A stretch of DNA of 64,000 nucleotides, from IMG/VR virus record IMGVR_UViG_3300033553_000165, positions 32,897 through 96,896 of that record; one strand, 5' to 3'. Under the pieces are notes generated by a model. The model did not search any database, was not told the origin of the DNA, and worked only from the letters and a program-made list of their open reading frames with translations. Shown here in pieces: positions 1 to 64,000 of this stretch. Source of the DNA: a virus. Made by a program: the position numbers and the translations under genes. The number at the start of each line of letters is the position of its first letter. The first letter of the stretch is position 1.

Positions 1-1031
1 TTTGCTAACATTTTAGCCTTTATATCATTCGCCCTATCTCCGTCCTTTTCCTCATCTTCTTTGGCGTCAATCAATACTGCTTCCTCAACGTTTCGGTCTA
101 AGGCTTTTTGGGCTTTACCAATACGCTCAAAGTCATAATTCATCTGAGATGGGTAAATTGCATCCCCTTCCGCTTCAACGGGATCAAAGTCGCCGAGGAC
201 GTTGCTAAATCTTTTGTAATACGAACTATTAAGACTGTAAATCAATTTGACTGGACTAACGCCCATACGTGCCGCAACCCTTCCTAAGATCACCTCCTTT
301 AAGTTCATCGTCCGGAATATCTCATTCCTTAAATGTTGTTGTAAATTACTTTCGTATGTAACGTCTATTTTGCCTTCTATTGTTAGCCTATCCCCTTCGC
401 TTTCTTTCCTGATACTTTCTAGCGTTTGTAAAAGAAGTCTGTAGCTATCGTTACTCTTGCTATCCTCGTACTTCGTTTTCTGTTGCCCATAGAGATATGT
501 ATATTCTTCCAATCGGGAACGCTTAACGCCTAAACGAATATCTGAGTATGATGCTTTGTAACGTTCTATTGCCGCCTCAATTTCTTTGGAGTGTTGCTTC
601 CGGAACTCTTGTAATTTCTTTATGCTGTTAAACTTGATTCCCCAGTCTTTGTTAATTACCTTTAGAACTTCAGCCGTTGTAAACATACGCCCAAAATAGT
701 CTATTATTTCCGTACCCCTTAGATCAAGAAGGCTCGGAGTCCCGTCTTTGGTAGCACCTCTCCCCTGCTTTAGCCCAAAAGCTAATCTTTTTTGTACAGT
801 AGCATTATTGTTAATCGAGCTGTAGGTATCTTTCATTATCAATATATCCTCCTGCTCATTATCCGGAAGGTGCTCAATCTTCTTTTTTAGGAAGTGCGGG
901 AACCACGCTAAGTTAATATCCTCGCCATCTGAGGCTTTAAAGATCATCGCCTCATTTAGTATCGGATGTCTATCTAACTTTATGTATTTTATATAGGCTT
1001 TCTTATCAATTACTCCGTCTGGGAACTTCAT
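1..1031 (-). CDS. Probable terminase small subunit (DUF2280-like), 3'-truncated by the window edge; missing from the ORF track
   Basis: Hand translation from ATG at 1031 (MKFPDGVIDKKAYIKY...) stays open to base 1. It contains YSDIRLGVKRSRLEEY...LLQTLESIRKESEG, resembling the 'I.I..K..RL..L...LEQA.KE.G' pattern of DUF2280/small terminases. Confidence 0.5.
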   Translation of the reverse strand, partial: MKFPDGVIDKKAYIKYIKLDRHPILNEAMIFKASDGEDINLAWFPHFLKKKIEHLPDNEQEDILIMKDTYSSINNNATVQKRLAFGLKQGRGATKDGTPSLLDLRGTEIIDYFGRMFTTAEVLKVINKDWGIKFNSIKKLQEFRKQHSKEIEAAIERYKASYSDIRLGVKRSRLEEYTYLYGQQKTKYEDSKSNDSYRLLLQTLESIRKESEGDRLTIEGKIDVTYESNLQQHLRNEIFRTMNLKEVILGRVAARMGVSPVKLIYSLNSSYYKRFSNVLGDFDPVEAEGDAIYPSQMNYDFERIGKAQKALDRNVEEAVLIDAKEDEEKDGDRANDIKAKMLA

Positions 1032-1143
1032 TTTTTCTTTGTATTTATTTACAGGCTTTTATAAGTTAAAACCTCATACCTGTAATACGTGTTTCCTTCT
1101 TGTGTCGCCTTGTACAATATACTCCTGTATCTTTTTTATAGCT

Positions 1144-1524
1144 TTACTTTATTTTCGCTAAAAATTCTAGTTTATCAATATCATACCTTAGTAAGTAACT
1201 CTCAATCTGTTCTTTGTTTTCTGGAGAAGAATTACACCAATTTTCTATCCTATGAATATCATAATTGATACCATTTTGTATATCTTCTCTTTGTCGTTTT
1301 GATTCTTCCTCATTTAGCATTCTTGAGTAGACGATAGAATCATTCTTAAAGTAGTAAGTCTCTACACTATTTAGGATATCAATTAACTCTTGCTTAGGAA
1401 TAGAATTTACATCTAACTCAATAGTTCTCTCTTTACCGTCTAAGTTCTTTAGTTCTTTCCTACGGTGTTGTAGTAATTTGATAGCGTCGGCAAAAGCAGC
1501 CTTTATTGTTATTTTATTTTCCAT
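1144..1524 (-). CDS. Hypothetical protein (start better placed at ATG 1524 than at 1572)
   Basis: ORF track 1144..1572. The upstream 48 nt overlap a separate short ORF (1530..1706), so MENKIT... is the likelier start. Confidence 0.6.
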   Translation of the reverse strand: MENKITIKAAFADAIKLLQHRRKELKNLDGKERTIELDVNSIPKQELIDILNSVETYYFKNDSIVYSRMLNEEESKRQREDIQNGINYDIHRIENWCNSSPENKEQIESYLLRYDIDKLEFLAKIK

Positions 1525-1529
1525 AGCTT

Positions 1530-1706
1530 TTACATCCAACCTAAAGATTCCAATTCGTCTATTCTGGTACAAACCTCCTTTAGCTTATTTGCTTGGTCTA
1601 TTATGAAGTCTGCGTTATACCTTATCTTGGGATTGTTTACACGGTTCAAGATATCCCTTTTATTGTCTTTATGAGTTTGTAGCCTCAATTTTATTTTTTC
1701 TTCCAT
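1530..1706 (-). CDS. Small hypothetical protein, 58 aa (not in track)
   Basis: MEEKIKLRLQTHKDNKRDILNRVNNPKIRYNADFIIDQANKLKEVCTRIDELESLGWM*. The start is coupled to the upstream stop (TAATG at 1704-1708). Confidence 0.65.
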   Translation of the reverse strand: MEEKIKLRLQTHKDNKRDILNRVNNPKIRYNADFIIDQANKLKEVCTRIDELESLGWM

Positions 1707-1912
1707 TACTCAATATATTTTATCATTTGGGAATTTACAAGAACCTCTATATTTTTCCCTTTATCTACGCACTTTAAATGCCCGTCAACTGAATCAACAT
1801 CATAGTCTACTCTTTTGACCGTTATCCAAGCATCTAGATAAATCATTTTCTTTAGTTCTTCTTTAGTCTCACGGACTGTAAAGGAATCTCCTGTAAATTT
1901 TATTACTGCCAT
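1706..1912 (-). CDS. Hypothetical protein
   Basis: ORF track; tightly packed on the coding strand. Confidence 0.65.
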   Translation of the reverse strand: MAVIKFTGDSFTVRETKEELKKMIYLDAWITVKRVDYDVDSVDGHLKCVDKGKNIEVLVNSQMIKYIE

Positions 1913-1922
1913 ATTCTTTTAT

Positions 1923-2438
1923 TTAGTTAAACTCTTTAGCGATTTCCGTTATCTTCTTTGTAAAGGCTTCTTCACTTCCGTTCGGAATATTTACGTGAAT
2001 CATTTTACCATTTAACCCTTCCCCAAATTCTACCCCAAAGTCTTTACCAAAGTCCACCCCTAACATCTCATCAGTCATTTTCATCAGCCTATCATTTAGT
2101 TCGGCAACCGCTTGAACCTTTCCATAGACCTCCGCTTGCTTCTTATCTCTTTCCTTTATAATATTCTCACGGACTTCTACAAAGGCATCCCTTTTATTTA
2201 GGAACGCTGTGTAATCGCTTGTGTAATATTTCATCTTAAAACTATGCCGCTCTTCAAATGGTAAATCTACATCGTCAGCTGGAGAAGGGAGCCTTTCGTA
2301 AACATACTCAACTGCCTCAATTTTCTTCTTTTCCAGCTTGGTTATCTTCCTTTCTATTATCTCTAAACCCCTTACCACATATACTGGGAAATCAATCTTT
2401 AAATCGCCTATTTTAATCCTTCGTGTTAAATCTTCCAT
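1923..2438 (-). CDS. Hypothetical protein
   Basis: ORF track; packed on the coding strand. Confidence 0.7.
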   Translation of the reverse strand: MEDLTRRIKIGDLKIDFPVYVVRGLEIIERKITKLEKKKIEAVEYVYERLPSPADDVDLPFEERHSFKMKYYTSDYTAFLNKRDAFVEVRENIIKERDKKQAEVYGKVQAVAELNDRLMKMTDEMLGVDFGKDFGVEFGEGLNGKMIHVNIPNGSEEAFTKKITEIAKEFN

Positions 2439-2515
2439 ACCTTAACTTTTTTACATTATTTATGCTTATACGGTTTTGTAATATCCAGTTCTGGGGTCAG
2501 TCTCAGTTTTAATGT

Positions 2516-2803
2516 TTAAAGGTCTTCCTGCTTAAACTTCTTGTAACTCATTTCCGCTTCGTCTTTAGCTTCTCTCGCTTCATCGTACGTCATAACACTA
2601 AGTTCGTCTTCCCTTATACGGAATCTTTTCCTAATCTTTTTAACGCATTCTTCAGCTTTTTCGTAAGTTGGGAAAATCTTACTTAGCTCTAGTCTCTTGG
2701 ACCATTGAACACTTCTTAGCTTCTCTTTGTTTACAAAAAATAACGGATAGATTTCAAACCGCTTTATTACAAACATTTTCCATTTTAAAAATTTATCTCG
2801 CAT
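2516..2803 (-). CDS. Hypothetical protein
   Basis: ORF track; overlaps the upstream stop. Confidence 0.65.
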   Translation of the reverse strand: MRDKFLKWKMFVIKRFEIYPLFFVNKEKLRSVQWSKRLELSKIFPTYEKAEECVKKIRKRFRIREDELSVMTYDEAREAKDEAEMSYKKFKQEDL

Positions 2804-3122
2804 TAAGTCTATTTACCAAATAATGCGCAATATTATCTTTCCTTTTCCTTGGTTCCGGTTTATGTTGTAGTCTTGACCATCCCCTTATATTTCCAACGCT
2901 CAAGCCAGTTTTTATATCTACAAACATACCGCTTTTATTTAGCTCAAACCTCGCTTCAATATCTTCTACCTCAATAAATTTTCCAGTCAACCTATCTGAT
3001 ATATCATCGTCAAGTTTGTCTGCTATCAAATTATCGGCTTTATCGTATAAACGATCACCAACTACCTTTAACGGAAAGTTAACGTCTTCGAGTAACATTT
3101 CCTCTTCATATTGTAAAAACAT
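2793..3122 (-). CDS. Hypothetical protein
   Basis: ORF track. Confidence 0.7.
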   Translation of the reverse strand: MFLQYEEEMLLEDVNFPLKVVGDRLYDKADNLIADKLDDDISDRLTGKFIEVEDIEARFELNKSGMFVDIKTGLSVGNIRGWSRLQHKPEPRKRKDNIAHYLVNRLNAR

Positions 3123-3145
3123 AGTATTTCCTTTTAAATTAAATC

Positions 3146-3266
3146 TAAGTTAATAAATTTTATCTTTACGATCGTGTATCCATTCCCCTAAACTTTATTA
3201 GGGGAACTTAGCTATCAAATTGAGTAGCCTTCGGATACACAGATAATTTGTGCCCACATTAACTTA
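3146..3266 (-). ncRNA. Candidate structured RNA element (three-way junction) in the leader of ORF 2793..3122
   Basis: Nested inverted repeats: GTGTATCC/GGATACAC (3174-3181, 3233-3240) enclosing TTCCCCTAA/TTAGGGGAA and GCTA.../TAGC; outer TTATCT/AGATAA and TAAGTTAAT/ATTAACTTA. The strand is inferred from context. Confidence 0.45.
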
Positions 3267-3353
3267 TCCAGCTATATGTGCAAAGGCAAAAATTAAGCCC
3301 ACGAAACTAAATCCGTAAATCATCGTACGAGTGGTTACATTTCTAAATTGCAT
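3264..3353 (-). CDS. Putative 29-aa single-pass membrane peptide (not in track)
   Basis: MQFRNVTTRTMIYGFSFVGLIFAFAHIAG*; ATG 2 nt after the upstream stop; hydrophobic C-terminal half. Confidence 0.45.
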   Translation of the reverse strand: MQFRNVTTRTMIYGFSFVGLIFAFAHIAG

Positions 3354-3355
3354 AA

Positions 3356-3586
3356 TTATTTATTTAAACATTGGTCTATAATTCCGCTCTCCACTTCCGA
3401 ACCCTTCCTCTTTATTTCTTCTTCTCTGAAGTGAGGAATTAAATAATTACCTTTTTCAAACCAACACTTTTTTAAACCTAACTCTCCCGCCATTTCGTGT
3501 AAGTTGTCTAAACTATACGGCAAACAGATTAATCTTCCGTCCTTGTCGTATAATATTTTAAGATTCTGCCCGTTCTTTGTTCTCAT
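3356..3586 (-). CDS. DUF4031-like protein
   Basis: SLDNLHEMAGELGLKKCWFEKGNY resembles the 'ELH.FA..IGL.R.WF....HY' pattern. Confidence 0.5.
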   Translation of the reverse strand: MRTKNGQNLKILYDKDGRLICLPYSLDNLHEMAGELGLKKCWFEKGNYLIPHFREEEIKRKGSEVESGIIDQCLNK

Positions 3587-3959
3587 CTTTCACGAAATTA
3601 AAATGCTTCATAAAACCCTCTTTGTTATTCTTGAATTGCTCCAATATCATTTCGGCATCTTCCAACTCTTCAGGGTCGTATGAAGATAATAACTTTGTAA
3701 CGTTTTCAAACATCCTTAACATATACTGAAAGTCCTCAGGGGACCGATCGTGTATTTGACTTATTTGTTGCTCTATTACTTTATGCCCCAAACTCTTATT
3801 GAAAGCCTTACCGCTATTTTTTATATTCATAGCCCAAACTGGAAGGTCACTCAACTCATCGAGATATTCCATCATCAACATACTCAAAAGATAAACGTGT
3901 AGCGTTAAAACCCGAACCCTTGAAACTTCAGGGGTTTCGTCAATATTTACTTTCATCAA
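3558..3959 (-). CDS. Hypothetical protein
   Basis: ORF track; coupled overlaps. Confidence 0.7.
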   Translation of the reverse strand: MMKVNIDETPEVSRVRVLTLHVYLLSMLMMEYLDELSDLPVWAMNIKNSGKAFNKSLGHKVIEQQISQIHDRSPEDFQYMLRMFENVTKLLSSYDPEELEDAEMILEQFKNNKEGFMKHFNFVKDENKERAES

Positions 3960-4189
3960 TAACTAAATTTTTTATAAGCACAAACAAATTTTACACCAGG
4001 ATTTTTCTTTCTTAGAATTTTAAGTATTTTCCGAAACTTTGCGTCTTTCATATAAAAGTCAAAGTCATTAACTAAAATCACGTATTGGTATTGTCCGTGC
4101 CCTTCTTCAATATCCCAGTCGTACTCTGGAAAGATATCCGCTAAATGTAATACAATATCTTCAATCATTTTACAAATTTTTCGAGACAA
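3956..4189 (-). CDS. Hypothetical protein
   Basis: ORF track; coupled overlaps. Confidence 0.65.
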   Translation of the reverse strand: MSRKICKMIEDIVLHLADIFPEYDWDIEEGHGQYQYVILVNDFDFYMKDAKFRKILKILRKKNPGVKFVCAYKKFSY

Positions 4190-4617
4190 TATTTTCTAGC
4201 TTCTCCCGCCAGATAATCTGCACGTTCATTATATTCTACTCCTGTGTGACCTTTTACTTTTTTGAATCTTACTTTGTTAATTCTTTGGAATATTTCATCA
4301 AGCATTTCCTGCCAAACTTGAGGATTCTTAACCTCATACCATTCCGTCTCTATCCATCTCAGGTACCAACGCTCCTTAAAGCAATTAACCACCGTCGCAT
4401 AATCTGTAACGATATGCACTTCAATTCCTTTATAGTTGTTATTCGCATATCTTATAGCTTTAATAACCGCCATCATTTCCATCACGGCTGAAGTAGTATC
4501 CGGATAGGCTCCTAAGTCTTCGTCTATTATCTTATCTCCCTCAACTACTACGAACGCCCAACCTCCTGCTCGGTCTTTATGATAACAACTGCCGTCGGTC
4601 CAAATCTCTACTCCCAT
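4165..4617 (-). CDS. rnhA: Ribonuclease HI
   Basis: IWTDGSC, GGWAFV, TSAVMEMMA, IVTD, VKNPQVW, KVKGHTG..YNERADYLA: the full RNase HI D-E-D-D set. Confidence 0.93.
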   Translation of the reverse strand: MGVEIWTDGSCYHKDRAGGWAFVVVEGDKIIDEDLGAYPDTTSAVMEMMAVIKAIRYANNNYKGIEVHIVTDYATVVNCFKERWYLRWIETEWYEVKNPQVWQEMLDEIFQRINKVRFKKVKGHTGVEYNERADYLAGEARKYCLEKFVK

Positions 4618-4898
4618 TATCCTAGAACTTCCACGTTATCCCCTTCCGGAACGTACTGTCCCCCCTTTCGGTCATCCAATTGATTTACTACAATTTTATA
4701 TCCTACATAATGTGTAATGTCCAAGACTCCAAAGCTTAAATTAGTGGTAATTTTTGTATTCTTAAGTCCAACTAAATGCCTCTTAAATTTGAAATAGGCT
4801 GAATGGCCTAGAAGAATATATTTTGGCTCAATATTTTTCATTATTTTTGCCGATATCCCCTCTTCTATTTCCTTCATTATTTGTTTCTCAGTTTTCAT
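4617..4898 (-). CDS. Hypothetical protein
   Basis: ORF track; coupled overlaps. Confidence 0.65.
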   Translation of the reverse strand: MKTEKQIMKEIEEGISAKIMKNIEPKYILLGHSAYFKFKRHLVGLKNTKITTNLSFGVLDITHYVGYKIVVNQLDDRKGGQYVPEGDNVEVLG

Positions 4899-6396
4899 CT
4901 TCTATTGATTTTAAAATTATCTTTTCAACTTTATCATAATCCTCAACAATAATAAACCTATCCTCGGCTCTGGTAATTGCTACATAGAATAAATTTTGCT
5001 CTTGCTCTAGTTGCCATTCTTGCGTCGCATACTTACTTGGAAGTAACTCTGGACATAATAGGAATATTGTGCCGTTCTCCAACCCTTTACTTTTATGAAT
5101 GGTAGATAGTACAACCGCATTTTCTTGGGCTCTAAAAACGTCTCTAATTCTTGTTATTACAGATTTGGTATCTAAGCAATTTCTTGATAGAACTTTTATG
5201 ATGTCCCGTTGTTGAATCATCCTGTCAATCTTTTCCGTCTTAAAGGGATTTCTAACGCCTTTCTTCTTAAGTTTAGATATCTCCTTCGCAATATCCTGTT
5301 CAACTGCCGCTCCCAGAGTAGCGACTCCGGACGCACCTAATTTCTTTATGTAGTTCTCCAACTTCTGACCTATCTCAACTCCCTTAACATAACTCTTAAC
5401 ACCTTTAGTAATTAGGTATAAATTAAGAATTATCAAAGGTTTCAGGTTTCTACATAAAACCCAATCTTCGCTTCTTATTTCTTTACAGAAACCATTTCTC
5501 ACCTCACCATCCTCATTCCCATCATAGGCTTCAATCTGAGGATTCAGCTTCTTAGCATATGCGACTATATTTTTCCCGCAACGGTAATTTACCGACAGGG
5601 GAAGCTCAACGGTGTTAGGAAATACATTCTTCAGATTATTATAGCTATTAGCATCTGCACCCGCAAAACCGTATATCGCTTGTCTTGGGTCTCCAACCGC
5701 TATCATCCTACCATTTCTTTTCAATATTCTACTTACTATCTTTTGTTGTAATACGGATAAATCTTGCGCCTCATCTATAAATAATATATCGAATTTTGGT
5801 AACCTTATATTATCAATGTGGGCACGGTAAATCATATCTGTGAAATCAAAAACCCTATTATTTTTGTCCATCAGTCTTAGCGTCTCTATCGCCATATCTT
5901 CCATATCGGGTGTAAGTTCTAAATCATACCTCATAGCCAATTCAGCAAGGTCTTCCTTTTCGGTCATAAGGTTATGCCTCATCACATCTACCATTTTTGA
6001 TACGACGAACATATAATACCCATACTTCTTTTTATCAATTTTAGCCTTGATGCATAGCTTTTGTATAATCTGAGCTGACTTCCCTTTCTTTAACTCCTTC
6101 TTTCCTGGCTTGGCTCTTAATAGTGCTCTCCAGCAAAAACTATGCATCGTGGTGATCGTTGTGTTCCGGCTTTTTATAGTTAGTTTTAATTCATCCACTA
6201 TGGAATTGTTAAATGCTATAAACGCCTTATCAAGATCATCAGGAAGTCTAGTAACAGCTTCTTTTATTGTAGTAGTTTTTCCGGAACCCGCAACGGCATT
6301 GACGACGACGTTGTTTGCCGTATTCTCAATCTCATTGAAAATACGAATTTGGTATTTTGAAAAATTCATCCTTAATCTTTCTGGAAGAATCTCCAA
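4888..6396 (-). CDS. UvrD/Rep-like superfamily 1 helicase
   Basis: AVAGSGKTT, IDEAQD, VGDPRQAIYGFAGA, LSVNYRC, STIHKSKGLE, YVAITRA. Confidence 0.93.
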   Translation of the reverse strand: MEILPERLRMNFSKYQIRIFNEIENTANNVVVNAVAGSGKTTTIKEAVTRLPDDLDKAFIAFNNSIVDELKLTIKSRNTTITTMHSFCWRALLRAKPGKKELKKGKSAQIIQKLCIKAKIDKKKYGYYMFVVSKMVDVMRHNLMTEKEDLAELAMRYDLELTPDMEDMAIETLRLMDKNNRVFDFTDMIYRAHIDNIRLPKFDILFIDEAQDLSVLQQKIVSRILKRNGRMIAVGDPRQAIYGFAGADANSYNNLKNVFPNTVELPLSVNYRCGKNIVAYAKKLNPQIEAYDGNEDGEVRNGFCKEIRSEDWVLCRNLKPLIILNLYLITKGVKSYVKGVEIGQKLENYIKKLGASGVATLGAAVEQDIAKEISKLKKKGVRNPFKTEKIDRMIQQRDIIKVLSRNCLDTKSVITRIRDVFRAQENAVVLSTIHKSKGLENGTIFLLCPELLPSKYATQEWQLEQEQNLFYVAITRAEDRFIIVEDYDKVEKIILKSIEDEN

Positions 6397-6689
6397 ATGT
6401 GATTATCGGAAAATTGGAAAAGTATGTCTGGATCTCTTTCGTCAATTGCTCTAAGGTTATTTACCAGAACCTCTGCCGTTGGAGACATAGTGTAATTTTC
6501 TATAAATTGAGTAATATCTTTCCCTTTTAATTCGAAGAACGGTGCACTCTGAATACTACCGACGCTCGATTTTTCAAAAGTTTTACAAAGGAAGAAATTT
6601 GATTCATCTTGAATAATCACTTCCAAAATTCTGTAGTTTGCCATAACTAACAAAAGCAACAGATTTTTCTTTTCATTATAATTCGCCAT
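6372..6689 (-). CDS. Hypothetical protein
   Basis: ORF track; overlaps both neighbours. Confidence 0.6.
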   Translation of the reverse strand: MANYNEKKNLLLLLVMANYRILEVIIQDESNFFLCKTFEKSSVGSIQSAPFFELKGKDITQFIENYTMSPTAEVLVNNLRAIDERDPDILFQFSDNHIWRFFQKD

Positions 6690-7512
6690 TTTCTCTTAGT
6701 TTTAAAATTATTTTCTTTACGTTTTTTAAAGTGGCATAATATTTACCCGAGGAAAAGTCTGAATTCTTCTCCAGGAAAACCGCCTTCTTTTCATTATTTA
6801 ACTTTGAGCGCAATACTACTTCCTCTTGGTCGGTCAAATTCAATTGCTCTATCAAAAGGTCTAAACTATGGTTTCCGTTGCGGGACTTAGTTTCAGAAGT
6901 ATTAATCTTCTCAGAGGAATATTTACGATGCTTATCAAGTCTCTGTACCGTATTGAAGAACATACGATAAAAGTTCCGACCCAATGCTTTATTATAATAG
7001 AAATAGAAACACCATTTGGGTTTCGCCTTAAATTTATCTATACAATTATCTAAAATTACCCAAGACTCACCTATCATTTCGTCACGGTCATAGCACTCAT
7101 CGGTGACTGGAGAATTATAGGCTAAATTCATATAATTATTGATATTCTTAACAACTACCTTACTCATCATATTGAAAAGCTCAAACTTTAAATCAGAAGA
7201 TTCCTTTTCCCATTTCCTAACTAAAATCCTCTTCTTAATTTCAATCTTACCAACTTCGTTTGTAGCCTTTAGATTTTCGCTCCTTTTTACATTAGCTATT
7301 TTCTTAAGGTTGGTTGAGTCTTTTACCCTTTTTATCTCTATGATACGGAGTGTAATATTCTTTTGAGCTTGATTGGTAACCTCAGATATTTTACTATCGG
7401 TACACGTCTCACTTTTGGCGATTAATCTATTTAATTTTTGAACTCTTAAAACTAACTCATTCGCTCTTTCTCTATTGTATGTAGAATGTTCTACTTTGAA
7501 GATATCGTACAT
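6676..7512 (-). CDS. Sigma-70-like RNA polymerase factor with an extra N-terminal coiled region
   Basis: DRDEMIGESWVILDNCIDKF...CFYFYYNKALGRNF (region-2-like) and LNLTDQEEVVL... (region-4-like). Confidence 0.6.
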   Translation of the reverse strand: MYDIFKVEHSTYNRERANELVLRVQKLNRLIAKSETCTDSKISEVTNQAQKNITLRIIEIKRVKDSTNLKKIANVKRSENLKATNEVGKIEIKKRILVRKWEKESSDLKFELFNMMSKVVVKNINNYMNLAYNSPVTDECYDRDEMIGESWVILDNCIDKFKAKPKWCFYFYYNKALGRNFYRMFFNTVQRLDKHRKYSSEKINTSETKSRNGNHSLDLLIEQLNLTDQEEVVLRSKLNNEKKAVFLEKNSDFSSGKYYATLKNVKKIILKLRENGEL

Positions 7513-7514
7513 AA

Positions 7515-7820
7515 CTATTTAGCTTCAAAGTCATTAATCAGCTTTTTATTCATTTCGTACTTCTGCTCCTTGATCTCTTTTTTGAAATGATCTGAGGAAC
7601 GCTTTTGAAGCATCTTTTTTAAAGTCGCCTTATCATTTGACTTTAGAAAATCCGGAACGCCCTCTTTGGGGATAGATGTAAGAACATTTCCGGTTTTTGG
7701 ATTGGTTATGAGTTTACGTGTATGTTTATCCACGTTGACCCATTTACCGTTTCTAGAGACTAGACTGAAGTTAGGAACGGTGAATTTTTCGCCTGTTTTT
7801 TCATCAATAAAATTTGCCAT
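7515..7820 (-). CDS. Hypothetical protein
   Basis: ORF track. Confidence 0.7.
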   Translation of the reverse strand: MANFIDEKTGEKFTVPNFSLVSRNGKWVNVDKHTRKLITNPKTGNVLTSIPKEGVPDFLKSNDKATLKKMLQKRSSDHFKKEIKEQKYEMNKKLINDFEAK

Positions 7821-7827
7821 AGTTTTG

Positions 7828-8367
7828 TTAGGAGTTTATTTTTGATTTTAGATAGTGTAAGATATGTAGTGCGTCAGACTCGTTATCGTCTTCGCCTTGG
7901 TAGTCCCATAATTTTTTAGCATACTCCACCATCAACGGTTTGCCTGCGTTTCCATTAAAAGTGGCAAACTTTTTAATAGAACTGGCTGAGAACTCAATGT
8001 ACTCAACTCCTAATTCAACGCAAACCTTCTCGATTATACCTATCAATTTTGAAGAATGTATGATAGGCTTAATATTCCTTCCAGCTGGGAGCTCATAAGC
8101 TACGACATCGATTTCGTGCTTAGCGAGGAATTTCCGGACTCTGGCGTCAAACCGAATCCATTTCATTCCTTGGCTTTCTTTTGATTTTATATTCAAATCC
8201 CAAAGTTCAACTTTAGGCTCCCCCGTCCCCTCTAATTCGTAAGAAACTCCGCAAATAGTAGCTTGATCAAATGCGGCGATATTTAGAGTGGTTTTTAATC
8301 TAGCGAGCTTTATTTCTTTGGCTCGCTTTAGTTTTTCTTCCCTTTTTAATCTTTCTGCTTTATTCAT
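7828..8367 (-). CDS. ruvC: RuvC-like Holliday junction resolvase
   Basis: IAAFDQATICG, VVAYE, SIKKFATFNGNAGK, DDNESDAL: RuvC acidic residues. Confidence 0.85.
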   Translation of the reverse strand: MNKAERLKREEKLKRAKEIKLARLKTTLNIAAFDQATICGVSYELEGTGEPKVELWDLNIKSKESQGMKWIRFDARVRKFLAKHEIDVVAYELPAGRNIKPIIHSSKLIGIIEKVCVELGVEYIEFSASSIKKFATFNGNAGKPLMVEYAKKLWDYQGEDDNESDALHILHYLKSKINS

Positions 8368-8442
8368 TTACTGGGGGGTTGAGGGGATTTGTAATTAATA
8401 GTTAAATTTTTAACTAAAATCATAATAATTTAACGAAGTTAG

Positions 8443-10350
8443 TTAACTTTTTTTTAATATACTAATGCCATTTACTTTTTTTATTATCAATTCGTTATTT
8501 GCTCCGATGGGTGTATTTCTGTGGGAGACTACCAATGTAGTAACCCCGAGACCTTCCAATATTTTTATCAGATCTTTTTGGCCCGTAACATCCAGACCCT
8601 CAAATACTTCATCTAATCCTAAGAAATTCAAACCACCATTTGGAGCCGACATATTGAATAACTTCTGCATACCTACGATATTGGCTAAATTTATGCGCCC
8701 CTTCTCTCCTCCACTATACTTCTCATATACTCCTACGTTCTTACCGTTCCGGATAATTGAGACGTCTATTTTCTCCCTTACATCGCCACTCTTTAAAACG
8801 GTAAATCCATCTATGTTTACTTGGAGATCAGTATTGATTTTCTTAAGATAGCTGTTTGTGATACCTTCTATGGATTTTATACTCTTATTAGTTAAAAAAG
8901 TCATAAAACCCTTTTTTCCTAAATGGTGTATCCAAAACTCATTTTCATCTACTTTCATTTCCCACTCCAGCATTTCTTTCGTGTGAACTTTTAGCTTCGT
9001 GCGGGCATTACCAAACTCTTCCTTCAGCTTAACGATTTTTTCGTCCTTATTTGCCCCTTCTTTTAGTTTCTCTATAATCTCCTCGTTATTCTTTATAGAA
9101 CGCTTAAATCCTTCTATTTCATCCTCTAGTATAGTGTATGAGTTCTTAAGGCTTTTATGTTTACGCTTGGCGTCTAAATATTCTTGATCAGCTTCATCAG
9201 CCTTCTCAATTTCAACCTCAATATTTTTAATCCGCTTCTCCAACTTTTTAATCGAAACTCCATCAATCTCTATATTCTCCTTAAGAATCTTAATATTCTC
9301 ATTAGTGGCTTCCATTAGTTCCGGAACCTCTTCTAAACTTATATTGGCCGAAGGATTAAATCCAAACTTACATTCTGGACAATCTATTCTCCCCTTCTTG
9401 ATATTCTCCAAGTGGTTTATTAAATGCTCAGCTTCCGCTATATCATCTTGAGTTTTATTTCGCTCCTTTTTTATCTTAGCGATTTTCCCCTTCAACTTCT
9501 TAACCCTATCATATAATTCAGTGGTATCTTTAAGAGCATCCTTTTTAATTAGGATATCTCGCTCCGCAAGAATAACCTTTTCCTCCAATTCCATTCTCTT
9601 TTCACCGCCTTCTGAAATCTTTAATTTATACTTATCAATCTGGTTAGTGTAGCCGGAAATTTTAGTCTCAATCCTCTGTAAATAATTTTCCTTTTCATCC
9701 TTAATTTCACCCTCAATAAATTCCATTTTATTCTCCAATTTCGTAACCTTTTCCTTCAGATCATTTAGCTTTAAATTGTTACCCTTATTGGATGATTTAA
9801 GTTCCTCAATCTTATCACTTATAAATTGGGTGTTTGAAAATCTAGCAATAATATTTTTCTTTTCAGCGTCTCCAGCCGTCAAGAAAGAATAATGCGTATC
9901 TTGCCCTATAACGAAGAAGTGAATGAAGTCCTCACGAGTTAATCCGATAAGTTCTAAGATTCGGTTATTTGCCTCAATTACCGAAGTAACTTGCGTATTC
10001 TTCTCACCGTTCTCCCATAGCTCAATACGTGAAGATTTCTTCCTATCAAACCAGCGTCTAATACTTAGCGTCTTTATTTTGCATACTTGGTTAGTCAGAT
10101 CAAATTGGACATAGGTTTCATCAGCGTCGTCAGCTATGAAACTATCCTTATTTACGTCCCGATTTGTTGAACCTGTTATTGCCAACGTTATTCCTTCAAT
10201 CAGAGTAGACTTTCCGGAACCATTACTATCTGCTCCTGGGTCGGTTTCATTTTCTCCGTAAATCATCACGCATTGATTATTCTGGAATTCATATTCTGAA
10301 TCAGCGTGGGACATTAAGTCTTTAAGTATTATTTTGGTTGGTTGCCACAT
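8443..10350 (-). CDS. sbcC: SbcC/Rad50 (T4 gp46-like) recombination ATPase
   Basis: Walker A SNGSGKST, CPEC zinc hook in the coiled coil, YSGGEKGR signature, LDEVFEGLD, VVSH. Confidence 0.93.
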   Translation of the reverse strand: MWQPTKIILKDLMSHADSEYEFQNNQCVMIYGENETDPGADSNGSGKSTLIEGITLAITGSTNRDVNKDSFIADDADETYVQFDLTNQVCKIKTLSIRRWFDRKKSSRIELWENGEKNTQVTSVIEANNRILELIGLTREDFIHFFVIGQDTHYSFLTAGDAEKKNIIARFSNTQFISDKIEELKSSNKGNNLKLNDLKEKVTKLENKMEFIEGEIKDEKENYLQRIETKISGYTNQIDKYKLKISEGGEKRMELEEKVILAERDILIKKDALKDTTELYDRVKKLKGKIAKIKKERNKTQDDIAEAEHLINHLENIKKGRIDCPECKFGFNPSANISLEEVPELMEATNENIKILKENIEIDGVSIKKLEKRIKNIEVEIEKADEADQEYLDAKRKHKSLKNSYTILEDEIEGFKRSIKNNEEIIEKLKEGANKDEKIVKLKEEFGNARTKLKVHTKEMLEWEMKVDENEFWIHHLGKKGFMTFLTNKSIKSIEGITNSYLKKINTDLQVNIDGFTVLKSGDVREKIDVSIIRNGKNVGVYEKYSGGEKGRINLANIVGMQKLFNMSAPNGGLNFLGLDEVFEGLDVTGQKDLIKILEGLGVTTLVVSHRNTPIGANNELIIKKVNGISILKKS

Positions 10351-10673
10351 TATCTTGTTGGGTTTACGATGAATCTGTATCTGGGTGAAAGGAACTTATT
10401 ACCTACTTTCTTTTCGATCATTTGTTGAGCCTTGTGTTCACCCTTCTTCTCAATTATTTTTTGTACGAAACGGATTGCGGATTTTTTACTTTTATGTAAA
10501 GCAGATACCTTCGTTCCGGATTTGGCTTCGCTAATACAAAGCCGATTATTAAATTTATGTAAGAATAATTCTAAGCTATCAAAACCATCTATCTGTATTG
10601 GGAGACCGCTAACCTTTTTGAAGGTATTTCCGTTCCGGACATAATAATTTTCGTTGACTAATCTAATCCACAT
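10350..10673 (-). CDS. Hypothetical protein
   Basis: ORF track; coupled between sbcD and sbcC. Confidence 0.7.
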   Translation of the reverse strand: MWIRLVNENYYVRNGNTFKKVSGLPIQIDGFDSLELFLHKFNNRLCISEAKSGTKVSALHKSKKSAIRFVQKIIEKKGEHKAQQMIEKKVGNKFLSPRYRFIVNPTR

Positions 10674-11721
10674 TTTGTTTAAGTATTTTAAGACCTCGTT
10701 TGCGGCTGATAGAATCTATACCTTGGATTTTACAATATTCGGCGAAATACTTTATTATAGCTTTTTGATCAAGTTCTTTTAGATCACCGCTCTCAATTTT
10801 AAGTATTTCTTCATTGATATCATTCAGCTCAAACTTACAGTCAATTCCTAAACTACTTAACTTTGCTTGATCTACCTTATGAATCTCAGATTTATCTCCA
10901 GAGAATATAAACCGTACATTATCTTCTTTTCCACCGTACATCTCAATCTCATTATCAACGTCGTCATTAACGTCCAACTTGATCTTTATGTATTTAGGGA
11001 AGTTTGTAGGCTCAAAATCTATATCTCCATTTTCCATTAGGATAGTAAATCCTTTGTCCTCTATATTTTCCCCATAATTACCTTGATAGGCTGAACCAAT
11101 ATAAAAGATATTTTTACCGATTTCACTCCCATCGTGATAATGCCCGACTAAGACCTTATCCCAGCTTTTTACGTCCTTCGGCGAAATAGCATCTTCAACT
11201 ACTGAACCGTCGTTATTTCGTACCCCATTAAAGGCGACGTGAGTTATTAAGATTGACTTCTCATACGGAACCTTTTCTCTCAGGGTTTCAAGCTCTTTTA
11301 ATCTCGCTTTATAACTATTGGAGAAGTATGGTAAAAATCCTACCGATATGTCCCCCATTTTTATACATCTAAAGTTTCTGACCAATTGGAAGTTTACCGT
11401 ATTATCAAATACATCTAAATAGCTATCCTCACTATCTAAATCCGTCTTATCGTGGTTACCAGGAATACCAACTAACGTTATTCCCGTTCCCTCAAATATA
11501 CCTAAGATTTTCTTCATAGTAATCAACGTCATCAGGTTTTGACCTATACGATTTGTGAAGAAGTCTCCACCGTGAATTACATAATCGACTCCTAATAAAT
11601 TAGCAAGGTCATATGCCTGCACAAAAATATTATAGACTAAATCTAAATTATCACGCTTTAAATGCGTATCGGTCAAAACTACTGCTAACGGCTTATTGAT
11701 CATAACTTTCTCTTTCTTCAA
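10663..11721 (-). CDS. sbcD: SbcD/Mre11 (T4 gp47-like) nuclease
   Basis: TDTHL, GGDFF, PGNHD, THV, GHYH metallophosphoesterase motifs; next to sbcC. Confidence 0.92.
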   Translation of the reverse strand: MKKEKVMINKPLAVVLTDTHLKRDNLDLVYNIFVQAYDLANLLGVDYVIHGGDFFTNRIGQNLMTLITMKKILGIFEGTGITLVGIPGNHDKTDLDSEDSYLDVFDNTVNFQLVRNFRCIKMGDISVGFLPYFSNSYKARLKELETLREKVPYEKSILITHVAFNGVRNNDGSVVEDAISPKDVKSWDKVLVGHYHDGSEIGKNIFYIGSAYQGNYGENIEDKGFTILMENGDIDFEPTNFPKYIKIKLDVNDDVDNEIEMYGGKEDNVRFIFSGDKSEIHKVDQAKLSSLGIDCKFELNDINEEILKIESGDLKELDQKAIIKYFAEYCKIQGIDSISRKRGLKILKQNVD

Positions 11722-12778
11722 TTACTTGTTGATGTCTTTGCTTTGTAATCTTCTTATGGATAATCTCCATATATTTATTCTTGCTCCAGTACAGCTGATA
11801 GAGTGTCCGCTTACTACTCCAACTAACTTTGCCCTTCATAGCCGAGTGCTTTAGAGCTCCTTCTTTTTCAATAATCCCGTGCTCAACACCAAAGGTAATA
11901 TCTTCAGCGCTCAATACCATACCGAACCCCATTAGGATTTCAATATTTGTTTCTCGTCGGCTTCCGAAGTCATTCTTTTCAACCGAAACTTTTGTTATCT
12001 GAGCTACCTTAGCATCGTCAATCTTTTCACTCTTAATAGTGACCATCCTTAACCGTATTGTGGACATTAATTCAACCCACTCACCACCTGTCGATTTCTT
12101 ACCGTGACCTCCGATTTTATCATAAACGTGGTTCAACATTATGAAGTGTATGGTGGTGTTATACATTTCCCCTACTAAGAACTTGGCGAACATCTTAGCT
12201 GGTTTAGCAAAGGCTCCGATTTTTTCGTGCTTCAACTTTTCCATATCTTTCCCCTTCGTCATTGTCTTTTCCATAGCGGCAGTATTCTCCTGCATAGTAT
12301 CAAGCTCAGATCGAGATAGGGTTGCCCCTAAACTATCCCAAAGGAAATAAAATTTAGGCTCTCCCATCTTTTCCGCTCTGAAAATATCCTTAGCTTCTTC
12401 AATAAGGTTTTTGACTTGAAGAAACATCATCTCAACATAGCGGATTTTTATTATCATAACCTTTTCCAAATCAATACCGAGACGTGTAGCGTATTCACGA
12501 TTGTCCCTATTTTCTGAAGATAGGATAACCGCTATTCCATCAGGTTGAGCATTGAGGAAATTTCTCATACCTACTAATCCCAACGTTGTCTTTCCGGAAG
12601 CACTTGGCCCAGCTATTTCAACGATTCCTGTAGGTAATCCAAAAGTTCCTAAATTGTAATCTAATTCGGGGGATCCCGTATGCGCCCAACTACTAACTTC
12701 CTTGAAGCTATTTTTGTCGGAGAACTTGATAACGTCTCCGGAGTTGAACCGCTTTACCAGTTTGTCTATTATACTCAT
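11693..12778 (-). CDS. recA: RecA/UvsX recombinase
   Basis: TGSPELD, GIVEIAGPSASGKTT, WDSLG, STGG, VEKN. Confidence 0.9.
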   Translation of the reverse strand: MSIIDKLVKRFNSGDVIKFSDKNSFKEVSSWAHTGSPELDYNLGTFGLPTGIVEIAGPSASGKTTLGLVGMRNFLNAQPDGIAVILSSENRDNREYATRLGIDLEKVMIIKIRYVEMMFLQVKNLIEEAKDIFRAEKMGEPKFYFLWDSLGATLSRSELDTMQENTAAMEKTMTKGKDMEKLKHEKIGAFAKPAKMFAKFLVGEMYNTTIHFIMLNHVYDKIGGHGKKSTGGEWVELMSTIRLRMVTIKSEKIDDAKVAQITKVSVEKNDFGSRRETNIEILMGFGMVLSAEDITFGVEHGIIEKEGALKHSAMKGKVSWSSKRTLYQLYWSKNKYMEIIHKKITKQRHQQVIEERESYDQ

Positions 12779-12800
12779 AATTTTAACTTTATTTTAATAT

Positions 12801-12836
12801 AAAAAACCGTGGGCAGATTTCTCCACTCACGGTTTT
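12801..12836 (-). terminator. Rho-independent terminator after SSB
   Basis: Minus strand AACCGTGAGTGGA-GAAA-TCTGCCCACGGTT followed by a T run. Confidence 0.8.
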
Positions 12837-12857
12837 CTTAACATAAATTAAGGGAGA

Positions 12858-14123
12858 TTATTTTTTATTTCTAAGTCGGCTTCGGATATCATCTATGGAC
12901 ATTTTACCCTTTTTCTTTGGGGCTTCTTCCTCTTCCTCTTCTTCCTCATCCTCTTCTTCCTCATCCTCTTCTTCCTCAACCTCGTCGGCTTCTTCTTCCT
13001 CAACCTCTTCTTCGTCTTCTTCCTCTTCACCTACTTCCTCACGGATAGCGTCTCGGATTTCTTCGTCGGTCATAGATTTCAGAACCTTTATATCTAAGTC
13101 CTCTGCCTTGATATATTTCAGAAGTTCCTTCCGGCTCATATCATCCAGCTCATCTCCTTCTTCGTCTTCCTCTTCCTCCTCTTCATCTTCTTCCTCTTCA
13201 ACTTCTTCAACTTTAGCCTTCTTAGCTTTCTTGGACTTTTTATCTTCCTTCTTAGCTTTTTTAGGCTTTTCATCCTCCTCTTCGTCTTCATCCTCTTCTT
13301 CATCATATTGGTCTTTAACTTCCTCAACGATTTCTAACCACCTGTCGTCGTCAAAAAAGTCAAACTCATTATTCGTATCATAATGCTCCAAACCTTTTAA
13401 AGCTCTCTGAAAATCCTTTAGCGTATAAACTTCACGGAATAATTCAATCAAACTCTTTGCTTTATCGAACTTATCAAGTTCCTCATCTTCCAAAGGCTCT
13501 GATCTTTTACTTACCGTGACTGAATAATAGTCCTCGCCTTTCTTCTTATTAGGCTTGCTAATATACTTAATAAGTATCGGAAGACCGTCGTCGATATCTG
13601 TGAACGGATCAACCTCTATCGGGTCAGATTCGTCTTCCATAAATAATTCCTTATTCAGCGCATCACGAACCGTTTTCTTGAAAGCAAGTAAACCAAATTC
13701 CCTTTTAGATTTAGAAATTTTAACAGCGTATGCTACCCATTCTAAATCATAACTTAATCCAGTTTTCCAATCGCCAAGCAGCTTCAATTTATCGTCGTCC
13801 TTCAAATTCGCCTTAGCAAATTTAATATACTCATCAATAATATCCAATTTGGTTCCCCCGTGTAAAACTGAGTTGAGAACCGTTCTGCGGATTTCTTTAC
13901 CCTCGTCATCTTCCAGCGTTAACCACGCTTGTTTTTTCATTATGAAAAAATCAACCCCATCGTGAGGTGGAAATAAACGGAATTTGGTAGCTTTACCGTC
14001 TTCGAATTCAAGATAGTCGTTAAAACCTCTTACGCCAATAAGCTCGTTTTCTTGGTCCGCCTTTTCTTTAAGGTCTCCAATTTTTACGCTCTTAGCTTTG
14101 TACTTTTTTCTTAAGTCTGACAT
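12858..14123 (-). CDS. Single-stranded DNA-binding protein (gp32-like) with very long acidic tail
   Basis: KFRLFPP...DPFTDIDDGLPILI core; position among recA/uvsY; E/D-rich C-terminus. Confidence 0.75.
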   Translation of the reverse strand: MSDLRKKYKAKSVKIGDLKEKADQENELIGVRGFNDYLEFEDGKATKFRLFPPHDGVDFFIMKKQAWLTLEDDEGKEIRRTVLNSVLHGGTKLDIIDEYIKFAKANLKDDDKLKLLGDWKTGLSYDLEWVAYAVKISKSKREFGLLAFKKTVRDALNKELFMEDESDPIEVDPFTDIDDGLPILIKYISKPNKKKGEDYYSVTVSKRSEPLEDEELDKFDKAKSLIELFREVYTLKDFQRALKGLEHYDTNNEFDFFDDDRWLEIVEEVKDQYDEEEDEDEEEDEKPKKAKKEDKKSKKAKKAKVEEVEEEEDEEEEEEDEEGDELDDMSRKELLKYIKAEDLDIKVLKSMTDEEIRDAIREEVGEEEEDEEEVEEEEADEVEEEEDEEEEDEEEEEEEEAPKKKGKMSIDDIRSRLRNKK

Positions 14124-14142
14124 CGTTTTTAAAATTTAATTT

Positions 14143-14667
14143 TTAATCGGTTATTGTTCCCTTTTTTATTTTGAAGTAAACTTTGTTAAGCTGAGACTGA
14201 AGAATTTGATCATCCATATCCCCAAACTTTAACGTCATACTCAATTTATCCAGCTTGTGGCTTTTATCTTTAGCAGATTGGTAAATTGTGTACATAAACT
14301 CCTTTTCTTTAGTAACCCTGTTAAACTTTTGCTTCTTCTTCTGCCATATTTTGTCCATTGTTAAAGCATCGTCTACTTCAGCTATCGTGTAACGCTTCCG
14401 TTCATCATCAGCGTCAAAAGCATTCCGGATTCTTTCCTTAGCCTTCGCCTCATAAATAGAGAGGTCAAGTTTTGATTCCTGAACCAACCCGTCCATTTCA
14501 GCCGCCAATAGTCCAAACCTATTAACCACCACTGGAAAAGTTATAAGTTCCGCCATAAGATTTGAATAATCTATCTTCAATAGTTTATCAATATCCATAT
14601 TGTCTTCAAAGTCGTCCAACTTAAATTGGATAACATTGTCTCCCATTGTAAATTTTAGTTCTCTCAT
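14143..14667 (-). CDS. UvsY-like recombination mediator
   Basis: Helical protein, LKID..NL..EL...KRYTIAEVDDAL...K..KL pattern; next to SSB and RecA. Confidence 0.55.
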   Translation of the reverse strand: MRELKFTMGDNVIQFKLDDFEDNMDIDKLLKIDYSNLMAELITFPVVVNRFGLLAAEMDGLVQESKLDLSIYEAKAKERIRNAFDADDERKRYTIAEVDDALTMDKIWQKKKQKFNRVTKEKEFMYTIYQSAKDKSHKLDKLSMTLKFGDMDDQILQSQLNKVYFKIKKGTITD

Positions 14668-14933
14668 CCTTCTATTACTTCAATTTTATTAGCCTTTAGT
14701 TGTTCATTAACCTCAATCATCCTCTCCAGATAATCCTTAGCTTTTATAAGGTCTATTTGATTATTCCCCTTACTACTTTCAGGTCGGATGAAACGGTCTA
14801 AATATCGTTCTACGTGTCCCGCACAATAAGCGTCCCCGTGGGTTTTGCTTCTCCTATACATACGGGATATCATATCGTGTTCCTTTTCACCGTATTTAGA
14901 ACGGTTGGAAGCTTCCAGTTCGTCTCTAGTCAT
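14664..14933 (-). CDS. DUF3310 / T7 gp1.7-like putative nucleotide kinase
   Basis: YCAGHVERYLDR...KGNNQIDLIKAKDYLERMI matches the 'GN..KY..R...K....DL.KA..YL' pattern. Confidence 0.6.
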   Translation of the reverse strand: MTRDELEASNRSKYGEKEHDMISRMYRRSKTHGDAYCAGHVERYLDRFIRPESSKGNNQIDLIKAKDYLERMIEVNEQLKANKIEVIEG

Positions 14934-15555
14934 TGTATTTCCAATTTATAGTTTTTAAATCAAATAAAATATTCAGGTCTTTAGTCTCAAGAATAAATGA
15001 ATTTTCTTGGTAATAATCTATACATTCATCAACGGCCAAGTTTAGGTTTTTGATACAATATTTATACTTAACCTTTAAGATCAAGTTCCCTAACTCCATC
15101 TCCTTTTTAATGTAGAACGCCATACTCATCCAGTCTGCGACTTTCACTAATAATTTTACATATTTATGCTTCATAGCGAAATTATCCCGAAATAAGGAAT
15201 TTGATTTCGTTTCAGATCCAAATAAGTTTTCTATGGAAACATCTACGAAACTATCAAGTTCTTGGCGAATTTTGATACCGTTGTGTTTGTTGTACTTAAC
15301 GTTGTGGTTAATGTCACCTGTGAACATTTCGTCAAAGTCGTGAAAGGCAGCATAAGTCATAACCGCTAATTTCTGTTCACACGCTTCCTTTTCGAATATC
15401 TCCTCGGCAAGTATCCTTGAGAACCAAGTTACCAAGAAGCTGTGGTGAGCAACGGTTTCATCCTTTATTCGGTGCATACCGTTCCAACGGATCATATTAT
15501 TTAGTTGATCAAAATTTTCATCAAATAGGATATTTTCAAATAAATTAACTTTCAT
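14926..15555 (-). CDS. HD-domain 5'-deoxynucleotidase (YfbR-like)
   Basis: RWNG...ETVAHHS, HDFDEMFTGDI, VKVAD. Confidence 0.85.
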   Translation of the reverse strand: MKVNLFENILFDENFDQLNNMIRWNGMHRIKDETVAHHSFLVTWFSRILAEEIFEKEACEQKLAVMTYAAFHDFDEMFTGDINHNVKYNKHNGIKIRQELDSFVDVSIENLFGSETKSNSLFRDNFAMKHKYVKLLVKVADWMSMAFYIKKEMELGNLILKVKYKYCIKNLNLAVDECIDYYQENSFILETKDLNILFDLKTINWKYND

Positions 15556-15567
15556 AAGTTGTGGGGA

Positions 15568-18500
15568 TTATAATTCTATTACCTTAGTTCTAGAAGTAAC
15601 TTTGAACATATTTTTACCTCTAAAATCGTCAAAGAAGGCTCCACCGTGAACGGCAAACATTCCTTTAGTTATATTGAGTTCCTTAAATTGTTTTCCATAT
15701 TTCTTGGCTTCCTCTTTCCAGAGAACGGTTAATATGATCGCATTGTTAGATTCTATAGAGACTTTATGGTAAATGTCCCCATTTCTATCTACAGCGTCAA
15801 ATATAGCTAATACCCTTCCAGCTATCGTACAAGGCTCTCCATCATCATACCTTCCTCTCTTTCCTTTTTTAGTATCATTCCAACTTAAAAATGATTGTCC
15901 GTTCCAGTAACTACTTATAACACGCTTCACTTTGGTTTTCTTCATAAGAAGTTCCTTATAATCAATCTCACCAAACCCCGTGATGTCTCTTTGCTTATAT
16001 GTCCAGAACCAGTTCTTATCATTATTTTCGTCAGTCTCTATTTCTTCTGGAATATCGGCTTTAATCAACTCATAATAAGTTTTTAAAACCTTATACCGCT
16101 TTCGGGATTGATTTCCTACTACGTCTCCCTCTGAGTCCTCAATAGCGTCAAACGCTCCTGCGACTATCAAGTTAGTCACAACCCTTTTATTTACCTTGCT
16201 CTTGGGAACCCTATTTAAAAATTCTTCCAATGAAAAGAACATCCCGCCATCTTCTCTAGCTCTAAGGATTTCCGCTACAGCTACCTCCCCTGCGTGCTTA
16301 ATTTTGGTCAACGACCAGTATATGGTATTTTCCTCAGGATCAGAAGTAAAGTGCCTGTCAGACTTATTTATATCTGGGGGCATAACTTTTATCTTTTTCT
16401 TAGAATTTAAGTTAATTGCCGTGATCTCTGAAAGTCTATTCGGAACCTCATTTTTCTCGTCCGAAAAGTTTAAAGAACCCGTCCAAAACTCCAACGGATA
16501 TTTAACTTTAAGATATTGACACCAGTACCCCATCAGGGTGTAGGCTGCGGAGTGAGAACGGTTAAATCCATAAGCAGAGAAAGCATAAAGTTTGTCCCAT
16601 ACTTTAATAGCTATTTCTTCCCCATCACCTTCGGCGAATAGGACTGAGTATCCTTGGATGAATTTTTCCTTGAATTTAGCTAATGATTTATCATCAAACT
16701 TTTTCATATAAGTTCTGACCTGATCGGCTTCGGCTAATGTTAATCCACCGACCACCATCGCTTGCATTACTTGTTCTTGAAATACATATAGACCGTGAGT
16801 ATTTTTGGTTATCACGTCCATATATGGGTCAAACTTCGCTTTCTTCTCCTTATGCTTAATTTTAGCAAAATCATTATGCGCATCACTATCCATCGGTCCT
16901 GGTCTAAATAATGCGTTCATAGAAATTAGGTCTTCTATATTATCAGGTCTTACCTTTTTAGAATAGCTTTTAAGTCCGGAAGTACCAAATTGAAATACGT
17001 CTTCATTCCAACCCTTCTGGAAGAACTTAAAAACGCTCCTACGATTTACCGGAATTTTGTTTAAATTGATCTTTTTACCTTGGTTAACTTTTATCAGCCT
17101 CAAAACTTCTTTAAATTTATCCAGCTGTGCTATCCCCAGAATATCTTCCTTTAAGAACCCAGCACGATCTACATACTTCCCTTCCCATTCTGCTACTAAG
17201 TTCCCATCAATTTTCTTAACAGGCAACCAATCAAAAACCGTCATAGGGTTTCCGTCTTTATCTTCCTTTGGTACAATTAAAACCGCTGACGGATGTATAG
17301 AACCTGCCCTCGGTTGCCCCAAGACTCCTTTTATTACCTCACAGACTTCCGCATTCTTTTGTACGAAGCTTTTCAACTTCGGCTTAATCATAGCGTTATC
17401 AAATATCTCTTGCCAGTTTGCCTTTTGAGAATCCGGAATTTCTTTAGTTGCGAAATTTATATCCTGAAACTGTAAGCCCATTACCCTTCCAAAATCCTTA
17501 AGAGCCGACTTGACTTTCATCCTACTATAAGTTCCCACGGAACATACGCTTGAAACTCCGTATTTCTGTTCTATGTACCTTTTTACTTCCTGCCGCTTAC
17601 TACCTTCAAAATCCACATCAATATCCGGAAGAGCATCAGCCGATTTGGCTCTTTCCCCAGATACTCTAGTTTTATTCATAAATCGCTCAAAAAGTAAATC
17701 ATACTCAATCGGGTCAATTTCCGTAACTCCTAATAAATAGGCTACCAAAGAACCCCCAGCGGAACCCCTTCCTGGTCCTACTAAGATATCATTTTTCTTA
17801 GACCAATCCACTATGTCCCAAAGTATCATAAAATAGTCAACAAACCCCGCACCTACAATAACGTCGTTTTCTTCCTGAATCCGCTCAACGTATTCATTTA
17901 TAGTTTTTTCGTCTTCAAACTTATTAAGAACTTTTTCGGTGAACCCTTCCTCAATTTTTTGGTAATATAAACCTATCGTGTCTTCGTGTTCAAATTTAGG
18001 TAATTTGTGATTTCCTACGTCTATTAGAAAATCGCAAGCTTCAGCAACCTCAACCGTATTGGTTAGGGATTCTATGAATATATCCAACTTATCTTCGTCT
18101 CCAAATAAGGGGAGATTTTCATTAATGATCGTTTGTGAATCCTTGTAATATTGCTGTGATGAAACTGGTTGAGATTTTCGGCTGATATCGTTCAATAGTT
18201 TTTTAACACCGCTATTTACTTTCTCACTATAATAACAGTCTCCTATGTAAATAGGCTTTAAAACCTTATAGAATTTCTTCATATAAGTTTTTATGTTATT
18301 CAGATTTTCCATATCAATGACTTCGTCTTCAAGTTCATTTAGGTCTATCTGGTAATAAAGGTTTTCTTTGCCGTAAATCTCTTGATAAATTTCTATCCTC
18401 TCAAGAAATAATTTACTCTTATTGATAATTCTATTGAAGTAGCTATCCCTCGGAATTACACAAATGATACCTTCGTTGTATTGGAGTAGAATTTCCTCTG

Positions 18501-19194
18501 GAATGAAACCGTTGAAATTTACGTTCACTTCCGTGTTGATTCTTAATAAGTTTCTCCAACCCTTCTCATTCTTAGCATAAACTTTTATCTCAAAAATATT
18601 TTGAAAGTCGGCTTCCGGATCATAATCGTACGCAACCGAATAGGTCGCCCCCATAATTGACTTAACTTCGCTGCCGCATTCTAATTGAAAAGCCAGTGTT
18701 CCTGCTAAGGTGTCTTTGTCGCAAATTGCTAAAGACGGGTGCTTGAAATACTTAGCTTTCTTAACCCAATCTTTCGGCTCCCCAGATCCATTTAATAATT
18801 CGTATCCAGTGTGTACTCCCAGATTTACGAAAGGAATCGGAACCTCGGGTTCATATTCCCCTAAACTTAGAAATTCGTTAAATTCGGGCAGATAAATCAC
18901 GTCGTTGATTTGATCCTTTCCGGTTTTTGAAGTACTTGAATAATAGAACCTTGAACCCCATCTGAAAAGCAAGAATCTTACCTCATCTTCCTCTTCAACA
19001 AAATCCTTTTCCTCATCGGTCATTTTGAAATAGTACTCCCCTTGATCTTTTGAGTCTTCGTTCGTTAATAGGATACCATTTTTAGGTTCAACAAAAAGAA
19101 GAGTCCCCAATTTAGGGACTCTTATACAATTTACTTCCTCAACGATTTCGCAATTAATATTGTGATCTTCTATCCAAGCCTTCAATTCTTCCAT
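15568..19194 (-). CDS. dnaE: DNA polymerase III alpha subunit (family C)
   Basis: PHP domain, GPGRGSAGGSLVAY, LLFERF, PDIDVDF, KEDILG, FQF, RPGP, YGFNRSHS, PPDINKS. Confidence 0.96.
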   Translation of the reverse strand: MEELKAWIEDHNINCEIVEEVNCIRVPKLGTLLFVEPKNGILLTNEDSKDQGEYYFKMTDEEKDFVEEEDEVRFLLFRWGSRFYYSSTSKTGKDQINDVIYLPEFNEFLSLGEYEPEVPIPFVNLGVHTGYELLNGSGEPKDWVKKAKYFKHPSLAICDKDTLAGTLAFQLECGSEVKSIMGATYSVAYDYDPEADFQNIFEIKVYAKNEKGWRNLLRINTEVNVNFNGFIPEEILLQYNEGIICVIPRDSYFNRIINKSKLFLERIEIYQEIYGKENLYYQIDLNELEDEVIDMENLNNIKTYMKKFYKVLKPIYIGDCYYSEKVNSGVKKLLNDISRKSQPVSSQQYYKDSQTIINENLPLFGDEDKLDIFIESLTNTVEVAEACDFLIDVGNHKLPKFEHEDTIGLYYQKIEEGFTEKVLNKFEDEKTINEYVERIQEENDVIVGAGFVDYFMILWDIVDWSKKNDILVGPGRGSAGGSLVAYLLGVTEIDPIEYDLLFERFMNKTRVSGERAKSADALPDIDVDFEGSKRQEVKRYIEQKYGVSSVCSVGTYSRMKVKSALKDFGRVMGLQFQDINFATKEIPDSQKANWQEIFDNAMIKPKLKSFVQKNAEVCEVIKGVLGQPRAGSIHPSAVLIVPKEDKDGNPMTVFDWLPVKKIDGNLVAEWEGKYVDRAGFLKEDILGIAQLDKFKEVLRLIKVNQGKKINLNKIPVNRRSVFKFFQKGWNEDVFQFGTSGLKSYSKKVRPDNIEDLISMNALFRPGPMDSDAHNDFAKIKHKEKKAKFDPYMDVITKNTHGLYVFQEQVMQAMVVGGLTLAEADQVRTYMKKFDDKSLAKFKEKFIQGYSVLFAEGDGEEIAIKVWDKLYAFSAYGFNRSHSAAYTLMGYWCQYLKVKYPLEFWTGSLNFSDEKNEVPNRLSEITAINLNSKKKIKVMPPDINKSDRHFTSDPEENTIYWSLTKIKHAGEVAVAEILRAREDGGMFFSLEEFLNRVPKSKVNKRVVTNLIVAGAFDAIEDSEGDVVGNQSRKRYKVLKTYYELIKADIPEEIETDENNDKNWFWTYKQRDITGFGEIDYKELLMKKTKVKRVISSYWNGQSFLSWNDTKKGKRGRYDDGEPCTIAGRVLAIFDAVDRNGDIYHKVSIESNNAIILTVLWKEEAKKYGKQFKELNITKGMFAVHGGAFFDDFRGKNMFKVTSRTKVIEL

Positions 19195-19195
19195 A

Positions 19196-20383
19196 TTATA
19201 ACTTAGCTGATTGTATTAGTTTTTCCGCTATCACTTCGCCTACTTCGTTATCTAACTTTGAATAGAAAAAATTCTGCGCTAATGCTAAGATATCAAGTGG
19301 GGGATATAATTCGGCAATATCAATAATCTGAAGAAGTTTCTCAAACTTTGCCTTTTCGCTTCTATCAGAAATAAATTTATAATCAATATACAAAAACAGT
19401 AATTCGTAAGTCAGGTACAAGAAGTTTGAAAACGCCTTTACGGATTCTTCTTGTTTTTCCGTTAACTCCGTTTTATTTCTACAAGCATCAATTACTAAGC
19501 TGAACATTTTATCAATTTGCCTTAGCCTTAAATTAACATCTATAGAGTCAAAATTGAAATCCATCTTAAACGGAATAGCGTTATCATAAAGGTCTTCAAA
19601 TTTACCGTTCGTGATTTGAATATTATCATACATATTGAAGGTCGTTGGGTTGGAAGTGTAAACGTGTAAACTTTGAGAATTATGCGTTTGCGTTCCTAAC
19701 TCTACCCCTAATATTCTTGCCATAACTTCCGTCACAAAACTAAACTGGAAGACGTTAGTGGGTAAACCCCAATGTAAATCGTTGCTTCTGTTAGCTATCG
19801 TCGTGATCATTTTTCCGTCCCTTATTTTAAGCATAACAAAATCGTTACACGGGATATCTACAGAGTCCGTACCTAAATCAAGTTCGGCATTCCAAATCTG
19901 TAGGGCAACCCTTCTGGTTTCCGGATTTTCATCTAACATTTGTAAAGCTTTCTCAACTTGATCAAACCCATCAATGATCTGTTGTGATGCGTGACCGTTG
20001 TTTTCCGGAGAAGTGGAATTTATTTCATCATAACTACTTACCCCGTGTTTCCGCATTCTGAAACCGTATGGTGCGTGAAATACCTTCCCATCGTCTGAGA
20101 ATGTTTTCATTTTCGTATTAAAGATTTCCAGAAATTCTACATCCTTTTCCCCTTTGAAAATCCAAAGTGCTTCAGCTAATAAAAAAAATATGTTTATATC
20201 CCTTTCATTATTCCCAACGCATCTAAAATATGGATTGGTTATCTTCAGCTTGAAATCTAAAATCTCTCTCGTGTCCCCATATCGGCTGGGAATGAAGTCC
20301 CCGTTCTCAATAATATATTTATTGACGAAGGGATAATCATATGAAAACCTTTCGGTCTTTAAAGATTCATTTACTATATTCAT
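19196..20383 (-). CDS. Thymidylate synthase homologue, probable dUMP hydroxymethylase
   Basis: APYGFR, ETRR, DIPCN, NRSNDLHWGLPTN, SLHVY. PCN/RSND..WG rather than the ThyA PCH/QRSAD..G; Asn at the dUMP/dCMP specificity position. Confidence 0.75.
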   Translation of the reverse strand: MNIVNESLKTERFSYDYPFVNKYIIENGDFIPSRYGDTREILDFKLKITNPYFRCVGNNERDINIFFLLAEALWIFKGEKDVEFLEIFNTKMKTFSDDGKVFHAPYGFRMRKHGVSSYDEINSTSPENNGHASQQIIDGFDQVEKALQMLDENPETRRVALQIWNAELDLGTDSVDIPCNDFVMLKIRDGKMITTIANRSNDLHWGLPTNVFQFSFVTEVMARILGVELGTQTHNSQSLHVYTSNPTTFNMYDNIQITNGKFEDLYDNAIPFKMDFNFDSIDVNLRLRQIDKMFSLVIDACRNKTELTEKQEESVKAFSNFLYLTYELLFLYIDYKFISDRSEKAKFEKLLQIIDIAELYPPLDILALAQNFFYSKLDNEVGEVIAEKLIQSAKL

Positions 20384-20421
20384 AACTTACTTTTTTAATT
20401 ATAATAAATAACCGTGTAATA

Positions 20422-20447
20422 GAAAAGGCTCCCGAAGGAGCCTTTCC
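20422..20447 (-). terminator. Rho-independent terminator with UUCG loop
   Basis: Minus strand AAAGGCTCC-TTCG-GGAGCCTTTT. Confidence 0.85.
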
Positions 20448-20474
20448 AAACTTACCGCTAAAATCTACCCCCAC

Positions 20475-21491
20475 TTATTTCTTAGCGGCAGTTTTCTTTT
20501 TAGAAGTGGTTTTCTTAGCTGCGGGTGCCTTTGAAGAGGATTTCTTCTTAATGATTTTCTTCTTCGGCTTTTTAGCTGGAGCAGTCTCCTCTACCTCAGC
20601 TTCAGCTTCGGCTTCTACTTTCGGAGCCTTTTTGCTTTTAATAGCAGCAACCTTTTCTTCTTTATCACTTTTTAAATCGTCCATCATCTTCTTACGATTT
20701 TTCCCAAGCTTCTCATCTTTCTTACCGAGTCCAGTCAGAATAGCTTGAAACTTTTCAGCGTCGTCGGTCATAAGCGTTACAAGGTCATTAACATCTACGT
20801 CGTGAACTAAATGGTTTCCGGACCAGTCGGATTTTATTTCATAATCTTCACCAAATAGGCTTCTCACATCGTCCTCTTTTTTCAGGACTGGGAAGTAAAC
20901 CCGAGCAAGTATTTGTTCACCCTTACACTTCGGAGAGTCAAAAGAGAAGAAAGCACGTTTACTATTATCTCCAAGGAACTTAACCGTAACACCCCCGTTG
21001 GCGATAAAGTTGAAATCAAATGCGTCATCAGGTGATAATGCCTCAACCGCTGATACAAGTGCGTCGTACCTTTTAGCGTCTTCCGGATTATTTTTCGGAT
21101 CAAGACGTTTTGTAACTCGCTTCACTTTATCCTTTTTCTCAGCCTTTGGTTTAGTAGCTTTAGGCTTCGGTGTCTTTTTGGCGGGTTTGGTATCTTCTTC
21201 TTCCTCTTCCATTTCTTCTTCCTCAACTTCCGCTTCAATTTCCGCTTCCAAATCTTCTTCAGCTTCTACCTCTTCTGCCAGTTCGTCGTTTTCTTTATCA
21301 GAACCTTCATACATTAGGGAAGACATTTCAAAAAGTTCATCGAAGGTATCTTCATCAACGTCTTCAATATCTTCTGAGTGAAGGAAAGCAATCATTGCCT
21401 TTCTTCCGGCTTCTACGTCTTTAGCGTTTTTGATTCCGATTGACTGAAGTTGTTTAACTTGAGCCTTTGATAATTTTTCCGATTTTGCCAT
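20475..21491 (-). CDS. Hypothetical protein with acidic tracts and histone-H1-like PAKK tail
   Basis: E/D-rich N-terminal half; C-terminus APAKKPKKKIIKKKSSSKAPAAKKTTSKKKTAAKK. Confidence 0.75.
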   Translation of the reverse strand: MAKSEKLSKAQVKQLQSIGIKNAKDVEAGRKAMIAFLHSEDIEDVDEDTFDELFEMSSLMYEGSDKENDELAEEVEAEEDLEAEIEAEVEEEEMEEEEEDTKPAKKTPKPKATKPKAEKKDKVKRVTKRLDPKNNPEDAKRYDALVSAVEALSPDDAFDFNFIANGGVTVKFLGDNSKRAFFSFDSPKCKGEQILARVYFPVLKKEDDVRSLFGEDYEIKSDWSGNHLVHDVDVNDLVTLMTDDAEKFQAILTGLGKKDEKLGKNRKKMMDDLKSDKEEKVAAIKSKKAPKVEAEAEAEVEETAPAKKPKKKIIKKKSSSKAPAAKKTTSKKKTAAKK

Positions 21492-21567
21492 TGTTTCTAA
21501 AATTTAAATGATTATTAATTGTTTTCGATTTATTATTGTTAATTGTTAGTAATTAACTTTGTAAATT

Positions 21568-22137
21568 TTATGAAGATGTAAATACTTCAAATTCATTTAC
21601 ATTAGTTTTATTCGCTTCTAAATATTCCCTCAAGTATTCCAGCGTGGTGTTAATTAGGATATCTGCATTACAAGTTCCCTTATATAGTTTCTTTGTCTTT
21701 TTGACATCAAAATCCCTTAGGATGAGGATTTGTAAAATTTTACGCTGTTCTCCCTTAAAAATGTTAAGTATACTTTCCGAACCTATCTTCACATCCATAC
21801 GTTCAATAGTTAGTAGCTCAACCTCAACCCCACGGTCATACCCCATTTCTGAATCTCTGACGAAGCTCATCTGATTGATCTCCTTGATCATATCCCGTGA
21901 TTTATTCAACATAGTAGTTTTAAGGTAAAATTCGATAGGGATGGGTCGGTTGCGTCCCGTCTTCTTAAATTCGTTCCAGCGTCGGGCATAGGCTTTAATC
22001 GCTAAAAATAAACGGATTTTTAGTTCCTGCTGAATATCCTCTTTTTCTAATCCGAGATTTTCCTCGTTCCAAATCTTACTTGCGTAAAAATTTGCTAAAC
22101 CTTCGTACTTGTGGAATATTTTTTCGACTGTGGTCAT
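21568..22137 (-). CDS. Sigma-factor-like protein
   Basis: KYEGLANFYASK...LEKEDIQQELKIRLFLAIKAY...FYLKTTMLNKSRDMIK: ECF/phage sigma region-2 pattern. Confidence 0.65.
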   Translation of the reverse strand: MTTVEKIFHKYEGLANFYASKIWNEENLGLEKEDIQQELKIRLFLAIKAYARRWNEFKKTGRNRPIPIEFYLKTTMLNKSRDMIKEINQMSFVRDSEMGYDRGVEVELLTIERMDVKIGSESILNIFKGEQRKILQILILRDFDVKKTKKLYKGTCNADILINTTLEYLREYLEANKTNVNEFEVFTSS

Positions 22138-22161
22138 ATCGCCTGTGGGGGATTTGTACGG

Positions 22162-22416
22162 TTAAACTAATTCTCTTTCCATTAGGGTGACTTCATAATC
22201 TCCAAAACTCGTGGCCCAATCTTCTATGATCTCTCCTACGGTTTCGCCTGTCTCCTCGGCTCTGAGTTTGGCCTCCTCAACTAATTGTTGACCACTGCCT
22301 TCATATATCCTTGGAAAATATAAACCCTTTTGAATACAAAGCCACTGTTCTGCCCTGTCGAAAGTTTCTTCGTCAACCCCTTCAATTATGATATTTAAAA
22401 TTATAGTATTTGCCAT
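22162..22416 (-). CDS. Hypothetical protein
   Basis: ORF track. Confidence 0.7.
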   Translation of the reverse strand: MANTIILNIIIEGVDEETFDRAEQWLCIQKGLYFPRIYEGSGQQLVEEAKLRAEETGETVGEIIEDWATSFGDYEVTLMERELV

Positions 22417-22452
22417 CTTGAAAATTTTTACGGTTAAAAATTAATTACCTTA

Positions 22453-22460
22453 CAAAGATA
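22453..22460 (-). promoter_or_regulatory. Bacteroidota-type -7 promoter box (TAnnTTTG)
   Basis: Minus strand TATCTTTG(TA) in an AT-rich intergenic gap, 36 nt upstream of ORF 22162..22416. The motif is short and could be chance. Confidence 0.45.
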
Positions 22461-22510
22461 TAACTCTTTTTACAATAAAAAAAATATTTTGTAAATTATT
22501 TTAAAAACTT

Positions 22511-22945
22511 TTACAATATCCTTTTAATTTCATTTAGGTCAACCTCACACTCATTATCACCTTGCTCAATTGTGGCCATACCTTCCGTCAAGTCATATTG
22601 TAGTAACTTGGCTCCTCTACCTTGGTAAGAAAAATCGCTCCCTATAAAGTAATAGAAATATCGATCACGATTGGATAACCCCTGAGGATTTCCAAACTCA
22701 TTATAAAATTTATTTTCAGCTTCCTTTCTAACGCCTTCTGAATTGAAGATATTTAACAAATCATTCTTTCCGGAGATATCCTCAATTTTTTCCTTTTTAA
22801 ATTCCAGTACATCAAAATACTTTTCTTTGTCCCTTTTAGATGGATAGATTTTTGTCCTCAGCTCATACAATAGGTATTCCTGTTGAAGCTGATCAAAATA
22901 ATCTAATATTGAAATATGTCTTCTTTTTTTAACCTCGTTTTTCAT
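22511..22945 (-). CDS. Hypothetical protein
   Basis: ORF track; abuts primase. Confidence 0.7.
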   Translation of the reverse strand: MKNEVKKRRHISILDYFDQLQQEYLLYELRTKIYPSKRDKEKYFDVLEFKKEKIEDISGKNDLLNIFNSEGVRKEAENKFYNEFGNPQGLSNRDRYFYYFIGSDFSYQGRGAKLLQYDLTEGMATIEQGDNECEVDLNEIKRIL

Positions 22946-23929
22946 CTATAACTTTTTTACAAATTTTCTATCAAAGTAGTGCACATCGTACAATCTATCA
23001 AAGATTTCAATAATTTCCTTTTCGCTTGAATCGTTTATATCCTTATTATAGGTGAAACTAATCTTAACATTAAAAAAGTCGTTAAGAATTTTTCCGTATT
23101 TCTTCATTTCTCTTATAGCATCATAATCAAAAATGAGAATAATATTCTTTACACCCTTCCTCAAAAGTTTCAAAATCTGACTCTGTGAAATCTTCTTACC
23201 GAAAGTACAACAACATTTTACTTCTTCTTGTTCGTATAATTGTAATGTATTGTCTAAAGTAACTTTATCGGTAAACCCCTCAAGTAATATTACCGTATCT
23301 GTTTTTTCCGTTATTTCATCATAACCTAATAATAGGTTTGAAAATTTCGCTCCACTATCATTTAGATATCTGAGCTTCTTCCGTCCTGTACGTTCTTCGT
23401 ACCTTTCAACCTTTTCCTTACTCCAAGTGAGTCTGGACAAATAACCTTTAACCTCGTCGTCCTCTTCAACCGCTAATATAATATAATCTTTTAAATTAGG
23501 AACCAAATTTGTGTATCCGAATTTCAACTTTTTTAAGTTTTCCGGAAGGAACCTTCTAGAATAAAGGTATTCGTCGTCTGTGACTCTTTTGAACCCTATC
23601 GGAAGTCTGCGCTTCTCAGGCTCAAGATCAACCTCATCATCATTTACATCAAATGCAAATTCTGAGAGAGACTTCAACTTTGTACGATCAATGCTTTTAA
23701 ATTCTCCAAGTAGAAATAACTTACCAAGGAAAGTTAGTAGCTTTATGATATTACCTTCCTCACCGCATTTTTTACAATCCCAGAGTTGTGTATGTCTATT
23801 AATATAAAAGTGACGTTCCTTATTACAATATGGACAGTTGGAGATATATTGATTCCCTCCACCTAAACGAAATTTTTTATCGAATAGGGAACGTAAATCG
23901 TTATCGGGAATTGTAACATTTTTAGCCAT
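22946..23929 (-). CDS. dnaG: DNA primase
   Basis: Zinc ribbon CPYC...H...CKKC; TOPRIM LEGFTD and FDYDA, KDIND. Confidence 0.9.
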   Translation of the reverse strand: MAKNVTIPDNDLRSLFDKKFRLGGGNQYISNCPYCNKERHFYINRHTQLWDCKKCGEEGNIIKLLTFLGKLFLLGEFKSIDRTKLKSLSEFAFDVNDDEVDLEPEKRRLPIGFKRVTDDEYLYSRRFLPENLKKLKFGYTNLVPNLKDYIILAVEEDDEVKGYLSRLTWSKEKVERYEERTGRKKLRYLNDSGAKFSNLLLGYDEITEKTDTVILLEGFTDKVTLDNTLQLYEQEEVKCCCTFGKKISQSQILKLLRKGVKNIILIFDYDAIREMKKYGKILNDFFNVKISFTYNKDINDSSEKEIIEIFDRLYDVHYFDRKFVKKL

Positions 23930-25313
23930 TGTCTATTATTTCATCAATATCATCTTCATACTCTACCATTAAGTCTAACGTCTTACGACGGTCGTAGAAG
24001 CGTGATCGTTTGAAATTAGTAACTATGCGAGTTATTTGACCGGAACTGTATTCCCGCATCTTATCAGCAAATATCCGAAGCTGAGAGAATACTTCCCCCG
24101 ATTCTTCATCAACAGCTTTCATTTCATCATAGGTTTGATTCATTGTAAAGAAGAAGTCAAATGGACGAATCTTACCTTTGTCCTCAGAAAGAAATTCTCT
24201 GGTCATAACGAAGTTTGGATCTTTCTTGAGTTCGGAAGGTAAATTTGAAGCCTGTGTAACCGTTCCGACCACAACATTTTGCTCCATAGCTAACTCCTTC
24301 ATAAATCGCCCTATCTTCTGTTGACGGAAACGTTCATTTTGGGGACCATAAGATATTCCGTCTCCAATTTCCAATAACTCCAAATAATCTATAAGTACGA
24401 GCCTCAAATCATCACCATATAACTTCTTCAACTCAATTACAGAATTTCGGATTTCAATAGTAGTAACTCCCCCAAACTTTTCAAACGCCTCAACATATAT
24501 TTCCCCTCGTACCTTTTTAATAATCTGACCGACTTTCTTATATCGGCTCTGCTCCATCTTACCTCCCTTTATATCGTGATACAGTGCCCCAGTCCAAGCT
24601 GAATCTAATCTATCCATAACCTGCCGTTCCGTACCTTCAATCTGGAATAAAGCAACCTTATCTCCTCTACGTGCCGTTTGAACCGCCCAGTGGATAAGCC
24701 ATTGAGATTTACCGATACCTGATTCCGCCATCATTAAAACAACCTCTCCCGTTTCCGGACCACCATTACTAAATTCATCCAGCCTATCTATCACGAAAGG
24801 AACTTTATGGCGAACATCGTCTCCTAAAATCCTTTCGCTATTTCTTTCATTGAAACCCGCAAATACCTTTTTAAAGATTTTGTCTTTAATGCTAAAATTA
24901 TGAATTTCTTCCGCACCTTTAGCAAATACCTTAAAAGCTTCCTTTTCGTCTCCACGGTTGTAAAGCTCTCCGGAAGATTCATAAATCTCCACGAACATAC
25001 TTTCTTTAATAAAATCTTGGAAGGCATCAATCACCGACATCGGGTCAGAAACTTCATTGTCTTTAATTTCAACAATGAAATCCTTAACCTTTTCGTCTTT
25101 TCGTAATTCTACCTGAATAAGTCCTAAGGATGGGACTTTATTTTTTAACCGATAAATTTGGTTAGCTTTTTTCCAGAACTTCTTTTCGTGTTCTAGCGTG
25201 AGATAGGAGTATTTTAAATGTTGCGCTAATATCTCAAAAAATTCTTCTTTTTTAAATGCAATTGTAAATAAATCTAGAATGTACTCACCTGTTAAGTGTT
25301 GATTGTCTGCCAT
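23922..25313 (-). CDS. dnaB: Replicative DnaB-like helicase
   Basis: GEVVLMMAESGIGKS, FQIE, LIDYLELL, TVTQ, DKMR; adjacent to primase. Confidence 0.9.
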   Translation of the reverse strand: MADNQHLTGEYILDLFTIAFKKEEFFEILAQHLKYSYLTLEHEKKFWKKANQIYRLKNKVPSLGLIQVELRKDEKVKDFIVEIKDNEVSDPMSVIDAFQDFIKESMFVEIYESSGELYNRGDEKEAFKVFAKGAEEIHNFSIKDKIFKKVFAGFNERNSERILGDDVRHKVPFVIDRLDEFSNGGPETGEVVLMMAESGIGKSQWLIHWAVQTARRGDKVALFQIEGTERQVMDRLDSAWTGALYHDIKGGKMEQSRYKKVGQIIKKVRGEIYVEAFEKFGGVTTIEIRNSVIELKKLYGDDLRLVLIDYLELLEIGDGISYGPQNERFRQQKIGRFMKELAMEQNVVVGTVTQASNLPSELKKDPNFVMTREFLSEDKGKIRPFDFFFTMNQTYDEMKAVDEESGEVFSQLRIFADKMREYSSGQITRIVTNFKRSRFYDRRKTLDLMVEYEDDIDEIIDNG

Positions 25314-25777
25314 ACTTTACCGTCGTTATAATCGTACTCCAGGAACGTTCTTTCGTTGGGGGAGCCGAAGTCAATTATATATTTTCCTTTAGTTCGGTCG
25401 TCCGAGTACCAGTGAATAACTCTCTGGTCGTATTCCTTTCTCGTAATACCTAATTTCTTTACAGCTTGTTGAAGATTCGAAACAATCAACCAATATATAT
25501 TACTGTAACTTTTACTTTGAACTTTACCGCTTATGCGATTAAAACCCTTTTCTGTTACTCTTATAACTGGAACAACTGCCCGAAAGTTTTCCTTATCTAC
25601 CAATGTGTGAGTTACCTTAAATGTACCATTTATTATATGATAATCTGTAGGCAACCACCTCCCATTAGTTTTTAACATATACCCATAATCATTCAGCCAT
25701 TCATAAAAATGCTTCCGCTTAAATCCAAGCATCTTTGCTACCTCCGTAACCATTAAATTTCTAGTCGCTTGTCCCAT
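25292..25777 (-). CDS. Antirepressor KilAC (ANT)-domain DNA-binding protein
   Basis: VTEVAKMLG...FYEWL..GY...WLPT...G.F.V...RVTEKG. Confidence 0.75.
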   Translation of the reverse strand: MGQATRNLMVTEVAKMLGFKRKHFYEWLNDYGYMLKTNGRWLPTDYHIINGTFKVTHTLVDKENFRAVVPVIRVTEKGFNRISGKVQSKSYSNIYWLIVSNLQQAVKKLGITRKEYDQRVIHWYSDDRTKGKYIIDFGSPNERTFLEYDYNDGKVWQTINT

Positions 25778-26360
25778 AACCTCGCTTTTTATAAATCTTA
25801 GGATATTGAAGTTTTAATTCTTCCTTACATTCTTTTATTTTAGGGCATTTCATACATAATGGACTCTTGTGGTTATATAGGGTTGTTGCTAATAAACAAT
25901 TGTAAAACCCTTTAACCGTTCCGAAGAACCTAACTTTCTCATCTTCCTCAACGGGATTGAGATTTAAAAGCAAATCGTCCCAGTTTTCTTTTACTAACCT
26001 TGACTTCAATTTAACGTCCGTCTTCAGATTTTTTCTTACAATAAAACCTATAATTTTTTTATCAACCTTCTTCCACCTCGCAATAGCTTTCTTTCCCACA
26101 ATCCACTCAATCTGGATAGCCTTAACGGAGCTCTTACTGTCGTACTTGTACCAATGGTTAAATTGAAATTCAAAATACTGGCGAAGGTAATCTTCCTGGA
26201 GAACTTTAGTCTTGGAAAGTTCTTTTATATCCCGTACAAAATTCTCTATGGTTTTTTCCTTACTGTCCGTGATCTTAAATCTGTAATTGGTTACATTTAA
26301 TACACTGGAATAGTAGTATTTGAATAAATTTACAATTAATCTAAGTTCACTCTTTTTCAT
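25761..26360 (-). CDS. Hypothetical replication-module protein with C-terminal Cys cluster
   Basis: ORF track; C...CMKCPKIKEC. Confidence 0.65.
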   Translation of the reverse strand: MKKSELRLIVNLFKYYYSSVLNVTNYRFKITDSKEKTIENFVRDIKELSKTKVLQEDYLRQYFEFQFNHWYKYDSKSSVKAIQIEWIVGKKAIARWKKVDKKIIGFIVRKNLKTDVKLKSRLVKENWDDLLLNLNPVEEDEKVRFFGTVKGFYNCLLATTLYNHKSPLCMKCPKIKECKEELKLQYPKIYKKRGYGTSD

Positions 26361-27918
26361 TCAACCATTCTTTTATACTTTCAGTCATAAGGCTAAATTC
26401 GTCGAACATATAAACCTCAAGCCTATCGTTCGGAACTTCTTTACCGTAAACCTCTAATCTATTTAAACTATGTTCAGAAAAGTGCTTAGTTCCTACATCC
26501 ATAATATCTATAATCGCTGCCCGAGTCTTCCCCTCAATTGATCCTAGAACCCTTCCCTGCTTTTGTGTGATATTACTTCCTTCTAAACCTCCGTCGGCTA
26601 AAATCAGTATCTCTGCCTCCGGAAGTGTTATCCCTTTCTTGTAGATATTACTGGCCAATAAGATTTTCCCCTTTCCTTTCAAAAACTTTAATTTTGCCCG
26701 TTCTCGCTCGGTTGGTTTACTGTCCCCACTAATAAACATCTCACCCGTCTCCTCAGAAATAATATATCCGTGCTTCTTGGAATTAAATATGACTAAAGTT
26801 TTCCAGTGGTTCTTTTTACAAGTTTTGATTAATTTCGTAAGAATATGGTTCCGCTCGTCGTTGTGGTGAATTGTCTGAGAAAGATAATCGTGGTAACTTT
26901 CTGCCTTATAAATTCTATTGCGCCTTATGTAATCTGAATGATCATAACTAACCAAGAAAATTTTATCTAAGGCTAAAAATCCCTCATCTTGTAACCGCTT
27001 CTTTTTAACCTCATAACAGATGCCGCCAAAAAATCCTTTAATCTTCAGATTTTCAATCAACCCACCGACCTGTTTGAATGGCGTGGCTGAAAGTCCCAAA
27101 AGTTGATTCATACTTTTACAATTATTTAGAACATTCATACGTTTTGTACTTGAATATTCGTGAATCTCATCTACTATCAGAAAATCAACCTGACGCATAT
27201 ACTTTTGAACCCTTCGCTTCTCAGCATTCTTGATTTTATTCTTAGCTTTAATCTCTTCCTTGCTTAAACTTACCTTTTCCTTGTTAACGGTCTTACTTTC
27301 CGAAACTTTCCCGTACAATTTAGAAGTTAGCGTCTGGATCATAGCGACTGTTACTTGCTTGGGTTCAAAGCCTTTATCGTTAACATATCCCATATCTTCT
27401 AGATTGGCTCCTAAATATCCCGCAATTTCTTCTGTTGCTTGCTTAAATAAGTCAACCGTATCAACTACAAACAAAATATTCGCATTCTCATTAAATTGTA
27501 AAGTTTGCCGGATCGTTTCTGAAGCAATAAACGTTTTACCTCCCCTCGTGGGGACAATCATAATACCAATATTGTTTTTGAAAAATTCGTTAATGCCCTC
27601 CCTCTGGTGTGGGCGCAATTTTTTCGGCAAATCTTTGGGAATTATCTTATGTCGGCTAAATTTATAAGAATCCTTGATTTTGTATTGCAATTCATCCTTA
27701 TCCATATTGTAAATCACCTCATCCAGTAACCCAAAGTCAAAAAAGTCTTTTTTATCGTAAAATCGGTGATAACCATCCCAATCTCCTTTTTTAAAGATTT
27801 CAGAGAAATGAGCCCCATCTACATAAAATTCCAAATATTCCTTAACCCAACGTAATTCTCTTGGTTTATCAGCCGTTAATTTACAACGGGACATATTTAC
27901 ACGTGTTATCGTTATCAT
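26347..27918 (-). CDS. Superfamily 2 (UvsW-like) helicase
   Basis: LRPHQ, PTRGGKT, VDEIH, LSATP, GITLP, QKQGRVL. Confidence 0.92.
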   Translation of the reverse strand: MITITRVNMSRCKLTADKPRELRWVKEYLEFYVDGAHFSEIFKKGDWDGYHRFYDKKDFFDFGLLDEVIYNMDKDELQYKIKDSYKFSRHKIIPKDLPKKLRPHQREGINEFFKNNIGIMIVPTRGGKTFIASETIRQTLQFNENANILFVVDTVDLFKQATEEIAGYLGANLEDMGYVNDKGFEPKQVTVAMIQTLTSKLYGKVSESKTVNKEKVSLSKEEIKAKNKIKNAEKRRVQKYMRQVDFLIVDEIHEYSSTKRMNVLNNCKSMNQLLGLSATPFKQVGGLIENLKIKGFFGGICYEVKKKRLQDEGFLALDKIFLVSYDHSDYIRRNRIYKAESYHDYLSQTIHHNDERNHILTKLIKTCKKNHWKTLVIFNSKKHGYIISEETGEMFISGDSKPTERERAKLKFLKGKGKILLASNIYKKGITLPEAEILILADGGLEGSNITQKQGRVLGSIEGKTRAAIIDIMDVGTKHFSEHSLNRLEVYGKEVPNDRLEVYMFDEFSLMTESIKEWLNEKE

Positions 27919-27959
27919 AATTGGATTTTTCTAAAATAACGTTGTATGTGTTTTTGCTT

Positions 27960-28300
27960 TTTAGTTTAGAGATATCTTGAGAAATTTAGGTATAAGAGAC
28001 AAACCCCCTCCCCTCAATGTAAATTAATACATTAAAGGAAAAAAGTTTGTACCTAAACTATCAAGAATTACTTGAGCGAATTTGAGGCTGGCACGGCTCA
28101 CAACCCCTAAAAAGAACCAGTTGCCATTTAAACATAAGAAGTTTCTAAGATAACTTAGATTATAACTTCTCTCCCAACTAAACTTTGGTGAAAATCTTAT
28201 CGGTATCAGATTCTATACCTGATATTTTTAGGAAGGTAATAAAACGATTTTAAGGCATTTTAACGATGTGTTAGGGTTTTCTTAACTACTTACTTCCCTA
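27960..28300 (-). ncRNA. Candidate large structured non-coding RNA (or structured replication origin)
   Basis: ORF-free gap holding at least five hairpins, including a 23-bp uninterrupted stem (27999-28050) that pairs fully only on the minus strand, through 7 G.U pairs. Confidence 0.55.
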
Positions 28301-28341
28301 CGAAAAGTACAATTATAACCAATAGGATAAATGTGGAAACC

Positions 28342-28372
28342 AAAAGTGCCCTCTAGTATTTTAGAAGGCACT
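28342..28372 (-). terminator. Rho-independent terminator ending the structural operon
   Basis: Minus strand AGTGCCTTCTA-AAATAC-TAGAGGGCACT followed by TTT. Confidence 0.75.
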
Positions 28373-28399
28373 AATGAGAAAACAATAAAAAATCGAAAA

Positions 28400-29197
28400 T
28401 TAATCGAAGCTGAACAAAACGTCTAAAGATTCACTCTTATTTAAATCCTCACTGAAATCAATAACTAATTGCGGCTTAACTTTTCGTCTAACCCAAATTC
28501 CTAAAGATTTTCCAGCGTCTAAAGAAGCGACTAAAGAAGTTTCTCCGTCAACGTAACCGCTAAAATTAACTATGTTACTTTCGGCAGTTCCCGTTGAAGT
28601 TATTTGAACCACCGCATCGGTCTTCGTTAAGGCTTCTCGTCTTATATAGACGCTCGTGTTTGAATATTTTTGAACCGTAAATTCCGGAACCAACTCAAAG
28701 TGCGCTATAATCTCATCCACCATATGTTCTAAGGTACTGCCGACAAAAAGAATCGCTTGACCTAATAGATTGAAGGTTTCTCCGGAAGCAGGAACCGTAA
28801 CCATTTTTAGGATACAGCTTTCTCGAACGGTTGTTGGATTAAAGAAGTCAGCATTGAAAGGCGATTCTTGAGAACTTCCGATAACTTCTATTTGGTGATC
28901 GTCTGTTGGTTCAACTATCGCCCAATCAAAATCAGCGTCATTATCAACCTCTCCTAAAAAATCTTGATATATTTGCTGAATGGATAAATTGGTTATTGCA
29001 GTTTGAGTTTCGTTATAAATGAAGAAGGCTAAAGTTTCTTCAATTCTATTCTTCTGAGAATAAATGGACAGGGAAGAGAATAACGCTCCTGGTCTCCCAT
29101 TGGGGATCGGCGTTGAAGACATATACCCTCCAAGGCTTTGTGTTTTGTCGTTTTGAGCTGACAGCGAGTGTTTTGCTCCTGAGAATAAAAATTTCAT
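28400..29197 (-). CDS. Virion/baseplate-associated protein
   Basis: Last gene of the tail module; SLGGYMSST...LF and LDAGKSLGIWVRR motifs typical of phage virion proteins. Confidence 0.55.
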   Translation of the reverse strand: MKFLFSGAKHSLSAQNDKTQSLGGYMSSTPIPNGRPGALFSSLSIYSQKNRIEETLAFFIYNETQTAITNLSIQQIYQDFLGEVDNDADFDWAIVEPTDDHQIEVIGSSQESPFNADFFNPTTVRESCILKMVTVPASGETFNLLGQAILFVGSTLEHMVDEIIAHFELVPEFTVQKYSNTSVYIRREALTKTDAVVQITSTGTAESNIVNFSGYVDGETSLVASLDAGKSLGIWVRRKVKPQLVIDFSEDLNKSESLDVLFSFD

Positions 29198-31549
29198 TTA
29201 GACTATTTTTTCTATGTATATGAATTTTATATGTTTCGGTTGAATTTTAACATCTTCCACTGCACCATCTTTCTTATTAATTTCCAGACCACCTGTGTAA
29301 GTTGTTCTAGTTAATGGATCTCCGTTAGCGTCCGGAGAAATATGAACTTGGTTAATATTATATCCAGAACCACTCGTATTTCTATCTGAACTTCTACCCC
29401 AAACTTCGTGACGGTGAGATGGAATATTTGCTAAGGTTAATTTAACTTTATCTGTACCTCCCGTTTGACCCAACTCAGTCCAAATTGCCGTACCCATAAC
29501 AAATTGATCTTGCATTTCACTTACAATTCTCCATCCCCAGAATCCTGATCTAACTCCCATACCGTCTACGGTGAAGCTATTTTGAGGAACATCTTTTAAC
29601 ATCCTCACCATACCTTTAGGATTTATATCGGAGTCGTAATGGCAAATCCAATTTCCGGTATCATCAAAGGTACATCTTATGAATAATCCGCTTGAAAGCT
29701 TTTCGGCACTCTTAGAATTATTCTTAATGTAAGCAGTGTCGTTGCTGGTAATGTTTGCTAAAGTTTTGAAAGAAGTAGGATTTGAATAATCTTGAACGAT
29801 TTTAAGTGTAAAATTGTTTAAGGTTATGAATTGATCTATATGTAAAATAAATTCGTTTCCTTGCCTTAAAGAACCCCCTTCTTCATCCGTCTTCGCAAGG
29901 TTAATAACCATATTTGCGGACATACTCAAGGTGCCCGTATAATGTTGATATCTTTTATCCCTACCAACTATCAGATCAACCACTGGGATTGAATTGTCTA
30001 AAGAAGACGTGTTGACTCCAAAAACATCTCCCGTAACAACTTGCCCCTTGAAGTTCCAAAAAGAATCTGGATGAGGACATACCTCTATGAATCCTTTAGT
30101 AAGGTGTCCTGTGTAAGGTTTCAAAGTTCTATTTATAGTTTCTACCTTTAAATTCCCTACATCGTCAAAAGAATCTTCATCATAATATCCTATCGTATCA
30201 TTCGGGAATTTCTTCCAGTCTGTAAAATCATTTTGGATTTTATACCTATAAGTAAGATTGTATTTGTAGCAACTTTCAAAGGACGGAACCTGAAGACTGG
30301 CAATTGGCGTATTTATAGGAAAGTTAAAAATCTTATCAATCAACGCTGTTGTATTTATATCTCCGTCTTGACGAACCTTTACTTCTATCTCTTCATATGG
30401 AGGAGCAATAAATAATGCCGCCTTATCTGTATAATCAGTAGGATTTAAAACATCAAGTGTTACCACGATTTGAGTTCCGGAATCTTGACTGTCGATAATT
30501 TCCTTCCAGTCTCCGTTGGAAGAATAAATTCTCCAGCCGTTAAAATCTCCATTAGTAAATTGCGAAGTATCTTTAAACACCCCACCATTACCTATCAAGA
30601 TACTGATCTTTTTAGAAGAAGTATCTATGGTATAAGAATTTATTCTGAATCCAAATGCTAACTGGATAAAGTTATCCGCTTGCGTGCTAGTTTTTACTCC
30701 GTATCTTATATTCTCAACTCCGATTATTGGATTGGCGGCAGTTCGGTTAATACTTCTTAAGTAATTAAACGCCTCACTCCTCCACCACTTTTTTCTTTTA
30801 TCTTGAATCGTTAAATCTATTCCCGTATTTTTTACCCTTGCTACGAAAAATTCTTTATCGGCTATATGAGCTGGTTCTATGTTAAAGTTGTTTTCCCTTA
30901 CTAATTGAACCTTCACCGAATCATAACGGAAGATCATTTGGTTTTCGGCAGGAACGGGATATCCTGGAGTGAAAGTTCCTACGACCCCATATTTCAAGTT
31001 ATTTTCAGAATTGAAATCTCCGCTAATAATACAACTCGTGTCGTCTATTACTTTAACAACTTCATAATCATCCGCATTTCCATTTAAGGAATTTTCTAAT
31101 CTGATCTTACTCGGATAATTAGGTTGACCTCTTAATACTTTGGTAAATTTAGTACCGACCCCCGTCAAGTTTCCGGTAGCATCTAAAGATACCGTTCCGT
31201 CTTCCGTCGTACTTAGTTGGTGAGATATTTTAACCCAGTACCAATTTCCGTCGTTAGCTATTTCGAAATTCTGCTTTTCTTTGTTAACTATTAAGTTAGC
31301 ATCAGAATCAACCGCCACTCCTTTACCTAAAACTATCTCATCAAAGGGTGTTCCAGCCTTACTAACATAGAAGCACTCTTGCTTTTTTATTTGACCTATA
31401 ACCGGAAATTTCAATTGTTCTACTAAACCGAAACTTGCCGTATCAATTAATGCGTGTCTTTTGAAACCACTATCTTCTAAGAACTCGGTGCGCTTATTTA
31501 ATTCGGCTATCCCTTCAAATAGATTTTCGCTTTGTTTTACCTTAGCCAT
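29198..31549 (-). CDS. Tail fibre/baseplate protein with C-terminal collar-like domain
   Basis: Beta-rich; TGVGTKF; C-terminal FVMG...GQTGG..V.LT.ANIPSHRH...QP...F.YIEK. Confidence 0.7.
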   Translation of the reverse strand: MAKVKQSENLFEGIAELNKRTEFLEDSGFKRHALIDTASFGLVEQLKFPVIGQIKKQECFYVSKAGTPFDEIVLGKGVAVDSDANLIVNKEKQNFEIANDGNWYWVKISHQLSTTEDGTVSLDATGNLTGVGTKFTKVLRGQPNYPSKIRLENSLNGNADDYEVVKVIDDTSCIISGDFNSENNLKYGVVGTFTPGYPVPAENQMIFRYDSVKVQLVRENNFNIEPAHIADKEFFVARVKNTGIDLTIQDKRKKWWRSEAFNYLRSINRTAANPIIGVENIRYGVKTSTQADNFIQLAFGFRINSYTIDTSSKKISILIGNGGVFKDTSQFTNGDFNGWRIYSSNGDWKEIIDSQDSGTQIVVTLDVLNPTDYTDKAALFIAPPYEEIEVKVRQDGDINTTALIDKIFNFPINTPIASLQVPSFESCYKYNLTYRYKIQNDFTDWKKFPNDTIGYYDEDSFDDVGNLKVETINRTLKPYTGHLTKGFIEVCPHPDSFWNFKGQVVTGDVFGVNTSSLDNSIPVVDLIVGRDKRYQHYTGTLSMSANMVINLAKTDEEGGSLRQGNEFILHIDQFITLNNFTLKIVQDYSNPTSFKTLANITSNDTAYIKNNSKSAEKLSSGLFIRCTFDDTGNWICHYDSDINPKGMVRMLKDVPQNSFTVDGMGVRSGFWGWRIVSEMQDQFVMGTAIWTELGQTGGTDKVKLTLANIPSHRHEVWGRSSDRNTSGSGYNINQVHISPDANGDPLTRTTYTGGLEINKKDGAVEDVKIQPKHIKFIYIEKIV

Positions 31550-31565
31550 TTCTTTAATGTTATTT

Positions 31566-33245
31566 CTATGTTAATAGTTGTTTGTCGTCCACTTTCGGTG
31601 AAAGGAAGATGGAAGTTAGCTTTTGTTGATATGGTAATAAATATCTTTCTATGAAGTTGTGAACCTGTAAATCAGTCATTTCTTCTCCGTTATTTTTCAT
31701 CCAACTCAAAACCGTATTTTGCTGTTGTATAAATTGGGGATTCTTAATATAGGTTGAGCCGTCCTTCATACTCGGCAATATGTTTCTTCCTCTTATCAAA
31801 GGTCGCATTTTTAAATCCGCTATTTCTATACTTTGGGAAGAATTTGTAGAACCTCCATATATGCAGATTTTAATCTTTTCAACCGCATCGTTAAATTTTA
31901 AATTTATTCCCTTATTTATATTGAGTCTTGCGTTTGTAGCGTCTAACGAAGTGCTCTGGTTGGAGTAGATTATTCCCCTTATGAAATACCATTCATCTTG
32001 AACCTTAACTATTTCTTGTGCATTTGCAACGCTAAAGAAAGTATTATCAACCAACCCGTCAGTAATTTTCACGAAGGATAAATCTTTTTGAATCCCGTTC
32101 CTATTAAACCCTAAAACCCCGAAGTTGAAATTAAAACCCGTCAGCGCAGCAGTTCTCCGAACTTTAAAGGTTATTTCATAATCAATCTCAGGTTCAACCG
32201 TAATTAGTCTTTCAATAGGAACTTCGTTGGGAGGAGAGGATAAATCGAACCCTAAACCATTCAACCCTGCGGCTCCAACGATTTCAAGATTTCCGTCTAA
32301 AATTGACACGCTCCCTAAAGTATCGTATTTCGTAAGGTCTACAAATTCTTCGGTATTCTCTTCAGTTTTATTAAGCTGGGTTGAGAAATTGGTTCCGTTA
32401 TACAAAGGAGATGAATTACCAATATTGTAACCCATATGTTTTTTCTCCATAACTTCAATAAGAAATTCGTCATAGTAGTTCTTTATTAATATTCTTAGCC
32501 ATTCTCCTCTTACCGCTTGATCTCCCTTTTCCTTAGTTGTTAGAATCGTACCTCTTTTTCTGATCTCGTCTTTAAAGTTATTCGCTATAAATTGTAAATC
32601 TTCTAATAAGGTTTCCTGACCCGAAACTTTAATTCCTTTTTGTTTTAGGTTTTCTATCAGATAATCCCTTCGGTATAAAATCTCATCAAAGGTATTATTG
32701 AAGGCAGTGACCATAGCCATAAAGAAACAAACCGAACCCCATAAACTCACAAAATCTTCGTTATTGGTTTCGTCTCCCCTTTCGATGAAAGTCGGAAGAA
32801 TACCGTGGTAGTATATTTTCCGGAGAAGGTTATTTGCTAACTCATTAGTCACACTATCATTTTCAGCTAACTCAGCAAAAATACTTTCAACGGTTGCCGT
32901 ATTGTTACAAATTTGAAGTTCTATGTTCCCTAATAATTCTAAAGAAACGAACTCTAAAATTCCCGTTGTATTAGAACCGCTTCTTGAATATTTACATTCT
33001 ATGAAAAGCAGTCCAAAAATATGACCTTGTATTTTTTGAACGTTTTCATTACTTAACGGCATCCATTGGCTCCAAGTTAAATTATCTTTGGAATATCTGA
33101 AGTTCTTACTGAAGAATCTATCAACTGTTTCCCCTATCGCTACATCAACGAACCCTGTGAGATTTATTTCCCCTCTTACAGAAAGTTGTGTCTTGATAGT
33201 TAGGACATCTCCAATAGAATCTAATATGTTATTTGTTATAGCCAT
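31566..33245 (-). CDS. Baseplate structural protein
   Basis: Position after baseplate J; EIRKRGT motif as in wedge proteins. Confidence 0.55.
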   Translation of the reverse strand: MAITNNILDSIGDVLTIKTQLSVRGEINLTGFVDVAIGETVDRFFSKNFRYSKDNLTWSQWMPLSNENVQKIQGHIFGLLFIECKYSRSGSNTTGILEFVSLELLGNIELQICNNTATVESIFAELAENDSVTNELANNLLRKIYYHGILPTFIERGDETNNEDFVSLWGSVCFFMAMVTAFNNTFDEILYRRDYLIENLKQKGIKVSGQETLLEDLQFIANNFKDEIRKRGTILTTKEKGDQAVRGEWLRILIKNYYDEFLIEVMEKKHMGYNIGNSSPLYNGTNFSTQLNKTEENTEEFVDLTKYDTLGSVSILDGNLEIVGAAGLNGLGFDLSSPPNEVPIERLITVEPEIDYEITFKVRRTAALTGFNFNFGVLGFNRNGIQKDLSFVKITDGLVDNTFFSVANAQEIVKVQDEWYFIRGIIYSNQSTSLDATNARLNINKGINLKFNDAVEKIKICIYGGSTNSSQSIEIADLKMRPLIRGRNILPSMKDGSTYIKNPQFIQQQNTVLSWMKNNGEEMTDLQVHNFIERYLLPYQQKLTSIFLSPKVDDKQLLT

Positions 33246-33580
33246 TATCTCTGGTAGATTAATTCGCCTTGATCATTTATAGAATAACTGCTGGCGTGTG
33301 CGTCGGAAATAACTAACTCCCCACCTATATCAACATTAATAATTAAGTCTCTATTTTTGCTTATCAATAATTCGCCCTCTAAGCCCATTGATGAATCAAT
33401 CTTTTTTCTTTCCTCTAGAAGTTCCACGTTAGTGATATTCATAGGGTTCAAAACCTCTTCATCGTTTTGATCCTCATTGTGAGCTAAGATTTTTAGGGAG
33501 ATTGATCCCGTGTTATCTTCTAAGCTTAAACTCAAATCAACCACTTCAGTTTTGGAGGATGAATATGTTTTCTTTTCCAT
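33245..33580 (-). CDS. Hypothetical virion protein
   Basis: ORF track; repeated GELxI motif; coupled to both neighbours. Confidence 0.55.
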   Translation of the reverse strand: MEKKTYSSSKTEVVDLSLSLEDNTGSISLKILAHNEDQNDEEVLNPMNITNVELLEERKKIDSSMGLEGELLISKNRDLIINVDIGGELVISDAHASSYSINDQGELIYQR

Positions 33581-34776
33581 TATAGAGATTTTAATACGGT
33601 TGCTTGATAACTAAAATCCAAGTCATTTGGATAGTAAACAGGGTTCAATGTTTCCGTCTGGTTGGAGATAAGTTCCCCTTTCATATTCATCATCATAAAC
33701 CCTCGGAACCTCGGAAGGTGTCCTCTCGGGATAATTAAGTCATTGTTAGGGAAGAAATAATTGTCTAACACACGATTTACTCCCCGAACACCTTTTATAG
33801 CGTTAATCAAGTCTATCCAGTCTATTATTCCTCCGTCGTCCCAAAGTCTGTAGTCAACGACCTTATTGATAGCAATTTGAATATGTTTCCGAACGTTATC
33901 CGGATTATAAGAAGAATCAATATCTACACGACAACTTATGTCAATTGGAAAGTAAGGAATATTGATAATCTTTATACCGTAATTATTTCTACCATCAGGT
34001 TTCAACTCATTCATCGAAAAGTAGTTTTCCCCTTTAGCTAATATCTCCGCAAGTTCACCGCTTGAAAATTGAGCTCCATTAACTGCCGAAACTCCAATTT
34101 GAAGGTCTCCCACTTGATCTAGACCTAAATTATAAACCCTCAAAACATTTGGATTTATTTTTCGGAAAACTTGTTCTAGATATGAAATTGTACCCCGAGC
34201 CAAAACGTTGATCTCGTCTTTTATTCTTTGTCTAAAATTATCGTCATCCTCAAAATCTCTTCCACCAGTTGCCGAAAATTCATTTATACTATATTCGTGT
34301 CCAGCTGGTCTAGGACTTAATTGACTTATTGTTAAAGTCTCAACGTTTGTACTTGAACCGCTGTTTAGGCTTTTCACTTTTACATACGTAAATCCTTCCT
34401 CTGGTATCTCAACGCTCAACTCTGGAGTAAAGTCAATCCCTTTACCTTTAAAGATATGAAGATTGGGAGTGTAAGTCGTACCAGGAGCACCGACCACCCT
34501 TATATATGCTACACTTTGAGTTGCGCCTAATCTTCCTGCCACCCCTTGAAGTTCCGCTATCCTATCTAAATAATCCCCGAAGGCTGAATCCGGAAATAAA
34601 TGGGCTTCAACTACGGCAGTATCTTTTAGAACCTTTTGGGCTAATTTTCCGATACCATAACCGATACCATTCAGAACCGAACCGTCTGAAATCTTCGTAA
34701 CCTTATTGGTATGGTTTAGGAATGTTTCGGCGAAAATCCTTTTTAGTTCCTCTACAGGTGTTATTTTTGTTATCAT
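33580..34776 (-). CDS. Baseplate J-like wedge protein
   Basis: GSVL, AFGDYLDRIA..GV.R, GGRDFEDDDNFRQRI, VRGV. Confidence 0.88.
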   Translation of the reverse strand: MITKITPVEELKRIFAETFLNHTNKVTKISDGSVLNGIGYGIGKLAQKVLKDTAVVEAHLFPDSAFGDYLDRIAELQGVAGRLGATQSVAYIRVVGAPGTTYTPNLHIFKGKGIDFTPELSVEIPEEGFTYVKVKSLNSGSSTNVETLTISQLSPRPAGHEYSINEFSATGGRDFEDDDNFRQRIKDEINVLARGTISYLEQVFRKINPNVLRVYNLGLDQVGDLQIGVSAVNGAQFSSGELAEILAKGENYFSMNELKPDGRNNYGIKIINIPYFPIDISCRVDIDSSYNPDNVRKHIQIAINKVVDYRLWDDGGIIDWIDLINAIKGVRGVNRVLDNYFFPNNDLIIPRGHLPRFRGFMMMNMKGELISNQTETLNPVYYPNDLDFSYQATVLKSL

Positions 34777-34790
34777 CTCTAAATTTATTT

Positions 34791-35150
34791 TTATTCGTTA
34801 GCTCCCCATATTATAGCATAACCATTTTCCCATAACCAATAATTTAAATGCTCACCATCTATCCATATGTGAGCTATGTATCTATTGAAAGAACCTGTTT
34901 TATCCTTATCAGTTTGAAGTGTAAAAGTTTTACCTTTTAATTTTTCTTCAACTATTTGTTGAACCATCCGACCTTCCTCTAGAGTTGGTGTTCTACGTTC
35001 AGGTGTATCTATTACCGCTAATCTTAATGTGCGAGTAGTATAATCTCTAAATCCTTGATCTATTAAGGCAGTAAGAGTATCTCCGTCAAAATTTTTAATT
35101 GACGTTCCGACATATACATAACTTCTTTCGGGTTGTGGTAGCTTTATCAT
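34791..35150 (-). CDS. Thermonuclease (SNase-like)
   Basis: FDGDT, LRLAVIDTPE, DKTGSFNRYIA, LNYWLWENGYA. Confidence 0.85.
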   Translation of the reverse strand: MIKLPQPERSYVYVGTSIKNFDGDTLTALIDQGFRDYTTRTLRLAVIDTPERRTPTLEEGRMVQQIVEEKLKGKTFTLQTDKDKTGSFNRYIAHIWIDGEHLNYWLWENGYAIIWGANE

Positions 35151-36073
35151 AATGTTATATTTCTAATTATTACCAAATCAAATTTTGTGTTTACTCTGTA
35201 CTCAATAAATACGTCCCCTTCTTCGTGGCGAATATCTATTACCTCAAAATCTTTAAATAGATCATCTGATGAGAATATTCTTTTTAATTCCCTCGCTATA
35301 CTTTTAAAGTTTAGTTGAGAATAATTTTCACCCTTATATAGACTTCCATCAAGTCCAAGGTTTGGAAATTCTGGAATATCACCTTTCTTTAAAATTGATA
35401 AAGTGTCCACGGTTTGTTGTACGGTTTCTTTATATCCTAAAACTACAAGGTCTCCATCTTTCAATTCAATGAGTCGCTTTATATCTTTTCCATAGATTCT
35501 TTCGCCGACCGTATTATCAATCATACTCGTTACAAGATTTCTTTGGAACAACTGCTTTCTCAGTTTTAAGTTTTTACCGCCTTCAATGTCCCAATCGTTT
35601 TCTTTCAGGTCATTATCTAAGGCTTGATCAACCCATCTGTTCTCATAGGCTTCCTCTTCTATAAAATCTTTTGTTATTCCTTCTAAGGTTTCCTGATCAT
35701 TCATCGTATAATCAAAAACTACTCCGGAGCGAGAAATACCGTTAATTAAAGATGAGCGCAAATATTTTGAAATATTTTGGTAATATTGTAACTTTCCCCG
35801 AATATCTTCAACCTTATCTAGAAGTTCCCAGTAATCAACCGTATTCATAACCCCCTTTTTCTCATAGAAGAAATTGGTAATTATTAAGGAATTTTCCGCT
35901 AATTGATTCAGTTTCTTAACCTTTTGCTTGTCTATGAAATTTACGTATCCTCTGAAGAATAGTACGATATCGTTCACATCTTCTTTGAAAAATCTTTTAG
36001 ACTCAACTAAAAATTCCCCAAGTGGGTAATTAGTCAAATCTATAAAATTTTGTATTACTTTAGGCTTTATCAT
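35147..36073 (-). CDS. Baseplate wedge protein (LysM-like plus gp25-like)
   Basis: ETLEGI...W...A..N.L segment followed by IYGKDI...GDL...KGDIPEFPNLG. Confidence 0.55.
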   Translation of the reverse strand: MIKPKVIQNFIDLTNYPLGEFLVESKRFFKEDVNDIVLFFRGYVNFIDKQKVKKLNQLAENSLIITNFFYEKKGVMNTVDYWELLDKVEDIRGKLQYYQNISKYLRSSLINGISRSGVVFDYTMNDQETLEGITKDFIEEEAYENRWVDQALDNDLKENDWDIEGGKNLKLRKQLFQRNLVTSMIDNTVGERIYGKDIKRLIELKDGDLVVLGYKETVQQTVDTLSILKKGDIPEFPNLGLDGSLYKGENYSQLNFKSIARELKRIFSSDDLFKDFEVIDIRHEEGDVFIEYRVNTKFDLVIIRNITL

Positions 36074-36756
36074 CTCATTAAACTTTTTGGAATAGATACA
36101 AATTCGTTATCGTCCGGAATTTCCTCAAACAGATCGTTTGCCGTCTTTTGAGCTACATCAACACCTAATAACTTAACGAGTCTTTTAGCTGGATGACCTG
36201 CCATTTTTATATTATCTACATTAGCAATAGCCTTTATCTCTAAAGTATAATTCCACATCATATTGTTTTCCATACTTTGTGAAACTTGGAAATTTAAAAC
36301 CTCAACTACATAGCTTTGGTTGAAGGAAAGATTATTAAATATTAAGACTTTAGGATTTGAACCACTTACTACAAAACTTTCCTCAATTATCTTCTCCAAC
36401 ATTTTCAACGCACCGTAACCAGTTTTAAACTTCAAATCATTCTTAACTAATATTACCTTGAATTTTCTACCGAAAGTTCCGTTGATATTAAAAGTTCTCC
36501 CCACGAATGAGTCGTTGAATTGACTAAGGTATGAGCTTCCGGTTTTCTTTATACTTACTAAAGATTGCCTCCCTATCTGTATTCCGCTGGGCATAACTGG
36601 AAAGTGAAATATCTCCTTAACGTTAAAACCGCTATCTACTAATTCAAAAGAACAAGCATAATATTCAAAATCATCGGGAGCAATAGCGTGAACCGCTGCC
36701 TTCCCCAATCTTCTCGCAAGCGTCGTGGCTTTTTCTTTTGCTATTTCTTTTGACAT
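36070..36756 (-). CDS. Tail tube initiator/hub-like virion protein
   Basis: FHFPVMP...INGTFG...MMWNYTLEI; position in the tail module. Confidence 0.55.
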   Translation of the reverse strand: MSKEIAKEKATTLARRLGKAAVHAIAPDDFEYYACSFELVDSGFNVKEIFHFPVMPSGIQIGRQSLVSIKKTGSSYLSQFNDSFVGRTFNINGTFGRKFKVILVKNDLKFKTGYGALKMLEKIIEESFVVSGSNPKVLIFNNLSFNQSYVVEVLNFQVSQSMENNMMWNYTLEIKAIANVDNIKMAGHPAKRLVKLLGVDVAQKTANDLFEEIPDDNEFVSIPKSLMR

Positions 36757-36757
36757 T

Positions 36758-37216
36758 TTAATTCCAATTTATGAGTGTACTCGTTGAGCTATTAATAGCT
36801 GTTCCGGTTACAAACCATTCGTGAGTTTTCTTAGCTATTGCTTCGGCAACGTCCTTTGAAGAACCTCCTGCGAACCCAATACTATATGCGGGCAGATAGT
36901 TTAAATAAGCTGTCGGAGGAACGCCTTTGAAAATTGGAGACATACCTTTTGCTAATTCAGCGGCAAATTCCTCGACAGCCTTCTCCATAATCCTAACGTC
37001 CGATGAGAACTTAACGCTCAAAAGCCTCATCCTCATTTTTTCCCTGGCTAGCAAAATGGTAGAACTTGGCGGGACAATTCCCACCGCATATTTTGTAAAA
37101 ACTTCGCTCCATCTTTCGGCAGCTTCAATACTACCTTCAGGGAACCCATCAAACGAATCAAAAGTTGGATCTGTAATCCTTCTTATTTCATAAGTCAATA
37201 TATCCCTGTATAGCAT
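36758..37216 (-). CDS. Hypothetical virion protein
   Basis: ORF track; follows the spike gene. Confidence 0.6.
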   Translation of the reverse strand: MLYRDILTYEIRRITDPTFDSFDGFPEGSIEAAERWSEVFTKYAVGIVPPSSTILLAREKMRMRLLSVKFSSDVRIMEKAVEEFAAELAKGMSPIFKGVPPTAYLNYLPAYSIGFAGGSSKDVAEAIAKKTHEWFVTGTAINSSTSTLINWN

Positions 37217-37217
37217 A

Positions 37218-38123
37218 TTAATCCGTATTCGTTAATTTGGAAAGGAATTTTTCAAAATCCTTTCTTACTAATCTAAACTCCGCATCATTAATCCTTGTAC
37301 CACTTGGCCCAAAAGCAGTCGGCACGGTCATCTTCGCCAAAGCGTCATCATACTTCTCCAATATCTCCTTTAGCATATTTCCTAGAACCAAAGGTTCATT
37401 ACCGTCTCCGAAATTAATCTTAGACGATTTATCTGCTCTTATTTCAATCTTCTCCTCAGAAACGCTTACTTTATTCTCATATTCATCTTCGTATGTATAT
37501 CTCTCCGTTTCATCTGGACTCAAGGAACTTTTTGCCTTTATAGTTCCGTCTAAATCCGTAACCAGATTCTCAATCTTACCTTGAGACGCATTAATAGTTC
37601 TTTGGGTAGAATGAGTAAGAATTTGACCATTTACCTTGAGCTGAAAAATAGCGTCTTTATTTTTATCAGTCAACTCAATATTCATAACCATCCGCTCCGT
37701 AACTCCGTTTCCGGAAATTGAGATGGTTCCCTTTTTAGCGTCTAAATCTACATCGACAATATTTCCGCTATCGGTTGCCGTTATTCTTTTACGGTTTTCT
37801 GAATGAGAGAAAAAATCTTTATCATATTTCAAGCACGCAACTACAACTACCTCATTATGTTTAGGAATATTTATCCAAACTACAGGTGAACCCATTTCTC
37901 CAGACTTTTTGGGAAATTTAACCCTCTGGAGAGATTCACGATCTATATGAACATTATAAAAATTACTATGTCCATATCCTCCGAAAATTGAAATTCTTCC
38001 CGTATTGTAAACGTCTTGCTTATATTCTTCAATATCTACATTCTCAGGAATTATTACAAATCCTATCCCTGCGGGCAAATTACCGCTTAATCCTCTAATC
38101 CCTATGAAATCTTTCTTATCCAT
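37218..38123 (-). CDS. Baseplate central spike-like protein
   Basis: Beta-strand repeats; C-terminal EPLVLGN.L...VPTAFGPSGT..N. Confidence 0.65.
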   Translation of the reverse strand: MDKKDFIGIRGLSGNLPAGIGFVIIPENVDIEEYKQDVYNTGRISIFGGYGHSNFYNVHIDRESLQRVKFPKKSGEMGSPVVWINIPKHNEVVVVACLKYDKDFFSHSENRKRITATDSGNIVDVDLDAKKGTISISGNGVTERMVMNIELTDKNKDAIFQLKVNGQILTHSTQRTINASQGKIENLVTDLDGTIKAKSSLSPDETERYTYEDEYENKVSVSEEKIEIRADKSSKINFGDGNEPLVLGNMLKEILEKYDDALAKMTVPTAFGPSGTRINDAEFRLVRKDFEKFLSKLTNTD

Positions 38124-39607
38124 TATTCTTTTGCGAATTGTTTACGGTTAATAAAAAATTGAAATACCTTATCATTCACTTTCCAATTTATATCTTCTGC
38201 ATTGTCTACATTCTCATCAAATAGAATCAAATTGAAATATCCTATGGAATCTTTATTTTTAGGAGCCGCAGTAAATTCTATTTTCATTCCCCTGCTAACT
38301 TGGATAATGGTTATAAATTCCGCTCCCCCGTCATTAGCGCTATATCTAGTTGAAACCGAATCTACATAAAATTCTTCTCCAGTTGGATGATAGAATATTT
38401 TATACCCTCTTTTGATTCTTGTAGTTCCTCGGACGGTTATGGTTCCTTGTCTGGTGAAGGGAAGGTACATATTACTTTCAACCATATATCTTAAATCTTC
38501 CTTCGCTTTTTTGTACATACTACTTTGACCTTTTACCTTGGTAAAATTCACATAGTTGCTAACTTGTATATTTGGTTTACTTCCCCATATTTCCGCATAC
38601 TCCTCAAAGAATACCGCTGTGATATATGCGAAGATTAAATTTTGTTCCCCTAGAAAGGAACCTCTGGGGATAATTTGATACCAAGAAAACACCTCACCAT
38701 CATACCAAGCTAAATCGTCAGTTAAGACCTCCTCTTCATAGATAGACGTCATAAGGGGCAATTCCGTCCATCCGTTATAATCGAATGGCTCTTTCCTGGA
38801 AAAGAAGTAATATTGATCTCCTATCGTATCTCCGTAAAATTGTAACCAAGGAGCCTGAACAACTTGATTAACAAAATTTATTAAGCTACCTTGAGAAGTC
38901 GCAATTCCCGCATCGTTTACACTTTGGCTCAGGGAGTACTGATCTGCTACCATCTTTATTATTTGCCAAATTCCTACCGCATTTTGGTTTTCGATCTTTG
39001 TGATCATTCTCCGGATAGGTTTTTCTTTCTTTTCGGTTTCGGTTTGTGTCTCTTTGATTAGGTTTCCCCCAACTTTCGTTTCCCATTCTCCTAGAACTTT
39101 TAATACAGTTTCTTTTACGCTTTTTTTATCTACCTCATCAAGTAGTACATATCCATTCTCATCTACAAGTCCTTTATTATGGGCTTTTAATAAGTCAATG
39201 GTTTTTATATTATTGTAATCAAAATGGTGTATCTCGCCTTTCATCGTAGAACCTAACCATCTCAACTTATACTTATTTGCGATTGGTTGAATTTTACGGT
39301 AAAGAGATCTGTCTTTTACAAATTCTTCTTTAACAAAATCATAAACATAAATATCAATAGCTAAACCATAATTGTGGTAACTACTTCCTGGCTTGGCAGC
39401 CACTATTTTAGATTCTTTTGAAAGGTATTTTCGATAGAGTGAAGCTTGTTCGGCAACCGTTCTGTAGGCTGAAAATATCCAAACAGGTGTTCCCGATTGT
39501 TCGCAATCAAATACGAAATTACTAAATCGTTCACGCTCATCTGGATGAAGACTTTTAATCTCTTCAGCGTTATTCGCAGCAGCGTTTGCTAAATTTCTGG
39601 TTCGCAT
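38123..39607 (-). CDS. Baseplate hub protein with N-terminal M15 (L-Ala-D-Glu-type) peptidase
   Basis: SAYRTVAEQ..LY...AKPGSSYHNYGLAID...W.G...EIHHF; C-terminal GTITVRG..RIKRG...EFYVDSV...RG hub motif. Confidence 0.8.
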   Translation of the reverse strand: MRTRNLANAAANNAEEIKSLHPDERERFSNFVFDCEQSGTPVWIFSAYRTVAEQASLYRKYLSKESKIVAAKPGSSYHNYGLAIDIYVYDFVKEEFVKDRSLYRKIQPIANKYKLRWLGSTMKGEIHHFDYNNIKTIDLLKAHNKGLVDENGYVLLDEVDKKSVKETVLKVLGEWETKVGGNLIKETQTETEKKEKPIRRMITKIENQNAVGIWQIIKMVADQYSLSQSVNDAGIATSQGSLINFVNQVVQAPWLQFYGDTIGDQYYFFSRKEPFDYNGWTELPLMTSIYEEEVLTDDLAWYDGEVFSWYQIIPRGSFLGEQNLIFAYITAVFFEEYAEIWGSKPNIQVSNYVNFTKVKGQSSMYKKAKEDLRYMVESNMYLPFTRQGTITVRGTTRIKRGYKIFYHPTGEEFYVDSVSTRYSANDGGAEFITIIQVSRGMKIEFTAAPKNKDSIGYFNLILFDENVDNAEDINWKVNDKVFQFFINRKQFAKE

Positions 39608-39608
39608 C

Positions 39609-41108
39609 TTAATAGTCTAATTCGTCGTTTGTATTTTCTTCATCTACTTCCTCTATTTCATAAATAGGTATCGTGAAAGAAGTTCTCCTGTCTCCATAGT
39701 ATTGGAAAAGATCACTATGACATATTTCAATATTTGAAAGTCGGCTCATAAGAAGGCTCATAATAAATTGAACGTTCCGAGCCTCAGGATTAAATAGAAC
39801 CTCAATTTGGCCGTTTGAAAATAGCCTATTAATTCCCAAAGGTCTTACATCTGATCTAGTTATATTCTCCGCATTATTATCATCTCCACGATATGGTAAA
39901 TCTACATTGCTGAAGGCTGAATTTGAATTCTCTGGGTCAGCGAAACTCTTAGCAAAAAAGTAGCTTCCATCCTCAATAAGTAACTTCATACAATCTCTTC
40001 CGGAAACGGATAAATTTGTACTAGAATTTTCAAAAGAAACTTGCAGTTGGTTAGAATCTATCAAGCCTATCATTTGCCAATCCTTTCCTGGTAACCAAGA
40101 ATTGTCTATAAAGAAATCATTCTGGTAAGGGATTTCAACCCCGATATCTGTGAATGTTATGAAAATTATATCGTTCTCAGAAATAAGGTTTTTGAATAGG
40201 GTTTCGCTCCTATTAAAATCAGGCTCGTCTCTTCCTTTAAATTTACGGTCTCGGCTGTTAAAATTATTAGTCGTTGTATTTTGAAACCGCTGTCCAGCTG
40301 TAGCTCCTTCGTGATCTTCGGTTTGACGGAATCCCATTTTATTCAAAAGACTTTTGAACATAAAGTTCGTTTTGCCGTTATGCTCGAAACTTACATATCT
40401 TTCTTTATTTGGATGCCATATCCCTGAAGGCTGACCGTCTATCAAATCAAACACCCCATCAATAGGTAAAAGTGAAAGAGAGAAGTTGCCTCCACTCTCA
40501 GTTTGGTTTATCGAAACGCTTTCTACAAAAGGTGTGAGGTTGAAAATAGAATTTGTATTAAATTTACCTCCTTCATTTAAGGTTTTTGACCATAACCAAA
40601 CTAATGGCTTTATACTTTGGCGTCTACTCCCCTCAATATTTGTAGTATCTACGTTTCCGTGAATTTCTTCGCCAGTGCTAAGTCTCTGCTGAATGGAGTC
40701 TCTGTAAAATTTATTCTTATCTACTATGAATGCTTTTTCGCTTGCTCCGCTAAAATCTTCAATTTGGAAGTCATTAGCTAATACATTCCCTTGACTAAAT
40801 AATACGTCTGGAGAAAGATTATTCGCATCTACATATAATACGATAGGGATAGGGCAAGGATATTCCCCATCTATTGCGGAAGAATCTTTTATATCCGTTC
40901 CAAACTTATCGGCTAATCCTAAAGATATTCTAGTCATCATAGAATAATCCTCAAAAACTAAATCCCGATTCTTAACCTTAGTTTCAGGGTTTTCCGTATC
41001 AAGAAATTCTTTATCATCAATAACGATTCTAAAAAACTCCCTTACATTTTTTAAGGACGCCTTATACCCTAACTCGCCATTGTATTGTATCTCCGTGAAT
41101 TTACTCAT
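39609..41108 (-). CDS. Baseplate hub-like protein (N-terminal portion)
   Basis: MIGLID...VSGRDCMKLL motif; follows the tape measure gene. Confidence 0.6.
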   Translation of the reverse strand: MSKFTEIQYNGELGYKASLKNVREFFRIVIDDKEFLDTENPETKVKNRDLVFEDYSMMTRISLGLADKFGTDIKDSSAIDGEYPCPIPIVLYVDANNLSPDVLFSQGNVLANDFQIEDFSGASEKAFIVDKNKFYRDSIQQRLSTGEEIHGNVDTTNIEGSRRQSIKPLVWLWSKTLNEGGKFNTNSIFNLTPFVESVSINQTESGGNFSLSLLPIDGVFDLIDGQPSGIWHPNKERYVSFEHNGKTNFMFKSLLNKMGFRQTEDHEGATAGQRFQNTTTNNFNSRDRKFKGRDEPDFNRSETLFKNLISENDIIFITFTDIGVEIPYQNDFFIDNSWLPGKDWQMIGLIDSNQLQVSFENSSTNLSVSGRDCMKLLIEDGSYFFAKSFADPENSNSAFSNVDLPYRGDDNNAENITRSDVRPLGINRLFSNGQIEVLFNPEARNVQFIMSLLMSRLSNIEICHSDLFQYYGDRRTSFTIPIYEIEEVDEENTNDELDY

Positions 41109-43018
41109 TATTGTCCCGTTCTAGAATTGTTTCCTGGAATGTTTGTATTTCTATTTTTAGGTGGTGCCGTCTTGTCTTCCAAAATAGAAACATTTACCGC
41201 ATTTCCAGTAATAATGTCCTTAAAAATTGAGCTAAAAATATCCACGAAACTTTGAGATCTGTTTGAGAAGTCGTTTATCGCCTCACTCACCGCTCCAACT
41301 CCTGAATTGGCATCGTTTACCATAGTGTCCCCATCTAAGGTTGACTTTCGGGTTTTCATTTCCTCTATGCCTTTACCTCTTAAAAGTTCGTCTGGATCGC
41401 CCCCTTTAGCCATATTCTCATAAATCTCCATATCCTTTTCACTTTCAGGATTGAACATTGAGTACCATACGTCATCCATCGCCATTTTATTTCCACCTGT
41501 ACGTTCCTGAATCATTTTAAACATTTCAGACATATACTCTGGGTCGTCTGGATTAAATCGAACCTTTCTTCGTAAGGCAGCTGGATCATCCGCAATTTCT
41601 GGATTGGCTCGCCTTGCCGCTTCTATCTTCCACATTTGAAGATTATCGCTTCCTCCTTCTCCTAATCCTTGTATCGTTTGATTAATGAATCCTGAAGCAC
41701 GTTCCCCTTTTCCGGAAAGACCTGCTGACTCAAAAGCTGCTAACATTTGTAAAGCTCCGTCGTTATCTACTACATCACGCTTGGAACGTTGTAAAGATAA
41801 AATTGTATTTTGAGCCGTTAATTTTTCTGTGAGTGTTGAAAGATCGTTTTCCTTTAGCGAACTTTTATCAATGGAAGTCAAGACATTCAAAACATCTAAG
41901 GCTATTTCGGTAGAGGATTCTTGACCCTCAACAAACCTTTCAAATTGGGAAAACATTCCTGAATCTCCGCCGAAGGCTTTTTGAAACGCAACGTCGGCAT
42001 AAGTTCTAGCTTGAAGATCGTCTCCCGCATTTCCTGAAGCTTGAGCCTTTTGATACATACTGGCTGAGAAGTCTTGGTTATTCATCCCCATCGCCCCTAT
42101 GTCGAAACGGTCGTTGAACCCTTCTCTGAATTGATCGTTAGACATCTCTCCAGTCATCGCTCCACCTCTCATAGCGGCAACGGGTGCTAGTCCTTCTCTT
42201 AATTTATCTCCGTGCCCTAACGTCTCCTTAACAATCATAGCGATGATTCCGGCTATGGTAAACCCTTTAGCCATCCCCGTTAGAGAACCTCCAGCTTGTA
42301 GACCACCTTGAACCGTTCCCATTAAATCTCCTCGTCCTGCAGAACCAGCAGCCATTAAAGGACTTCTGAAATCTATTCCGCTCATATCCGTCCCTTCCTC
42401 TTCCTGGTCGGGTCGTTTCATTTCACGGAGACGTTGATTATTTTCGTCTAATCTTTCTTGTATTGCAGCGACTTCTTCTTCGCTTCCGGCTTTATTTTGA
42501 AGATTTCTTAGTTCCCTATTTTCTCTGAGAATTTCAGCTTGCGGACCAGAATGCTCACTATTGTCTCTTTGCTTTAATTCACGTTCAATTTTAGAAGCAT
42601 CGGAAAGTTCCTTGTGGATATCCCGCAAGGTTTGATTCATTTCTTTTTCTACCGCAAGAAGTTCTGAAGATTCATCTGAATCTAATGATTTTTGGTCAGA
42701 TTTGAATTCGTCTTCGTATTTACCAAAGGTTTCCTTACTTATTTCACCACTGGCATACTTCTCTTGTACTTCTTCGAAATTTGTTTCAGTGATACTCCTT
42801 AAATCTGAATATTCCTCACGTATTTGGCCTTTTTGTTCTCGAAGCGTATCTTCACCAAGATTATTGATAGCATTTTTCTGCTGAGTGGGAGTCAAATCGC
42901 TCAGATTATTTACCTCACTGATATCCCTACCTAACTCCTGAGCCTTTTGACGTAATGAATCTAGCTGAGAACCTAGACCGTCGTCTCTCCCCCTTATATT
43001 TACACTAACCTCTGCCAT
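41108..43018 (-). CDS. Tape measure protein
   Basis: Helical, G/A-rich middle with a hydrophobic segment; follows the tail tube and chaperone genes. Confidence 0.7.
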   Translation of the reverse strand: MAEVSVNIRGRDDGLGSQLDSLRQKAQELGRDISEVNNLSDLTPTQQKNAINNLGEDTLREQKGQIREEYSDLRSITETNFEEVQEKYASGEISKETFGKYEDEFKSDQKSLDSDESSELLAVEKEMNQTLRDIHKELSDASKIERELKQRDNSEHSGPQAEILRENRELRNLQNKAGSEEEVAAIQERLDENNQRLREMKRPDQEEEGTDMSGIDFRSPLMAAGSAGRGDLMGTVQGGLQAGGSLTGMAKGFTIAGIIAMIVKETLGHGDKLREGLAPVAAMRGGAMTGEMSNDQFREGFNDRFDIGAMGMNNQDFSASMYQKAQASGNAGDDLQARTYADVAFQKAFGGDSGMFSQFERFVEGQESSTEIALDVLNVLTSIDKSSLKENDLSTLTEKLTAQNTILSLQRSKRDVVDNDGALQMLAAFESAGLSGKGERASGFINQTIQGLGEGGSDNLQMWKIEAARRANPEIADDPAALRRKVRFNPDDPEYMSEMFKMIQERTGGNKMAMDDVWYSMFNPESEKDMEIYENMAKGGDPDELLRGKGIEEMKTRKSTLDGDTMVNDANSGVGAVSEAINDFSNRSQSFVDIFSSIFKDIITGNAVNVSILEDKTAPPKNRNTNIPGNNSRTGQ

Positions 43019-43037
43019 TAACTATGCGTTTAGAGAG

Positions 43038-43313
43038 TTAATACTTGGATATGTCCAAGTCGTCAAAGTCGGCATCTAATTCTTTTTGGGGAACCGTGTA
43101 ACCTTTAACCTCTTCTTCTTCCTTTTCGGAACCTAAATTGCGCATCATTTTATCCTCCTCATAGTCTATAAGCATATCTATGAAATTCATTTCACGATGC
43201 GCCTTACTTCCATAAGAAACATTGTATTTTTTACGCCACCAATAGTCAATAGGGAATTGATTATTCCATCTAACTATTTCGTTCTTAATCTTCCTTTTGA
43301 GGTTGTTCGGCAT
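43038..43313 (-). CDS. Tail assembly chaperone (second)
   Basis: YWWRKKYN...H..M motif; directly before the tape measure gene. Confidence 0.55.
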   Translation of the reverse strand: MPNNLKRKIKNEIVRWNNQFPIDYWWRKKYNVSYGSKAHREMNFIDMLIDYEEDKMMRNLGSEKEEEEVKGYTVPQKELDADFDDLDISKY

Positions 43314-43656
43314 CTTCTTGGTTGTATGAGTATAAATCGTCTAACAACGGTTTGAACCAAGGGATAAAATCAGCTTTAAATATCTTCACAAGTTCCTTAG
43401 CTACAAAAGGATCAATATTTCTCCAGTTATCAATCTTAAGGTCTTTCCTAAGATCAGGAATTAATACGGAGAGATACGCTATGGTGTCTGCTACATCTAA
43501 GGCAAAACCGTGAGCCTTCAAATTGCTCATAGCCATATCTATATATTTCCCGTTTGTATATGCGATTTTGAAGGATTCTATGTCCATCAATTGTCCAACA
43601 TTAGGAAAAGGGATATTATATCCCTTTCCTCTAATTTCTAAATGTTTACTTTCCAT
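43285..43656 (-). CDS. Tail assembly chaperone
   Basis: Position after tail tube; FPNVGQLMDIE. Confidence 0.6.
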   Translation of the reverse strand: MESKHLEIRGKGYNIPFPNVGQLMDIESFKIAYTNGKYIDMAMSNLKAHGFALDVADTIAYLSVLIPDLRKDLKIDNWRNIDPFVAKELVKIFKADFIPWFKPLLDDLYSYNQEDAEQPQKED

Positions 43657-43670
43657 TAATTATGTATAAT

Positions 43671-44159
43671 TTAAACGCTAAATAAGATTGGCGTCATATA
43701 TTCAAAATCTACGTTCCTTCCGGAAATTTGACCTTCTGAGATATCAAACCCTTCCTTGGTTGAAAGTGCTCCTCTAACCGAAGCAAACACTTCGTACCTT
43801 GGAGTGATAATTCCGGTCTCTGGATCAATGGAGTCTTTAACCTTCTTCATTATATCAATAGTGATCCCCTCCTCCCGAAGCAGAACTGTATCAACGAACT
43901 CTTGAAGGTTATTGACTTTTCTTAGGATGGATTTTTTAGCCATCTCATCCTGCCCATCGAATTTTATTGAGTAGAACCCGCAATTTAGGTTTCCATTCCA
44001 ATCTAAGGCTGGAAGTTCTGAAGGTGTCAATTTACCGATTCCGGTAACTCGACCTCTACGAATACTTTCGTTCACCCTTATGTTCTTCATTTTACCGATA
44101 GCTACACCACCAACTTTTATTACCGCAAGTGGGGCTGTCATTACTTTGTCTTGTGCCAT
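43671..44159 (-). CDS. Tail tube protein
   Basis: 162 aa after the sheath; IG.M.NI...E...V.GIG...P.E pattern of SPO1/Twort-like tubes. Confidence 0.8.
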   Translation of the reverse strand: MAQDKVMTAPLAVIKVGGVAIGKMKNIRVNESIRRGRVTGIGKLTPSELPALDWNGNLNCGFYSIKFDGQDEMAKKSILRKVNNLQEFVDTVLLREEGITIDIMKKVKDSIDPETGIITPRYEVFASVRGALSTKEGFDISEGQISGRNVDFEYMTPILFSV

Positions 44160-44171
44160 TGTTTAAGTCTA

Positions 44172-46100
44172 TTATAAATTAGTATCTAACATAAATCCAG
44201 TAACAAACATTTTGTTTATCGGACCATTAGGAACGTATCCATATTCAACTGAATAAGAACCTTGCTCAAGCCTTACCGTTACATTCTCGAATTTGATTAT
44301 TAGGCTGCTTTCTCCGTCTTGTTGTGACTTACTTAGTAAGTAACCTTCAACGAAAGATTTAACGTCGGCAGGAGTCACGTTTCCTCTGTTTCCTCCGATG
44401 AACAAAGGTCTCATATTTAACACGAGCTCCTTATTCAATTGTGCACCGATACTCATAATCGAAATTTCAAAAGAAGTTCCGTCAGGATTTATTTGTTGGG
44501 TGTTTTTCTGTAAGGTATTTATTCCTTGATTCACTACGTGTCCAATTCCTGGAACAAAACGGTTGTGAAGAACCCCAGCTTGTAAGGCTCTTTCTCTGTC
44601 CTTTATTCCCAGACTATGAATGAAGTTCGTAATTCTTAAGGCTTTAAAGGTTAATGGCTCTTGCGGCTCTAAACCTCCTAATCTACCTACTACGTTAGCA
44701 GCGTGATAGAAAGAAGGAAGAACTTCCGTTCTACCTGTAATTGAATCTTCTTTAAGATTTCCTGAGTGAGCGACTATAACTCTAGCACTGTCGTAGAATT
44801 TAGCAATCTCTATTGAGCTGTTGGTATCTCCAGAAAATTTGGTTTCATCTAAACCTCCACCAATTACCATAAATTTATCGAATTCAGATTCATTTATGAT
44901 ATGGTTAAGGATTTTCATATTTTGAGCACCTTTAGCTTCGTCTCCAAATCTATCGCAAAGGAAATAAGTATTTTCAAGTTCACGAACCGATTGTAGAACA
45001 GCGTCCAAATCTTCTGGGCGATAAAGTTCAGTTCCTCCCGTAGCCATTACCATTTCAGTTGTAAGGTCTCCGGCAACTATTGTTCCCCCATTTACTTGAG
45101 TGTAGTTGTCTGCTAATTTGAAAGAAGCGTTGAAGTTGAAATTTGTAGATGCCCAAGCAACAATTTCATCTATGGTAGAAAGTTCTGGAGAACGAGCGAT
45201 AAAATTCGGAACCGCTCCGTCTTCTTCTATTCTTCCGTAAAGATATCCTGTTTCAGATTTACCGTTAAATGAACCTCCTGTTATTTCAATCATAAATTTT
45301 GCGGGGTCATTCTCACCTACTTTAATCTCCGCTCCGTAACCTTTTATGATTCTAGTCCCGTCTACACCTCCAGTGAAACTGGGAGCAGCTGTAGTCGTTA
45401 CCGTTCCGGAAGTTGTTATAGTTAAAGCATCCCCAGAGGCACCTGTATTTTGAGGAGCGAAAACTACTAAGTCAAGTCCTTCAATTTTTGCGGTGTAACC
45501 GTGAGTAGCAGTTCCTGCATTTATAGCTTCTAAAACCTTTTGCTTGAATTCAGCTGGAGAAGTACTGTCGGCTGTAACGTCAGTAGCGATAGCGATACTA
45601 TCAGCAGTTACAGTTAATGTAGCGGCAACTGCAACTGTAGCTCCATCAATCTTGATATACGCTTTCGCCAATCTTTCATTCATCATTCCGTTTCCAACTG
45701 TACCTTCGTTTCTAGCTATGAAAGAAACTGCACCGTTAGTTAAGGCTAAATTTATTCTTGCCCCAACGGTTTGTGCTGCTCTAGCTATATAGAGAACGTC
45801 CGGAGAAGGTGCTCCTACAAGTGGGTTGAAAATATATTCTGAAGCATCCCAAATCATTCCTCCCTTGACGAACCCCTTAAAGTCGTTTGGATTTTCGAAG
45901 GAATAAACAGAACCAAGTCCGTTAGCAAGTTCTCCGGCAACGCCTGAACCTCCACCCCAACCTGCACCGCTTCCCGTGTCGATTATCATTACATTCCCAA
46001 AAGGAAAGTTATTTGGTCTAGCTGTAACCCCACTTTTGGTTTGGGCATATACTCCTGGTTCAACTATTCTTTTACCACCGAAATTTACTACTATGCTCAT
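44172..46100 (-). CDS. Contractile tail sheath protein
   Basis: FGGKRIVEPGVY N-terminus; EPLTFK, VNQGINT, EISI, FIG C-terminal sheath motifs. Confidence 0.9.
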   Translation of the reverse strand: MSIVVNFGGKRIVEPGVYAQTKSGVTARPNNFPFGNVMIIDTGSGAGWGGGSGVAGELANGLGSVYSFENPNDFKGFVKGGMIWDASEYIFNPLVGAPSPDVLYIARAAQTVGARINLALTNGAVSFIARNEGTVGNGMMNERLAKAYIKIDGATVAVAATLTVTADSIAIATDVTADSTSPAEFKQKVLEAINAGTATHGYTAKIEGLDLVVFAPQNTGASGDALTITTSGTVTTTAAPSFTGGVDGTRIIKGYGAEIKVGENDPAKFMIEITGGSFNGKSETGYLYGRIEEDGAVPNFIARSPELSTIDEIVAWASTNFNFNASFKLADNYTQVNGGTIVAGDLTTEMVMATGGTELYRPEDLDAVLQSVRELENTYFLCDRFGDEAKGAQNMKILNHIINESEFDKFMVIGGGLDETKFSGDTNSSIEIAKFYDSARVIVAHSGNLKEDSITGRTEVLPSFYHAANVVGRLGGLEPQEPLTFKALRITNFIHSLGIKDRERALQAGVLHNRFVPGIGHVVNQGINTLQKNTQQINPDGTSFEISIMSIGAQLNKELVLNMRPLFIGGNRGNVTPADVKSFVEGYLLSKSQQDGESSLIIKFENVTVRLEQGSYSVEYGYVPNGPINKMFVTGFMLDTNL

Positions 46101-46105
46101 AATGA

Positions 46106-46336
46106 TTATTGTTTATCTGTTTTATTAGAAGAAGCATTCTTTTTATTCTTAACCTCTTTTATTTTCTCAATTTTTTCTTTCTTTGTTTCCTTATACTCTA
46201 ACCGAATAACTACTTCAGTCTTCAAAGAGTCATACCATTCCTTTTCTGTTCTATCCTTCCCTTCGTGAAGTTTCGCCACTATTGAAGCGTCATTTGCGGA
46301 AAGTTTGTACTTTTTTGAAAATTCTTTTATAAGCAT
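46106..46336 (-). CDS. Small hypothetical protein
   Basis: ORF track; pre-sheath position. Confidence 0.6.
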   Translation of the reverse strand: MLIKEFSKKYKLSANDASIVAKLHEGKDRTEKEWYDSLKTEVVIRLEYKETKKEKIEKIKEVKNKKNASSNKTDKQ

Positions 46337-46346
46337 AATTAGAAGA

Positions 46347-47054
46347 TTATTCGTTTACATTAGTTATAATACCTGTTGAAGCGAAAGTTTTAATTACTCT
46401 ATTTCTAAATAATTCCGGAACGTGTACTTCGTAGAAGAAATTTATACTAAATGATCTATGAAATATATGAGTCGGAACCTTATCGCTCTGAAGACTAACA
46501 TCGTTTCCTCCAAATTTAGGATTCCTCAAACCTGCGAGTTCAAGATGAGCATTTAAGCTAATAAAACAAGCTTTTATGAAATTATATATTAATAAGACTT
46601 CCAAAGTATTTTCTGAAGTTATCATAAGTTGATAAGTTGCGTCAAACTTATTGGTGAAGACCGCTTGATGATTTTGTTGAGTTGTTTCACCCTCCAAAAA
46701 TTCCGTAAGTATTCCATCTTGATAATTTTCATCAGCTCCAATACCTAATGGACTTCCACTTTCGCTCGGTAGAAGAATATGAATACAGCCCATTGCCGCA
46801 ACTTCTAAGTTGTATCCTAAATTTATTTCTACGTCTTTATTTATAAAAAGATCAACCGCTTGGTCGTAATGATTAAAGGTTTCTAAACTAATATCATTAT
46901 CATTTTCATCCTTCTTAAAAAATCTGTAAAGCATAGTCTCCGTTTCTGGGTATGCTACAAAGTCTTCTTTGAGTAATTTAAACATTGCCTTCAAAGTTTT
47001 ATACAAAACCATTTCCGGCATTATGAGTCCATATGAATTATTAGATACCGCCAT
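46347..47054 (-). CDS. Tail terminator/completion-like protein
   Basis: Position in the neck module. Confidence 0.5.
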   Translation of the reverse strand: MAVSNNSYGLIMPEMVLYKTLKAMFKLLKEDFVAYPETETMLYRFFKKDENDNDISLETFNHYDQAVDLFINKDVEINLGYNLEVAAMGCIHILLPSESGSPLGIGADENYQDGILTEFLEGETTQQNHQAVFTNKFDATYQLMITSENTLEVLLIYNFIKACFISLNAHLELAGLRNPKFGGNDVSLQSDKVPTHIFHRSFSINFFYEVHVPELFRNRVIKTFASTGIITNVNE

Positions 47055-47844
47055 AACCTAAATTTGCTAATGTTTCATCAATCGTATTATCTACTATCAT
47101 TTCAACGTCCGTTTCTGCCCTTGCCGCATCTAATAATTTGAAAGCTTTTATTCCTTTGTGTATCCAAGAATCTTCATCTGAGTTAGAACTAACTCTCCGA
47201 AAAGAAACGTAAGTATTTTGAGCAGCTTTATTATATGCTCCCGTGGTTTTTATCATACCCTCATAAATACTACTTTTATGTTTGTATTCTGGGATATCAA
47301 CGTTCTGGCTTGGAATAGTAATTTGCGCCCTACTTTGAGGAATATCGTATGGAGAAGGGATTCCGGCTTTACTTAACCCCTTATTAGCAGGTTGCGCCTT
47401 CATTACATTATAAACCGACTTAGGCATAATTCCACTGAAAGCAGCATTATCTCCTATGGTAGTAGGAACTCCGTGTCTGAATGGAATCGTTAAATACCAA
47501 TGTAAAGTTACGACCCCGTTAGCATCTGTTCTTGGTGCCCACTTAACTTTTGCGCTCTTACTATACCCTTCCTTCATATCGAAAGCATCGGCTCCCGTTT
47601 CTACCATATTATTTAAAACCCCGTTCAACTTAATAGTTTTTGAGAATTGGGAATTATCTATAATTTGGAGTCCGTTGATGTAATCGTTTCGGGTTGATCT
47701 TAGTTGATTTGAGGCTTCTAATTTCCAGTTCCTATATAGTTCGTCAGTAACCGCATTAACACTATTAGCAACGATAAGGTCGGCTGCGTTTTGAGGTAAA
47801 CTCAGCTCGGCTATTATATCGTCTATGTCAATCTCTACTCTCAA
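47041..47844 (-). CDS. Neck/tail completion protein
   Basis: FDMK...WYLTIPFR...YVSFRRVS.NS...SWIH motif of SPO1/Twort-like neck proteins. Confidence 0.65.
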   Translation of the reverse strand: MRVEIDIDDIIAELSLPQNAADLIVANSVNAVTDELYRNWKLEASNQLRSTRNDYINGLQIIDNSQFSKTIKLNGVLNNMVETGADAFDMKEGYSKSAKVKWAPRTDANGVVTLHWYLTIPFRHGVPTTIGDNAAFSGIMPKSVYNVMKAQPANKGLSKAGIPSPYDIPQSRAQITIPSQNVDIPEYKHKSSIYEGMIKTTGAYNKAAQNTYVSFRRVSSNSDEDSWIHKGIKAFKLLDAARAETDVEMIVDNTIDETLANLGYGGI

Positions 47845-48626
47845 GTTCTATCGTTCTCAATTAATTCAACTGCTTCTTTGTATTTTAAATTATCAAAAAG
47901 GTAATGAGCTTTCCTTGCTATCCCCGCAATAGGCATCTCTCTAAGTTGCTCTTCCGGTTTTTCGCAGTTCTTTTCTCTTACCTTAACGATATCCCTATTC
48001 ATATCTAAAATATGGTAGGTTTGCAGATGTCGGTATCTCACCGTCGCTACAATTTCATCTGTAGCTAATTGGAAGGCTGAACCAAGTATAATTTTTGTAG
48101 ATACGTTTGGATCTATGGAATAATCCGTTCCTTCAGCTAAATATCTCAAAGGTGTATTACTACCCTCAAAAATCATTATATCTTCTATTTGTAGAATATC
48201 GTAATTTGTAAAGAAGCAAACCACTCCACCTATTTTCTTACTTCTAAGAATTTCATTATAATAACCTTCTACATCTTGTAAAATTATCCTATCCATAAAC
48301 GCCAACTTGTCGACTGCTCTAGCTGTTACTCTAGCAGTTCCGGCTGTAGTTCTTGTCCAGTTTTCATATTTAACATCCGCTTGAATACTCTGAATAGCAA
48401 TTCTTGTTTCTGTCCTGTTAGCAAATAACCAACCTATTCCTAAACAATTATCGCAATCTGGAAGCGCTTGTCCTGCTCCTTTTACGGCGCAAGGACATTT
48501 GTAGGCTTTATCAATGAAGACGTCGTAACCTTTATCAAAAATAAGGGAGTCGAACCTTTTCGGTTCAAATCTTACCTGATGTTCTACTGATTCAGGTGCA
48601 GTTGTTTGTATTACCGCTTTTTTCAT
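47841..48626 (-). CDS. Head closure/neck protein
   Basis: CPC...PDCDNCLGIG motif; position. Confidence 0.65.
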   Translation of the reverse strand: MKKAVIQTTAPESVEHQVRFEPKRFDSLIFDKGYDVFIDKAYKCPCAVKGAGQALPDCDNCLGIGWLFANRTETRIAIQSIQADVKYENWTRTTAGTARVTARAVDKLAFMDRIILQDVEGYYNEILRSKKIGGVVCFFTNYDILQIEDIMIFEGSNTPLRYLAEGTDYSIDPNVSTKIILGSAFQLATDEIVATVRYRHLQTYHILDMNRDIVKVREKNCEKPEEQLREMPIAGIARKAHYLFDNLKYKEAVELIENDRT

Positions 48627-49423
48627 TATAGCGTCTTAAACATCAATCCGAGATACTCTCCTCTCAATAATTTTAATCTATTTGCCAATTCCTCAGCGTA
48701 TTGTGCAGTTCTTCCTGAGAAGGCTCCTTTTCCTCCGCCTTTGGTAGTGCTATAAGTCTGAGAAATTCCATCTAAAGAAATAGATTGATTCCCGATTCCC
48801 GCACCATAAATAAGGTCTCCAATAATTGCTAACATTTGTATAGCAGCATATTTAGCAACCGTATCAATTAAATCGTGGGGCATCTCATCCGCATCCCATC
48901 CGGAAATATATTCCACTCTCCAGTAGTTCGGTATGTAATTAGTGCCGAAGAATCCCATATGGGGAGTAATTCCGGAAAATACAAAAGCGTGTTGAGTTTG
49001 AGCTGCTCCCCCTTCTGTATTAGGTATTAAGAATAAATTCCGAAATTTAGTTTTATCATTAGACCTTTTAATACTTAGCCATTCAGGTGGATAATTTACC
49101 TGTTGGATATTGTTAATCATTCCATTTAATTTCAAAGGTTCAAATATAGGGAATACCGTTTTAATGAAACCCCATTGTTTGAATTCTTCTCTGATGAAAT
49201 CTTGACTTTCTTCTATTACCTGCTTAACTAATTTTATCGAAAGATAATCTTCCAATTCCTGTTGAGCAGCCAATATCTTTTGCTTAATTGTTTCTTCCGA
49301 GATACTTCCTCCATTAGGATAACAAAGTGGGATTCCCGTCAAATACAGATTGACCAAATCTGAGGGACTTATTACCAGCCCCTCATTTTTGTTATAAGTT
49401 ATCTTCAGATTAACAGTTGGCAT
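48626..49423 (-). CDS. Head-tail adaptor
   Basis: VEYISG...P.DL...GIGNQSISLDGISQTYSTT. Confidence 0.7.
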   Translation of the reverse strand: MPTVNLKITYNKNEGLVISPSDLVNLYLTGIPLCYPNGGSISEETIKQKILAAQQELEDYLSIKLVKQVIEESQDFIREEFKQWGFIKTVFPIFEPLKLNGMINNIQQVNYPPEWLSIKRSNDKTKFRNLFLIPNTEGGAAQTQHAFVFSGITPHMGFFGTNYIPNYWRVEYISGWDADEMPHDLIDTVAKYAAIQMLAIIGDLIYGAGIGNQSISLDGISQTYSTTKGGGKGAFSGRTAQYAEELANRLKLLRGEYLGLMFKTL

Positions 49424-49424
49424 A

Positions 49425-49865
49425 TTATGCGTTGTTTCTTAGGAATTTAATCATCAATTTTTCAGACTTTTTAAATTTCCGGTAAGATGGCTCTTTAAAT
49501 CCAGCGTCTTTTGCTAAATCAATAAGTTCCTCAAGTTTTAAACCCTCAAGACCGTCTTCTTCTTCCTCTGTTTCTTCCTTTTCCCCTTTTTCTTCGGTAG
49601 TTTCTTCCTTTTTAGGTTCAGGCTTCTTAGGAGTCTCCTTTTCGGTTTCTACTTCATCCTCTTCTTCATCTTCTTCAACCTCAATTTCTTTTACTTCTAC
49701 GGCACTAACGAAAGTTCCGTCGTGACGATTTAACAAAAGGTCAGCTACATTAGCCTCAACCTCAATGTAACCATCTTCACTAATACTAACTTCGCCCGCA
49801 ATAGGCAAGTTAAGTTTCTTTCCAAATAATCCAGCATTATTTGTTTTAATTTTTTGTTTGGACAT
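49425..49865 (-). CDS. Hypothetical acidic protein with Rho-N-like C-terminal motif
   Basis: LEGLKLEELIDLAKDAG; follows the major capsid gene. Confidence 0.6.
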   Translation of the reverse strand: MSKQKIKTNNAGLFGKKLNLPIAGEVSISEDGYIEVEANVADLLLNRHDGTFVSAVEVKEIEVEEDEEEDEVETEKETPKKPEPKKEETTEEKGEKEETEEEEDGLEGLKLEELIDLAKDAGFKEPSYRKFKKSEKLMIKFLRNNA

Positions 49866-49891
49866 AATTAAATTATTTAAAATTATACAAT

Positions 49892-49921
49892 AAAAAAGGT
49901 GAGATTTTTGGTCTCACCTTT
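49892..49921 (-). terminator. Rho-independent terminator after the major capsid gene
   Basis: Minus strand AAGGTGAGA-CCAAAAA-TCTCACCTT followed by TTTT. Confidence 0.8.
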
Positions 49922-49949
49922 ATAATAGTTGTTATGATTCTTTTTTTAC

Positions 49950-51455
49950 TTATACTGGACTAACATTTCCAATATTCACGATACGCACCATTTTCTTTGG
50001 AGCATAAAGGAAAGGAGTACCGTAGAGTAAGATCATAAACCTATATGCTGGGCTTAAAAGCGCCAAGTCCATTTTCATAAGCGGAGCAAGTTGAGCGAAC
50101 TCAATTACTTCGTTATCCATTTGGAACAAGATAGCTTGGTCAGTATCCGGCATAAATCTGTTTCTGTCTCTTACCGCTCCAGCAGTAGCTCCGTCGTATC
50201 CAGCTGTCTTTTCAGCAGCAGAGATAGTGAAGACTGGGTAGAAAGTCGCTTCAGCAGCTGTAGCGGCACCCTTGTTAGAGCGATATACAGTGTAAGAAGT
50301 AGCTCCATTAGCACCTCCACCGTCAGTGAAAGCTAAGTCGGCAGACCCTCCTGCAACAATAGCAGTAGCTGTAGTGGCAGAACCAATAACAGCAAGAGTC
50401 GATTCACCATAACGGTTTGTAGCCGATACAGCGAAGAAATAGTTTCCAGCGTCAGTAGCTTCCCAAGCCGAACTTCCATCTGTTCCAACCGCAGTAAGAG
50501 ATACTGAAGCTACAGGGTTTGGAGCACTTGGGGAAGTGGCACCGTTAGTAAGTCTTTTTGTTGCTCTTTTGTTGAAGAAAATATCCCAGTTAAGTCCGAT
50601 ATTCCCAAATTGAGATTCGAAAGACTTAACCCTTTGACCCATCACACCCTCAGAAAGAGCATTCGTGTTAGGCTGGATAAATTTATTCCCGTAGAAATTC
50701 TTCACAAAGTTGGAAAGAACTTTTGGCGGAGCGAATAACTGGTTTCCTAAACCGAAGTTCTGGATGATACCGTTCGCTGAATCCTCAATAACTTCTTCGC
50801 TCAACATTTTACCTTTAGCGTTGATAACTACTTCAGAACCGAAGTAAGCATCTAAATCCGCATATCCGGAATTTCTTTGGTGTTGTGCAAGGAAACCGTT
50901 AAATTCCTGAGGAACTAAGGTTTCGTCACCGAAGTAAAGAGACTTGTTCAATTGGCGCAATATCCACATTGTACCATTTTTGATTTCTCTCTCTACTACG
51001 TTTCCAACGTGAGTGTTAACTAAGGTCATAGGGTGAGTCACTGACTTCACAACTCCCATAAACTTCACTAACTGTGCACGTCTAACGTAAGTAGAGTCTT
51101 CCTCATTCGGAAGTTCTCCTTCGTTGTAAAATCCTCCTCTTTCCTGACCGTAAGATACAAGCTGGTTGTATTCTTCTACAGTGTTGTAGGCAGATTTCTT
51201 AGGGACCATTTTCCAGAAAACGATGTCGCTTTCCTTAAATGTTAAGTGCTTTAGAGTCTTGTCTAGACTTTCAACTTTCAAAGGAGCACCAGACGCTGTT
51301 GACGAATCTGCGGTATCTCTACCTGTAATCGACCCAGCCTCAAGTGCTTTTTGTAGTTGGTTTAATTCCTCCATAGAAGAACCGCCTGCGATTGAGCCCT
51401 GTCCATTACTTGCAGCAGCTTTAGCATAATCGGCTAAATTTAATCCTGGTGTCAT
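49950..51455 (-). CDS. Major capsid protein (SPO1/Twort-like)
   Basis: LQKALEAG, GAPLKVESLD, TVEEY, FYNEG, LYFGD...EFNG, QLAPLMKMDLA, LYGTPFLYAPKK. Confidence 0.92.
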   Translation of the reverse strand: MTPGLNLADYAKAAASNGQGSIAGGSSMEELNQLQKALEAGSITGRDTADSSTASGAPLKVESLDKTLKHLTFKESDIVFWKMVPKKSAYNTVEEYNQLVSYGQERGGFYNEGELPNEEDSTYVRRAQLVKFMGVVKSVTHPMTLVNTHVGNVVEREIKNGTMWILRQLNKSLYFGDETLVPQEFNGFLAQHQRNSGYADLDAYFGSEVVINAKGKMLSEEVIEDSANGIIQNFGLGNQLFAPPKVLSNFVKNFYGNKFIQPNTNALSEGVMGQRVKSFESQFGNIGLNWDIFFNKRATKRLTNGATSPSAPNPVASVSLTAVGTDGSSAWEATDAGNYFFAVSATNRYGESTLAVIGSATTATAIVAGGSADLAFTDGGGANGATSYTVYRSNKGAATAAEATFYPVFTISAAEKTAGYDGATAGAVRDRNRFMPDTDQAILFQMDNEVIEFAQLAPLMKMDLALLSPAYRFMILLYGTPFLYAPKKMVRIVNIGNVSPV

Positions 51456-51508
51456 ACTCCTCTTAATTTAGATTGATAATTAATATTCATTGTTAATTTT
51501 AATACCTG

Positions 51509-53041
51509 TTATTCTACAATATTTATTCCGTGTTCAGTTTTTAATCGCTGAATAGTATTCACAGGTAGCATTTTTGAAGCTTCTAAAGAAGTCGTTGCCT
51601 TAGCAAATTCTTCGTCATATCCTCCTTTAGCAAACGATAAACCGTCAACCAAGTTCAATACTTCCTTATAGTTTCTGGTAAGACTTAAAACCTTCCCTTG
51701 TTCTACATTTCCTTTTTGAAAACTTTCTTTTTCACGAACCTGAGTAGCTTTTGTAAGAGAACGTCTCTGACCGCCCATAGGGTTTTTAATCATTTTTTCA
51801 ATTTGTTGGTTAGCTTTCTCAAGCCTTCCTTCTAAATTCCGGTTGGCTTTTTTCAAGCTTCCCAATTCCCCTACAATAAGTTCGTTCTGGTCAAGAACAC
51901 CTTTTAGTAGTTGACCTACAGCTTTGGAATGTAGGATTGAATTTGATTCAGACTTTTCAATGGCCTTTTTCAAAATCATAACGGCACCTTTATTAAGGTC
52001 ACTCCCTGCGATTTGATCTTCTTTCGCTTCGCCGGAACCTTCTGCCTTTTTTACTTCAGTTTCTTTTTTCACGTTTTCAGTTTCTTTAGCTTTTTTAACT
52101 TCTTCCACTTCTGCTTCGTCTTCCTTAAATAATTTCTTAGAAGCAGCTTCTGCTACTTCATCGTCAGACAAATTATCTTTTTCAGCTTTCTCCAGGAAGG
52201 GACTTTTTTCAATTGAACCTAATCCAAGGATATCCATAGCCTTTTTTAGATTTTCGTTGTTGATTTCACCTTTAGCCATTTTATCTTGTATTTTGTTAAA
52301 CAAATTATAAACCTTTTCAGCTTTCTCTATTGTAATATTTGGAAAGGTATCAAAAATTAAATCATACATACCTTCCTCGGACAAATCTACTACCTTATAC
52401 GTCTCCCCTTTCTTCAAATCTTTCTTTTGAGAACCGTCTACCGATTCCTTTACCAACGCTGCTCCGGACTCTGTAGATAAGGATTTCTCCTCCTTTTCCA
52501 GTTCGTCATCTTCTTCCTCAAATTCGTTAGTAGTATGTCCCTTAATTATTTGAGCAAAAGTTTTAGGATTTTTCGGCATATGTGTAATGGCTAAACCTGT
52601 TATTTTTGCTTTCTTAACTTTTTTGTAGTCTGGGTGAGATTGATCATCGCTTCCTCTCTCAATTACAGAACCCTCTATGGAATAACCTAATTTTCGTGTT
52701 TTGCTATCACGTTCCATAACTTCCGCTAATTCATAAACTTCTCTAGCTAATGGTGAAGATGGATATAAATTGGAAGCAACGTAAAAACCATCTTTTCGTA
52801 TTTCTACCAAATATGGTTCTCCTATAATTGTAGCAGGACTCTTTGTGGATTGGTGGTGCCAGTTAACAACACCTAATTTTTGGAAGTCTTCTATTTCAAA
52901 TCCGGATGGGTCAAGAAATTCGCCGTCAGAATCTTCGTCCATTGTAGAAGCGATACCTCCAAGGCGCATAACTTCAACGCCATTTTCGTCTTTCGCCTTT
53001 GAGATTTCTACAGGACAGTAGAATGTAAAATTTTTCGACAT
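51509..53041 (-). CDS. Prohead protease fused to a scaffold-like coiled-coil domain
   Basis: GIAST.DEDSDGE, NWHH, LGYSIEG, ITGLAITHMPKN; long charged helical C-terminal half. Confidence 0.88.
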   Translation of the reverse strand: MSKNFTFYCPVEISKAKDENGVEVMRLGGIASTMDEDSDGEFLDPSGFEIEDFQKLGVVNWHHQSTKSPATIIGEPYLVEIRKDGFYVASNLYPSSPLAREVYELAEVMERDSKTRKLGYSIEGSVIERGSDDQSHPDYKKVKKAKITGLAITHMPKNPKTFAQIIKGHTTNEFEEEDDELEKEEKSLSTESGAALVKESVDGSQKKDLKKGETYKVVDLSEEGMYDLIFDTFPNITIEKAEKVYNLFNKIQDKMAKGEINNENLKKAMDILGLGSIEKSPFLEKAEKDNLSDDEVAEAASKKLFKEDEAEVEEVKKAKETENVKKETEVKKAEGSGEAKEDQIAGSDLNKGAVMILKKAIEKSESNSILHSKAVGQLLKGVLDQNELIVGELGSLKKANRNLEGRLEKANQQIEKMIKNPMGGQRRSLTKATQVREKESFQKGNVEQGKVLSLTRNYKEVLNLVDGLSFAKGGYDEEFAKATTSLEASKMLPVNTIQRLKTEHGINIVE

Positions 53042-53058
53042 TGTATCTTTTACGATAC

Positions 53059-53067
53059 TAATAGTTG
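53059..53067 (-). promoter_or_regulatory. Putative late promoter motif CAACTATTA (one of about 8 copies)
   Basis: Same or near-identical motif 17-57 nt upstream of starts at 8396, 31572, 36793, 49923, 57091, 63254 and 63701. Confidence 0.6.
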
Positions 53068-53071
53068 TCCA

Positions 53072-53482
53072 CTATATATTTAGTATATCAATGTCCATTT
53101 TATTTAGGAACAACCAATCGTAAAAAATATCTTCTTTAGTTTTGGGGTTTTTGCTTTTGTATTCTTTAGGGGAGATATCACGGTCAGCTAAATACTTCCG
53201 GAACATAATATCAAAGTGTTTCATCTTTTCGGCTTGTCGCACCGTGGTTTGAATATGTCTCGGTATGTTTTTAAATAGGTGGTCTTTTTGGGCTTGCTTT
53301 TCAAAACTCGAATAATCTAGAAAAGAAACCAAAGGTGTTTTTATTTTGAAAGGAATTAATGCGGGATTTTTATACGCCATATAATCTAGAACCTTAGCGA
53401 TTCTAATATCCGCAATCTCATTTCTGACCTCCTGATCTGATTGAGACAACCCTTCCTCTGGTATGAAATATTCTCTTATCAT
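53072..53482 (-). CDS. Hypothetical protein
   Basis: ORF track; starts 1 nt after the kinase/ART gene. Confidence 0.7.
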   Translation of the reverse strand: MIREYFIPEEGLSQSDQEVRNEIADIRIAKVLDYMAYKNPALIPFKIKTPLVSFLDYSSFEKQAQKDHLFKNIPRHIQTTVRQAEKMKHFDIMFRKYLADRDISPKEYKSKNPKTKEDIFYDWLFLNKMDIDILNI

Positions 53483-53483
53483 T

Positions 53484-55586
53484 TTACTTGAATTCTTTTA
53501 CTATCATTTTACTCCTATTCAAAATAATAGCGAAGTCGGTATTTGACCCCCAACCTCTTTTACTTACAATAGCGTCGTAACCTTTAATGGCCGCATAGAA
53601 CCCTCGATATGTACCTCCAGGATTTTGTATTATCTGAGCAATCACCGCATTTGTTGTATTGCTTCCATTAACCCGTAATTTTTGAATATCGTCAGATAAG
53701 GTCTTTATGGTTTGTTCTGCAACTTTAATGCTATCATTGATATCAACCATTTTCGGATTCTCTATTTTCTCTTCCGCTATCTTAAGAGCGACCGCTGCTC
53801 GGATAGTCTGAAAGTGGTTCTTCATAACGTATTGCTTCAACCTTGTATAATGCCAGTTGTAAGGAGTCGTGTGGTCAAATTTTTGTTTAATACTTACATC
53901 TGCAATATCCTTGTTTAATAGGAAGGTTTCACTAGAATTTGGTAAACTTACTTTCCAAGTTTTTTCGTCAACCTCTTCTAATTTTCCATTAACGCTTTTC
54001 AGGATAGCTTCATAATAGGTAACAACTTTTTGTATATCAAATTTTTCTGTATCGGCATAAACTTCTTCCGGCTTGCTAAATAAAAGTATATTGTAGGCTT
54101 TCTCGTTCCAGCCCATTTTTTCTTTTACGTTGAAATCAATTTCATCTTCAATTCTTTCTCTTTCATTAAGTAGTTCGTTGAAGTCGTCTTTCGCTGTATC
54201 GTATTCTTTTTTCTTTTCCTTAAACTCATCACCAAAGAACTCGTCATTCATCATTTGATCAAGTTCCTCTCCGTCTATAACCTTAGCGTCGGAAGGTATA
54301 ATTACATCAAGTACGTGATCTGGGTCTCCTCCGGCATATCCTAATGCTACATTGTAATCTTCGTTATAAGGTGGAGGATTTACCCTCTTAGCGTTAACAG
54401 CCGCATAAATTCCGGCTCCGTACATAGCTTGAGTTCCGTAGAAACATTCTTCTCCCTCAGCAAAATCCCTCATAAACTTCTTAGCAGGATTTCCATAAGA
54501 ACCCGTTAATCCACGGTTCAGCATAAGGTTTTTGGGGTCGTCTTTGAGTAGCTTCGCAAATTCCTTTTCAGTGACTACTGTAGGAGGTTTATCGAACCCT
54601 CTCAGCTTACAAATATTTGAAAGGAAAGACCAGCCATTACTGTCAGTAGCAGTAATATTTCCAGCTTTCCTCATAGCTCTACTGATTTCCCTTTCTCTTA
54701 GTTCTCTATGTGGATCTTTTTCTTCGTCAGATACATAATCCTTCAAGTCTAATAACCTATTGGTCATCGTTTCCTTAAGATCAGCGTCCTCTATTAATGA
54801 AAGAATATTATCTCCCTTAACAAGAATTTGCTTTATTTGCTTTTTTATTTGAGCGTCGGTTAAACCCGAAGCCATATATGGGTTATGTTGAGCCATAGAA
54901 TCAAGCTCATCGACATCATCGGTGAAATGGTCTCCCTTGGGACGTCCTTGAGCTGAGAATCTTAGCGCTCCTCCGTTATCAACCCTAACAAAACTTCCGT
55001 CGTCATTATTATTAAGAATATTATCGTTCTTATAGATATCCCAGTTAGCCAATAAACAATCAAGTACAAAGTGGTTAGCTATATCATCACGAAGCTGATC
55101 ATCCATAATATCGTTAGCGGCAACCGTATTAGGCATAAAATCCGAAAGTAAGGTAGAACTGTCCTTCCCCTTATACAGTTTCATATTAGGCACGCTCACG
55201 TCAAATAGCTTATAAATACAGTTGGCGAGATATTCCTCCTCAACGTGCGCTTTGCTATTCCCGTTCTTCATAACGTATTGATTCCCGTCCTTATCTTCTA
55301 CAAGTTTAGCGCCTGTAGAACCACCTAAACCCTTTACCAACTTTACGTCAGTAATTTCAGGAAAATGGTCGGTTTCGAAAAGTTCGTCGGCTGACTTAGC
55401 CTTCGCCTTCTTAGTTAATTTACGCCAATCAAGTTTTCCGGATGGCGTCATCTTTACGATAAAAGTCTCTCCGTTCACTACTTTAATATCCCCAAGTTTT
55501 AAAGCCTTCATCAATATTTGAGAAGGCTCTAATCCATTAAGGTGATCTCGTAAAGTTCTTGACTTTATGAATTCAATCTTATTCAT
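53484..55586 (-). CDS. Multidomain protein: PI3/4-kinase/HipA-like kinase plus ADP-ribosyltransferase-like domain
   Basis: LGGSTGA..YVMK, EEYLAN, DCLLANWD..NDNI, VDNGGAL (kinase); NRG...YGAGIY...A..Y...DAKVI...AAIKGYDAI...IILNR (ART-like). Confidence 0.72.
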   Translation of the reverse strand: MNKIEFIKSRTLRDHLNGLEPSQILMKALKLGDIKVVNGETFIVKMTPSGKLDWRKLTKKAKAKSADELFETDHFPEITDVKLVKGLGGSTGAKLVEDKDGNQYVMKNGNSKAHVEEEYLANCIYKLFDVSVPNMKLYKGKDSSTLLSDFMPNTVAANDIMDDQLRDDIANHFVLDCLLANWDIYKNDNILNNNDDGSFVRVDNGGALRFSAQGRPKGDHFTDDVDELDSMAQHNPYMASGLTDAQIKKQIKQILVKGDNILSLIEDADLKETMTNRLLDLKDYVSDEEKDPHRELREREISRAMRKAGNITATDSNGWSFLSNICKLRGFDKPPTVVTEKEFAKLLKDDPKNLMLNRGLTGSYGNPAKKFMRDFAEGEECFYGTQAMYGAGIYAAVNAKRVNPPPYNEDYNVALGYAGGDPDHVLDVIIPSDAKVIDGEELDQMMNDEFFGDEFKEKKKEYDTAKDDFNELLNERERIEDEIDFNVKEKMGWNEKAYNILLFSKPEEVYADTEKFDIQKVVTYYEAILKSVNGKLEEVDEKTWKVSLPNSSETFLLNKDIADVSIKQKFDHTTPYNWHYTRLKQYVMKNHFQTIRAAVALKIAEEKIENPKMVDINDSIKVAEQTIKTLSDDIQKLRVNGSNTTNAVIAQIIQNPGGTYRGFYAAIKGYDAIVSKRGWGSNTDFAIILNRSKMIVKEFK

Positions 55587-57060
55587 TAAATTTTAGGATT
55601 TCAAGTGCTTTTTGAATACTATCTACATCAGCCTGATCCGTCCAAGTTCCTTTCACTAAATACCGCTTAACTTCGTCTTTCCAATCTTCTTTTGGTCCGA
55701 AGGCTTGAATAGCAATACTTGGATTGTTATCGTGATCCTCATTCGCTTCTTCAATTGCCCGTTTCTTATTAATAGCTTCCATCATAGTTCTAGAAGTAAA
55801 CCTTCCTGGATCAATGCTATCGATATTGTCTGAGATTATTTCAAAAACGTCTTCTCTTTCTTCTTGATCTTCGGTCTTATCGTCCAAACGGTCAATACCC
55901 GTAAAGTCAAATTTATGACGAAGGTTTCCGATAAATTGTAATTGTTCTCTTTTAGTGAAATTTATATCCTTCTTAATCGCTCTGGAATAAATAGCGTTAA
56001 TGTGAGAATCTTTAGTAAGATCGTCTTGGGTCATATTCGTAAGGAATATAATTTGACCAGTAAATTCAAACGGATCAACGTTAGAACTACTGTTCATACT
56101 TACCTTACCGATTATCCTTTTACCTCCAGAAGCTGTAGCCTTTTTCATTATACCTCTACAATCCTTTTCTGTAAGAACGTTATCCGTATCATCGAAAAGA
56201 ATTACTTTCCCGTTGTGTTGTTGTAGGATTTGTAAAAGCTGAGAAGGGGAAGCAACTTCACCTACTTCTGCGTAATCATAATCTCCATCTCCTGGTTCGT
56301 GTTCAGTCGAGTCAAAAGGACGCTTTCCTCTAATTTCCGCAACTAAGTGAAAGTTGTAAGATTTACCTACACCCGCACCACCCGATGCAATCATCAGTGG
56401 AGAATCGCTTCTTAGGAAACGGGAATACGTTTTATTAAGGTCAAAAATTTCTTGTTGTGGCGGAACGTAATGGGGCATCGAAGTTTTCATCTTATGGATG
56501 AATTGATCGGCAGCAATACGTTGTCTTTTAGTTTTTAATCCTCCGAATTTCTTTTTAATGAAATCAGGATTATCCCATTCTTCCATTTCTTCAAGTAATT
56601 CTTCATCATCCAAAATATCTTGAATACCTTGTCCGGAAGGAGCGGAAGTAGCAGCGGCAGGTGGTGGAGTTGTTCCGTCGCCCATAGCGTCTATCATTTT
56701 TCCATAACGACCAGTCTTCAAATCAATATCAGAAACATCCTCATCTCTACTTACTAATTCGTCGTAAGCAGCTTGCCTTAATTCCGGAGCATTTCCTGGT
56801 TTGTTAGCATATTCCTTTAAGGTTTTTACGTCTTTCTTTTTCAAAACTCCAAGAAGTTTAGACATATTAGAACCTCCACCTGAAGTCTTTTTTGAAGCCT
56901 TAGAAGATGCTTGTTTTCTCCAGTCAAACTTTCCAGGTTTATATTCCGTCCAAACTAAAGTGTCGCCGTGTTTATCAACTCTAGTATCTCCTACTTGTCG
57001 AGTCGCAGCTTTTGAAATGATATCGCCTAATGCTTCAGACGCTTTTTGGTTACTTTCCAT
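55579..57060 (-). CDS. AAA+ ATPase with N-terminal extension
   Basis: SGGAGVGKS (Walker A), ILFDDTD (Walker B), IIFLTN (sensor 1), AIYSR (Arg finger). Confidence 0.85.
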   Translation of the reverse strand: MESNQKASEALGDIISKAATRQVGDTRVDKHGDTLVWTEYKPGKFDWRKQASSKASKKTSGGGSNMSKLLGVLKKKDVKTLKEYANKPGNAPELRQAAYDELVSRDEDVSDIDLKTGRYGKMIDAMGDGTTPPPAAATSAPSGQGIQDILDDEELLEEMEEWDNPDFIKKKFGGLKTKRQRIAADQFIHKMKTSMPHYVPPQQEIFDLNKTYSRFLRSDSPLMIASGGAGVGKSYNFHLVAEIRGKRPFDSTEHEPGDGDYDYAEVGEVASPSQLLQILQQHNGKVILFDDTDNVLTEKDCRGIMKKATASGGKRIIGKVSMNSSSNVDPFEFTGQIIFLTNMTQDDLTKDSHINAIYSRAIKKDINFTKREQLQFIGNLRHKFDFTGIDRLDDKTEDQEEREDVFEIISDNIDSIDPGRFTSRTMMEAINKKRAIEEANEDHDNNPSIAIQAFGPKEDWKDEVKRYLVKGTWTDQADVDSIQKALEILKFNE

Positions 57061-57099
57061 TATCTTGAAAATTTTATCGTTTACTTATCATAATAGCTG

Positions 57100-58515
57100 T
57101 TAATCACTCATCCAGTGAGGCATCTCATCATATTTAAAATGAGATGTCATAATTTTTACCGCCTCATCTTGAATCTTCTTAGTTGATTTTCCAACTTCCA
57201 GCTGCTTTATTAAACTTTGGGCATTTACAACCTCCAAAAGTAATTGCATATTCAAGTTCGGATTTAACAAATCTTTAGCTAACTCAAAATTATGCCTTAT
57301 ATCCTTCTTAAATTTCTTCGGACACATTTCCTTAGCTTTATTAAGATACTCCCCAAATTCGGCTGGAGTAGAATCGTACGGAATGTATATCGCCTTTAAG
57401 TCACGGAAAATAAAATCTTCCTCAACTACATCTTTCCGATAATTTCTAAGAACGGGATAACAACCGTTAATTATTGCTTCAATTATAAACCCGTTGAGAT
57501 GTGTATTTACAAATTTAGCGTAATGGGTACTGAAGGATGGGTCAATGGCAAACTTGGAATTTCTGAGTAAGAAATTAACTTCCTCATTACTTATCAACCC
57601 CAAATATTCCATACCGTGTTCTTCCGCTCTCGTCCAAAGACTTTTTCCTACGTCTTTTTTTAAACAGTCCGGATCAGTCTTAACCGAAACGGTATATTTA
57701 GGCTTTTGTTTTTCTACATTATCCGTCATCATATAATAGAGCTCAATCCCACTTCCAGCTACCATAGTCGTCGCCTTAAACAAATAAGGAACCGCTGAAA
57801 CTAAATCTTCCATCCGCTTCATAGATTTAAAAATATGAGCAGCGAAAAAATCTACCGACCTTTCTTCCATACCTAAAAATGGAGTTGTATTTTCGTCGTC
57901 AATATAGCGTGAGTCTAAATTAAGAAGTCTGGGGATATCAAAAACCTTACACGCCTCATAACTTGTAATATGTACACATTCAAAAAACTTAATCTTGGAC
58001 TTTAATAAATTCGTCCAACTATTTCGCATATCATAATACCCGTCGTGTATTGTAAGAACTTGTTTAATACTCTCAGGAATTTCAAAATAACGGTGCCACC
58101 AATTAAACCCTTTCGCTTCGCTGGTCTTAGTTGGTACGAAACTCCATATAATAAGGTCAACCCCCTCTAAGGCTTTATTCCAATAGTCTAAACCCGTTTC
58201 TTCATTCAAACACGCTATCCTATTGGTATTCGGTTTCAATAACCAACCATAGTAAGAATTAAACCAATATCCCGTTATCTCAGATTTGGCGTAACCTCCA
58301 TTTTGACTTTTTATTTCTAAGCTGTCTTGAAAGTCTCCGGATTCTAATTTCTCTAATTTCTTATCATATTGATTTTCCGGAATACTATTTACATAATCCA
58401 ATATGATAATATCTACGTCGTGACCTAAATCCTGAAGTGCCTTAAATTTAGCTTCGATGTGAGCAACGATGCCTCCATATTTTGCAATAGCAAATGTAGC
58501 GAATCTTATTTTCAT
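57100..58515 (-). CDS. GT-B fold glycosyltransferase (GT4-like)
   Basis: YGGIVAH...LQDLGHDV; KSMKR; AGSG; YLGLIS; IDPS; IIEAIINGCYPV. Confidence 0.85.
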   Translation of the reverse strand: MKIRFATFAIAKYGGIVAHIEAKFKALQDLGHDVDIIILDYVNSIPENQYDKKLEKLESGDFQDSLEIKSQNGGYAKSEITGYWFNSYYGWLLKPNTNRIACLNEETGLDYWNKALEGVDLIIWSFVPTKTSEAKGFNWWHRYFEIPESIKQVLTIHDGYYDMRNSWTNLLKSKIKFFECVHITSYEACKVFDIPRLLNLDSRYIDDENTTPFLGMEERSVDFFAAHIFKSMKRMEDLVSAVPYLFKATTMVAGSGIELYYMMTDNVEKQKPKYTVSVKTDPDCLKKDVGKSLWTRAEEHGMEYLGLISNEEVNFLLRNSKFAIDPSFSTHYAKFVNTHLNGFIIEAIINGCYPVLRNYRKDVVEEDFIFRDLKAIYIPYDSTPAEFGEYLNKAKEMCPKKFKKDIRHNFELAKDLLNPNLNMQLLLEVVNAQSLIKQLEVGKSTKKIQDEAVKIMTSHFKYDEMPHWMSD

Positions 58516-59174
58516 TTCTTGGTATAAAATTCTTCAGGTAATTTTTTATCAATATAACCTTTCTCAAAAAATAATAAGCTTCTTTGGGTTTTGTATATTT
58601 CATAAGCGGCATCAAATTTTAGCTTATGATTTTCTTCGTTGAAATAAAGTTCCGGCTCAGATAGTCCGTGGGTGAATTCTTCCATAGAACCTTTAGCCTT
58701 CACTTTGTAGCTATGAGGAAAATCTCTATAAAATACGTCCGCATATTTTTGAGTAGTAAACCTAACGAACCAATGCATTGGATGCCCTATTCCTAAGCAA
58801 ACAACTATCTCATAATTTCGCTTTTTATATTTCTTCACTATGCTAATTATGTCTCTCCCTAATTCCGACATAAACTTTCCGCCAAACCTATGATCAAGCG
58901 TTTTCATACTATCTTCTACATTAAACTTTTTAAAATTCAGTTCCTTATAGTAAGTGTAATATGAATTGTCCTCAAATTCAACGTTAGAATTTATGTATTC
59001 GTCTATTCCAAAAAGGTCGCATAGTATTTCATCTTCCAGCGCTCTTTTTTCATTACGCTCAACTGTGAATAAAGTAACCTTACCATAATCTTCCCTGTTG
59101 AATAGGTATCGGGACGCACTAAATAATACGTCGTCTGAGTGCGGCTGGATAAGCAGCAAATTCTTTTTAGCCAT
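58512..59174 (-). CDS. PIG-L/LmbE-family de-N-acetylase
   Basis: LIQPHSDD, RALED, GIGHPMH, FYRDFPH, K..A...YKTQ; ATGA-coupled to the glycosyltransferase. Confidence 0.82.
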   Translation of the reverse strand: MAKKNLLLIQPHSDDVLFSASRYLFNREDYGKVTLFTVERNEKRALEDEILCDLFGIDEYINSNVEFEDNSYYTYYKELNFKKFNVEDSMKTLDHRFGGKFMSELGRDIISIVKKYKKRNYEIVVCLGIGHPMHWFVRFTTQKYADVFYRDFPHSYKVKAKGSMEEFTHGLSEPELYFNEENHKLKFDAAYEIYKTQRSLLFFEKGYIDKKLPEEFYTKK

Positions 59175-59187
59175 CTAATTTTAATTT

Positions 59188-60090
59188 TTACGTTATTTTA
59201 ATCTTAACTTTGGACTTCCTTTTTACTCCGTGAGTGTTTCTTGTAATTACAAAACGCTTCTTAGCATTATCCCATTTAGAATCTGGAGGAATAACGTGTA
59301 AAATTGAACGAGCCCAAGGATGAGCAGGACCAACGACTGGGTCTTGATCTTTCTTTCCGATATTATTTCCGTTAGCTAATAAATCATCTAATCTATAAAT
59401 AACAGGCTTGTCTCCTGGTTTGCCGTAATTTTCTTCACAGTGTTTACAAACTCCTGGAAAGGTTTGTTTATAAACTTCAACATCTGGTCCGTAAGTATCT
59501 AATAATTCTTGAGCTCTTCCGAAGGCATATGCTTCTTGTAAAACAAAATCCGCTATTCTGGAGAAGTCTCTAGCCCAATCTTCAGTGAGATGTCTGAGTT
59601 CGGATGCTAATTGTTGACTCGTCCAACCCTTATCAAAACCCTCTATAGATTTTTTCTTAACTGCCGCTGTAATCTTTTTACGTTTACTGACCGAAGCTGT
59701 TAGGATTCTATTTGATAGATTGCTCTTCATTTTATTACCTAATCCGGCAAGATCAGTGAAGGCTCTATTTTTTATATAAGCCAACCCCTCAGTTTTTGTA
59801 ACGCTATTTGGTTGATTTAATCTTTCTTTGAAGAATTTCTCGAAGTTCTTATTGGTAACTTTAAATGACTTCAAACCTCCTAAAGATTGAGCCATCATAC
59901 CAAAATAATATGCCCGATCAACTTCGGACATAAAGGTATCAAAATCATCTGGGTCTACCCCATAAGACTTTAGAAGCATAATTTGGTAAGGAGATAGGTA
60001 TTCTAAACCTAATTGTGAGCCTATGAATACCGCTTGATTCTTATCTATGATCTCAAGTATTTTCCATATCTGACTAATACTAAAATTCAT
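59188..60090 (-). CDS. MuF/gp7-like head morphogenesis protein
   Basis: DW.RDF.RIA, CKHC, GPAHPWAR (variant of HPxCR). Confidence 0.7.
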   Translation of the reverse strand: MNFSISQIWKILEIIDKNQAVFIGSQLGLEYLSPYQIMLLKSYGVDPDDFDTFMSEVDRAYYFGMMAQSLGGLKSFKVTNKNFEKFFKERLNQPNSVTKTEGLAYIKNRAFTDLAGLGNKMKSNLSNRILTASVSKRKKITAAVKKKSIEGFDKGWTSQQLASELRHLTEDWARDFSRIADFVLQEAYAFGRAQELLDTYGPDVEVYKQTFPGVCKHCEENYGKPGDKPVIYRLDDLLANGNNIGKKDQDPVVGPAHPWARSILHVIPPDSKWDNAKKRFVITRNTHGVKRKSKVKIKIT

Positions 60091-60316
60091 CGCTTTGTAC
60101 TAATTTTAAAATTTCGAGTGCTGATTTCGCCGCAACCTCTTTTCCGTATTTTTCTTGAAAGCTATCCAGGAAACCTTGAAAAACAGGCTCGTTTTCTTCC
60201 TTTACGTGCCTGTTCTGTTTCATCTTATAGGATTGCTCAATTAGCTTCTGATTCTGCCTTAGCGTCTTCGCATCGAGCTGCTCCCTATCGGTTTTCTCTT
60301 CTTTCTTTTTAGTCAT
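60080..60316 (-). CDS. Hypothetical protein
   Basis: ORF track; coupled overlaps. Confidence 0.6.
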   Translation of the reverse strand: MTKKKEEKTDREQLDAKTLRQNQKLIEQSYKMKQNRHVKEENEPVFQGFLDSFQEKYGKEVAAKSALEILKLVQSDEF

Positions 60317-60317
60317 C

Positions 60318-60914
60318 CTAATACTTTACGAAGATATCCTTTTTTAACGACATTTCAAATACATTCAAAGTATTGTAACTCGCTTCAAGTTGATATCCCT
60401 TTTTATTTCTAACACCTATCTCCGGACCAATACCTGTTTCGCCATTTCCGGACGAAACTCCTAATCCCGCAGATAAGGCAAATTTAGGCTTTTTTTCGTA
60501 GATTTTAGTGATTGTTCTTTCTTCGTAAGTTACCTCATCTAAAACCAACGACCAGTTCTTTCCTAAGTAGAAACCTTGAACCGAATCTTGAATCCTTAAA
60601 GTTCCTCTATCAAAAGCATAGGTGGTATCATAAACCCTGGTTCTGAAATCGGATAAAACTCTCTCAAGTCTCAACTTATCATTTTTCAACTGAGCAATCA
60701 TTGCTAAATATTTCGGGTCGGTCTTATAAACCAATTTCGGTACAAGTAAAGTATCTATAATGTTTATAGTGTCCGCTTTAATAGTTTTAATAACTACCAA
60801 GGTGTCAACTTTTACGGGTTGTTCGTCGTCAAAGTGACCACCTGTTCCGCAACTCTTAAAAAGTAATAGGACTAATAATGCCCCGACGATTATGTATGCT
60901 AGCGCTGTTTTCAT
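60318..60914 (-). CDS. Spanin-like lysis accessory protein
   Basis: N-terminal TM/lipobox-like ...LLLFKSC, short coiled coil, C-terminal beta strands; TAATG-coupled to the endolysin. Confidence 0.5.
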   Translation of the reverse strand: MKTALAYIIVGALLVLLLFKSCGTGGHFDDEQPVKVDTLVVIKTIKADTINIIDTLLVPKLVYKTDPKYLAMIAQLKNDKLRLERVLSDFRTRVYDTTYAFDRGTLRIQDSVQGFYLGKNWSLVLDEVTYEERTITKIYEKKPKFALSAGLGVSSGNGETGIGPEIGVRNKKGYQLEASYNTLNVFEMSLKKDIFVKY

Positions 60915-61603
60915 TATATACTGATTTTATATTCACGTTTGTAGTTTAGACCTTTCCAGACCTCAAATTCATCATTACGACGGAATTGTAAACCTCTAAG
61001 GTAAACCCCTCCGGCAGTAACGTATTTTGTAGTAAACCAATTTTTTATTTCCGATTCACTAGCACGTTCATTCACTAATTTATACATCGTTGAAGAAAAT
61101 CCGCAATTATATGCGTGACTTACTAATGCATCAAATTGATTTTGAGAAACTTCTACTTTTAATCTTTTCAGAACCCCCTTACCTTTTTCCTTGGCAGTCT
61201 TTTCTAAATCAGCGTCGGCTTCTTCTATCGTATGTATTCTGGCGAAAGGTAGAACCGATTCCAAAGTAGGATATTTGTCCACTTTCATCATTTTACCTTT
61301 AGAGTCCCGCATAACGCTTCCCCAACCTTCAGTCCAAATTCCAATTGGATCAAGTTTAGGTTGTAATCCGATCTTGCTTAAATCTCCATCATGTAAAGAT
61401 TCAAACTCCTTTATAAATTCCAAGATTTCTCTAGATGGTTCCATTTCCTTTTCCTCTATTGTTTTAAGTATTTCTACAACCGCCTTTTCAGCGTCTTCTT
61501 CTTTTACATTTTTGATAATTTCAAGAATTACCATATTTATATCTTTCCTTTCAATCGGCTTCTTCATAAAGATCACCGATATTAACCATTTTAAAATTTT
61601 CAT
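60914..61603 (-). CDS. Endolysin, GH24 lysozyme
   Basis: IKEFE...DPIGIWTEGWG, QNQFDALVS.AYNCG, AGGVYLRGLQFRRNDE. Confidence 0.9.
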   Translation of the reverse strand: MKILKWLISVIFMKKPIERKDINMVILEIIKNVKEEDAEKAVVEILKTIEEKEMEPSREILEFIKEFESLHDGDLSKIGLQPKLDPIGIWTEGWGSVMRDSKGKMMKVDKYPTLESVLPFARIHTIEEADADLEKTAKEKGKGVLKRLKVEVSQNQFDALVSHAYNCGFSSTMYKLVNERASESEIKNWFTTKYVTAGGVYLRGLQFRRNDEFEVWKGLNYKREYKISI

Positions 61604-61605
61604 AT

Positions 61606-61908
61606 CTATTTTCTTTTTCTACTTTCCTTATGTATAATATGCACACAAACCAAACCTATTCCAGCCAGTAATAACGCATTGATTAAAGCTATAACCGTAA
61701 ATCCTTCAGAATACCCCGTTAAAATTCTTCCTGCCGAATTAAAAAAGAATAAACCAATACTAAAAAACAGAGTGCTGAGACTAAGTCTAATTTTGTTGTT
61801 AATTTCCCGTTGTAGGAAAATAATAAAAAAATAAAATATGAATAGTGACCCGACTATTGAGTACCCCCATATTATAACGTCTTCTAAGGTAATTTCCAGT
61901 AAATTCAT
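61606..61908 (-). CDS. Holin-like 3-TM membrane protein
   Basis: Three hydrophobic segments, basic C-terminus, directly before the endolysin. Confidence 0.55.
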   Translation of the reverse strand: MNLLEITLEDVIIWGYSIVGSLFIFYFFIIFLQREINNKIRLSLSTLFFSIGLFFFNSAGRILTGYSEGFTVIALINALLLAGIGLVCVHIIHKESRKRK

Positions 61909-61920
61909 TTTTAAATTATT

Positions 61921-62376
61921 TTAATTAGGGTTTGGATCATTTTGGTTTTTATTATCTGAGTTATTAACTACTCTTTTAAGAATTGACATTACACCGCTCC
62001 AAAATCCTTTCGCAAAATCTTCTTGCGCTTCGTTTGAAACAATAAATTTAAAAGTTCTATAACTGACTAAACTGGCAACGATGGTTGCCGCCATTCTGGT
62101 TCCGAGATTCACCCAAGCTGCAACTACAAAGTAAGTAATAACTGCGCCCACCACGCTCGTGATAAACCCCAAAAACCAATCGGATGCCTTAACTGCAGTT
62201 TTTGGATCTGAAACTTGGATAAACATCGCACCGAAGTAACTGATTATAAAAAGAACAATTAATATTTTATGCTCAAAATTGAGTTCAAGAATCATATCAC
62301 AATATTTTTTAAAATTTATCGAAGTATATTCACTAAGATTATACCTGTTATTGTTAATTATCTTAAACTCGTACAT
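61921..62376 (-). CDS. Holin-like membrane protein
   Basis: Three TM segments, polar tail; the true start may be internal (MILEL...). Confidence 0.55.
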   Translation of the reverse strand: MYEFKIINNNRYNLSEYTSINFKKYCDMILELNFEHKILIVLFIISYFGAMFIQVSDPKTAVKASDWFLGFITSVVGAVITYFVVAAWVNLGTRMAATIVASLVSYRTFKFIVSNEAQEDFAKGFWSGVMSILKRVVNNSDNKNQNDPNPN

Positions 62377-62417
62377 CTTTAAACTTTCTTAACTTCAATC
62401 GCTAAGCAGTATTTGCC

Positions 62418-62888
62418 TTAGAAGTGTTTGTGGGATTCGTTATGCTTTTTAGGATTTTTTATTATATCGAAATAATGGTCGTAAAAATATCCGTGGTTAA
62501 TTGGGTTGGAATACATATGCCGAAGTCCTGACCATTTAAATTCGCTCATTATACTTAGACCGCAAAAGGGGCAATGATTTACTCGGAGGTGATGTCCTAT
62601 TTCGTGTGCTAAATTTCTTCGGATTTCCCAGTCTCTATTAAAGGATTCTTCGTCTAATTCAATAGTACAAACGTTTCCCCAGTATCTATGCTCATTTACT
62701 CCTCTATTTAGAACTAAAATAGAATCTATTTCAGATAACTCAGCCCTAAGATTTAACCCCCTTAAACCAGCTTCTATTAAGTATTCTGATAGAAGGGGAT
62801 AAACCCTTTCAGGATCATTTGTATGGGGCAATTGAGCCTGACTGCTTAAACTAAAAAACAAGACTACCGTGAAAAGTAGCCTTGTCAT
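62418..62888 (-). CDS. Secreted zinc metallopeptidase (metzincin-like)
   Basis: Signal peptide; HEIGHHLRVNH...SIM (HExxHxxxxxH plus Met-turn). Confidence 0.75.
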   Translation of the reverse strand: MTRLLFTVVLFFSLSSQAQLPHTNDPERVYPLLSEYLIEAGLRGLNLRAELSEIDSILVLNRGVNEHRYWGNVCTIELDEESFNRDWEIRRNLAHEIGHHLRVNHCPFCGLSIMSEFKWSGLRHMYSNPINHGYFYDHYFDIIKNPKKHNESHKHF

Positions 62889-63232
62889 CTTAGTTCGTGT
62901 TTTGCCTTTAGTAAGTTTATGTTATCATAGGTCTGCTTAACGCTTTCCGTGAAGTCTAAAACTATCGCTTTCTTTTCGGTGCATTTCCCGCAATCTTGAA
63001 GTCTTGCGAAGAATGTATATTCAAATCCTTTTTGAAGCTTCGCATCAGAACTTATTTCAAACGTGTAGATTTTATTCCTACTTATTAAAAAAGTTACTTC
63101 TGGACTTGTAAATTTAACGGTCGCATCGAATTGAGTGACCTTATCTTCAAAAGTTTCAGCTTGGTTATCCGTAACCTGCGCAAAACTAACGTTGAAGAAT
63201 AAAACAGCTAAAACAATTAAGAGATTTTTCAT
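62885..63232 (-). CDS. Exported hypothetical protein
   Basis: Signal peptide MKNLLIVLAVLFFNVSFA|Q; CGKC. Confidence 0.65.
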   Translation of the reverse strand: MKNLLIVLAVLFFNVSFAQVTDNQAETFEDKVTQFDATVKFTSPEVTFLISRNKIYTFEISSDAKLQKGFEYTFFARLQDCGKCTEKKAIVLDFTESVKQTYDNINLLKAKHELR

Positions 63233-63276
63233 TACAGTTAAGGTTTTCTTAACTAATAATTGTAACCAGATAAATG

Positions 63277-63669
63277 TTAGGCTTTCTTCTTCATCAGACC
63301 ATCAACAATTGCAGTTGCGGCTCCAACTAAAGAAGCTGCCGTAACTTCTGCCAAACTTGAACCAGCTAAGATTTCAATGAAACCTTTTGTGAAGGGCAAA
63401 TAAGAAAGAAGAAGGTAAATTGCAATCGCTATTGCATTTGTAATCGCAAAAGGAATCATTTTAGTAGAAAGAAAAATTCCAAATTCCCAAGTTCCGGCTT
63501 TTAAATGCTTAACGGTGTCCGACCATAAAACCAACGCACTCATTGCGATAGATGGAAGGAAGAAGGATTTAATAGCACTGAATGATGGGTCAAGTTCTAC
63601 AACCGCTTCTTGAGCGAAAACTGATACGACCGTAAAAAACGTGACGAGTAATAAAATTGATTTTTTCAT
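63277..63669 (-). CDS. Membrane protein with signal peptide
   Basis: MKKSILLLVTFFTVVSVFA|Q followed by hydrophobic segments. Confidence 0.65.
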   Translation of the reverse strand: MKKSILLLVTFFTVVSVFAQEAVVELDPSFSAIKSFFLPSIAMSALVLWSDTVKHLKAGTWEFGIFLSTKMIPFAITNAIAIAIYLLLSYLPFTKGFIEILAGSSLAEVTAASLVGAATAIVDGLMKKKA

Positions 63670-63746
63670 AATTAAAATTTAAAGGTTTGTCTTTCGAAGC
63701 TAATAGTTGAAAGCTTAATTTTAAGTATTTTGCAAATAAGATATCG

Positions 63747-64000
63747 CTATCTTCCCCTACGCAGCTTGGGTGATATTCGCCAAAAGAGTTTGTCTTTTTT
63801 TATTTTATCAATGGTAAACGTTATTCCTAAACTAACGGACGCAGCACCTAAGAATCTACCGACAACCGCCTCAGGCTCTCTCTTCAAAGCCTTATCAATA
63901 ATAACAGGTGTAATTGCAGTGACCATTGCTCCTACAACCCCCCACTCCGTCTTATTATCAGAAATCCACATACCTGCGGCATACCCCATAGTACCATACC
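63747..64000 (-). CDS. Membrane protein, probably 5'-truncated by the window edge
   Basis: Frame stays open past 63989 to the edge; two hydrophobic segments. Confidence 0.55.
   Translation of the reverse strand, partial: YGTMGYAAGMWISDNKTEWGVVGAMVTAITPVIIDKALKREPEAVVGRFLGAASVSLGITFTIDKIKKDKLFWRISPKLRRGR

Follow-up and report, generated by a model that had tools for sequence, protein, structure and literature searches.

Genomic context of the intergenic region

The DNA analysed here, a stretch of 64,000 nt that we refer to as the window, comprises bases 32897-96896 of a viral record of 96,896 bp in IMG/VR that is rated 98% complete. The minus strand of the window carries all ORFs of at least 100 aa, bar those nested in longer ORFs on the opposite strand. 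Between the tail module and the replication module lies an ORF-free gap of 481 nt (27919-28399), which is, as the original prediction had it, the largest non-coding gap of the window, counted between ORFs of at least 100 aa. On its upstream side (in sense direction) the gap is flanked by a 265-aa ORF, with two large ORFs without family matches and a baseplate-wedge gene before them. A predicted intrinsic terminator at 28345-28372 (minus strand), made up of a stem of 11 bp with a U tract behind it, closes this tail-module operon. On the downstream side, the first gene of the replication operon encodes a UvsW-like SF2 helicase (26347-27918, minus strand; Pfam UvsW_N, ResIII and Helicase_C; PHROG DNA helicase), followed by a 199-aa ORF, an Ant/KilAC-like protein, a DnaB-like helicase and a primase, with the DNA polymerase further on. 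Both the location downstream of a terminator and the location at the junction of structural and replication genes had been proposed before and agree with this annotation.

A DNA search of the gap against 50,697 phage records gave no match, protein searches in cultured phages found no helicase above about 30% identity, and a tRNA/tmRNA scan found none. When all 4,227 Rfam 15 families were searched with cmscan, none reached its gathering score in the window or in 13 related loci; a permissive Rfam scan of the gap itself returned only miRNA and snoRNA noise with E values of 0.45-10, far below gathering scores. A match to a described family, which would have removed the novelty of the proposed RNA, was thus not obtained for the element. 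According to our predictions, the gap preceding the replication genes of this uncultured phage holds a single-copy, strand-specific structured RNA element.

Folding and strand specificity

Folding the minus (sense) strand of the entire gap (RNAfold, 481 nt) gave -123.2 kcal/mol with a z-score of -5.67, and none of 100 shuffles was as good, versus -103.8 kcal/mol and a z-score of -3.21 for the plus strand; the strand preference anticipated by the original prediction is therefore reproduced by strand-specific z-scores. We also scanned the sense strand of the 96.9-kb genome in 241-nt segments with a 40-nt step. Two segments over the 241-nt core of the gap rank third and fourth for stability among about 2,400, despite a G+C content of the core that is average for the genome. 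The most stable 241-nt folds of the genome (-74 to -76 kcal/mol) are found at 50160-50520 of the window (minus strand), inside a 501-aa ORF (49950-51455). The sense-minus-antisense energy of the core is -24.6 kcal/mol versus -6.8 +/- 8.9 kcal/mol in 150 random genome segments, and its strand asymmetry therefore exceeds the background that the strand composition of the genome creates. In every family member (see below) the sense strand is more stable than the antisense strand, by 6-33 kcal/mol. With G.U pairs and an asymmetric folding energy, the region shows the strand specificity that is characteristic of a structured RNA.

At the heart of the original prediction was an uninterrupted 23-bp helix, which we recovered exactly as described: on the minus strand, a CU-rich 5' arm (28028-28050) pairs with a G-rich 3' arm (27999-28021), and reading the pairs one by one gives seven G.U pairs, at U7-U10, U12, U15 and U17 of the 5' arm. 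The CU-rich arm is assigned by sequence and MFE structure, and an equivalent is found only in a subset of relatives. The G-rich arm (GAGGGGAGGGGGUUUGU) is at the same time the start of a repeat unit termed unit 2 below and is followed by a U-rich tract; the motif AAGGGGGWAAGGGGG.UUUG, located at this arm, is conserved in the alignments with relatives. The extensions of the helix by UUUAGGU/ACCUAAA and UCUUGA/UCAAGA are both part of the MFE fold. Among the additional hairpins that had been listed, those at 28090-28126, 28137-28170 and 28204-28224 are present in the MFE structure, whereas the hairpin at 28271-28300 represents just one among several alternative foldings. Three of them (28137-28170, 28204-28224 and 28271-28300) are specific to this phage; the hairpin at 28137-28170 (minus strand, in the MFE structure) separates the CAAAGUU box from hairpin A and is absent from the relatives' alignment. 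A similar picture emerged for the helix between 28170-28182 and 27960-27972 that was thought to close a multibranch domain: the two segments are indeed 85% complementary, but the helix enters the MFE structure only if the transcript is cut at 27950, not in the full gap, and no equivalent was found in the relatives.

A conserved element upstream of related helicase genes

Relatives were collected by a helicase search followed by alignment-based scans of IMG/VR and metagenomes, which yielded 160 loci; a single-protein helicase scan of IMG/VR returned none. The two closest helicases are P0002 (81% identity) and P0003 (63%); covariation, also that in the 23-bp helix, was assessed among relatives at 38-51% helicase identity. 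In all loci with 40-51% helicase identity (L002-L012 and L083) synteny is preserved, with an upstream gene, the gap, the helicase gene and a gene for a protein of about 200 aa. The gaps of the relatives span 224-370 nt (871 nt in L010). A terminator is found after the upstream gene in L002-L010, and directly after it in L003, L005 and L007.

The proteins are only about 50% identical, yet the 3' half of the gap keeps conserved nucleotide blocks. Their order is CAAAGUU box, GUUAAAU, hairpin A, GCCUCAA, a small variable hairpin, AAGGGGGWAAGGGGG.UUUG and GACCU.AAUUUCUGA, the last of which ends 20-35 nt before the ATG in most relatives and about 55 nt before it in the window phage. The CAAAGUU box (28181-28187, minus strand) is conserved 15-20 nt upstream of hairpin A and resides in the 3' arm of a "hairpin 0" in the window phage. 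In the genome of this phage, 13 of the 26 copies of CAAAGTT lie 15-150 nt upstream of gene starts, versus 17% expected (p = 1e-4).

A covariance model, R1, was built from ten sequences, i.e. the window and nine relatives. Its sole match in the window defines the whole conserved element (27971-28135, minus strand; 107.9 bits, with E about 2e-16 in one search and 3.5e-17 in another). The nine relatives (38-51% helicase identity) are matched with 93-155 bits and one copy per locus, and in all nine the element of about 120-175 nt is located just upstream of the helicase start on the same strand. Five relative genome records, four of them rated 100% complete, were searched as a whole and each contained one strong match. 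In more than 100 more distant loci R1 found no match; four more divergent loci (L010, L034, L093 and L096) display the same architecture by eye, below the reach of the model. When IMG/VR was scanned with the G-run and UUUG..GAC as an exact pattern, only known members and chance matches were retrieved, and R1 found nothing in the latter. Judged from sequence comparison, the element is a new family within a known kind of element, shared by about ten related phages.

For three complete relative genomes (L009, L008 and L004; G002-G004), IMG/VR lists direct terminal repeats. The element is 7-40 kb away from the nearer contig end in these genomes and hence not at their assembled termini. A further group of contigs of about 100 kb from the human gut (L020-L033, L097-L112 and L176) encodes a helicase that is 34-37% identical and is devoid of the element; in L020, the one such contig examined, the stretch upstream of the helicase gene looks coding. 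One 97-kb contig of this group was binned in a MAG of an uncultured member of the Bacteroidales, a weak hint at the host of the wider group.

Hairpin A and the lineage-specific long helix

Hairpin A (28090-28126, minus strand) consists of a covarying stem with conserved UUC/GAG closing pairs and a conserved loop of 13-15 nt, UUUU.GGGG.UUGU. Covariation in homologous intergenic regions, proposed earlier as a check, was found here to be genuine: across the ten sequences, nine of ten pairs are changed on both sides in a compensatory manner and 96% of cells are paired, a covariation score that none of 500 shuffles reached, and sliding the partner columns lowered the paired fraction to 41-55%. Its pairs are thus kept through compensatory changes, as is typical of structured RNAs. 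Six of the ten sequences have U.G at one of the pairs, which assigns the structure to the sense strand.

For the helices formed by the G-run and its CU-rich partners, the sequences are conserved and vary on one side only, and no compensatory changes were seen; judged from this sequence conservation, pairing of the G-run with the CU-rich partners is plausible. This half of the element was analysed by per-sequence folds, since MAFFT/RNAalifold misaligns the arms. The long G.U helix is present in the window phage, L002/L004, L007 and L013, weak in L008 and absent from L003, L005, L006 and L009. The latter four have no upstream CU arm, and their G-run pairs with the downstream sequence GACCUUUUACUCU instead. 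As the long helix is lineage-specific, only six of the ten members show a strongly negative thermodynamic z-score for the element, and the values for L003, L008 and L009 are unremarkable. The 23-bp G.U helix emphasized by the original prediction is therefore an elaboration confined to a subset of these phages. From the alignments, hairpin A is the best-supported predicted structure, and the emphasis should move to this hairpin and the duplicated unit to which it belongs.

An internal duplication with two predicted alternative folds

Internally, the element consists of two tandem copies of a unit of 45-60 nt, which is composed of a G-run, UUUGU, CCU.AAU and a tail termed X. Unit 1, whose core is hairpin A, starts in the hairpin A loop and comprises the G-run, UUGU, the 3' arm of the stem, GCCUCAA.., (GA)UG and tail X; unit 2 comprises the G-run(s), UUUGU, .., GACCU.AAU.., CUG and tail X. 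Compared with shuffles, the alignment of unit 1 with unit 2 reached z-scores of 3-8 in 9 of the 13 members; the divergent loci L034, L093 and L096 show the repeat most clearly. In the 96.9-kb genome the unit motif occurs exactly twice, both copies being located in the element. According to the alignment, tail X varies among phages and is identical in both units within any one phage: CUCAAG in the window phage, UGGGAAUA in L002, UGAGUAAA in L005, UGAGUAG in L006, UGAAAUA in L007 and UGAAUAU in L009.

In the window phage, a segment that we call the anti-unit (UCUUGAUAGUUUAGGU, 28051-28066, minus strand) can pair with the tail of either unit. The unit-1 tail (CCUCAAAUUCGCUCAAG, CCU box plus X1; 28071-28087, minus strand) pairs with it in folds of the nascent transcript, and pairing with the unit-2 tail (ACCUAAAUUUCUCAAGA, CCU box plus X2; 27975-27991, minus strand) forms the outer stems of the long hairpin. 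In a series of MFE folds of increasing transcript length, the unit-1 tail (GCCU..AAAUU..CUCAAG) first pairs with the CUUGA.AGUUU.AGGU segment; after addition of unit 2, this segment switches to the unit-2 tail (ACCU.AAAUUUC.UCAAGA), making the outer stems of the long hairpin. To either fold an energy was assigned by removing one of the tails. With the unit-2 tail removed, the MFE is -36.1 kcal/mol in the window phage, -32.1 in L004, -25.3 in L007 and -27.8 in L002; with the unit-1 tail removed, the corresponding values are -39.7, -32.0, -23.4 and -26.3 kcal/mol. The two predicted folds are thus nearly isoenergetic in these four phages, and in silico one segment has two alternative partners at comparable energies, which is the property expected of a switch. 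In the short-form phages the G-run acts as the middle segment, for which the CCU boxes of both units compete. The repeat together with the middle segment suggests, at the level of folding models, the logic of a leader switch or attenuator.

A candidate leader switch of the replication operon

The element is preceded by a terminator and is too near the ATG to leave room for a promoter plus UTR, so it must either be transcribed or itself be the promoter region. If it is transcribed, the promoter would be located in the variable 100-150 nt after the terminator. The covarying stem of hairpin A and the G.U pairs that exist in the sense strand only point to a single-stranded sense molecule, for which RNA is the simplest candidate. 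A candidate sigma-70-like promoter, TTTCCA-16-TATAAT (28312-28339, minus strand; 10 of 12 matches), would give rise to a leader of about 385 nt. The count of sigma-70-like sites is within the expectation from shuffles, and scans of L003, L005 and L007 revealed no equivalent of this site. In a search for Bacteroidota-type promoters (TTTG...TAnnTTTG), such boxes were not enriched on the sense strand of the genome, and none stood out clearly in the gap.

Among the three options offered by the original prediction, a long regulatory leader of the helicase operon fits best, its interpretation as a switch having been derived in silico. Including the sub-case of an attenuator, a leader switch for the replication operon is probable in our view. 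For the more specific proposal of a cis-acting structured 5' leader RNA that switches the operon encoding the UvsW-like helicase, the DnaB-like helicase, the primase and further replication proteins, we consider the chances to be about even. Transcription of the region is inferred here, as are the working of the switch in vivo and the step that it would control.

The mechanism could be envisaged as follows. Transcription would restart past the terminator that closes the tail operon, and hairpin A would form first in the new transcript, showing the G-run motif of unit 1 in its loop. Unit 2, the second copy of the unit, would then be transcribed. A middle segment complementary to both tails, represented by the AGGU-containing anti-unit in the long forms or by the G-run in the short forms, would then have two options. 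In the first fold, unit 1 would pair with the anti-unit segment, leaving the unit-2 tail free; in the second, the anti-unit would pair with unit 2, and the sequence immediately before the start codon of the helicase gene would be locked in a long G.U-rich helix. The selection between the two folds might be made by a trans-acting factor, most likely a protein recognising the repeated G-run unit, or by the kinetics of co-transcriptional folding. The chosen fold may in turn govern the initiation of translation, RNA processing or read-through to the helicase operon. In large uncultured phages, the timing of replication-gene expression and the sites at which replication starts are very poorly understood. 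The element is a compact (about 120-175 nt) single-copy candidate that marks the late/replication boundary across the clade, and if it is a switch, it would provide a new handle on phage gene timing as well as a new RNA family for databases. A leader peptide following the G-run was considered and rejected, as the conserved frame carries an in-frame UGA in L002, L008 and L009.

Alternative interpretations

The third option named at the outset, a primer or origin structure, would make the element an origin at which a primer or R-loop RNA acts: the non-template G-runs, first the GGGG of hairpin A and then GAGGGGAGGGGG, would lead to a persistent hybrid of RNA and DNA, by which the origin would be primed or opened, with the folded upstream hairpins controlling hybrid formation. 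We regard this as rather unlikely, although several features point to it. Each genome record searched has one copy of the locus, which lies directly upstream of the replication module with the UvsW-like helicase in first place; clustered G-runs are conserved on the sense (non-template) strand, and direct repeats are present. GC skew is negative throughout, at about -0.24 across the replication and nucleotide-metabolism block and about -0.15 across the structural block, and its slope changes near positions -6000 and 28000 of the window, the latter being at the gap. The skew, however, never changes sign, and with all genes on one strand it cannot locate an origin. There are only two repeat units of 45-60 nt, far longer than classical iterons and without further copies in the genome, and their spacing varies from about 56 to 105 nt among phages, which argues against an iteron-type origin; nor was a distinct AT-rich unwinding block identified in a region that is AT-rich throughout. 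An intramolecular three-tetrad G-quadruplex was also considered and rejected, because there is no conserved fourth G-run.

G-rich primer-forming or R-loop systems are represented by ColE1 RNA II and mitochondrial CSB II. Our element shares with them the clusters of non-template G-runs, which would lie downstream of a presumed promoter, the predicted folding of the upstream RNA and the location next to replication functions, but no RNase H or processing site was identified in it. By analogy, the element could be the replication origin of this clade of uncultured phages of about 90-100 kb, working through a folded G-rich primer or R-loop RNA with the UvsW-like helicase acting on the hybrid, a proposal that we rate as unlikely; within it, the two-fold switch would decide whether the RNA primes DNA synthesis or serves as mRNA. 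If the element were an origin, it would be a rare case of RNA-primed initiation in a tailed phage.

Within the leader-switch reading, the element might function more narrowly as an attenuator: the hairpin formed by the CU arm and the G arm in the long forms, together with the U-rich tract (UUUGUCUCUU), would be an intrinsic terminator, and an alternative fold or a protein would allow read-through. Indeed, 28001-28048 was flagged as terminator-like in our scan, 5-6 U residues occur within the 8 nt after the G-run in all ten close members, and in seven members with a hairpin ending at the G-run the 75-nt 3' segments fold at -10 to -23 kcal/mol. On the other hand, no convincing hairpin precedes the U tract in L003, L005 and L006, and the stems are poor in G-C pairs. 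Moreover, a G is conserved within the "U tract", and the tract is found again in the hairpin A loop; it thus behaves as a sequence motif rather than as a generic tail. Altogether, we consider attenuation quite unlikely.

The two units could also act at the level of duplex DNA, either as binding sites for a phage regulator or initiator or as tandem promoters of the helicase operon. Such a site could account for the concerted evolution of the two direct repeats and for the fact that the primary sequence of the G-run and GACCU.AAU is kept whichever partner pairs; in L005, sigma-70-like pairs are even found inside both units (TTGTCA-16-TATGAT and TTGAGA-17-AATTAT). But these promoter-like hexamers are not conserved in the window phage, L003 and L007, and the G-run and the CCU box are spaced differently in the two units. 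A DNA site would also leave the compensatory changes in hairpin A and the sense-only G.U pairs unexplained, as well as the observation that every member keeps CU-rich partners of the G-run that pair only if G.U is allowed. If, as the MFE predictions suggest, both flanking segments have to pair with one middle segment, the concerted evolution of the units would be explained without invoking a DNA-binding protein. We judge a DNA-level site to be very unlikely.

Finally, the G-rich arm could belong to a trans-acting sRNA that pairs with the C-rich leader sequences (ACAAAUCCCC) found at 8383-8393 and 22148-22158, ahead of other operons, and both C-rich sites (TACAAATCCCC..) are indeed located in leaders on the sense (minus) strand, 10-20 nt upstream of a start codon; this is highly improbable, however, since the number of matches is at chance level (2 found versus 1.69 expected), the only gene-sense complements in four relative genome records are the element's own G-runs in reverse, the G-run is buried in a helix, and the element is not followed by a canonical terminator before the helicase ATG, the sole terminator-like site being internal, which makes a free-standing small RNA unlikely. 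An extra match in the L005 genome (8182-8190) is on the other strand and hence a further copy of the G-run rather than a target. The suggestion of an undescribed phage ncRNA therefore holds insofar as the element is non-coding and absent from Rfam, whereas a free-standing ncRNA is the least supported of the three options.

Comparison with described RNA elements

Leader switches built from three segments are known from trp-type attenuators, from the RAT/terminator pairs bound by LicT or SacY, and from PyrR leaders. Like these, the element is the predicted 5' leader of an operon, in which two similar flanks are alternative partners of a middle segment, one fold hides the sequence at the gene start or forms a terminator-like hairpin, and a conserved loop on a covarying stem resembles a typical site for a protein or ligand. 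Unlike them, it has no leader peptide and no match to a described family, and its competing segments derive from a full tandem duplication of the 45-60-nt unit.

A second comparison can be made with the nut sites of phage lambda and the put sites of HK022, which, as is presumed for hairpin A, are promoter-proximal phage hairpins, and which likewise have a conserved loop and a variable stem. Conserved single-stranded boxes flank hairpin A (GUUAAAU upstream and GCCUCAA downstream), and the element is located ahead of a long block of co-directional genes. It differs in having no similarity to boxA or boxB and in its two-unit G-run repeat, and no N-like protein was identified. The Rfam "ssNA-helicase" motif occurs near helicase genes; it has in common with our element that a conserved structured non-coding element is located beside a helicase gene in uncultured phage-like sequences, but the element has no Rfam match at gathering score. 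A literature search on this motif found nothing relevant.

Other recurrent leader sequences

Apart from the element, several start codons are preceded, at a distance of about 20 nt, by a recurrent motif, TTTTAACCGTAAAAA..TTTCAAnATG. In the window it is found at 22415-22440 (minus strand), 38150 and 33601, and outside the window at genome positions 70668, 79351 and 79512 (sense strand). Two of the copies have TATCTTTGTAAGGTA in front of them, a sequence that includes a Bacteroidota-style TAnnTTTG box. Heptamers with enrichment upstream of genes include AACCGTA (9 of 17 copies). By its sequence and location, the motif might serve this phage as a signal in promoters or leaders.

What the first reader, a model, noticed from the sequence alone, without database searches (positions are those of the whole stretch)
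55419..57012. Shared N-terminal tag on two unrelated enzymes: candidate capsid-loading/ejection signal
Seen: the AAA ATPase has IISKA-ATRQVGDTRVDKHGDTLVWTEYKPGKFDWRK (KA to WRK at 56914-57012), and the kinase/ART has LMKA-LKLGDIKVVNGETFIVKMTPSGKLDWRK (55419-55508). The consensus is KA..GD....G.T......GK.DWRK, followed in both by a K/A/S-rich linker. Both begin right after a protease-type K-A site, and the ATPase also ends with LVKG...IQKA. The genes overlap, follow a late-promoter motif and lie between MuF and the prohead protease. Inference: a modular system of cleavable propeptide, ~30-aa beta module and interchangeable enzymatic cargo that is packaged in the head and injected.
Basis: partly seen in the sequence, partly recalled or inferred. 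Interest (0 to 1): 0.8.

Follow-up and report, generated by a model that had tools for sequence, protein, structure and literature searches.

The report
Shared N-terminal hairpin tag on phage head-module enzymes
Two unrelated enzymes of this uncultured ~97-kb phage share a real, widespread N-terminal unit (helical leader, protease-type site, Trp-rich beta-hairpin, flexible linker) that is attached to many different proteins in head-gene clusters and most likely marks them for loading into the capsid, although loading itself is not shown.

Summary
The two segments lie exactly at the stated coordinates. An HMM built from them finds a third copy in the same genome. A 57-sequence profile finds 672 protein clusters among 1.84 billion proteins.

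The unit consists of:
- a helical leader ending in hydrophobic-x-K-A
- a 28-31-aa aromatic beta-hairpin (core VGDxHPNGKWVWTEYKPGKFDWR)
- a basic or Gly/Ser linker
- a variable C-terminal part: P-loop ATPase, kinase-fold protein, Zn-metallopeptidase, NUDIX, or many unknowns

All 75 N-terminal copies examined lie next to head genes. Internal copies lack the K-A site and mostly lie elsewhere.

The motif hydrophobic-x-K-[A/G/S] is 5-9-fold enriched in the scaffold domains of four phages, and it is conserved at the capsid protein N-terminus as far as Bacillus phage SP-10. This fits a prohead-protease site.

Related phages put different lineage-specific tags on the same ATPase.

Cleavage, packaging and injection remain inference. 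Which element does the targeting, the leader or the hairpin, is open.

The hairpin is absent from Pfam and from the searched literature. The scan's other window independently noted the RLNILKGF leader in this genome.

The parts
55579..57060 (-). ORF-A, 493 aa: tagged P-loop NTPase
   Evidence: ORF list. phrog_1250 at aa 211-415, E 3e-18. 44 orthologs in related contigs, all tagged.
57019..57060 (-). ORF-A leader, aa 1-14
   Evidence: Precedes the I-S-K-A site. Orthologs have leaders of about 4-16 aa before the site, such as MAKKEETIEKA.
57007..57018 (-). ORF-A putative protease site I-S-K-A (aa 15-18)
   Evidence: Hydrophobic-x-K-[AG] directly precedes 142 of 153 module copies in the top 150 clusters. 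The same motif is enriched in scaffolds.
56914..57009 (-). ORF-A hairpin module, aa 18-49
   Evidence: Family HMM domain 18-49, 55 bits. The homologous segment of the 372-aa paralog folds as a beta-hairpin, pLDDT 78-87.
56866..56913 (-). ORF-A basic Ser/Gly linker, aa 50-65
   Evidence: Read from the sequence. Comparable low-complexity linkers follow the module in nearly all family members.
55582..55671 (-). ORF-A C-terminal tail with L-V-K-G and I-Q-K-A-L-E-I-L
   Evidence: The terminal motif hydrophobic-(Q/E)-K-A-E-x-I-L or SLDEAExILL is conserved in ATPase orthologs. It resembles the 'EAExILKA' leaders of other tagged proteins.
53484..55586 (-). ORF-B, 700 aa: tagged kinase-fold protein with a second alpha/beta domain
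   Evidence: AF2 model pLDDT 90.2. Foldseek finds protein kinases, probability 1.0. BFVD hits include a portal fusion, Gordonia phage proteins and proteins named ADP-ribosyltransferase.
55503..55514 (-). ORF-B putative protease site L-M-K-A (aa 25-28)
   Evidence: Hydrophobic-x-K-A is conserved in front of the module in nearly all of the 120 ORF-B orthologs listed.
55419..55505 (-). ORF-B hairpin module (diverged subtype), aa 28-56
   Evidence: Family HMM 38 bits. Three strands at 34-37, 40-46 and 52-57 in the AF2 model. The subtype PGQTKVVDG..Y.YT.TP...YDWR is conserved across orthologs.
54717..55349 (-). ORF-B protein-kinase-like domain, about aa 80-290
   Evidence: Invariant motifs LANWD...NDNIL and RVDNGG. 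Fold hits to ROCK1, PKA and actin-fragmin kinase. tblastn hits to Gordonia phage gp67 next to the portal.
59188..60090 (-). MuF-like minor head protein, 300 aa
   Evidence: No Pfam or PHROG hit. Atlas features score 0.95 to a cluster that is 86% PF04233; structural neighbours are MuF and minor capsid protein 2.
51512..52558 (-). Scaffold part (aa 162-510) of the protease-scaffold protein, dense in hydrophobic-x-K-[AGS]
   Evidence: 19 motifs against 2.85 expected; 0 of 5000 shuffles reach 19. Control motifs are not enriched.
51345..51356 (-). Capsid protein N-terminal L-Q-K-A (aa 34-37), candidate maturation site
   Evidence: Conserved as hydrophobic-x-K-A followed by hydrophobic-(E/Q)-A-G in MA9V-3, DAC19 and the Bacillus SP-10 'major capsid protein precursor'.
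57091..57101 (-). Promoter-like motif AACAGCTATTA upstream of ORF-A
   Evidence: Exact copies also lie before the capsid gene (51500-51510) and at 46367 and 36793. 10 hits against 3.2 expected. CAGNTATTA lies about 45 nt upstream of ATPase orthologs across the family.

Best explanation
The shared segment is a homologous, portable N-terminal unit with four parts: an alpha-helical leader, a hydrophobic-x-K-(A/G/S) site, a 28-31-aa aromatic beta-hairpin, and a basic or Gly/Ser linker.

In this family of ~100-kb Bacteroidota-type myophages with SPO1-like heads, the unit marks late proteins encoded among the head genes for incorporation into the procapsid. The scaffold-fused prohead protease then cuts at the K-(A/G/S) site, as it does many times in the scaffold and once near the N-terminus of the capsid protein. 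This removes the leader and leaves the hairpin at the new N-terminus of the enzyme. The enzyme stays in the head and is presumably delivered to the cell with the DNA.

Shown here:
- homology and modularity of the unit
- the hairpin prediction
- strict association of N-terminal copies with head modules and with the K-A site
- motif enrichment in scaffolds and conservation in capsid proteins
- lineage-specific alternative tags on the same ATPase

Inferred: cleavage, packaging, injection, and which element (leader, hairpin or both) binds the procapsid.
For: - Third copy in the same genome at E 1.4e-8.
- 67 loci in viral contigs. The profile search gives 672 clusters at E<=1e-3 and 288 at E<=1e-10.
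- The module starts within the first 80 aa in 142 of 150 clusters, and 142 of 153 copies are directly preceded by hydrophobic-x-K-[AG].
- At least 7 unrelated C-terminal parts, including P-loop ATPase, kinase fold, M90/ATLF-like Zn-peptidase, NUDIX and DUF6496.
- 75 of 75 N-terminal copies lie within 6 kb of portal, MuF-like, TerL, protease or neighbouring head-module genes.
- Complete relatives carry 2-5 copies each.
- Scaffold enrichment of the site motif: 19 against 2.85 expected in this phage, and 15, 15 and 17 against 1.8-2.9 in three other phages. Controls are flat.
- The capsid protein site is conserved as far as Bacillus SP-10, whose scaffold also has 8 such motifs.
- The same ATPase carries a different shared tag in DAC19 (E 9e-11 between two proteins) and in MA9V-3 (E 6e-15).
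- The promoter-like motif is shared with the capsid gene.
- The ORF-B kinase domain is fused to a portal in one uncultured phage and lies in a 1479-aa protein encoded just after the portal in Gordonia phage GodonK.
Against: - There are no proteomic data. All members come from metagenomes and none carries an informative name.
- The hairpin lies after the putative cut, unlike the T4 targeting peptide, which is removed.
- Fourteen or more hairpin copies are internal, lack the K-A site, sit in winged-helix Lys-rich proteins outside head modules, and have a different upstream motif. The hairpin alone therefore cannot be equated with 'head protein'.
- In DAC19 the tagged ATPase is not in the head module.
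- The site motif could partly reflect helix-end composition rather than protease specificity.
- I found no published cleavage site for SPO1-like proteases in the held library.
Confidence: 0.55

Rival explanations
1. The proteins are packaged, but the hairpin is not the loading signal. The leader or the site is the targeting element. The hairpin is a separate binding module, for example for phage DNA, for the MuF-like or portal protein, or for a host target after injection. That would explain why it is kept after cleavage and reused internally in DNA-binding-type proteins.
For: - The hairpin lies downstream of the putative cut.
- It is flanked by Lys-rich stretches and occurs internally in winged-helix, Lys-rich proteins.
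- 91 of 150 members have an extra conserved leader (h-R-x-x-V-x-x-N-I-x-K-[SAG]-F) with a second site.
- The own-genome 590-aa protein has the leader without a hairpin, and the 139-aa protein has the leader with a different tag.
Against: - The ATPase family has only a leader of about 4-16 aa, yet always has the hairpin.
- Related phage lineages replace the hairpin by other short modules on the same ATPase. This fits a phage-specific partner better than a universal ligand such as DNA.
Confidence: 0.28
2. The tagged proteins are not virion components. The unit is an oligomerisation or localisation module for late, non-structural enzymes (for example assembly chaperones or DNA-modification helpers), and the K-A is merely the end of the leader helix.
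For: - AF2 places the K-A at the C-terminal end of a long helix.
- ORF-A and ORF-B lie next to a glycosyltransferase and a PIG-L-like gene.
- The tagged ATPase of DAC19 lies among small non-head genes.
Against: - The K-A is absent from all internal copies and present in nearly all N-terminal ones.
- The same motif is strongly enriched in scaffold domains.
- The cargo types (kinase, Zn-peptidase, NUDIX) match those fused to portal or MuF elsewhere.
Confidence: 0.15
3. The similarity is chance or low-complexity resemblance.
For: The pairwise E-value is only 0.008.
Against: Third copy at E 1.4e-8, and 288 clusters at E<=1e-10 in a library-wide profile search, with near-invariant G, W, G-K and D-W-R columns.
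Confidence: 0.01

Closest known systems
T4 capsid targeting sequence (CTS) on internal proteins IPI-III and Alt, removed by the gp21 prohead protease (from established knowledge; reviewed in PMC9026906 and PMC9958956, found)
   Same: A short N-terminal signal on unrelated proteins. It ends in the prohead-protease consensus, which also riddles the scaffold and trims the capsid protein. The cargo includes injected enzymes.
   Different: The site is hydrophobic-x-K followed by a small residue, not L/I-x-E. There is no sequence similarity. A conserved 30-aa hairpin follows the site and would be retained. The leaders are often about 30 aa and helical.
Propeptide-processed ejection proteins of phiKZ-like phages such as SPN3US (PMC5694885, PMC7411985, PMC10052503)
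   Same: Many head-internal proteins are processed at a shared protease motif, and paralogous N-terminal regions are proposed to target proteins to the head.
   Different: The motif there is (S/A/G)-x-E. Those are jumbo phages with a T4-like protease. No common hairpin module is described.
MuF- or portal-fused polymorphic toxins and polyvalent proteins of phages (from established knowledge; fold hits)
   Same: The cargo repertoire is the same (kinase-like, ART-like, Zn-peptidase, NUDIX), and so is the genomic position next to portal or MuF.
   Different: Here the cargo is encoded by separate genes with a common short tag, instead of being fused covalently to MuF or portal.
Encapsulin cargo-loading peptides (from established knowledge)
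   Same: A short terminal peptide, a flexible linker and interchangeable enzymes, loaded into an HK97-fold shell.
   Different: Encapsulin peptides are about 10 aa, usually C-terminal, and are not cleaved. No homology. Binding to the shell is not tested here.
P1 Dar antirestriction proteins with N-terminal packaging determinants (PMC9024508, PMC12810830)
   Same: Enzymes are incorporated into the head through N-terminal regions and in dependence on head morphogenesis proteins.
   Different: No shared portable module or common cleavage-site architecture is known for them.

Membership tests
T4-type capsid-targeting-sequence / internal-protein system | The same short N-terminal element on otherwise unrelated proteins of one phage | tested here: met
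   Three proteins in this genome and at least 7 cargo classes in relatives.
T4-type capsid-targeting-sequence / internal-protein system | The element ends in the prohead-protease consensus, which also occurs repeatedly in the scaffold and at the capsid protein N-terminus | tested here: inconclusive
   The sequence pattern is met: scaffold 19 against 2.85 expected, and the capsid L-Q-K-A is conserved. Actual cleavage is not testable here.
T4-type capsid-targeting-sequence / internal-protein system | L/I-x-E specificity and homology to the T4 CTS | tested here: not met
   The site has K, not E. Hydrophobic-x-E-[AGS] is not enriched in the scaffold (2 against 2.8 expected).
T4-type capsid-targeting-sequence / internal-protein system | Proteins present in virions and injected | not testable with these tools
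   All members come from metagenomes and none carries an informative name.
MuF/portal-fused polyvalent effector proteins | Effector domain covalently fused to MuF or portal | tested here: not met
   ORF-A and ORF-B are separate genes. The MuF-like protein has 300 aa and no effector.
MuF/portal-fused polyvalent effector proteins | Effector domains of the kinds found in such fusions, encoded beside portal or MuF | tested here: met
   The ORF-B kinase domain matches a 1201-aa portal fusion (E 1.7e-15, rmsd 2.2 over 225 columns) and GodonK gp67, which is encoded next to the portal. M90/ATLF peptidase and NUDIX occur as cargo.
Any curated domain family for the hairpin (Pfam-A) | Significant match of the tag segment to a Pfam model | tested here: not met
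   No family at E<=10 on ten tag segments. None on the full proteins.
P-loop NTPase (ORF-A cargo) | Walker A and Walker B motifs and a family profile match | tested here: met
   GGAGVGKS and VILFDD are in the sequence. phrog_1250 at E 3e-18. Pfam AAA models match only weakly, and only in orthologs.
Protein-kinase-like fold (ORF-B cargo) | Bilobal kinase fold with a catalytic-loop D/N and a metal-binding D | tested here: met
   AF2 pLDDT 90. Foldseek hits to kinases at probability 1.0. Invariant D176/N181/D183/N187-D188-N189 and D203-x-G205.
ADP-ribosyltransferase (ORF-B C-terminal domain) | ART fold with an R-S-E or H-Y-E catalytic set | tested here: inconclusive
   There are only whole-model hits to viral proteins named ADP-ribosyltransferase (E 1.6e-10 and 1.3e-6) and Atlas leads. 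The domain was not searched on its own, and no conserved catalytic Glu was identified.

The most novel reading that the evidence does not exclude
The Trp-rich hairpin, with or without its leader, is a self-contained transferable capsid-loading tag recognised by the interior of SPO1-type heads. Related phage lineages use a small alphabet of interchangeable tags (the hairpin, the NRKLGRVG type and the GREYIKTADGW type) matched to their own heads. This would be a natural plug-and-play system for loading arbitrary enzymes into phage capsids and delivering them into Bacteroidota cells.
Probability: 0.3. Interest if true: 0.8.

Novelty: new variant of a known kind. Interest (0 to 1): 0.62.

Why it matters
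If the unit is a loading and processing signal, it gives three things:
- A sequence rule for predicting the injected protein arsenal of a large group of uncultured Bacteroidota-type phages. There are 672 clusters, most with cargo of unknown function.
- A candidate protease specificity (hydrophobic-x-K followed by a small residue) for the whole SPO1-like head lineage.
- A compact tag that could be tested for packaging foreign proteins into phage heads.

It also shows an evolutionary alternative to the MuF- or portal-fused effector proteins: the same effector types, addressed by a short shared tag instead of a covalent fusion.

Tried and rejected
- megablast of the region against INPHARED phages found no match.
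- tblastn of a consensus-like tag against the same collection found no match. The family has no sequenced isolate there.
- Pfam on the full proteins and on tag segments at E<=10 found nothing for the tag.
- phmmer of ORF-A and ORF-B against PDB sequences found nothing meaningful.
- Foldseek of the leader-plus-hairpin model against PDB found no match, as expected for a helix plus hairpin.
- A full-text search for the tag sequence found 0 papers.
- Searches for a published cleavage site of SPO1-like or Herelleviridae prohead proteases turned up nothing usable. My recollection that Listeria phage A511 Cps is N-terminally processed could not be checked and is not used as evidence.
- I considered and rejected the idea that the K-A is an integral part of the hairpin fold. 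All internal copies lack it.
- I considered and rejected recent shuffling between ORF-A and ORF-B. The ORF-B family carries its own old, diverged subtype in nearly all of its listed orthologs.
- The context strings printed were mis-indexed and were ignored. The counts are correct.
Full report
**Setting.** The window is the right-hand 64 kb of a single 96,896-bp viral contig from a JGI/IMG metagenome. Nearly all genes are on the minus strand. The head genes are split by the contig ends. Their order in the direction of transcription is:
- TerL, then a 372-aa protein, a 139-aa protein and further genes, then an acidic 590-aa protein, portal and fibres
- then, wrapping around, lysis genes, a MuF-like 300-aa protein, a 220-aa protein, a 471-aa glycosyltransferase, ORF-A, ORF-B and a 136-aa protein
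- then the protease-scaffold fusion (phrog_1028) and the major capsid protein (phrog_752)

The capsid protein is closest to the Bacteroides thetaiotaomicron phages DAC16-23 and SJC03 (45% identity) and to Chryseobacterium phage MA9V-3 (40%). Next come SPO1-like and Twort-like Herelleviridae. The phage is therefore probably a Bacteroidota myophage with an SPO1-type head.

The coordinates are exact. BLASTP aligns only the N-terminal segments of ORF-A and ORF-B (17/47 identical, E 0.008). An HMM of just these two segments, searched against all six-frame ORFs of the genome, finds a third copy at E 1.4e-8. This copy is near the N-terminus of the 372-aa protein after TerL. It is again preceded by L-M-K-A and followed by a Gly/Ser/Ala/Lys linker.

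**The module is a large, undescribed family.**
- Pattern-plus-tblastn scanning of IMG/VR gave 67 loci, mostly on 55-100-kb contigs syntenic with this phage.
- A 57-sequence profile searched against 1.84 billion cluster representatives gave 672 proteins at E<=1e-3 and 288 at E<=1e-10.
- The core is (K/R)-x-V-G-D-x-H-P-N-G-K-W-V-W-T-E-Y-K-P-G-K-F-D-W-R, with near-invariant G, W, G-K and D-W-R positions.
- Pfam has no model for it, even at E<=10 on isolated segments. No paper in the held library contains the sequence.
- AlphaFold2 of residues 1-75 of the 372-aa paralog, with an 88-sequence alignment, gives a long helix (3-33) that ends at the K-A, followed by a beta-hairpin at 46-52/55-60. The hairpin pLDDT is 78-87.
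- In the full ORF-B model (pLDDT 90) the tag forms helix 3-16 and three strands.
- The alternating Trp and aromatic residues across the turn resemble a tryptophan-zipper hairpin. This last point is my reading of the sequence, not a tested result.

**Modularity.** After masking the tag, the tagged proteins fall into unrelated groups:
- the P-loop ATPase family of ORF-A (44 members, phrog_1250)
- the ORF-B family
- a phrog_14949 family
- M90/ATLF-like Zn-metallopeptidases
- several proteins of unknown function
- winged-helix, Lys-rich proteins with an internal copy

Pfam scanning of the top 150 clusters adds NUDIX, DUF6496, CotH-like kinase and others, but most have no known domain. Complete relatives (CheckV 99-100%) carry 2-5 copies each. 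A few proteins have two hairpins in tandem.

The ORF-B family carries its own old, diverged subtype of the hairpin in nearly all of its 120 listed orthologs. The resemblance between ORF-A and ORF-B is therefore ancient common design, not recent exchange.

**The K-A site.** In the top 150 clusters the module starts within the first 80 residues in 142 cases. Of 153 copies, 142 are immediately preceded by hydrophobic-x-K-(A/G), mostly I/F/L-E-K-A. The 11 exceptions are ten internal copies and one truncated protein. The K-A is therefore not part of the hairpin fold. It comes with the N-terminal position.

The same four-residue pattern, hydrophobic-x-K-[A/G/S], is strikingly enriched in the scaffold portion of the protease-scaffold protein. 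There are 19 copies against 2.85 expected, and 0 of 5000 shuffles reach 19. Variants with E or R at the K position, or with other flanking classes, are not enriched. Two relatives and MA9V-3 show the same enrichment (15, 15 and 17 copies against 1.8-2.9 expected). The separate 220-aa scaffold of Bacillus phage SP-10 has eight copies.

The capsid proteins of this phage, MA9V-3, DAC19 and SP-10 all have hydrophobic-x-K-A followed by hydrophobic-(E/Q)-A-G at residues about 24-37. The SP-10 protein is annotated 'major capsid protein precursor' in its record.

This is the signature expected of a prohead-protease site: many cuts in the scaffold, one in the capsid protein, and one in each internal protein, as with L/I-x-E in T4. 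Cleavage itself is inferred.

**Leaders.** Of the 150 clusters, 91 have a further conserved leader upstream (h-R-x-x-V-x-x-N-I-x-K-[S/A/G]-F) with a second such site. In this genome that leader is R-L-N-I-L-K-G-F. It occurs on the 372-aa, 139-aa and 590-aa proteins. The scan's other window noted it independently (e1-6076626).

A second leader type (x-E-A-E-x-I-L-K-A) resembles the conserved C-terminal tail of the ATPase family. I could not interpret this.

**Genomic context.** All 75 N-terminal copies with a site lie within 6 kb of head genes, often directly upstream of the MuF-like gene or after TerL. Fourteen of the 16 copies without a site do not. Thirteen of those sit next to a homolog of genome gene 32818-33927, among small genes. 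These counts include many closely related contigs.

ORF-A is preceded by AACAGCTATTA, the motif also found before the capsid gene and before the operon that contains the portal. CAGNTATTA lies about 45 nt upstream of ATPase orthologs throughout the family. The internal-copy genes have a different conserved upstream motif, CGTACCTTCGTA. This suggests a different temporal class.

**Lineage-specific tags on the same cargo.**
- In MA9V-3, the ATPase ortholog and a 521-aa protein just upstream of the MuF-like gene share a different module after L-I-K-A or L-E-K-G: I-G-x-x-R-T-F-x-G-R-E-Y-I-K-T-A-D-G-W-K (E 6e-15).
- In DAC19, the ATPase homolog and the protein just after the MuF-like gene share a third type: G-I-Y-x-D-x-P-x-N-R-K-L-G-R-V-G-M (E 9e-11).
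- The 139-aa protein of this genome carries the DAC type (E 1e-8).

One cargo with different tags in different phages, and one tag with different cargo within a phage, is the pattern of an addressing system matched to a phage-specific partner. It is harder to explain by a universal ligand such as DNA.

**The cargo.**
- ORF-A is a P-loop NTPase (Walker A and B; phrog_1250). Untagged or differently tagged homologs exist in T4-like and Bacteroides phages.
- ORF-B has a protein-kinase-like domain. Its PI3/4-kinase-style motifs are invariant in 66 orthologs, and the fold matches kinases, including actin-fragmin kinase.
- In BFVD the kinase domain matches a 1201-aa portal fusion (35% identity, rmsd 2.2). 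It also matches the 1479-aa gp67 encoded immediately after the portal of Gordonia phage GodonK, and large proteins named ADP-ribosyltransferase. The same enzyme type is therefore physically tied to head proteins in other phages.
- The ART assignment of the C-terminal domain remains unproven.

**What is most likely going on.** The tagged proteins are late proteins built into the procapsid. The protease removes the leader at hydrophobic-x-K followed by a small residue. The mature enzyme keeps the hairpin and linker at its N-terminus, remains in the head and leaves with the DNA. I put this at about 0.55.

The main uncertainty is the role of the hairpin itself. It could be the loading element, or an anchor or partner-binding element used after loading; I put the second reading at 0.28. 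The internal copies in Lys-rich winged-helix proteins, and the position of the hairpin after the cut, favour the second view. The constancy of the hairpin on short-leader proteins, and its lineage-specific replacement, favour the first. A non-virion role is less likely (0.15). Chance is excluded.

**Novelty.** The principle is known from T4, phiKZ-like phages and P1: a cleavable N-terminal address on internal or ejection proteins. The cargo types are known from MuF- and portal-fused effectors. New here are:
- the hairpin family itself
- the K-type site shared across the SPO1-like head lineage
- the retained-module architecture
- the apparent alphabet of alternative tags

I rate it a new variant of a known kind.

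Noticed in passing
L001:14608-15027 (-) (genome coordinates, outside the window): The 139-aa protein has the RLNILKGF leader, an A-L-E-K-A site and then a different tag (G-V-Y-G-D-N-P-E-N-R-R-L-G-R-V-G-L-K-Y). That tag is shared with three proteins of Bacteroides phage DAC19 (DAC19_80, DAC19_82 and DAC19_202).
   Followed up: partly
L001:8474-10246 (-) (genome coordinates): The 590-aa, extremely acidic (D/E-rich) protein just upstream of the portal carries the RLNILKGF leader and an E-L-T-K-G site but no hairpin. It is a candidate internal or DNA-mimic protein.
   Followed up: no
L001:13749-14582 (-) (genome coordinates): The 277-aa protein has 7 hydrophobic-x-K-[AGS] motifs in its first 130 residues (0.8 expected) and none in the rest. 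It is possibly a second scaffold-like or heavily processed head protein.
   Followed up: partly
window 55582-55671 (-): The C-terminal tail of the ATPase family is conserved (hydrophobic-(Q/E)-K-A-E-x-I-L-F, or SLDEAExILL). It resembles the 'EAExILKA' leader found at the N-terminus of other tagged proteins. The meaning is unknown.
   Followed up: partly
L033:5191-6477, L038:5593-6486, L045:2614-3975, L056:5248-6363 and similar: Winged-helix plus Lys-rich (histone-H1-like) proteins carry an internal hairpin without a K-A site. They are encoded among small genes and preceded by a distinct conserved motif, CGTACCTTCGTA. This phage has no such gene.
   Followed up: partly
L053:5836-8079, L058:10792-12075, P0019, P0039: Tandem double tags: a degenerate first hairpin (I-G-D-K-K-T-V-N-G-x-x-Y-I-C-K-G-F-T-S-x-G-K-P-x-W-R-K) is followed by I-x-K-A and a canonical hairpin.
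   Followed up: no
window 57091, 51500, 46367, 36793 (all minus strand); L001 10851: The motif AACAGSTATTA lies upstream of structural operons (before ORF-A, the capsid gene and the portal operon). It is a candidate late promoter element, conserved as CAGNTATTA in relatives.
   Followed up: partly
L001:10895-12720 (-) and window 57100-59174 (-): Candidate DNA or virion modification genes: an aGPT-PPlase-like gene (phrog_2396) with a glucosyltransferase-like gene (phrog_842), and a GT-B-like 471-aa glycosyltransferase with a 220-aa protein placed directly between the MuF-like gene and ORF-A. This arrangement is conserved across the family.
   Followed up: no
L071 (Bacillus phage SP-10) 3798-4460 and 4477-5889: The hydrophobic-x-K-[S/G/A] pattern also marks the scaffold (8 copies in 220 aa) and the capsid protein precursor (L-N-K-A at residue 24) of an SPO1-like Bacillus phage. 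This suggests one protease specificity for the whole head lineage.
   Followed up: partly

Follow-up and report, generated by a model that had tools for sequence, protein, structure and literature searches.

A coupled LmbE-fold deacetylase and GT-B glycosyltransferase in an uncultured phage: a candidate module for amino-sugar hypermodification of DNA

An uncultured phage of ~97 kb encodes an LmbE/PIG-L-fold putative zinc de-N-acetylase (P0001) and, in an overlapping gene, a GT-B glycosyltransferase (P0002); together they probably form a two-step module for post-replicative DNA hypermodification, in which an N-acetylhexosamine (HexNAc) would be placed onto 5-hydroxymethyluracil (hmU) and then de-N-acetylated. 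DNA is likely the target of the pair; regarding the chemistry, we infer that HexNAc is the sugar, that the hydroxyl of hmU is the acceptor and that transfer precedes deacetylation. This scheme, leading to a cationic hexosaminyl base, was the leading proposal of the original prediction, and it is now the best-supported reading owing to comparative evidence, namely the links with TAGT, TET/JBP, ADDT and HMUDK_hel and the displacement of the GT-B gene. The reading builds on these observations: the folds and unbroken catalytic motifs of the two proteins, the coupling and synteny of their genes, the gene fusions and this displacement. The window, i.e., the whole stretch of DNA analysed, has 64,000 nt and corresponds to positions 32,897 to 96,896 of record IMGVR_UViG_3300033553_000165; coordinates refer to it unless stated otherwise.

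Regarding the locus, P0001 (220 aa) is encoded at 58512..59174(-) and P0002 (471 aa) at 57100..58515(-). The minus strand at their junction reads ...AAGAAATGAAAATA..., so that the ATGA at 58512..58515(-) is common to the TGA stop of P0001 and the ATG start of P0002. Immediately upstream of P0001, after a gap of 13 nt, lies the gene of P0003 (59188..60090(-), 300 aa), a MuF-like minor head protein; it has no Pfam or PHROG match, and its assignment comes from the protein atlas (feature score 0.95, with 26 of 30 matches in Phage_Mu_F clusters) and from the canonical HPYCRC motif of its homolog in locus L151. This is the arrangement described in the original prediction, a PIG-L-family gene (with the PHSDD and HPMH motifs) ATGA-coupled to a GT-B transferase and placed directly after MuF, and each of its elements was borne out, including the two class assignments discussed below; both ORFs match the coordinates given there exactly. 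Downstream of the pair there are two proteins of unknown function, both syntenic in relatives: one of 493 aa (55579..57060(-)), matching phrog_1250 (unknown function) and with a Walker A motif, GGAGVGKS, at residue 227, and one of 700 aa (53484..55586(-)), for which no family match was found in Pfam, PHROG or NCBIfam.

Both P0001 and P0002 are real genes, on the basis of their homologs (E down to 1e-119 and 1e-270, respectively) and of the gene order around the pair, kept in 77 viral loci; the MuF-like gene is retained upstream of the pair in related loci. Searches of INPHARED cultured-phage records with the region, the glycosyltransferase, the deacetylase and a distant homolog returned no match at the DNA or protein level, and promoter- or terminator-like sites near the pair were not above chance. 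In 77/77 loci, the MuF-like gene flanks the pair on one side and the protease and major capsid genes lie on the other. A position between a MuF-like gene and head genes fits a virion target too.

As for P0001, its AlphaFold model (pLDDT 95.6) has the LmbE alpha/beta fold: Foldseek returned 36 matches at E ≤ 0.001, mostly LmbE enzymes, with an E value of 1e-8 to 3dfi, and the top matches were Dbv21 (1e-8), Orf2*, BshB and MshB. Structural Z scores were 17-18 for Orf2* and Dbv21 versus 14.8 for BshB, and the alignment to Orf2* by VIA-align had a Z of 18.4 over 193 aa with an rmsd of 3.1; these two nearest structures are GlcNAc-glycoside deacetylases tolerating bulky aglycones. The protein carries the motifs PHSDD (H12, D14, D15) and GHPMH (H131, H134), which line up, as H-x-D-D and H-x-x-H, with those of Dbv21; the same residues, together with R150 and H154, are unchanged across 45 homologs, and the metal/catalytic signature is intact in 131 locus matches. 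P0001 itself has no match in Pfam (E ≤ 0.01), PHROG or NCBIfam; a precomputed PF02585 match exists for its homolog P0018, more distant fused relatives match PF02585 as well, and the family profile matches Dbv21 at 3e-4. Fold and motifs together confirm P0001 as a putative zinc de-N-acetylase of the LmbE/PIG-L fold (PF02585, CE14).

P0002 (model pLDDT 92.4) is a GT-B enzyme with two Rossmann domains, GT4/GT5-like and predicted to be of the retaining type; at least 500 Foldseek matches were obtained at E ≤ 0.001 and, among the matches listed, all are GT-B enzymes. The top match is BshA (1.4e-10), and comparisons with GT4 enzymes gave Z scores of 21-24. The longest alignment is that with T4 alpha-glucosyltransferase (Z 24.4 over 344 of 380 aa, and Z 23.6 over 351 aa in a second comparison), tied within 1 Z with TarM, PimA, HepE and 6eji; BshA also belongs to this top tie, which spans DNA, lipid, small-molecule and protein O-GlcNAc transferases. 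At the sequence level, P0002 weakly matches Pfam Glyco_transf_5 (25 bits, cut-off 22.7), found in 42/44 family members, while Glycos_transf_1 is found in 15/44 (best 9e-5); no PHROG or NCBIfam match was found for P0002. PF11440 (AGT) was matched by 0/44 family members at E ≤ 1 and the family profile gave no match against PDB sequences; hence, P0002 is not filed as an AGT member. AGT clusters are among its nearest in the protein atlas (feature score 0.98, taken as a lead only), and its BFVD neighbours outside the family include entries named 'DNA alpha-glucosyltransferase' and a glycosyltransferase of Bacillus phage SP-15. Y13-G14-G15, K230, K233 and E346 are invariant in the family and, judging from motifs, may correspond to the Gly-rich loop of the N-terminal part and to the Glu and basic residues of the C-terminal part by which such enzymes hold the nucleotide sugar. 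Isoelectric points were unremarkable and uninformative for both families (median 7.8; P0002 5.9).

The same matches call to mind a small-molecule or host-envelope pathway, in which the two enzymes, like BshA/BshB or MshA/MshB, would produce a glucosaminyl metabolite or act on a lipid or teichoic acid of the host: BshA is the top match of the glycosyltransferase, BshB and MshB are among those of the deacetylase, and the deacetylase-then-glycosyltransferase order is that of bshB1-bshA in B. subtilis. Such a pathway is nonetheless very improbable, given an identity of only 12-17%, the lack of an NCBIfam equivalog match, and the fact that the pair is a core late gene set of a lytic-type phage family, always found in the context of DNA-modification or packaging genes.

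Regarding the supply of hmU, the window encodes a TS homolog of the SPO1 gp29 (dUMP hydroxymethylase) type (19196..20383(-), 395 aa; Pfam Thymidylat_synt 2e-22, phrog_5131 4e-68), in agreement with the dUMP-hydroxymethylase-like enzyme noted in the original prediction; its best cultured-phage matches are the hmU phages SPO1, SP8, SP10 and CP-51, with 37-40% identity. Its catalytic Cys179, RSxD motif and dUMP-type Asn210 align with SPO1 gp29, a pattern that fits both a dUMP hydroxymethylase and a plain TS. Directly downstream there is a DnaE-type DNA polymerase III alpha (15568..19194(-); Pfam DNA_pol3_alpha 4e-69), and a YfbR-like HD 5'-deoxynucleotidase (14926..15555(-); Pfam YfbR-like 4e-18) is a candidate remover of canonical nucleotides.

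The target of the pair is best approached through the genes associated with the deacetylase and its relatives. TAGT, HMUDK and aGPT-Pplase were reportedly defined by Iyer et al. in 2013. The genome under study has a gene of TAGT, a family of DNA-sugar transferases (PF20691, 1.7e-14; 54.7 bits, cut-off 27.5), outside the window, at genome positions 11896-12720(-). It shares 4 nt with a gene of HMUDK_hel, the helical domain of 5-hmdU kinases (PF18723, 4.4e-53), and both genes are located between terminase and portal. No Pfam match to aGPT-Pplase was found among the proteins scanned near this cluster; in addition, no Walker A or P-loop was found in the HMUDK-type protein, which counts against the preferred reading.

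Deacetylase relatives are fused to TAGT in three architectures. P0234 is an LmbE-TAGT fusion, 37% identical to P0001, and such a fusion is carried on 106-113-kb contigs and occupies the syntenic slot in L081 and L082; in L085, an LmbE domain (60% identical) is fused to TAGT in a gene that overlaps that of a Tet_JBP dioxygenase, beside terminase; P0310 has the opposite domain order, TAGT-PIG-L (P0310 and P0258 were not found in IMG/VR). TAGT adjoins the deacetylase in L150, L151 and L152, and in L152 a single block upstream of the portal contains ADDT (amino acid:DNA transferase), LmbE, radical SAM, TAGT and HMUDK_hel genes, with the ADDT gene abutting the deacetylase. As judged from sequence, these fusions (P0234, L081, L082, L085, P0310) and adjacencies (L150-L152) indicate that TAGT is functionally linked to the LmbE deacetylase clade. 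Finally, in G028, a relative whose genome is 98% complete and has the TS homolog, TAGT is in the slot of the GT-B gene, and no GT-B was found with the family profile.

Each of the 24 near-complete relatives carries the pair together with the TS homolog and the HMUDK-type gene. The co-occurrence of the pair with the hydroxymethylase, suggested in the original prediction as a check, was therefore observed, but it does not discriminate between readings because all the components are core in the family; the argument for a DNA target is carried by the fusions and the gene displacement, and not by co-occurrence within the family.

The main rival is virion glycosylation, in which HexNAc would be O-linked by the GT-B enzyme to a capsid protein, an internal protein or one associated with MuF and then trimmed by the deacetylase, as in the glycosylation of mycobacteriophage virions. 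It would suit the head-morphogenesis block that hosts the pair in all the loci, and the structural matches include the protein O-GlcNAc transferases GtfA and SdgB and the teichoic-acid GlcNAc-transferase TarM. However, members of the deacetylase clade occur as fusions with, or next to, the DNA-base enzymes TAGT, TET/JBP, ADDT and HMUDK_hel, and a scan of the proteome gave no convincing Ser/Thr-rich repeat substrate. The head-module position is no evidence for a virion target: in these phages, DNA-modification genes such as TAGT and HMUDK_hel also lie among the packaging genes, so that position is non-discriminating. Overall, virion glycosylation is considered improbable.

According to the preferred reading, a DNA-directed amino-sugar modification, thymine would be replaced by hmU through the SPO1-gp29-type dUMP hydroxymethylase, the HD nucleotidase and the phage's own DnaE polymerase. 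The pair would be expressed late in infection, as part of a long transcript shared with the genes for head and packaging; the GT-B enzyme would move HexNAc, probably from UDP-GlcNAc, onto the hydroxymethyl of hmU in DNA, acting like T4 alpha-glucosyltransferase with retention of configuration, and the translationally coupled LmbE-type zinc hydrolase would then strip the N-acetyl group. The resulting hexosaminyl-hmU would carry a free primary amine which, like those of putrescinyl-thymine or 5-NeOmdU, would counterbalance the DNA charge and block nucleases. The TAGT of the studied genome may add a second sugar; in relatives, where radical SAM tailoring enzymes do occur, further processing of the sugar would fall to a BtrN-like radical SAM enzyme and an FkbM methyltransferase.

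A DNA target might also be modified through other chemistry: the sugar could be placed on a phosphorylated or amino-acid-derivatised hmU instead of the free hydroxymethyl, the GT-B enzyme could add a second sugar after a first one placed by another enzyme, or the LmbE enzyme could cleave another amide, for instance that of an N-acetylated amine carried by the base. In line with such cases, HMUDK_hel belongs to the family core and the ADDT gene abuts the deacetylase in L152; PaMx11-type pathways employ acetyltransferases that act on thymidine adducts (PMC8989533), and TAGT is the second-sugar enzyme in T2/T6 (PMC13216743). Still, this group of variants is rather unlikely: the characterised structural neighbours of the deacetylase all act on GlcNAc-type glycosides, the GT-B enzyme is the only detectable glycosyltransferase in most family genomes, with PF20691 found in only 2/22 near-complete genomes (≥90% complete), and the HMUDK-type protein has no detected P-loop.

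In its broadest form, the preferred reading of a deacetylated amino sugar on hmU is that the ~97-kb phage family, as well as several phages unrelated to it, produces alpha-hexosaminyl-5-hydroxymethyluracil, an undescribed base whose N-acetyl sugar would be de-acetylated on the polymer and tailored in relatives by a BtrN-like radical SAM enzyme, an FkbM methyltransferase and TAGT, giving DNA with aminoglycoside-like decorations that diversify under defence pressure; for this wider proposal the chances appear evenly balanced. A cationic amino-sugar DNA base was described in no paper found, and the searchable literature gave no description of a deacetylase step in phage DNA hypermodification.

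With respect to known systems, the T-even phages (T4 AGT, GT72, PF11440, and T2/T6 TAGT, acting on 5-hydroxymethylcytosine) share with the studied phage a TS-family enzyme making the hydroxymethyl-pyrimidine before replication, a GT-B fold for which AGT is tied as best structural match, a TAGT and, presumably, post-replicative sugar transfer onto DNA. They differ in using hmC and not hmU, in a glycosyltransferase that belongs to PF11440, and in having no counterpart of the coupled LmbE deacetylase; in the studied phage, the genes lie in the head/packaging block. In T2/T6, TAGT adds a sugar to glucosyl-hmC DNA, usually alongside a GT-B DNA transferase (PMC13216743), and in DLP3 and RB69 the DNA is glycosylated by BshA-like GT-B enzymes, with group transfer occurring late, before packaging (PMC13326640).

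MshA/MshB, BshA/BshB, PIG-A/PIG-L and the teicoplanin GlcNAc-transferase step with Orf2* (homolog in A40926, Dbv21) all combine a retaining GT-B enzyme with a zinc LmbE-fold de-N-acetylase that exposes the sugar amine; the studied deacetylase is nearest to Orf2*/Dbv21 and keeps the His/Asp/His set, whereas the sequence identity to these pairs is 12-28% and a DNA base most likely takes the place of inositol phosphate, malate, a lipid or a glycopeptide as acceptor. Thymidine hypermodification in PhiW-14, SP10, ViI and M6 (dUMP hydroxymethylase, 5-HMUDK, aGPT-Pplase, PLP and radical SAM enzymes) has in common the hmU precursor, the proposed primary-amine end product, an HMUDK-family gene and, in relatives, radical SAM enzymes; here, however, a deacetylated sugar would supply the amine in place of an amino acid or polyamine, no P-loop was found in the HMUDK-type protein, and aGPT-Pplase was not detected among the scanned proteins. 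As for MT-TET-GT clusters, in which HexNAc-5hmC is made by phage glycosyltransferases, and base J (JBP and JGT), the similarity is a HexNAc or hexose on a hydroxymethyl-pyrimidine in DNA, together with the L085 deacetylase relative, fused to TAGT and overlapping a Tet_JBP gene; a deacetylase step has 0 mentions in the text on these clusters (bioRxiv 10.1101/2023.12.21.572611). Unlike in these systems, the hydroxymethyl base of the studied phage would be made before replication by the TS homolog.

To our knowledge, the sugars described so far on phage DNA (glucose, arabinose, HexNAc, heptose, Kdo) have a neutral or acidic character, and the thymidine adducts described with a positive charge derive from amino acids or polyamines. 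On-DNA de-N-acetylation, if true, would unite both themes in a glycosylated base bearing a primary amine, would make LmbE a new enzyme class in the DNA hypermodification toolbox, and would offer an enzyme source for the site-specific amino-functionalisation of hmU or hmC DNA. Within a large family of uncultured phages of ~90-120 kb, the module belongs to the core genes, and it is found again in other architectures; therefore, it may often underlie, without having been recognised, restriction resistance and difficulties in sequencing or amplifying viral DNA.

The idea that the deacetylase decays only where TAGT replaces GT-B was rejected, since L064, L074 and L076 show the degenerate signature too and yet retain the GT-B gene. 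In one subclade, the active site of the deacetylase is degenerate (HGD...HPFN), and deacetylation is thus not universal in the family.

The two genes lie on the minus strand, as do nearly all genes of the window, which is the final 64 kb of a 96,896 bp record rated 98% complete. The deacetylase P0001 (58512-59174, minus strand, 220 aa) is followed by the glycosyltransferase P0002 (57100-58515, minus strand, 471 aa), and the stop codon of the first and the start codon of the second have ATGA in common, so that both the positions and the ATGA coupling claimed in the original prediction were read directly in the sequence. A gene of 300 aa (59188-60090, minus strand) ends 13 nt upstream of P0001; its product had no match in Pfam or PHROG, and the proposal that it is MuF agrees with its protein-atlas features (0.95, with 26 of 30 matches in Phage_Mu_F clusters) and with the canonical HPYCRC motif of a relative's homolog. 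In the window protein the corresponding residues read HPWARS, and in some relatives the gene is lengthened to 553-842 aa by unrelated C-terminal parts (L020:5769-7430, L050:5569-7569, L115:34-2562), resembling MuF-toxin fusions. The next products encoded downstream of the pair are a Walker-A protein of 493 aa, two further proteins of 700 aa and 136 aa, the prohead protease and then the major capsid protein; promoter- and terminator-like sites around the pair were not above chance, and the pair is therefore placed within a long late transcription unit. The 493-aa protein (55579-57060) has its Walker A, GGAGVGKS, at residue 227, and matches the same short ORF segments in three related loci (L081, L082, L084) as a 372-aa Walker-A protein of the source genome (G000 15030-16148), which may reflect a shared targeting segment. 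An endolysin (Phage_lysozyme, 4e-18; 60914-61603) lies upstream of the MuF-like gene, within the late block and flanked by the portal region and the head genes, an unusual spot for a lysis gene.

As for the first enzyme, P0001 had no match in Pfam, PHROG or NCBIfam, and its sole sequence match in the PDB was a weak one, Dbv21, in which both motif regions align. The AlphaFold model, built with 45 homologs, is confident (pLDDT 95.6), and Foldseek returned LmbE-family enzymes for it: Dbv21 (1e-8), then Orf2*, BC1534, diacetylchitobiose deacetylase, MshB and BshB. In VIA-align the highest scores went to glycopeptide pseudoaglycone deacetylases (Z 17.4-18.4, with 182-194 residues aligned), ahead of BshB at 14.8 and MshB at 12.6. 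A small-molecule or envelope pathway is the reading that such neighbours might call to mind; we consider it very improbable. The PIG-L assignment made from the PHSDD and HPMH motifs is borne out by the modelled LmbE fold and by the family alignment, where H12, D14, D15 (PHSDD), H131, H134 (HPMH), R150 and H154 are invariant in the 45 homologs; from established MshB and BshB enzymology, we take these residues to be the zinc ligands, the general base and the oxyanion histidine. The signature is intact in 131 matches across the fetched loci. In a subclade of five loci (L064, L074, L076, L150, L151) it reads HGD...HPFN...Y, with PHAGD for PHSDD, HPFN for HPMH and Tyr for His154 (e.g., L151:6001-6681); judging from these substitutions, this deacetylase is probably inactive, a pseudo-enzyme kept at the same locus. 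The degenerate homologs adjoin either a GT-B gene or a TAGT gene, the latter from the DNA-sugar transferase family PF20691.

P0002 matched Glyco_transf_5 weakly at its N-terminus (25 bits, cut-off 22.7); this domain was found in 42 of the 44 family members and Glycos_transf_1 also in 15, while the model of T4 alpha-glucosyltransferase (AGT), PF11440, matched 0/44. Its predicted structure has the GT-B fold that had been proposed for it (pLDDT 92.4). The top Foldseek matches were BshA, TarM, glycogen synthases and MshA, and the highest TM-scores were for T4 AGT. In VIA-align, T4 AGT gave the longest alignment, with Z 24.4 over 344 aa in one comparison and Z 23.6 over 351 aa in a Foldseek-independent search; the structural ranking is a tie at the top, because TarM, 6eji, PimA and HepE fall within 1 Z. 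Among the BFVD neighbours from outside the family, two are entered as "DNA alpha-glucosyltransferase" and one is a glycosyltransferase of the hypermodified-DNA phage SP-15, and AGT clusters are among the nearest named atlas sets (0.98; 8/30 matches). We read the model as that of an enzyme that would work like a retaining GT4/AGT-type transferase, without placing it in the AGT family.

Regarding the acceptor, a thymidylate-synthase (TS) homolog of 395 aa (19196-20383, minus strand) had been called dUMP-hydroxymethylase-like, and a comparison with 50,697 phage records indeed gave as best matches the dUMP hydroxymethylases of the 5-hydroxymethyluracil (hmU) phages SPO1, SP8, SP10 and CP-51 (37-40% identity). 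Alignment with SPO1 gp29 shows that the catalytic Cys179, the RSxD motif and the dUMP-type Asn210 are kept, and the gene adjoins a DnaE-type polymerase and a YfbR-like HD 5'-deoxynucleotidase; the protein is a candidate dUMP hydroxymethylase, an identity that sequence cannot prove. Outside the window, the same genome encodes a TAGT (genome 11896-12720, minus strand; locus L002) matching PF20691 above cut-off (1.7e-14) and phrog_842, "beta-glucosyl-HMC-alpha-glucosyltransferase"; it overlaps by 4 nt the gene of P0226 (10895-11899, minus strand), a protein with the 5-hmdU DNA kinase helical domain (HMUDK-type; PF18723, 4.4e-53). P0226 is made up of this domain alone and lacks a Walker A motif, so that the hmU pathway may do without a kinase; in most relatives, the match to its homolog falls into two segments separated by extra residues. 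The TAGT is accessory, with PF20691 in only 4/27 records. The genes of the TAGT and of P0226 are flanked by the terminase gene (18116-19792) on one side and the portal gene (6832-8460) on the other. Virion glycosylation is the alternative to which the position of the pair beside the head genes would lend itself; however, DNA-base-modification genes themselves occur here amid packaging and head genes, so the location is no argument against a DNA target, and we regard this alternative as unlikely. According to the abstract of one study, the transfer of groups to hydroxyl-bearing pyrimidines is late, running up to packaging (PMC13326640).

The argument for DNA is carried by gene fusions and gene displacement. 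The deacetylase-family profile, searched against 1.84 billion representatives, returned some 30 core representatives together with several fusions, which were typed by Pfam: P0230 is a radical SAM/SPASM-LmbE fusion, P0310 joins TAGT and PIG-L in reverse order, and P0234 is an LmbE-TAGT fusion whose LmbE part has intact motifs and 37% identity to P0001, and whose TAGT part is related to that of the source genome. In two viral contigs (L081, L082), an LmbE-TAGT fusion occupies the exact slot of the pair, between the MuF-like gene and the homolog of the 493-aa protein, flanked by FkbM methyltransferase or radical SAM genes; a contig with this type of fusion also has an HMUDK-type gene ahead of the portal. 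Locus L085 encodes a TAGT fusion whose LmbE domain shares 60% identity with P0001; its gene has 4 nt in common with that of a Tet_JBP dioxygenase and stands beside a terminase gene. Locus L152 has the order amino-acid:DNA transferase (ADDT), LmbE, small ORF, radical SAM, TAGT, small ORF, HMUDK helical domain and portal. Finally, in the relative G028 (97,483 bp, 98% complete, with the TS homolog) TAGT sits in the slot of the GT-B, the GT-B family profile found no match in this genome, and the radical SAM gene shares 89% identity with the one in L064, a locus that does have the GT-B. The deacetylase clade therefore keeps company with enzymes for which DNA bases are the only substrates known or predicted, and the GT-B and a DNA-type transferase can replace one another; DNA is likely the target of the pair. 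On the small contig L085 (2743-6452), fusion, dioxygenase and terminase large subunit stand in series and form a compact base-J-type cassette (oxidise, then glycosylate) with an additional deacetylase; the other genes of this phage are unrelated.

Known systems offer several precedents. PF20691 is the T2/T6 enzyme adding the second glucose to glucosyl-hmC DNA, and it is usually accompanied by a GT-B DNA glucosyltransferase (PMC13216743, PMC13390438); HexNAc- and di-HexNAc-5hmC are made by phage GT-A enzymes, and GT-B DNA transferases, which are similar to BshA, MshA and PglH, are found in association with thymidylate-synthase homologs (bioRxiv 10.1101/2023.12.21.572611). BshA-like GT-B enzymes arabinosylate DNA in DLP3 and RB69 (PMC13326640), and in phage M6 the substrate of a radical SAM enzyme is a thymidine adduct (PMC8989533). 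In none of these sources is a deacetylase step mentioned, and full-text searches combining LmbE or deacetylase with phage DNA modification found nothing relevant. In the proposed pathway, the TS homolog would make hmdUMP, which would enter DNA; late in infection, the GT-B would add HexNAc to the hydroxymethyl group of hmU, and the coupled LmbE enzyme would strip the acetyl group to leave a primary amine, with TAGT, radical SAM enzyme and FkbM methyltransferase, where present, elaborating the sugar. Transfer of HexNAc to hmU-DNA by the GT-B and deacetylation to the amine by LmbE, taken together, are moderately probable. A different chemistry on DNA has a smaller but real chance.

Homologs of the pair are all metagenomic, mostly on 90-120 kb contigs. 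The order MuF-like, deacetylase, GT, the 493-, 700- and 136-aa proteins, protease and capsid is kept in 77 IMG/VR loci (GT identity 37-68%, capsid protein 54-80%); no deacetylase match was obtained in four of them, which are cut off at the GT. Co-occurrence of the pair with the hydroxymethylase, suggested earlier as a check, does hold, with TS homolog and HMUDK-type gene in 24/24 near-complete relatives, but it cannot discriminate within the family because all components are core. In one complete relative the TS homolog has an in-frame TGA (G014:58402-59559), and in another the HMUDK-type gene contains TGA and TAA (G004:7176-8141); sequencing error, decay to a pseudogene or recoding may explain these codons. 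A radical SAM/SPASM gene recurs beside the deacetylase, its sole PDB sequence match being the aminocyclitol dehydrogenase BtrN (2e-11), and further inserts comprise an FkbM-type methyltransferase, an N6/N4 DNA methylase and GIY-YIG homing endonucleases; together, the inserted genes look like a variable sugar-tailoring cassette. The deacetylase/GT junction is an insertion hot spot: GIY-YIG/NUMOD3 homing-endonuclease genes lie between or beside the two genes at L048:9312-10004, L079:9327-10004, L006:3942-4544 and L050:9297-10004, and L050 additionally has the N6/N4 DNA methylase inserted there.
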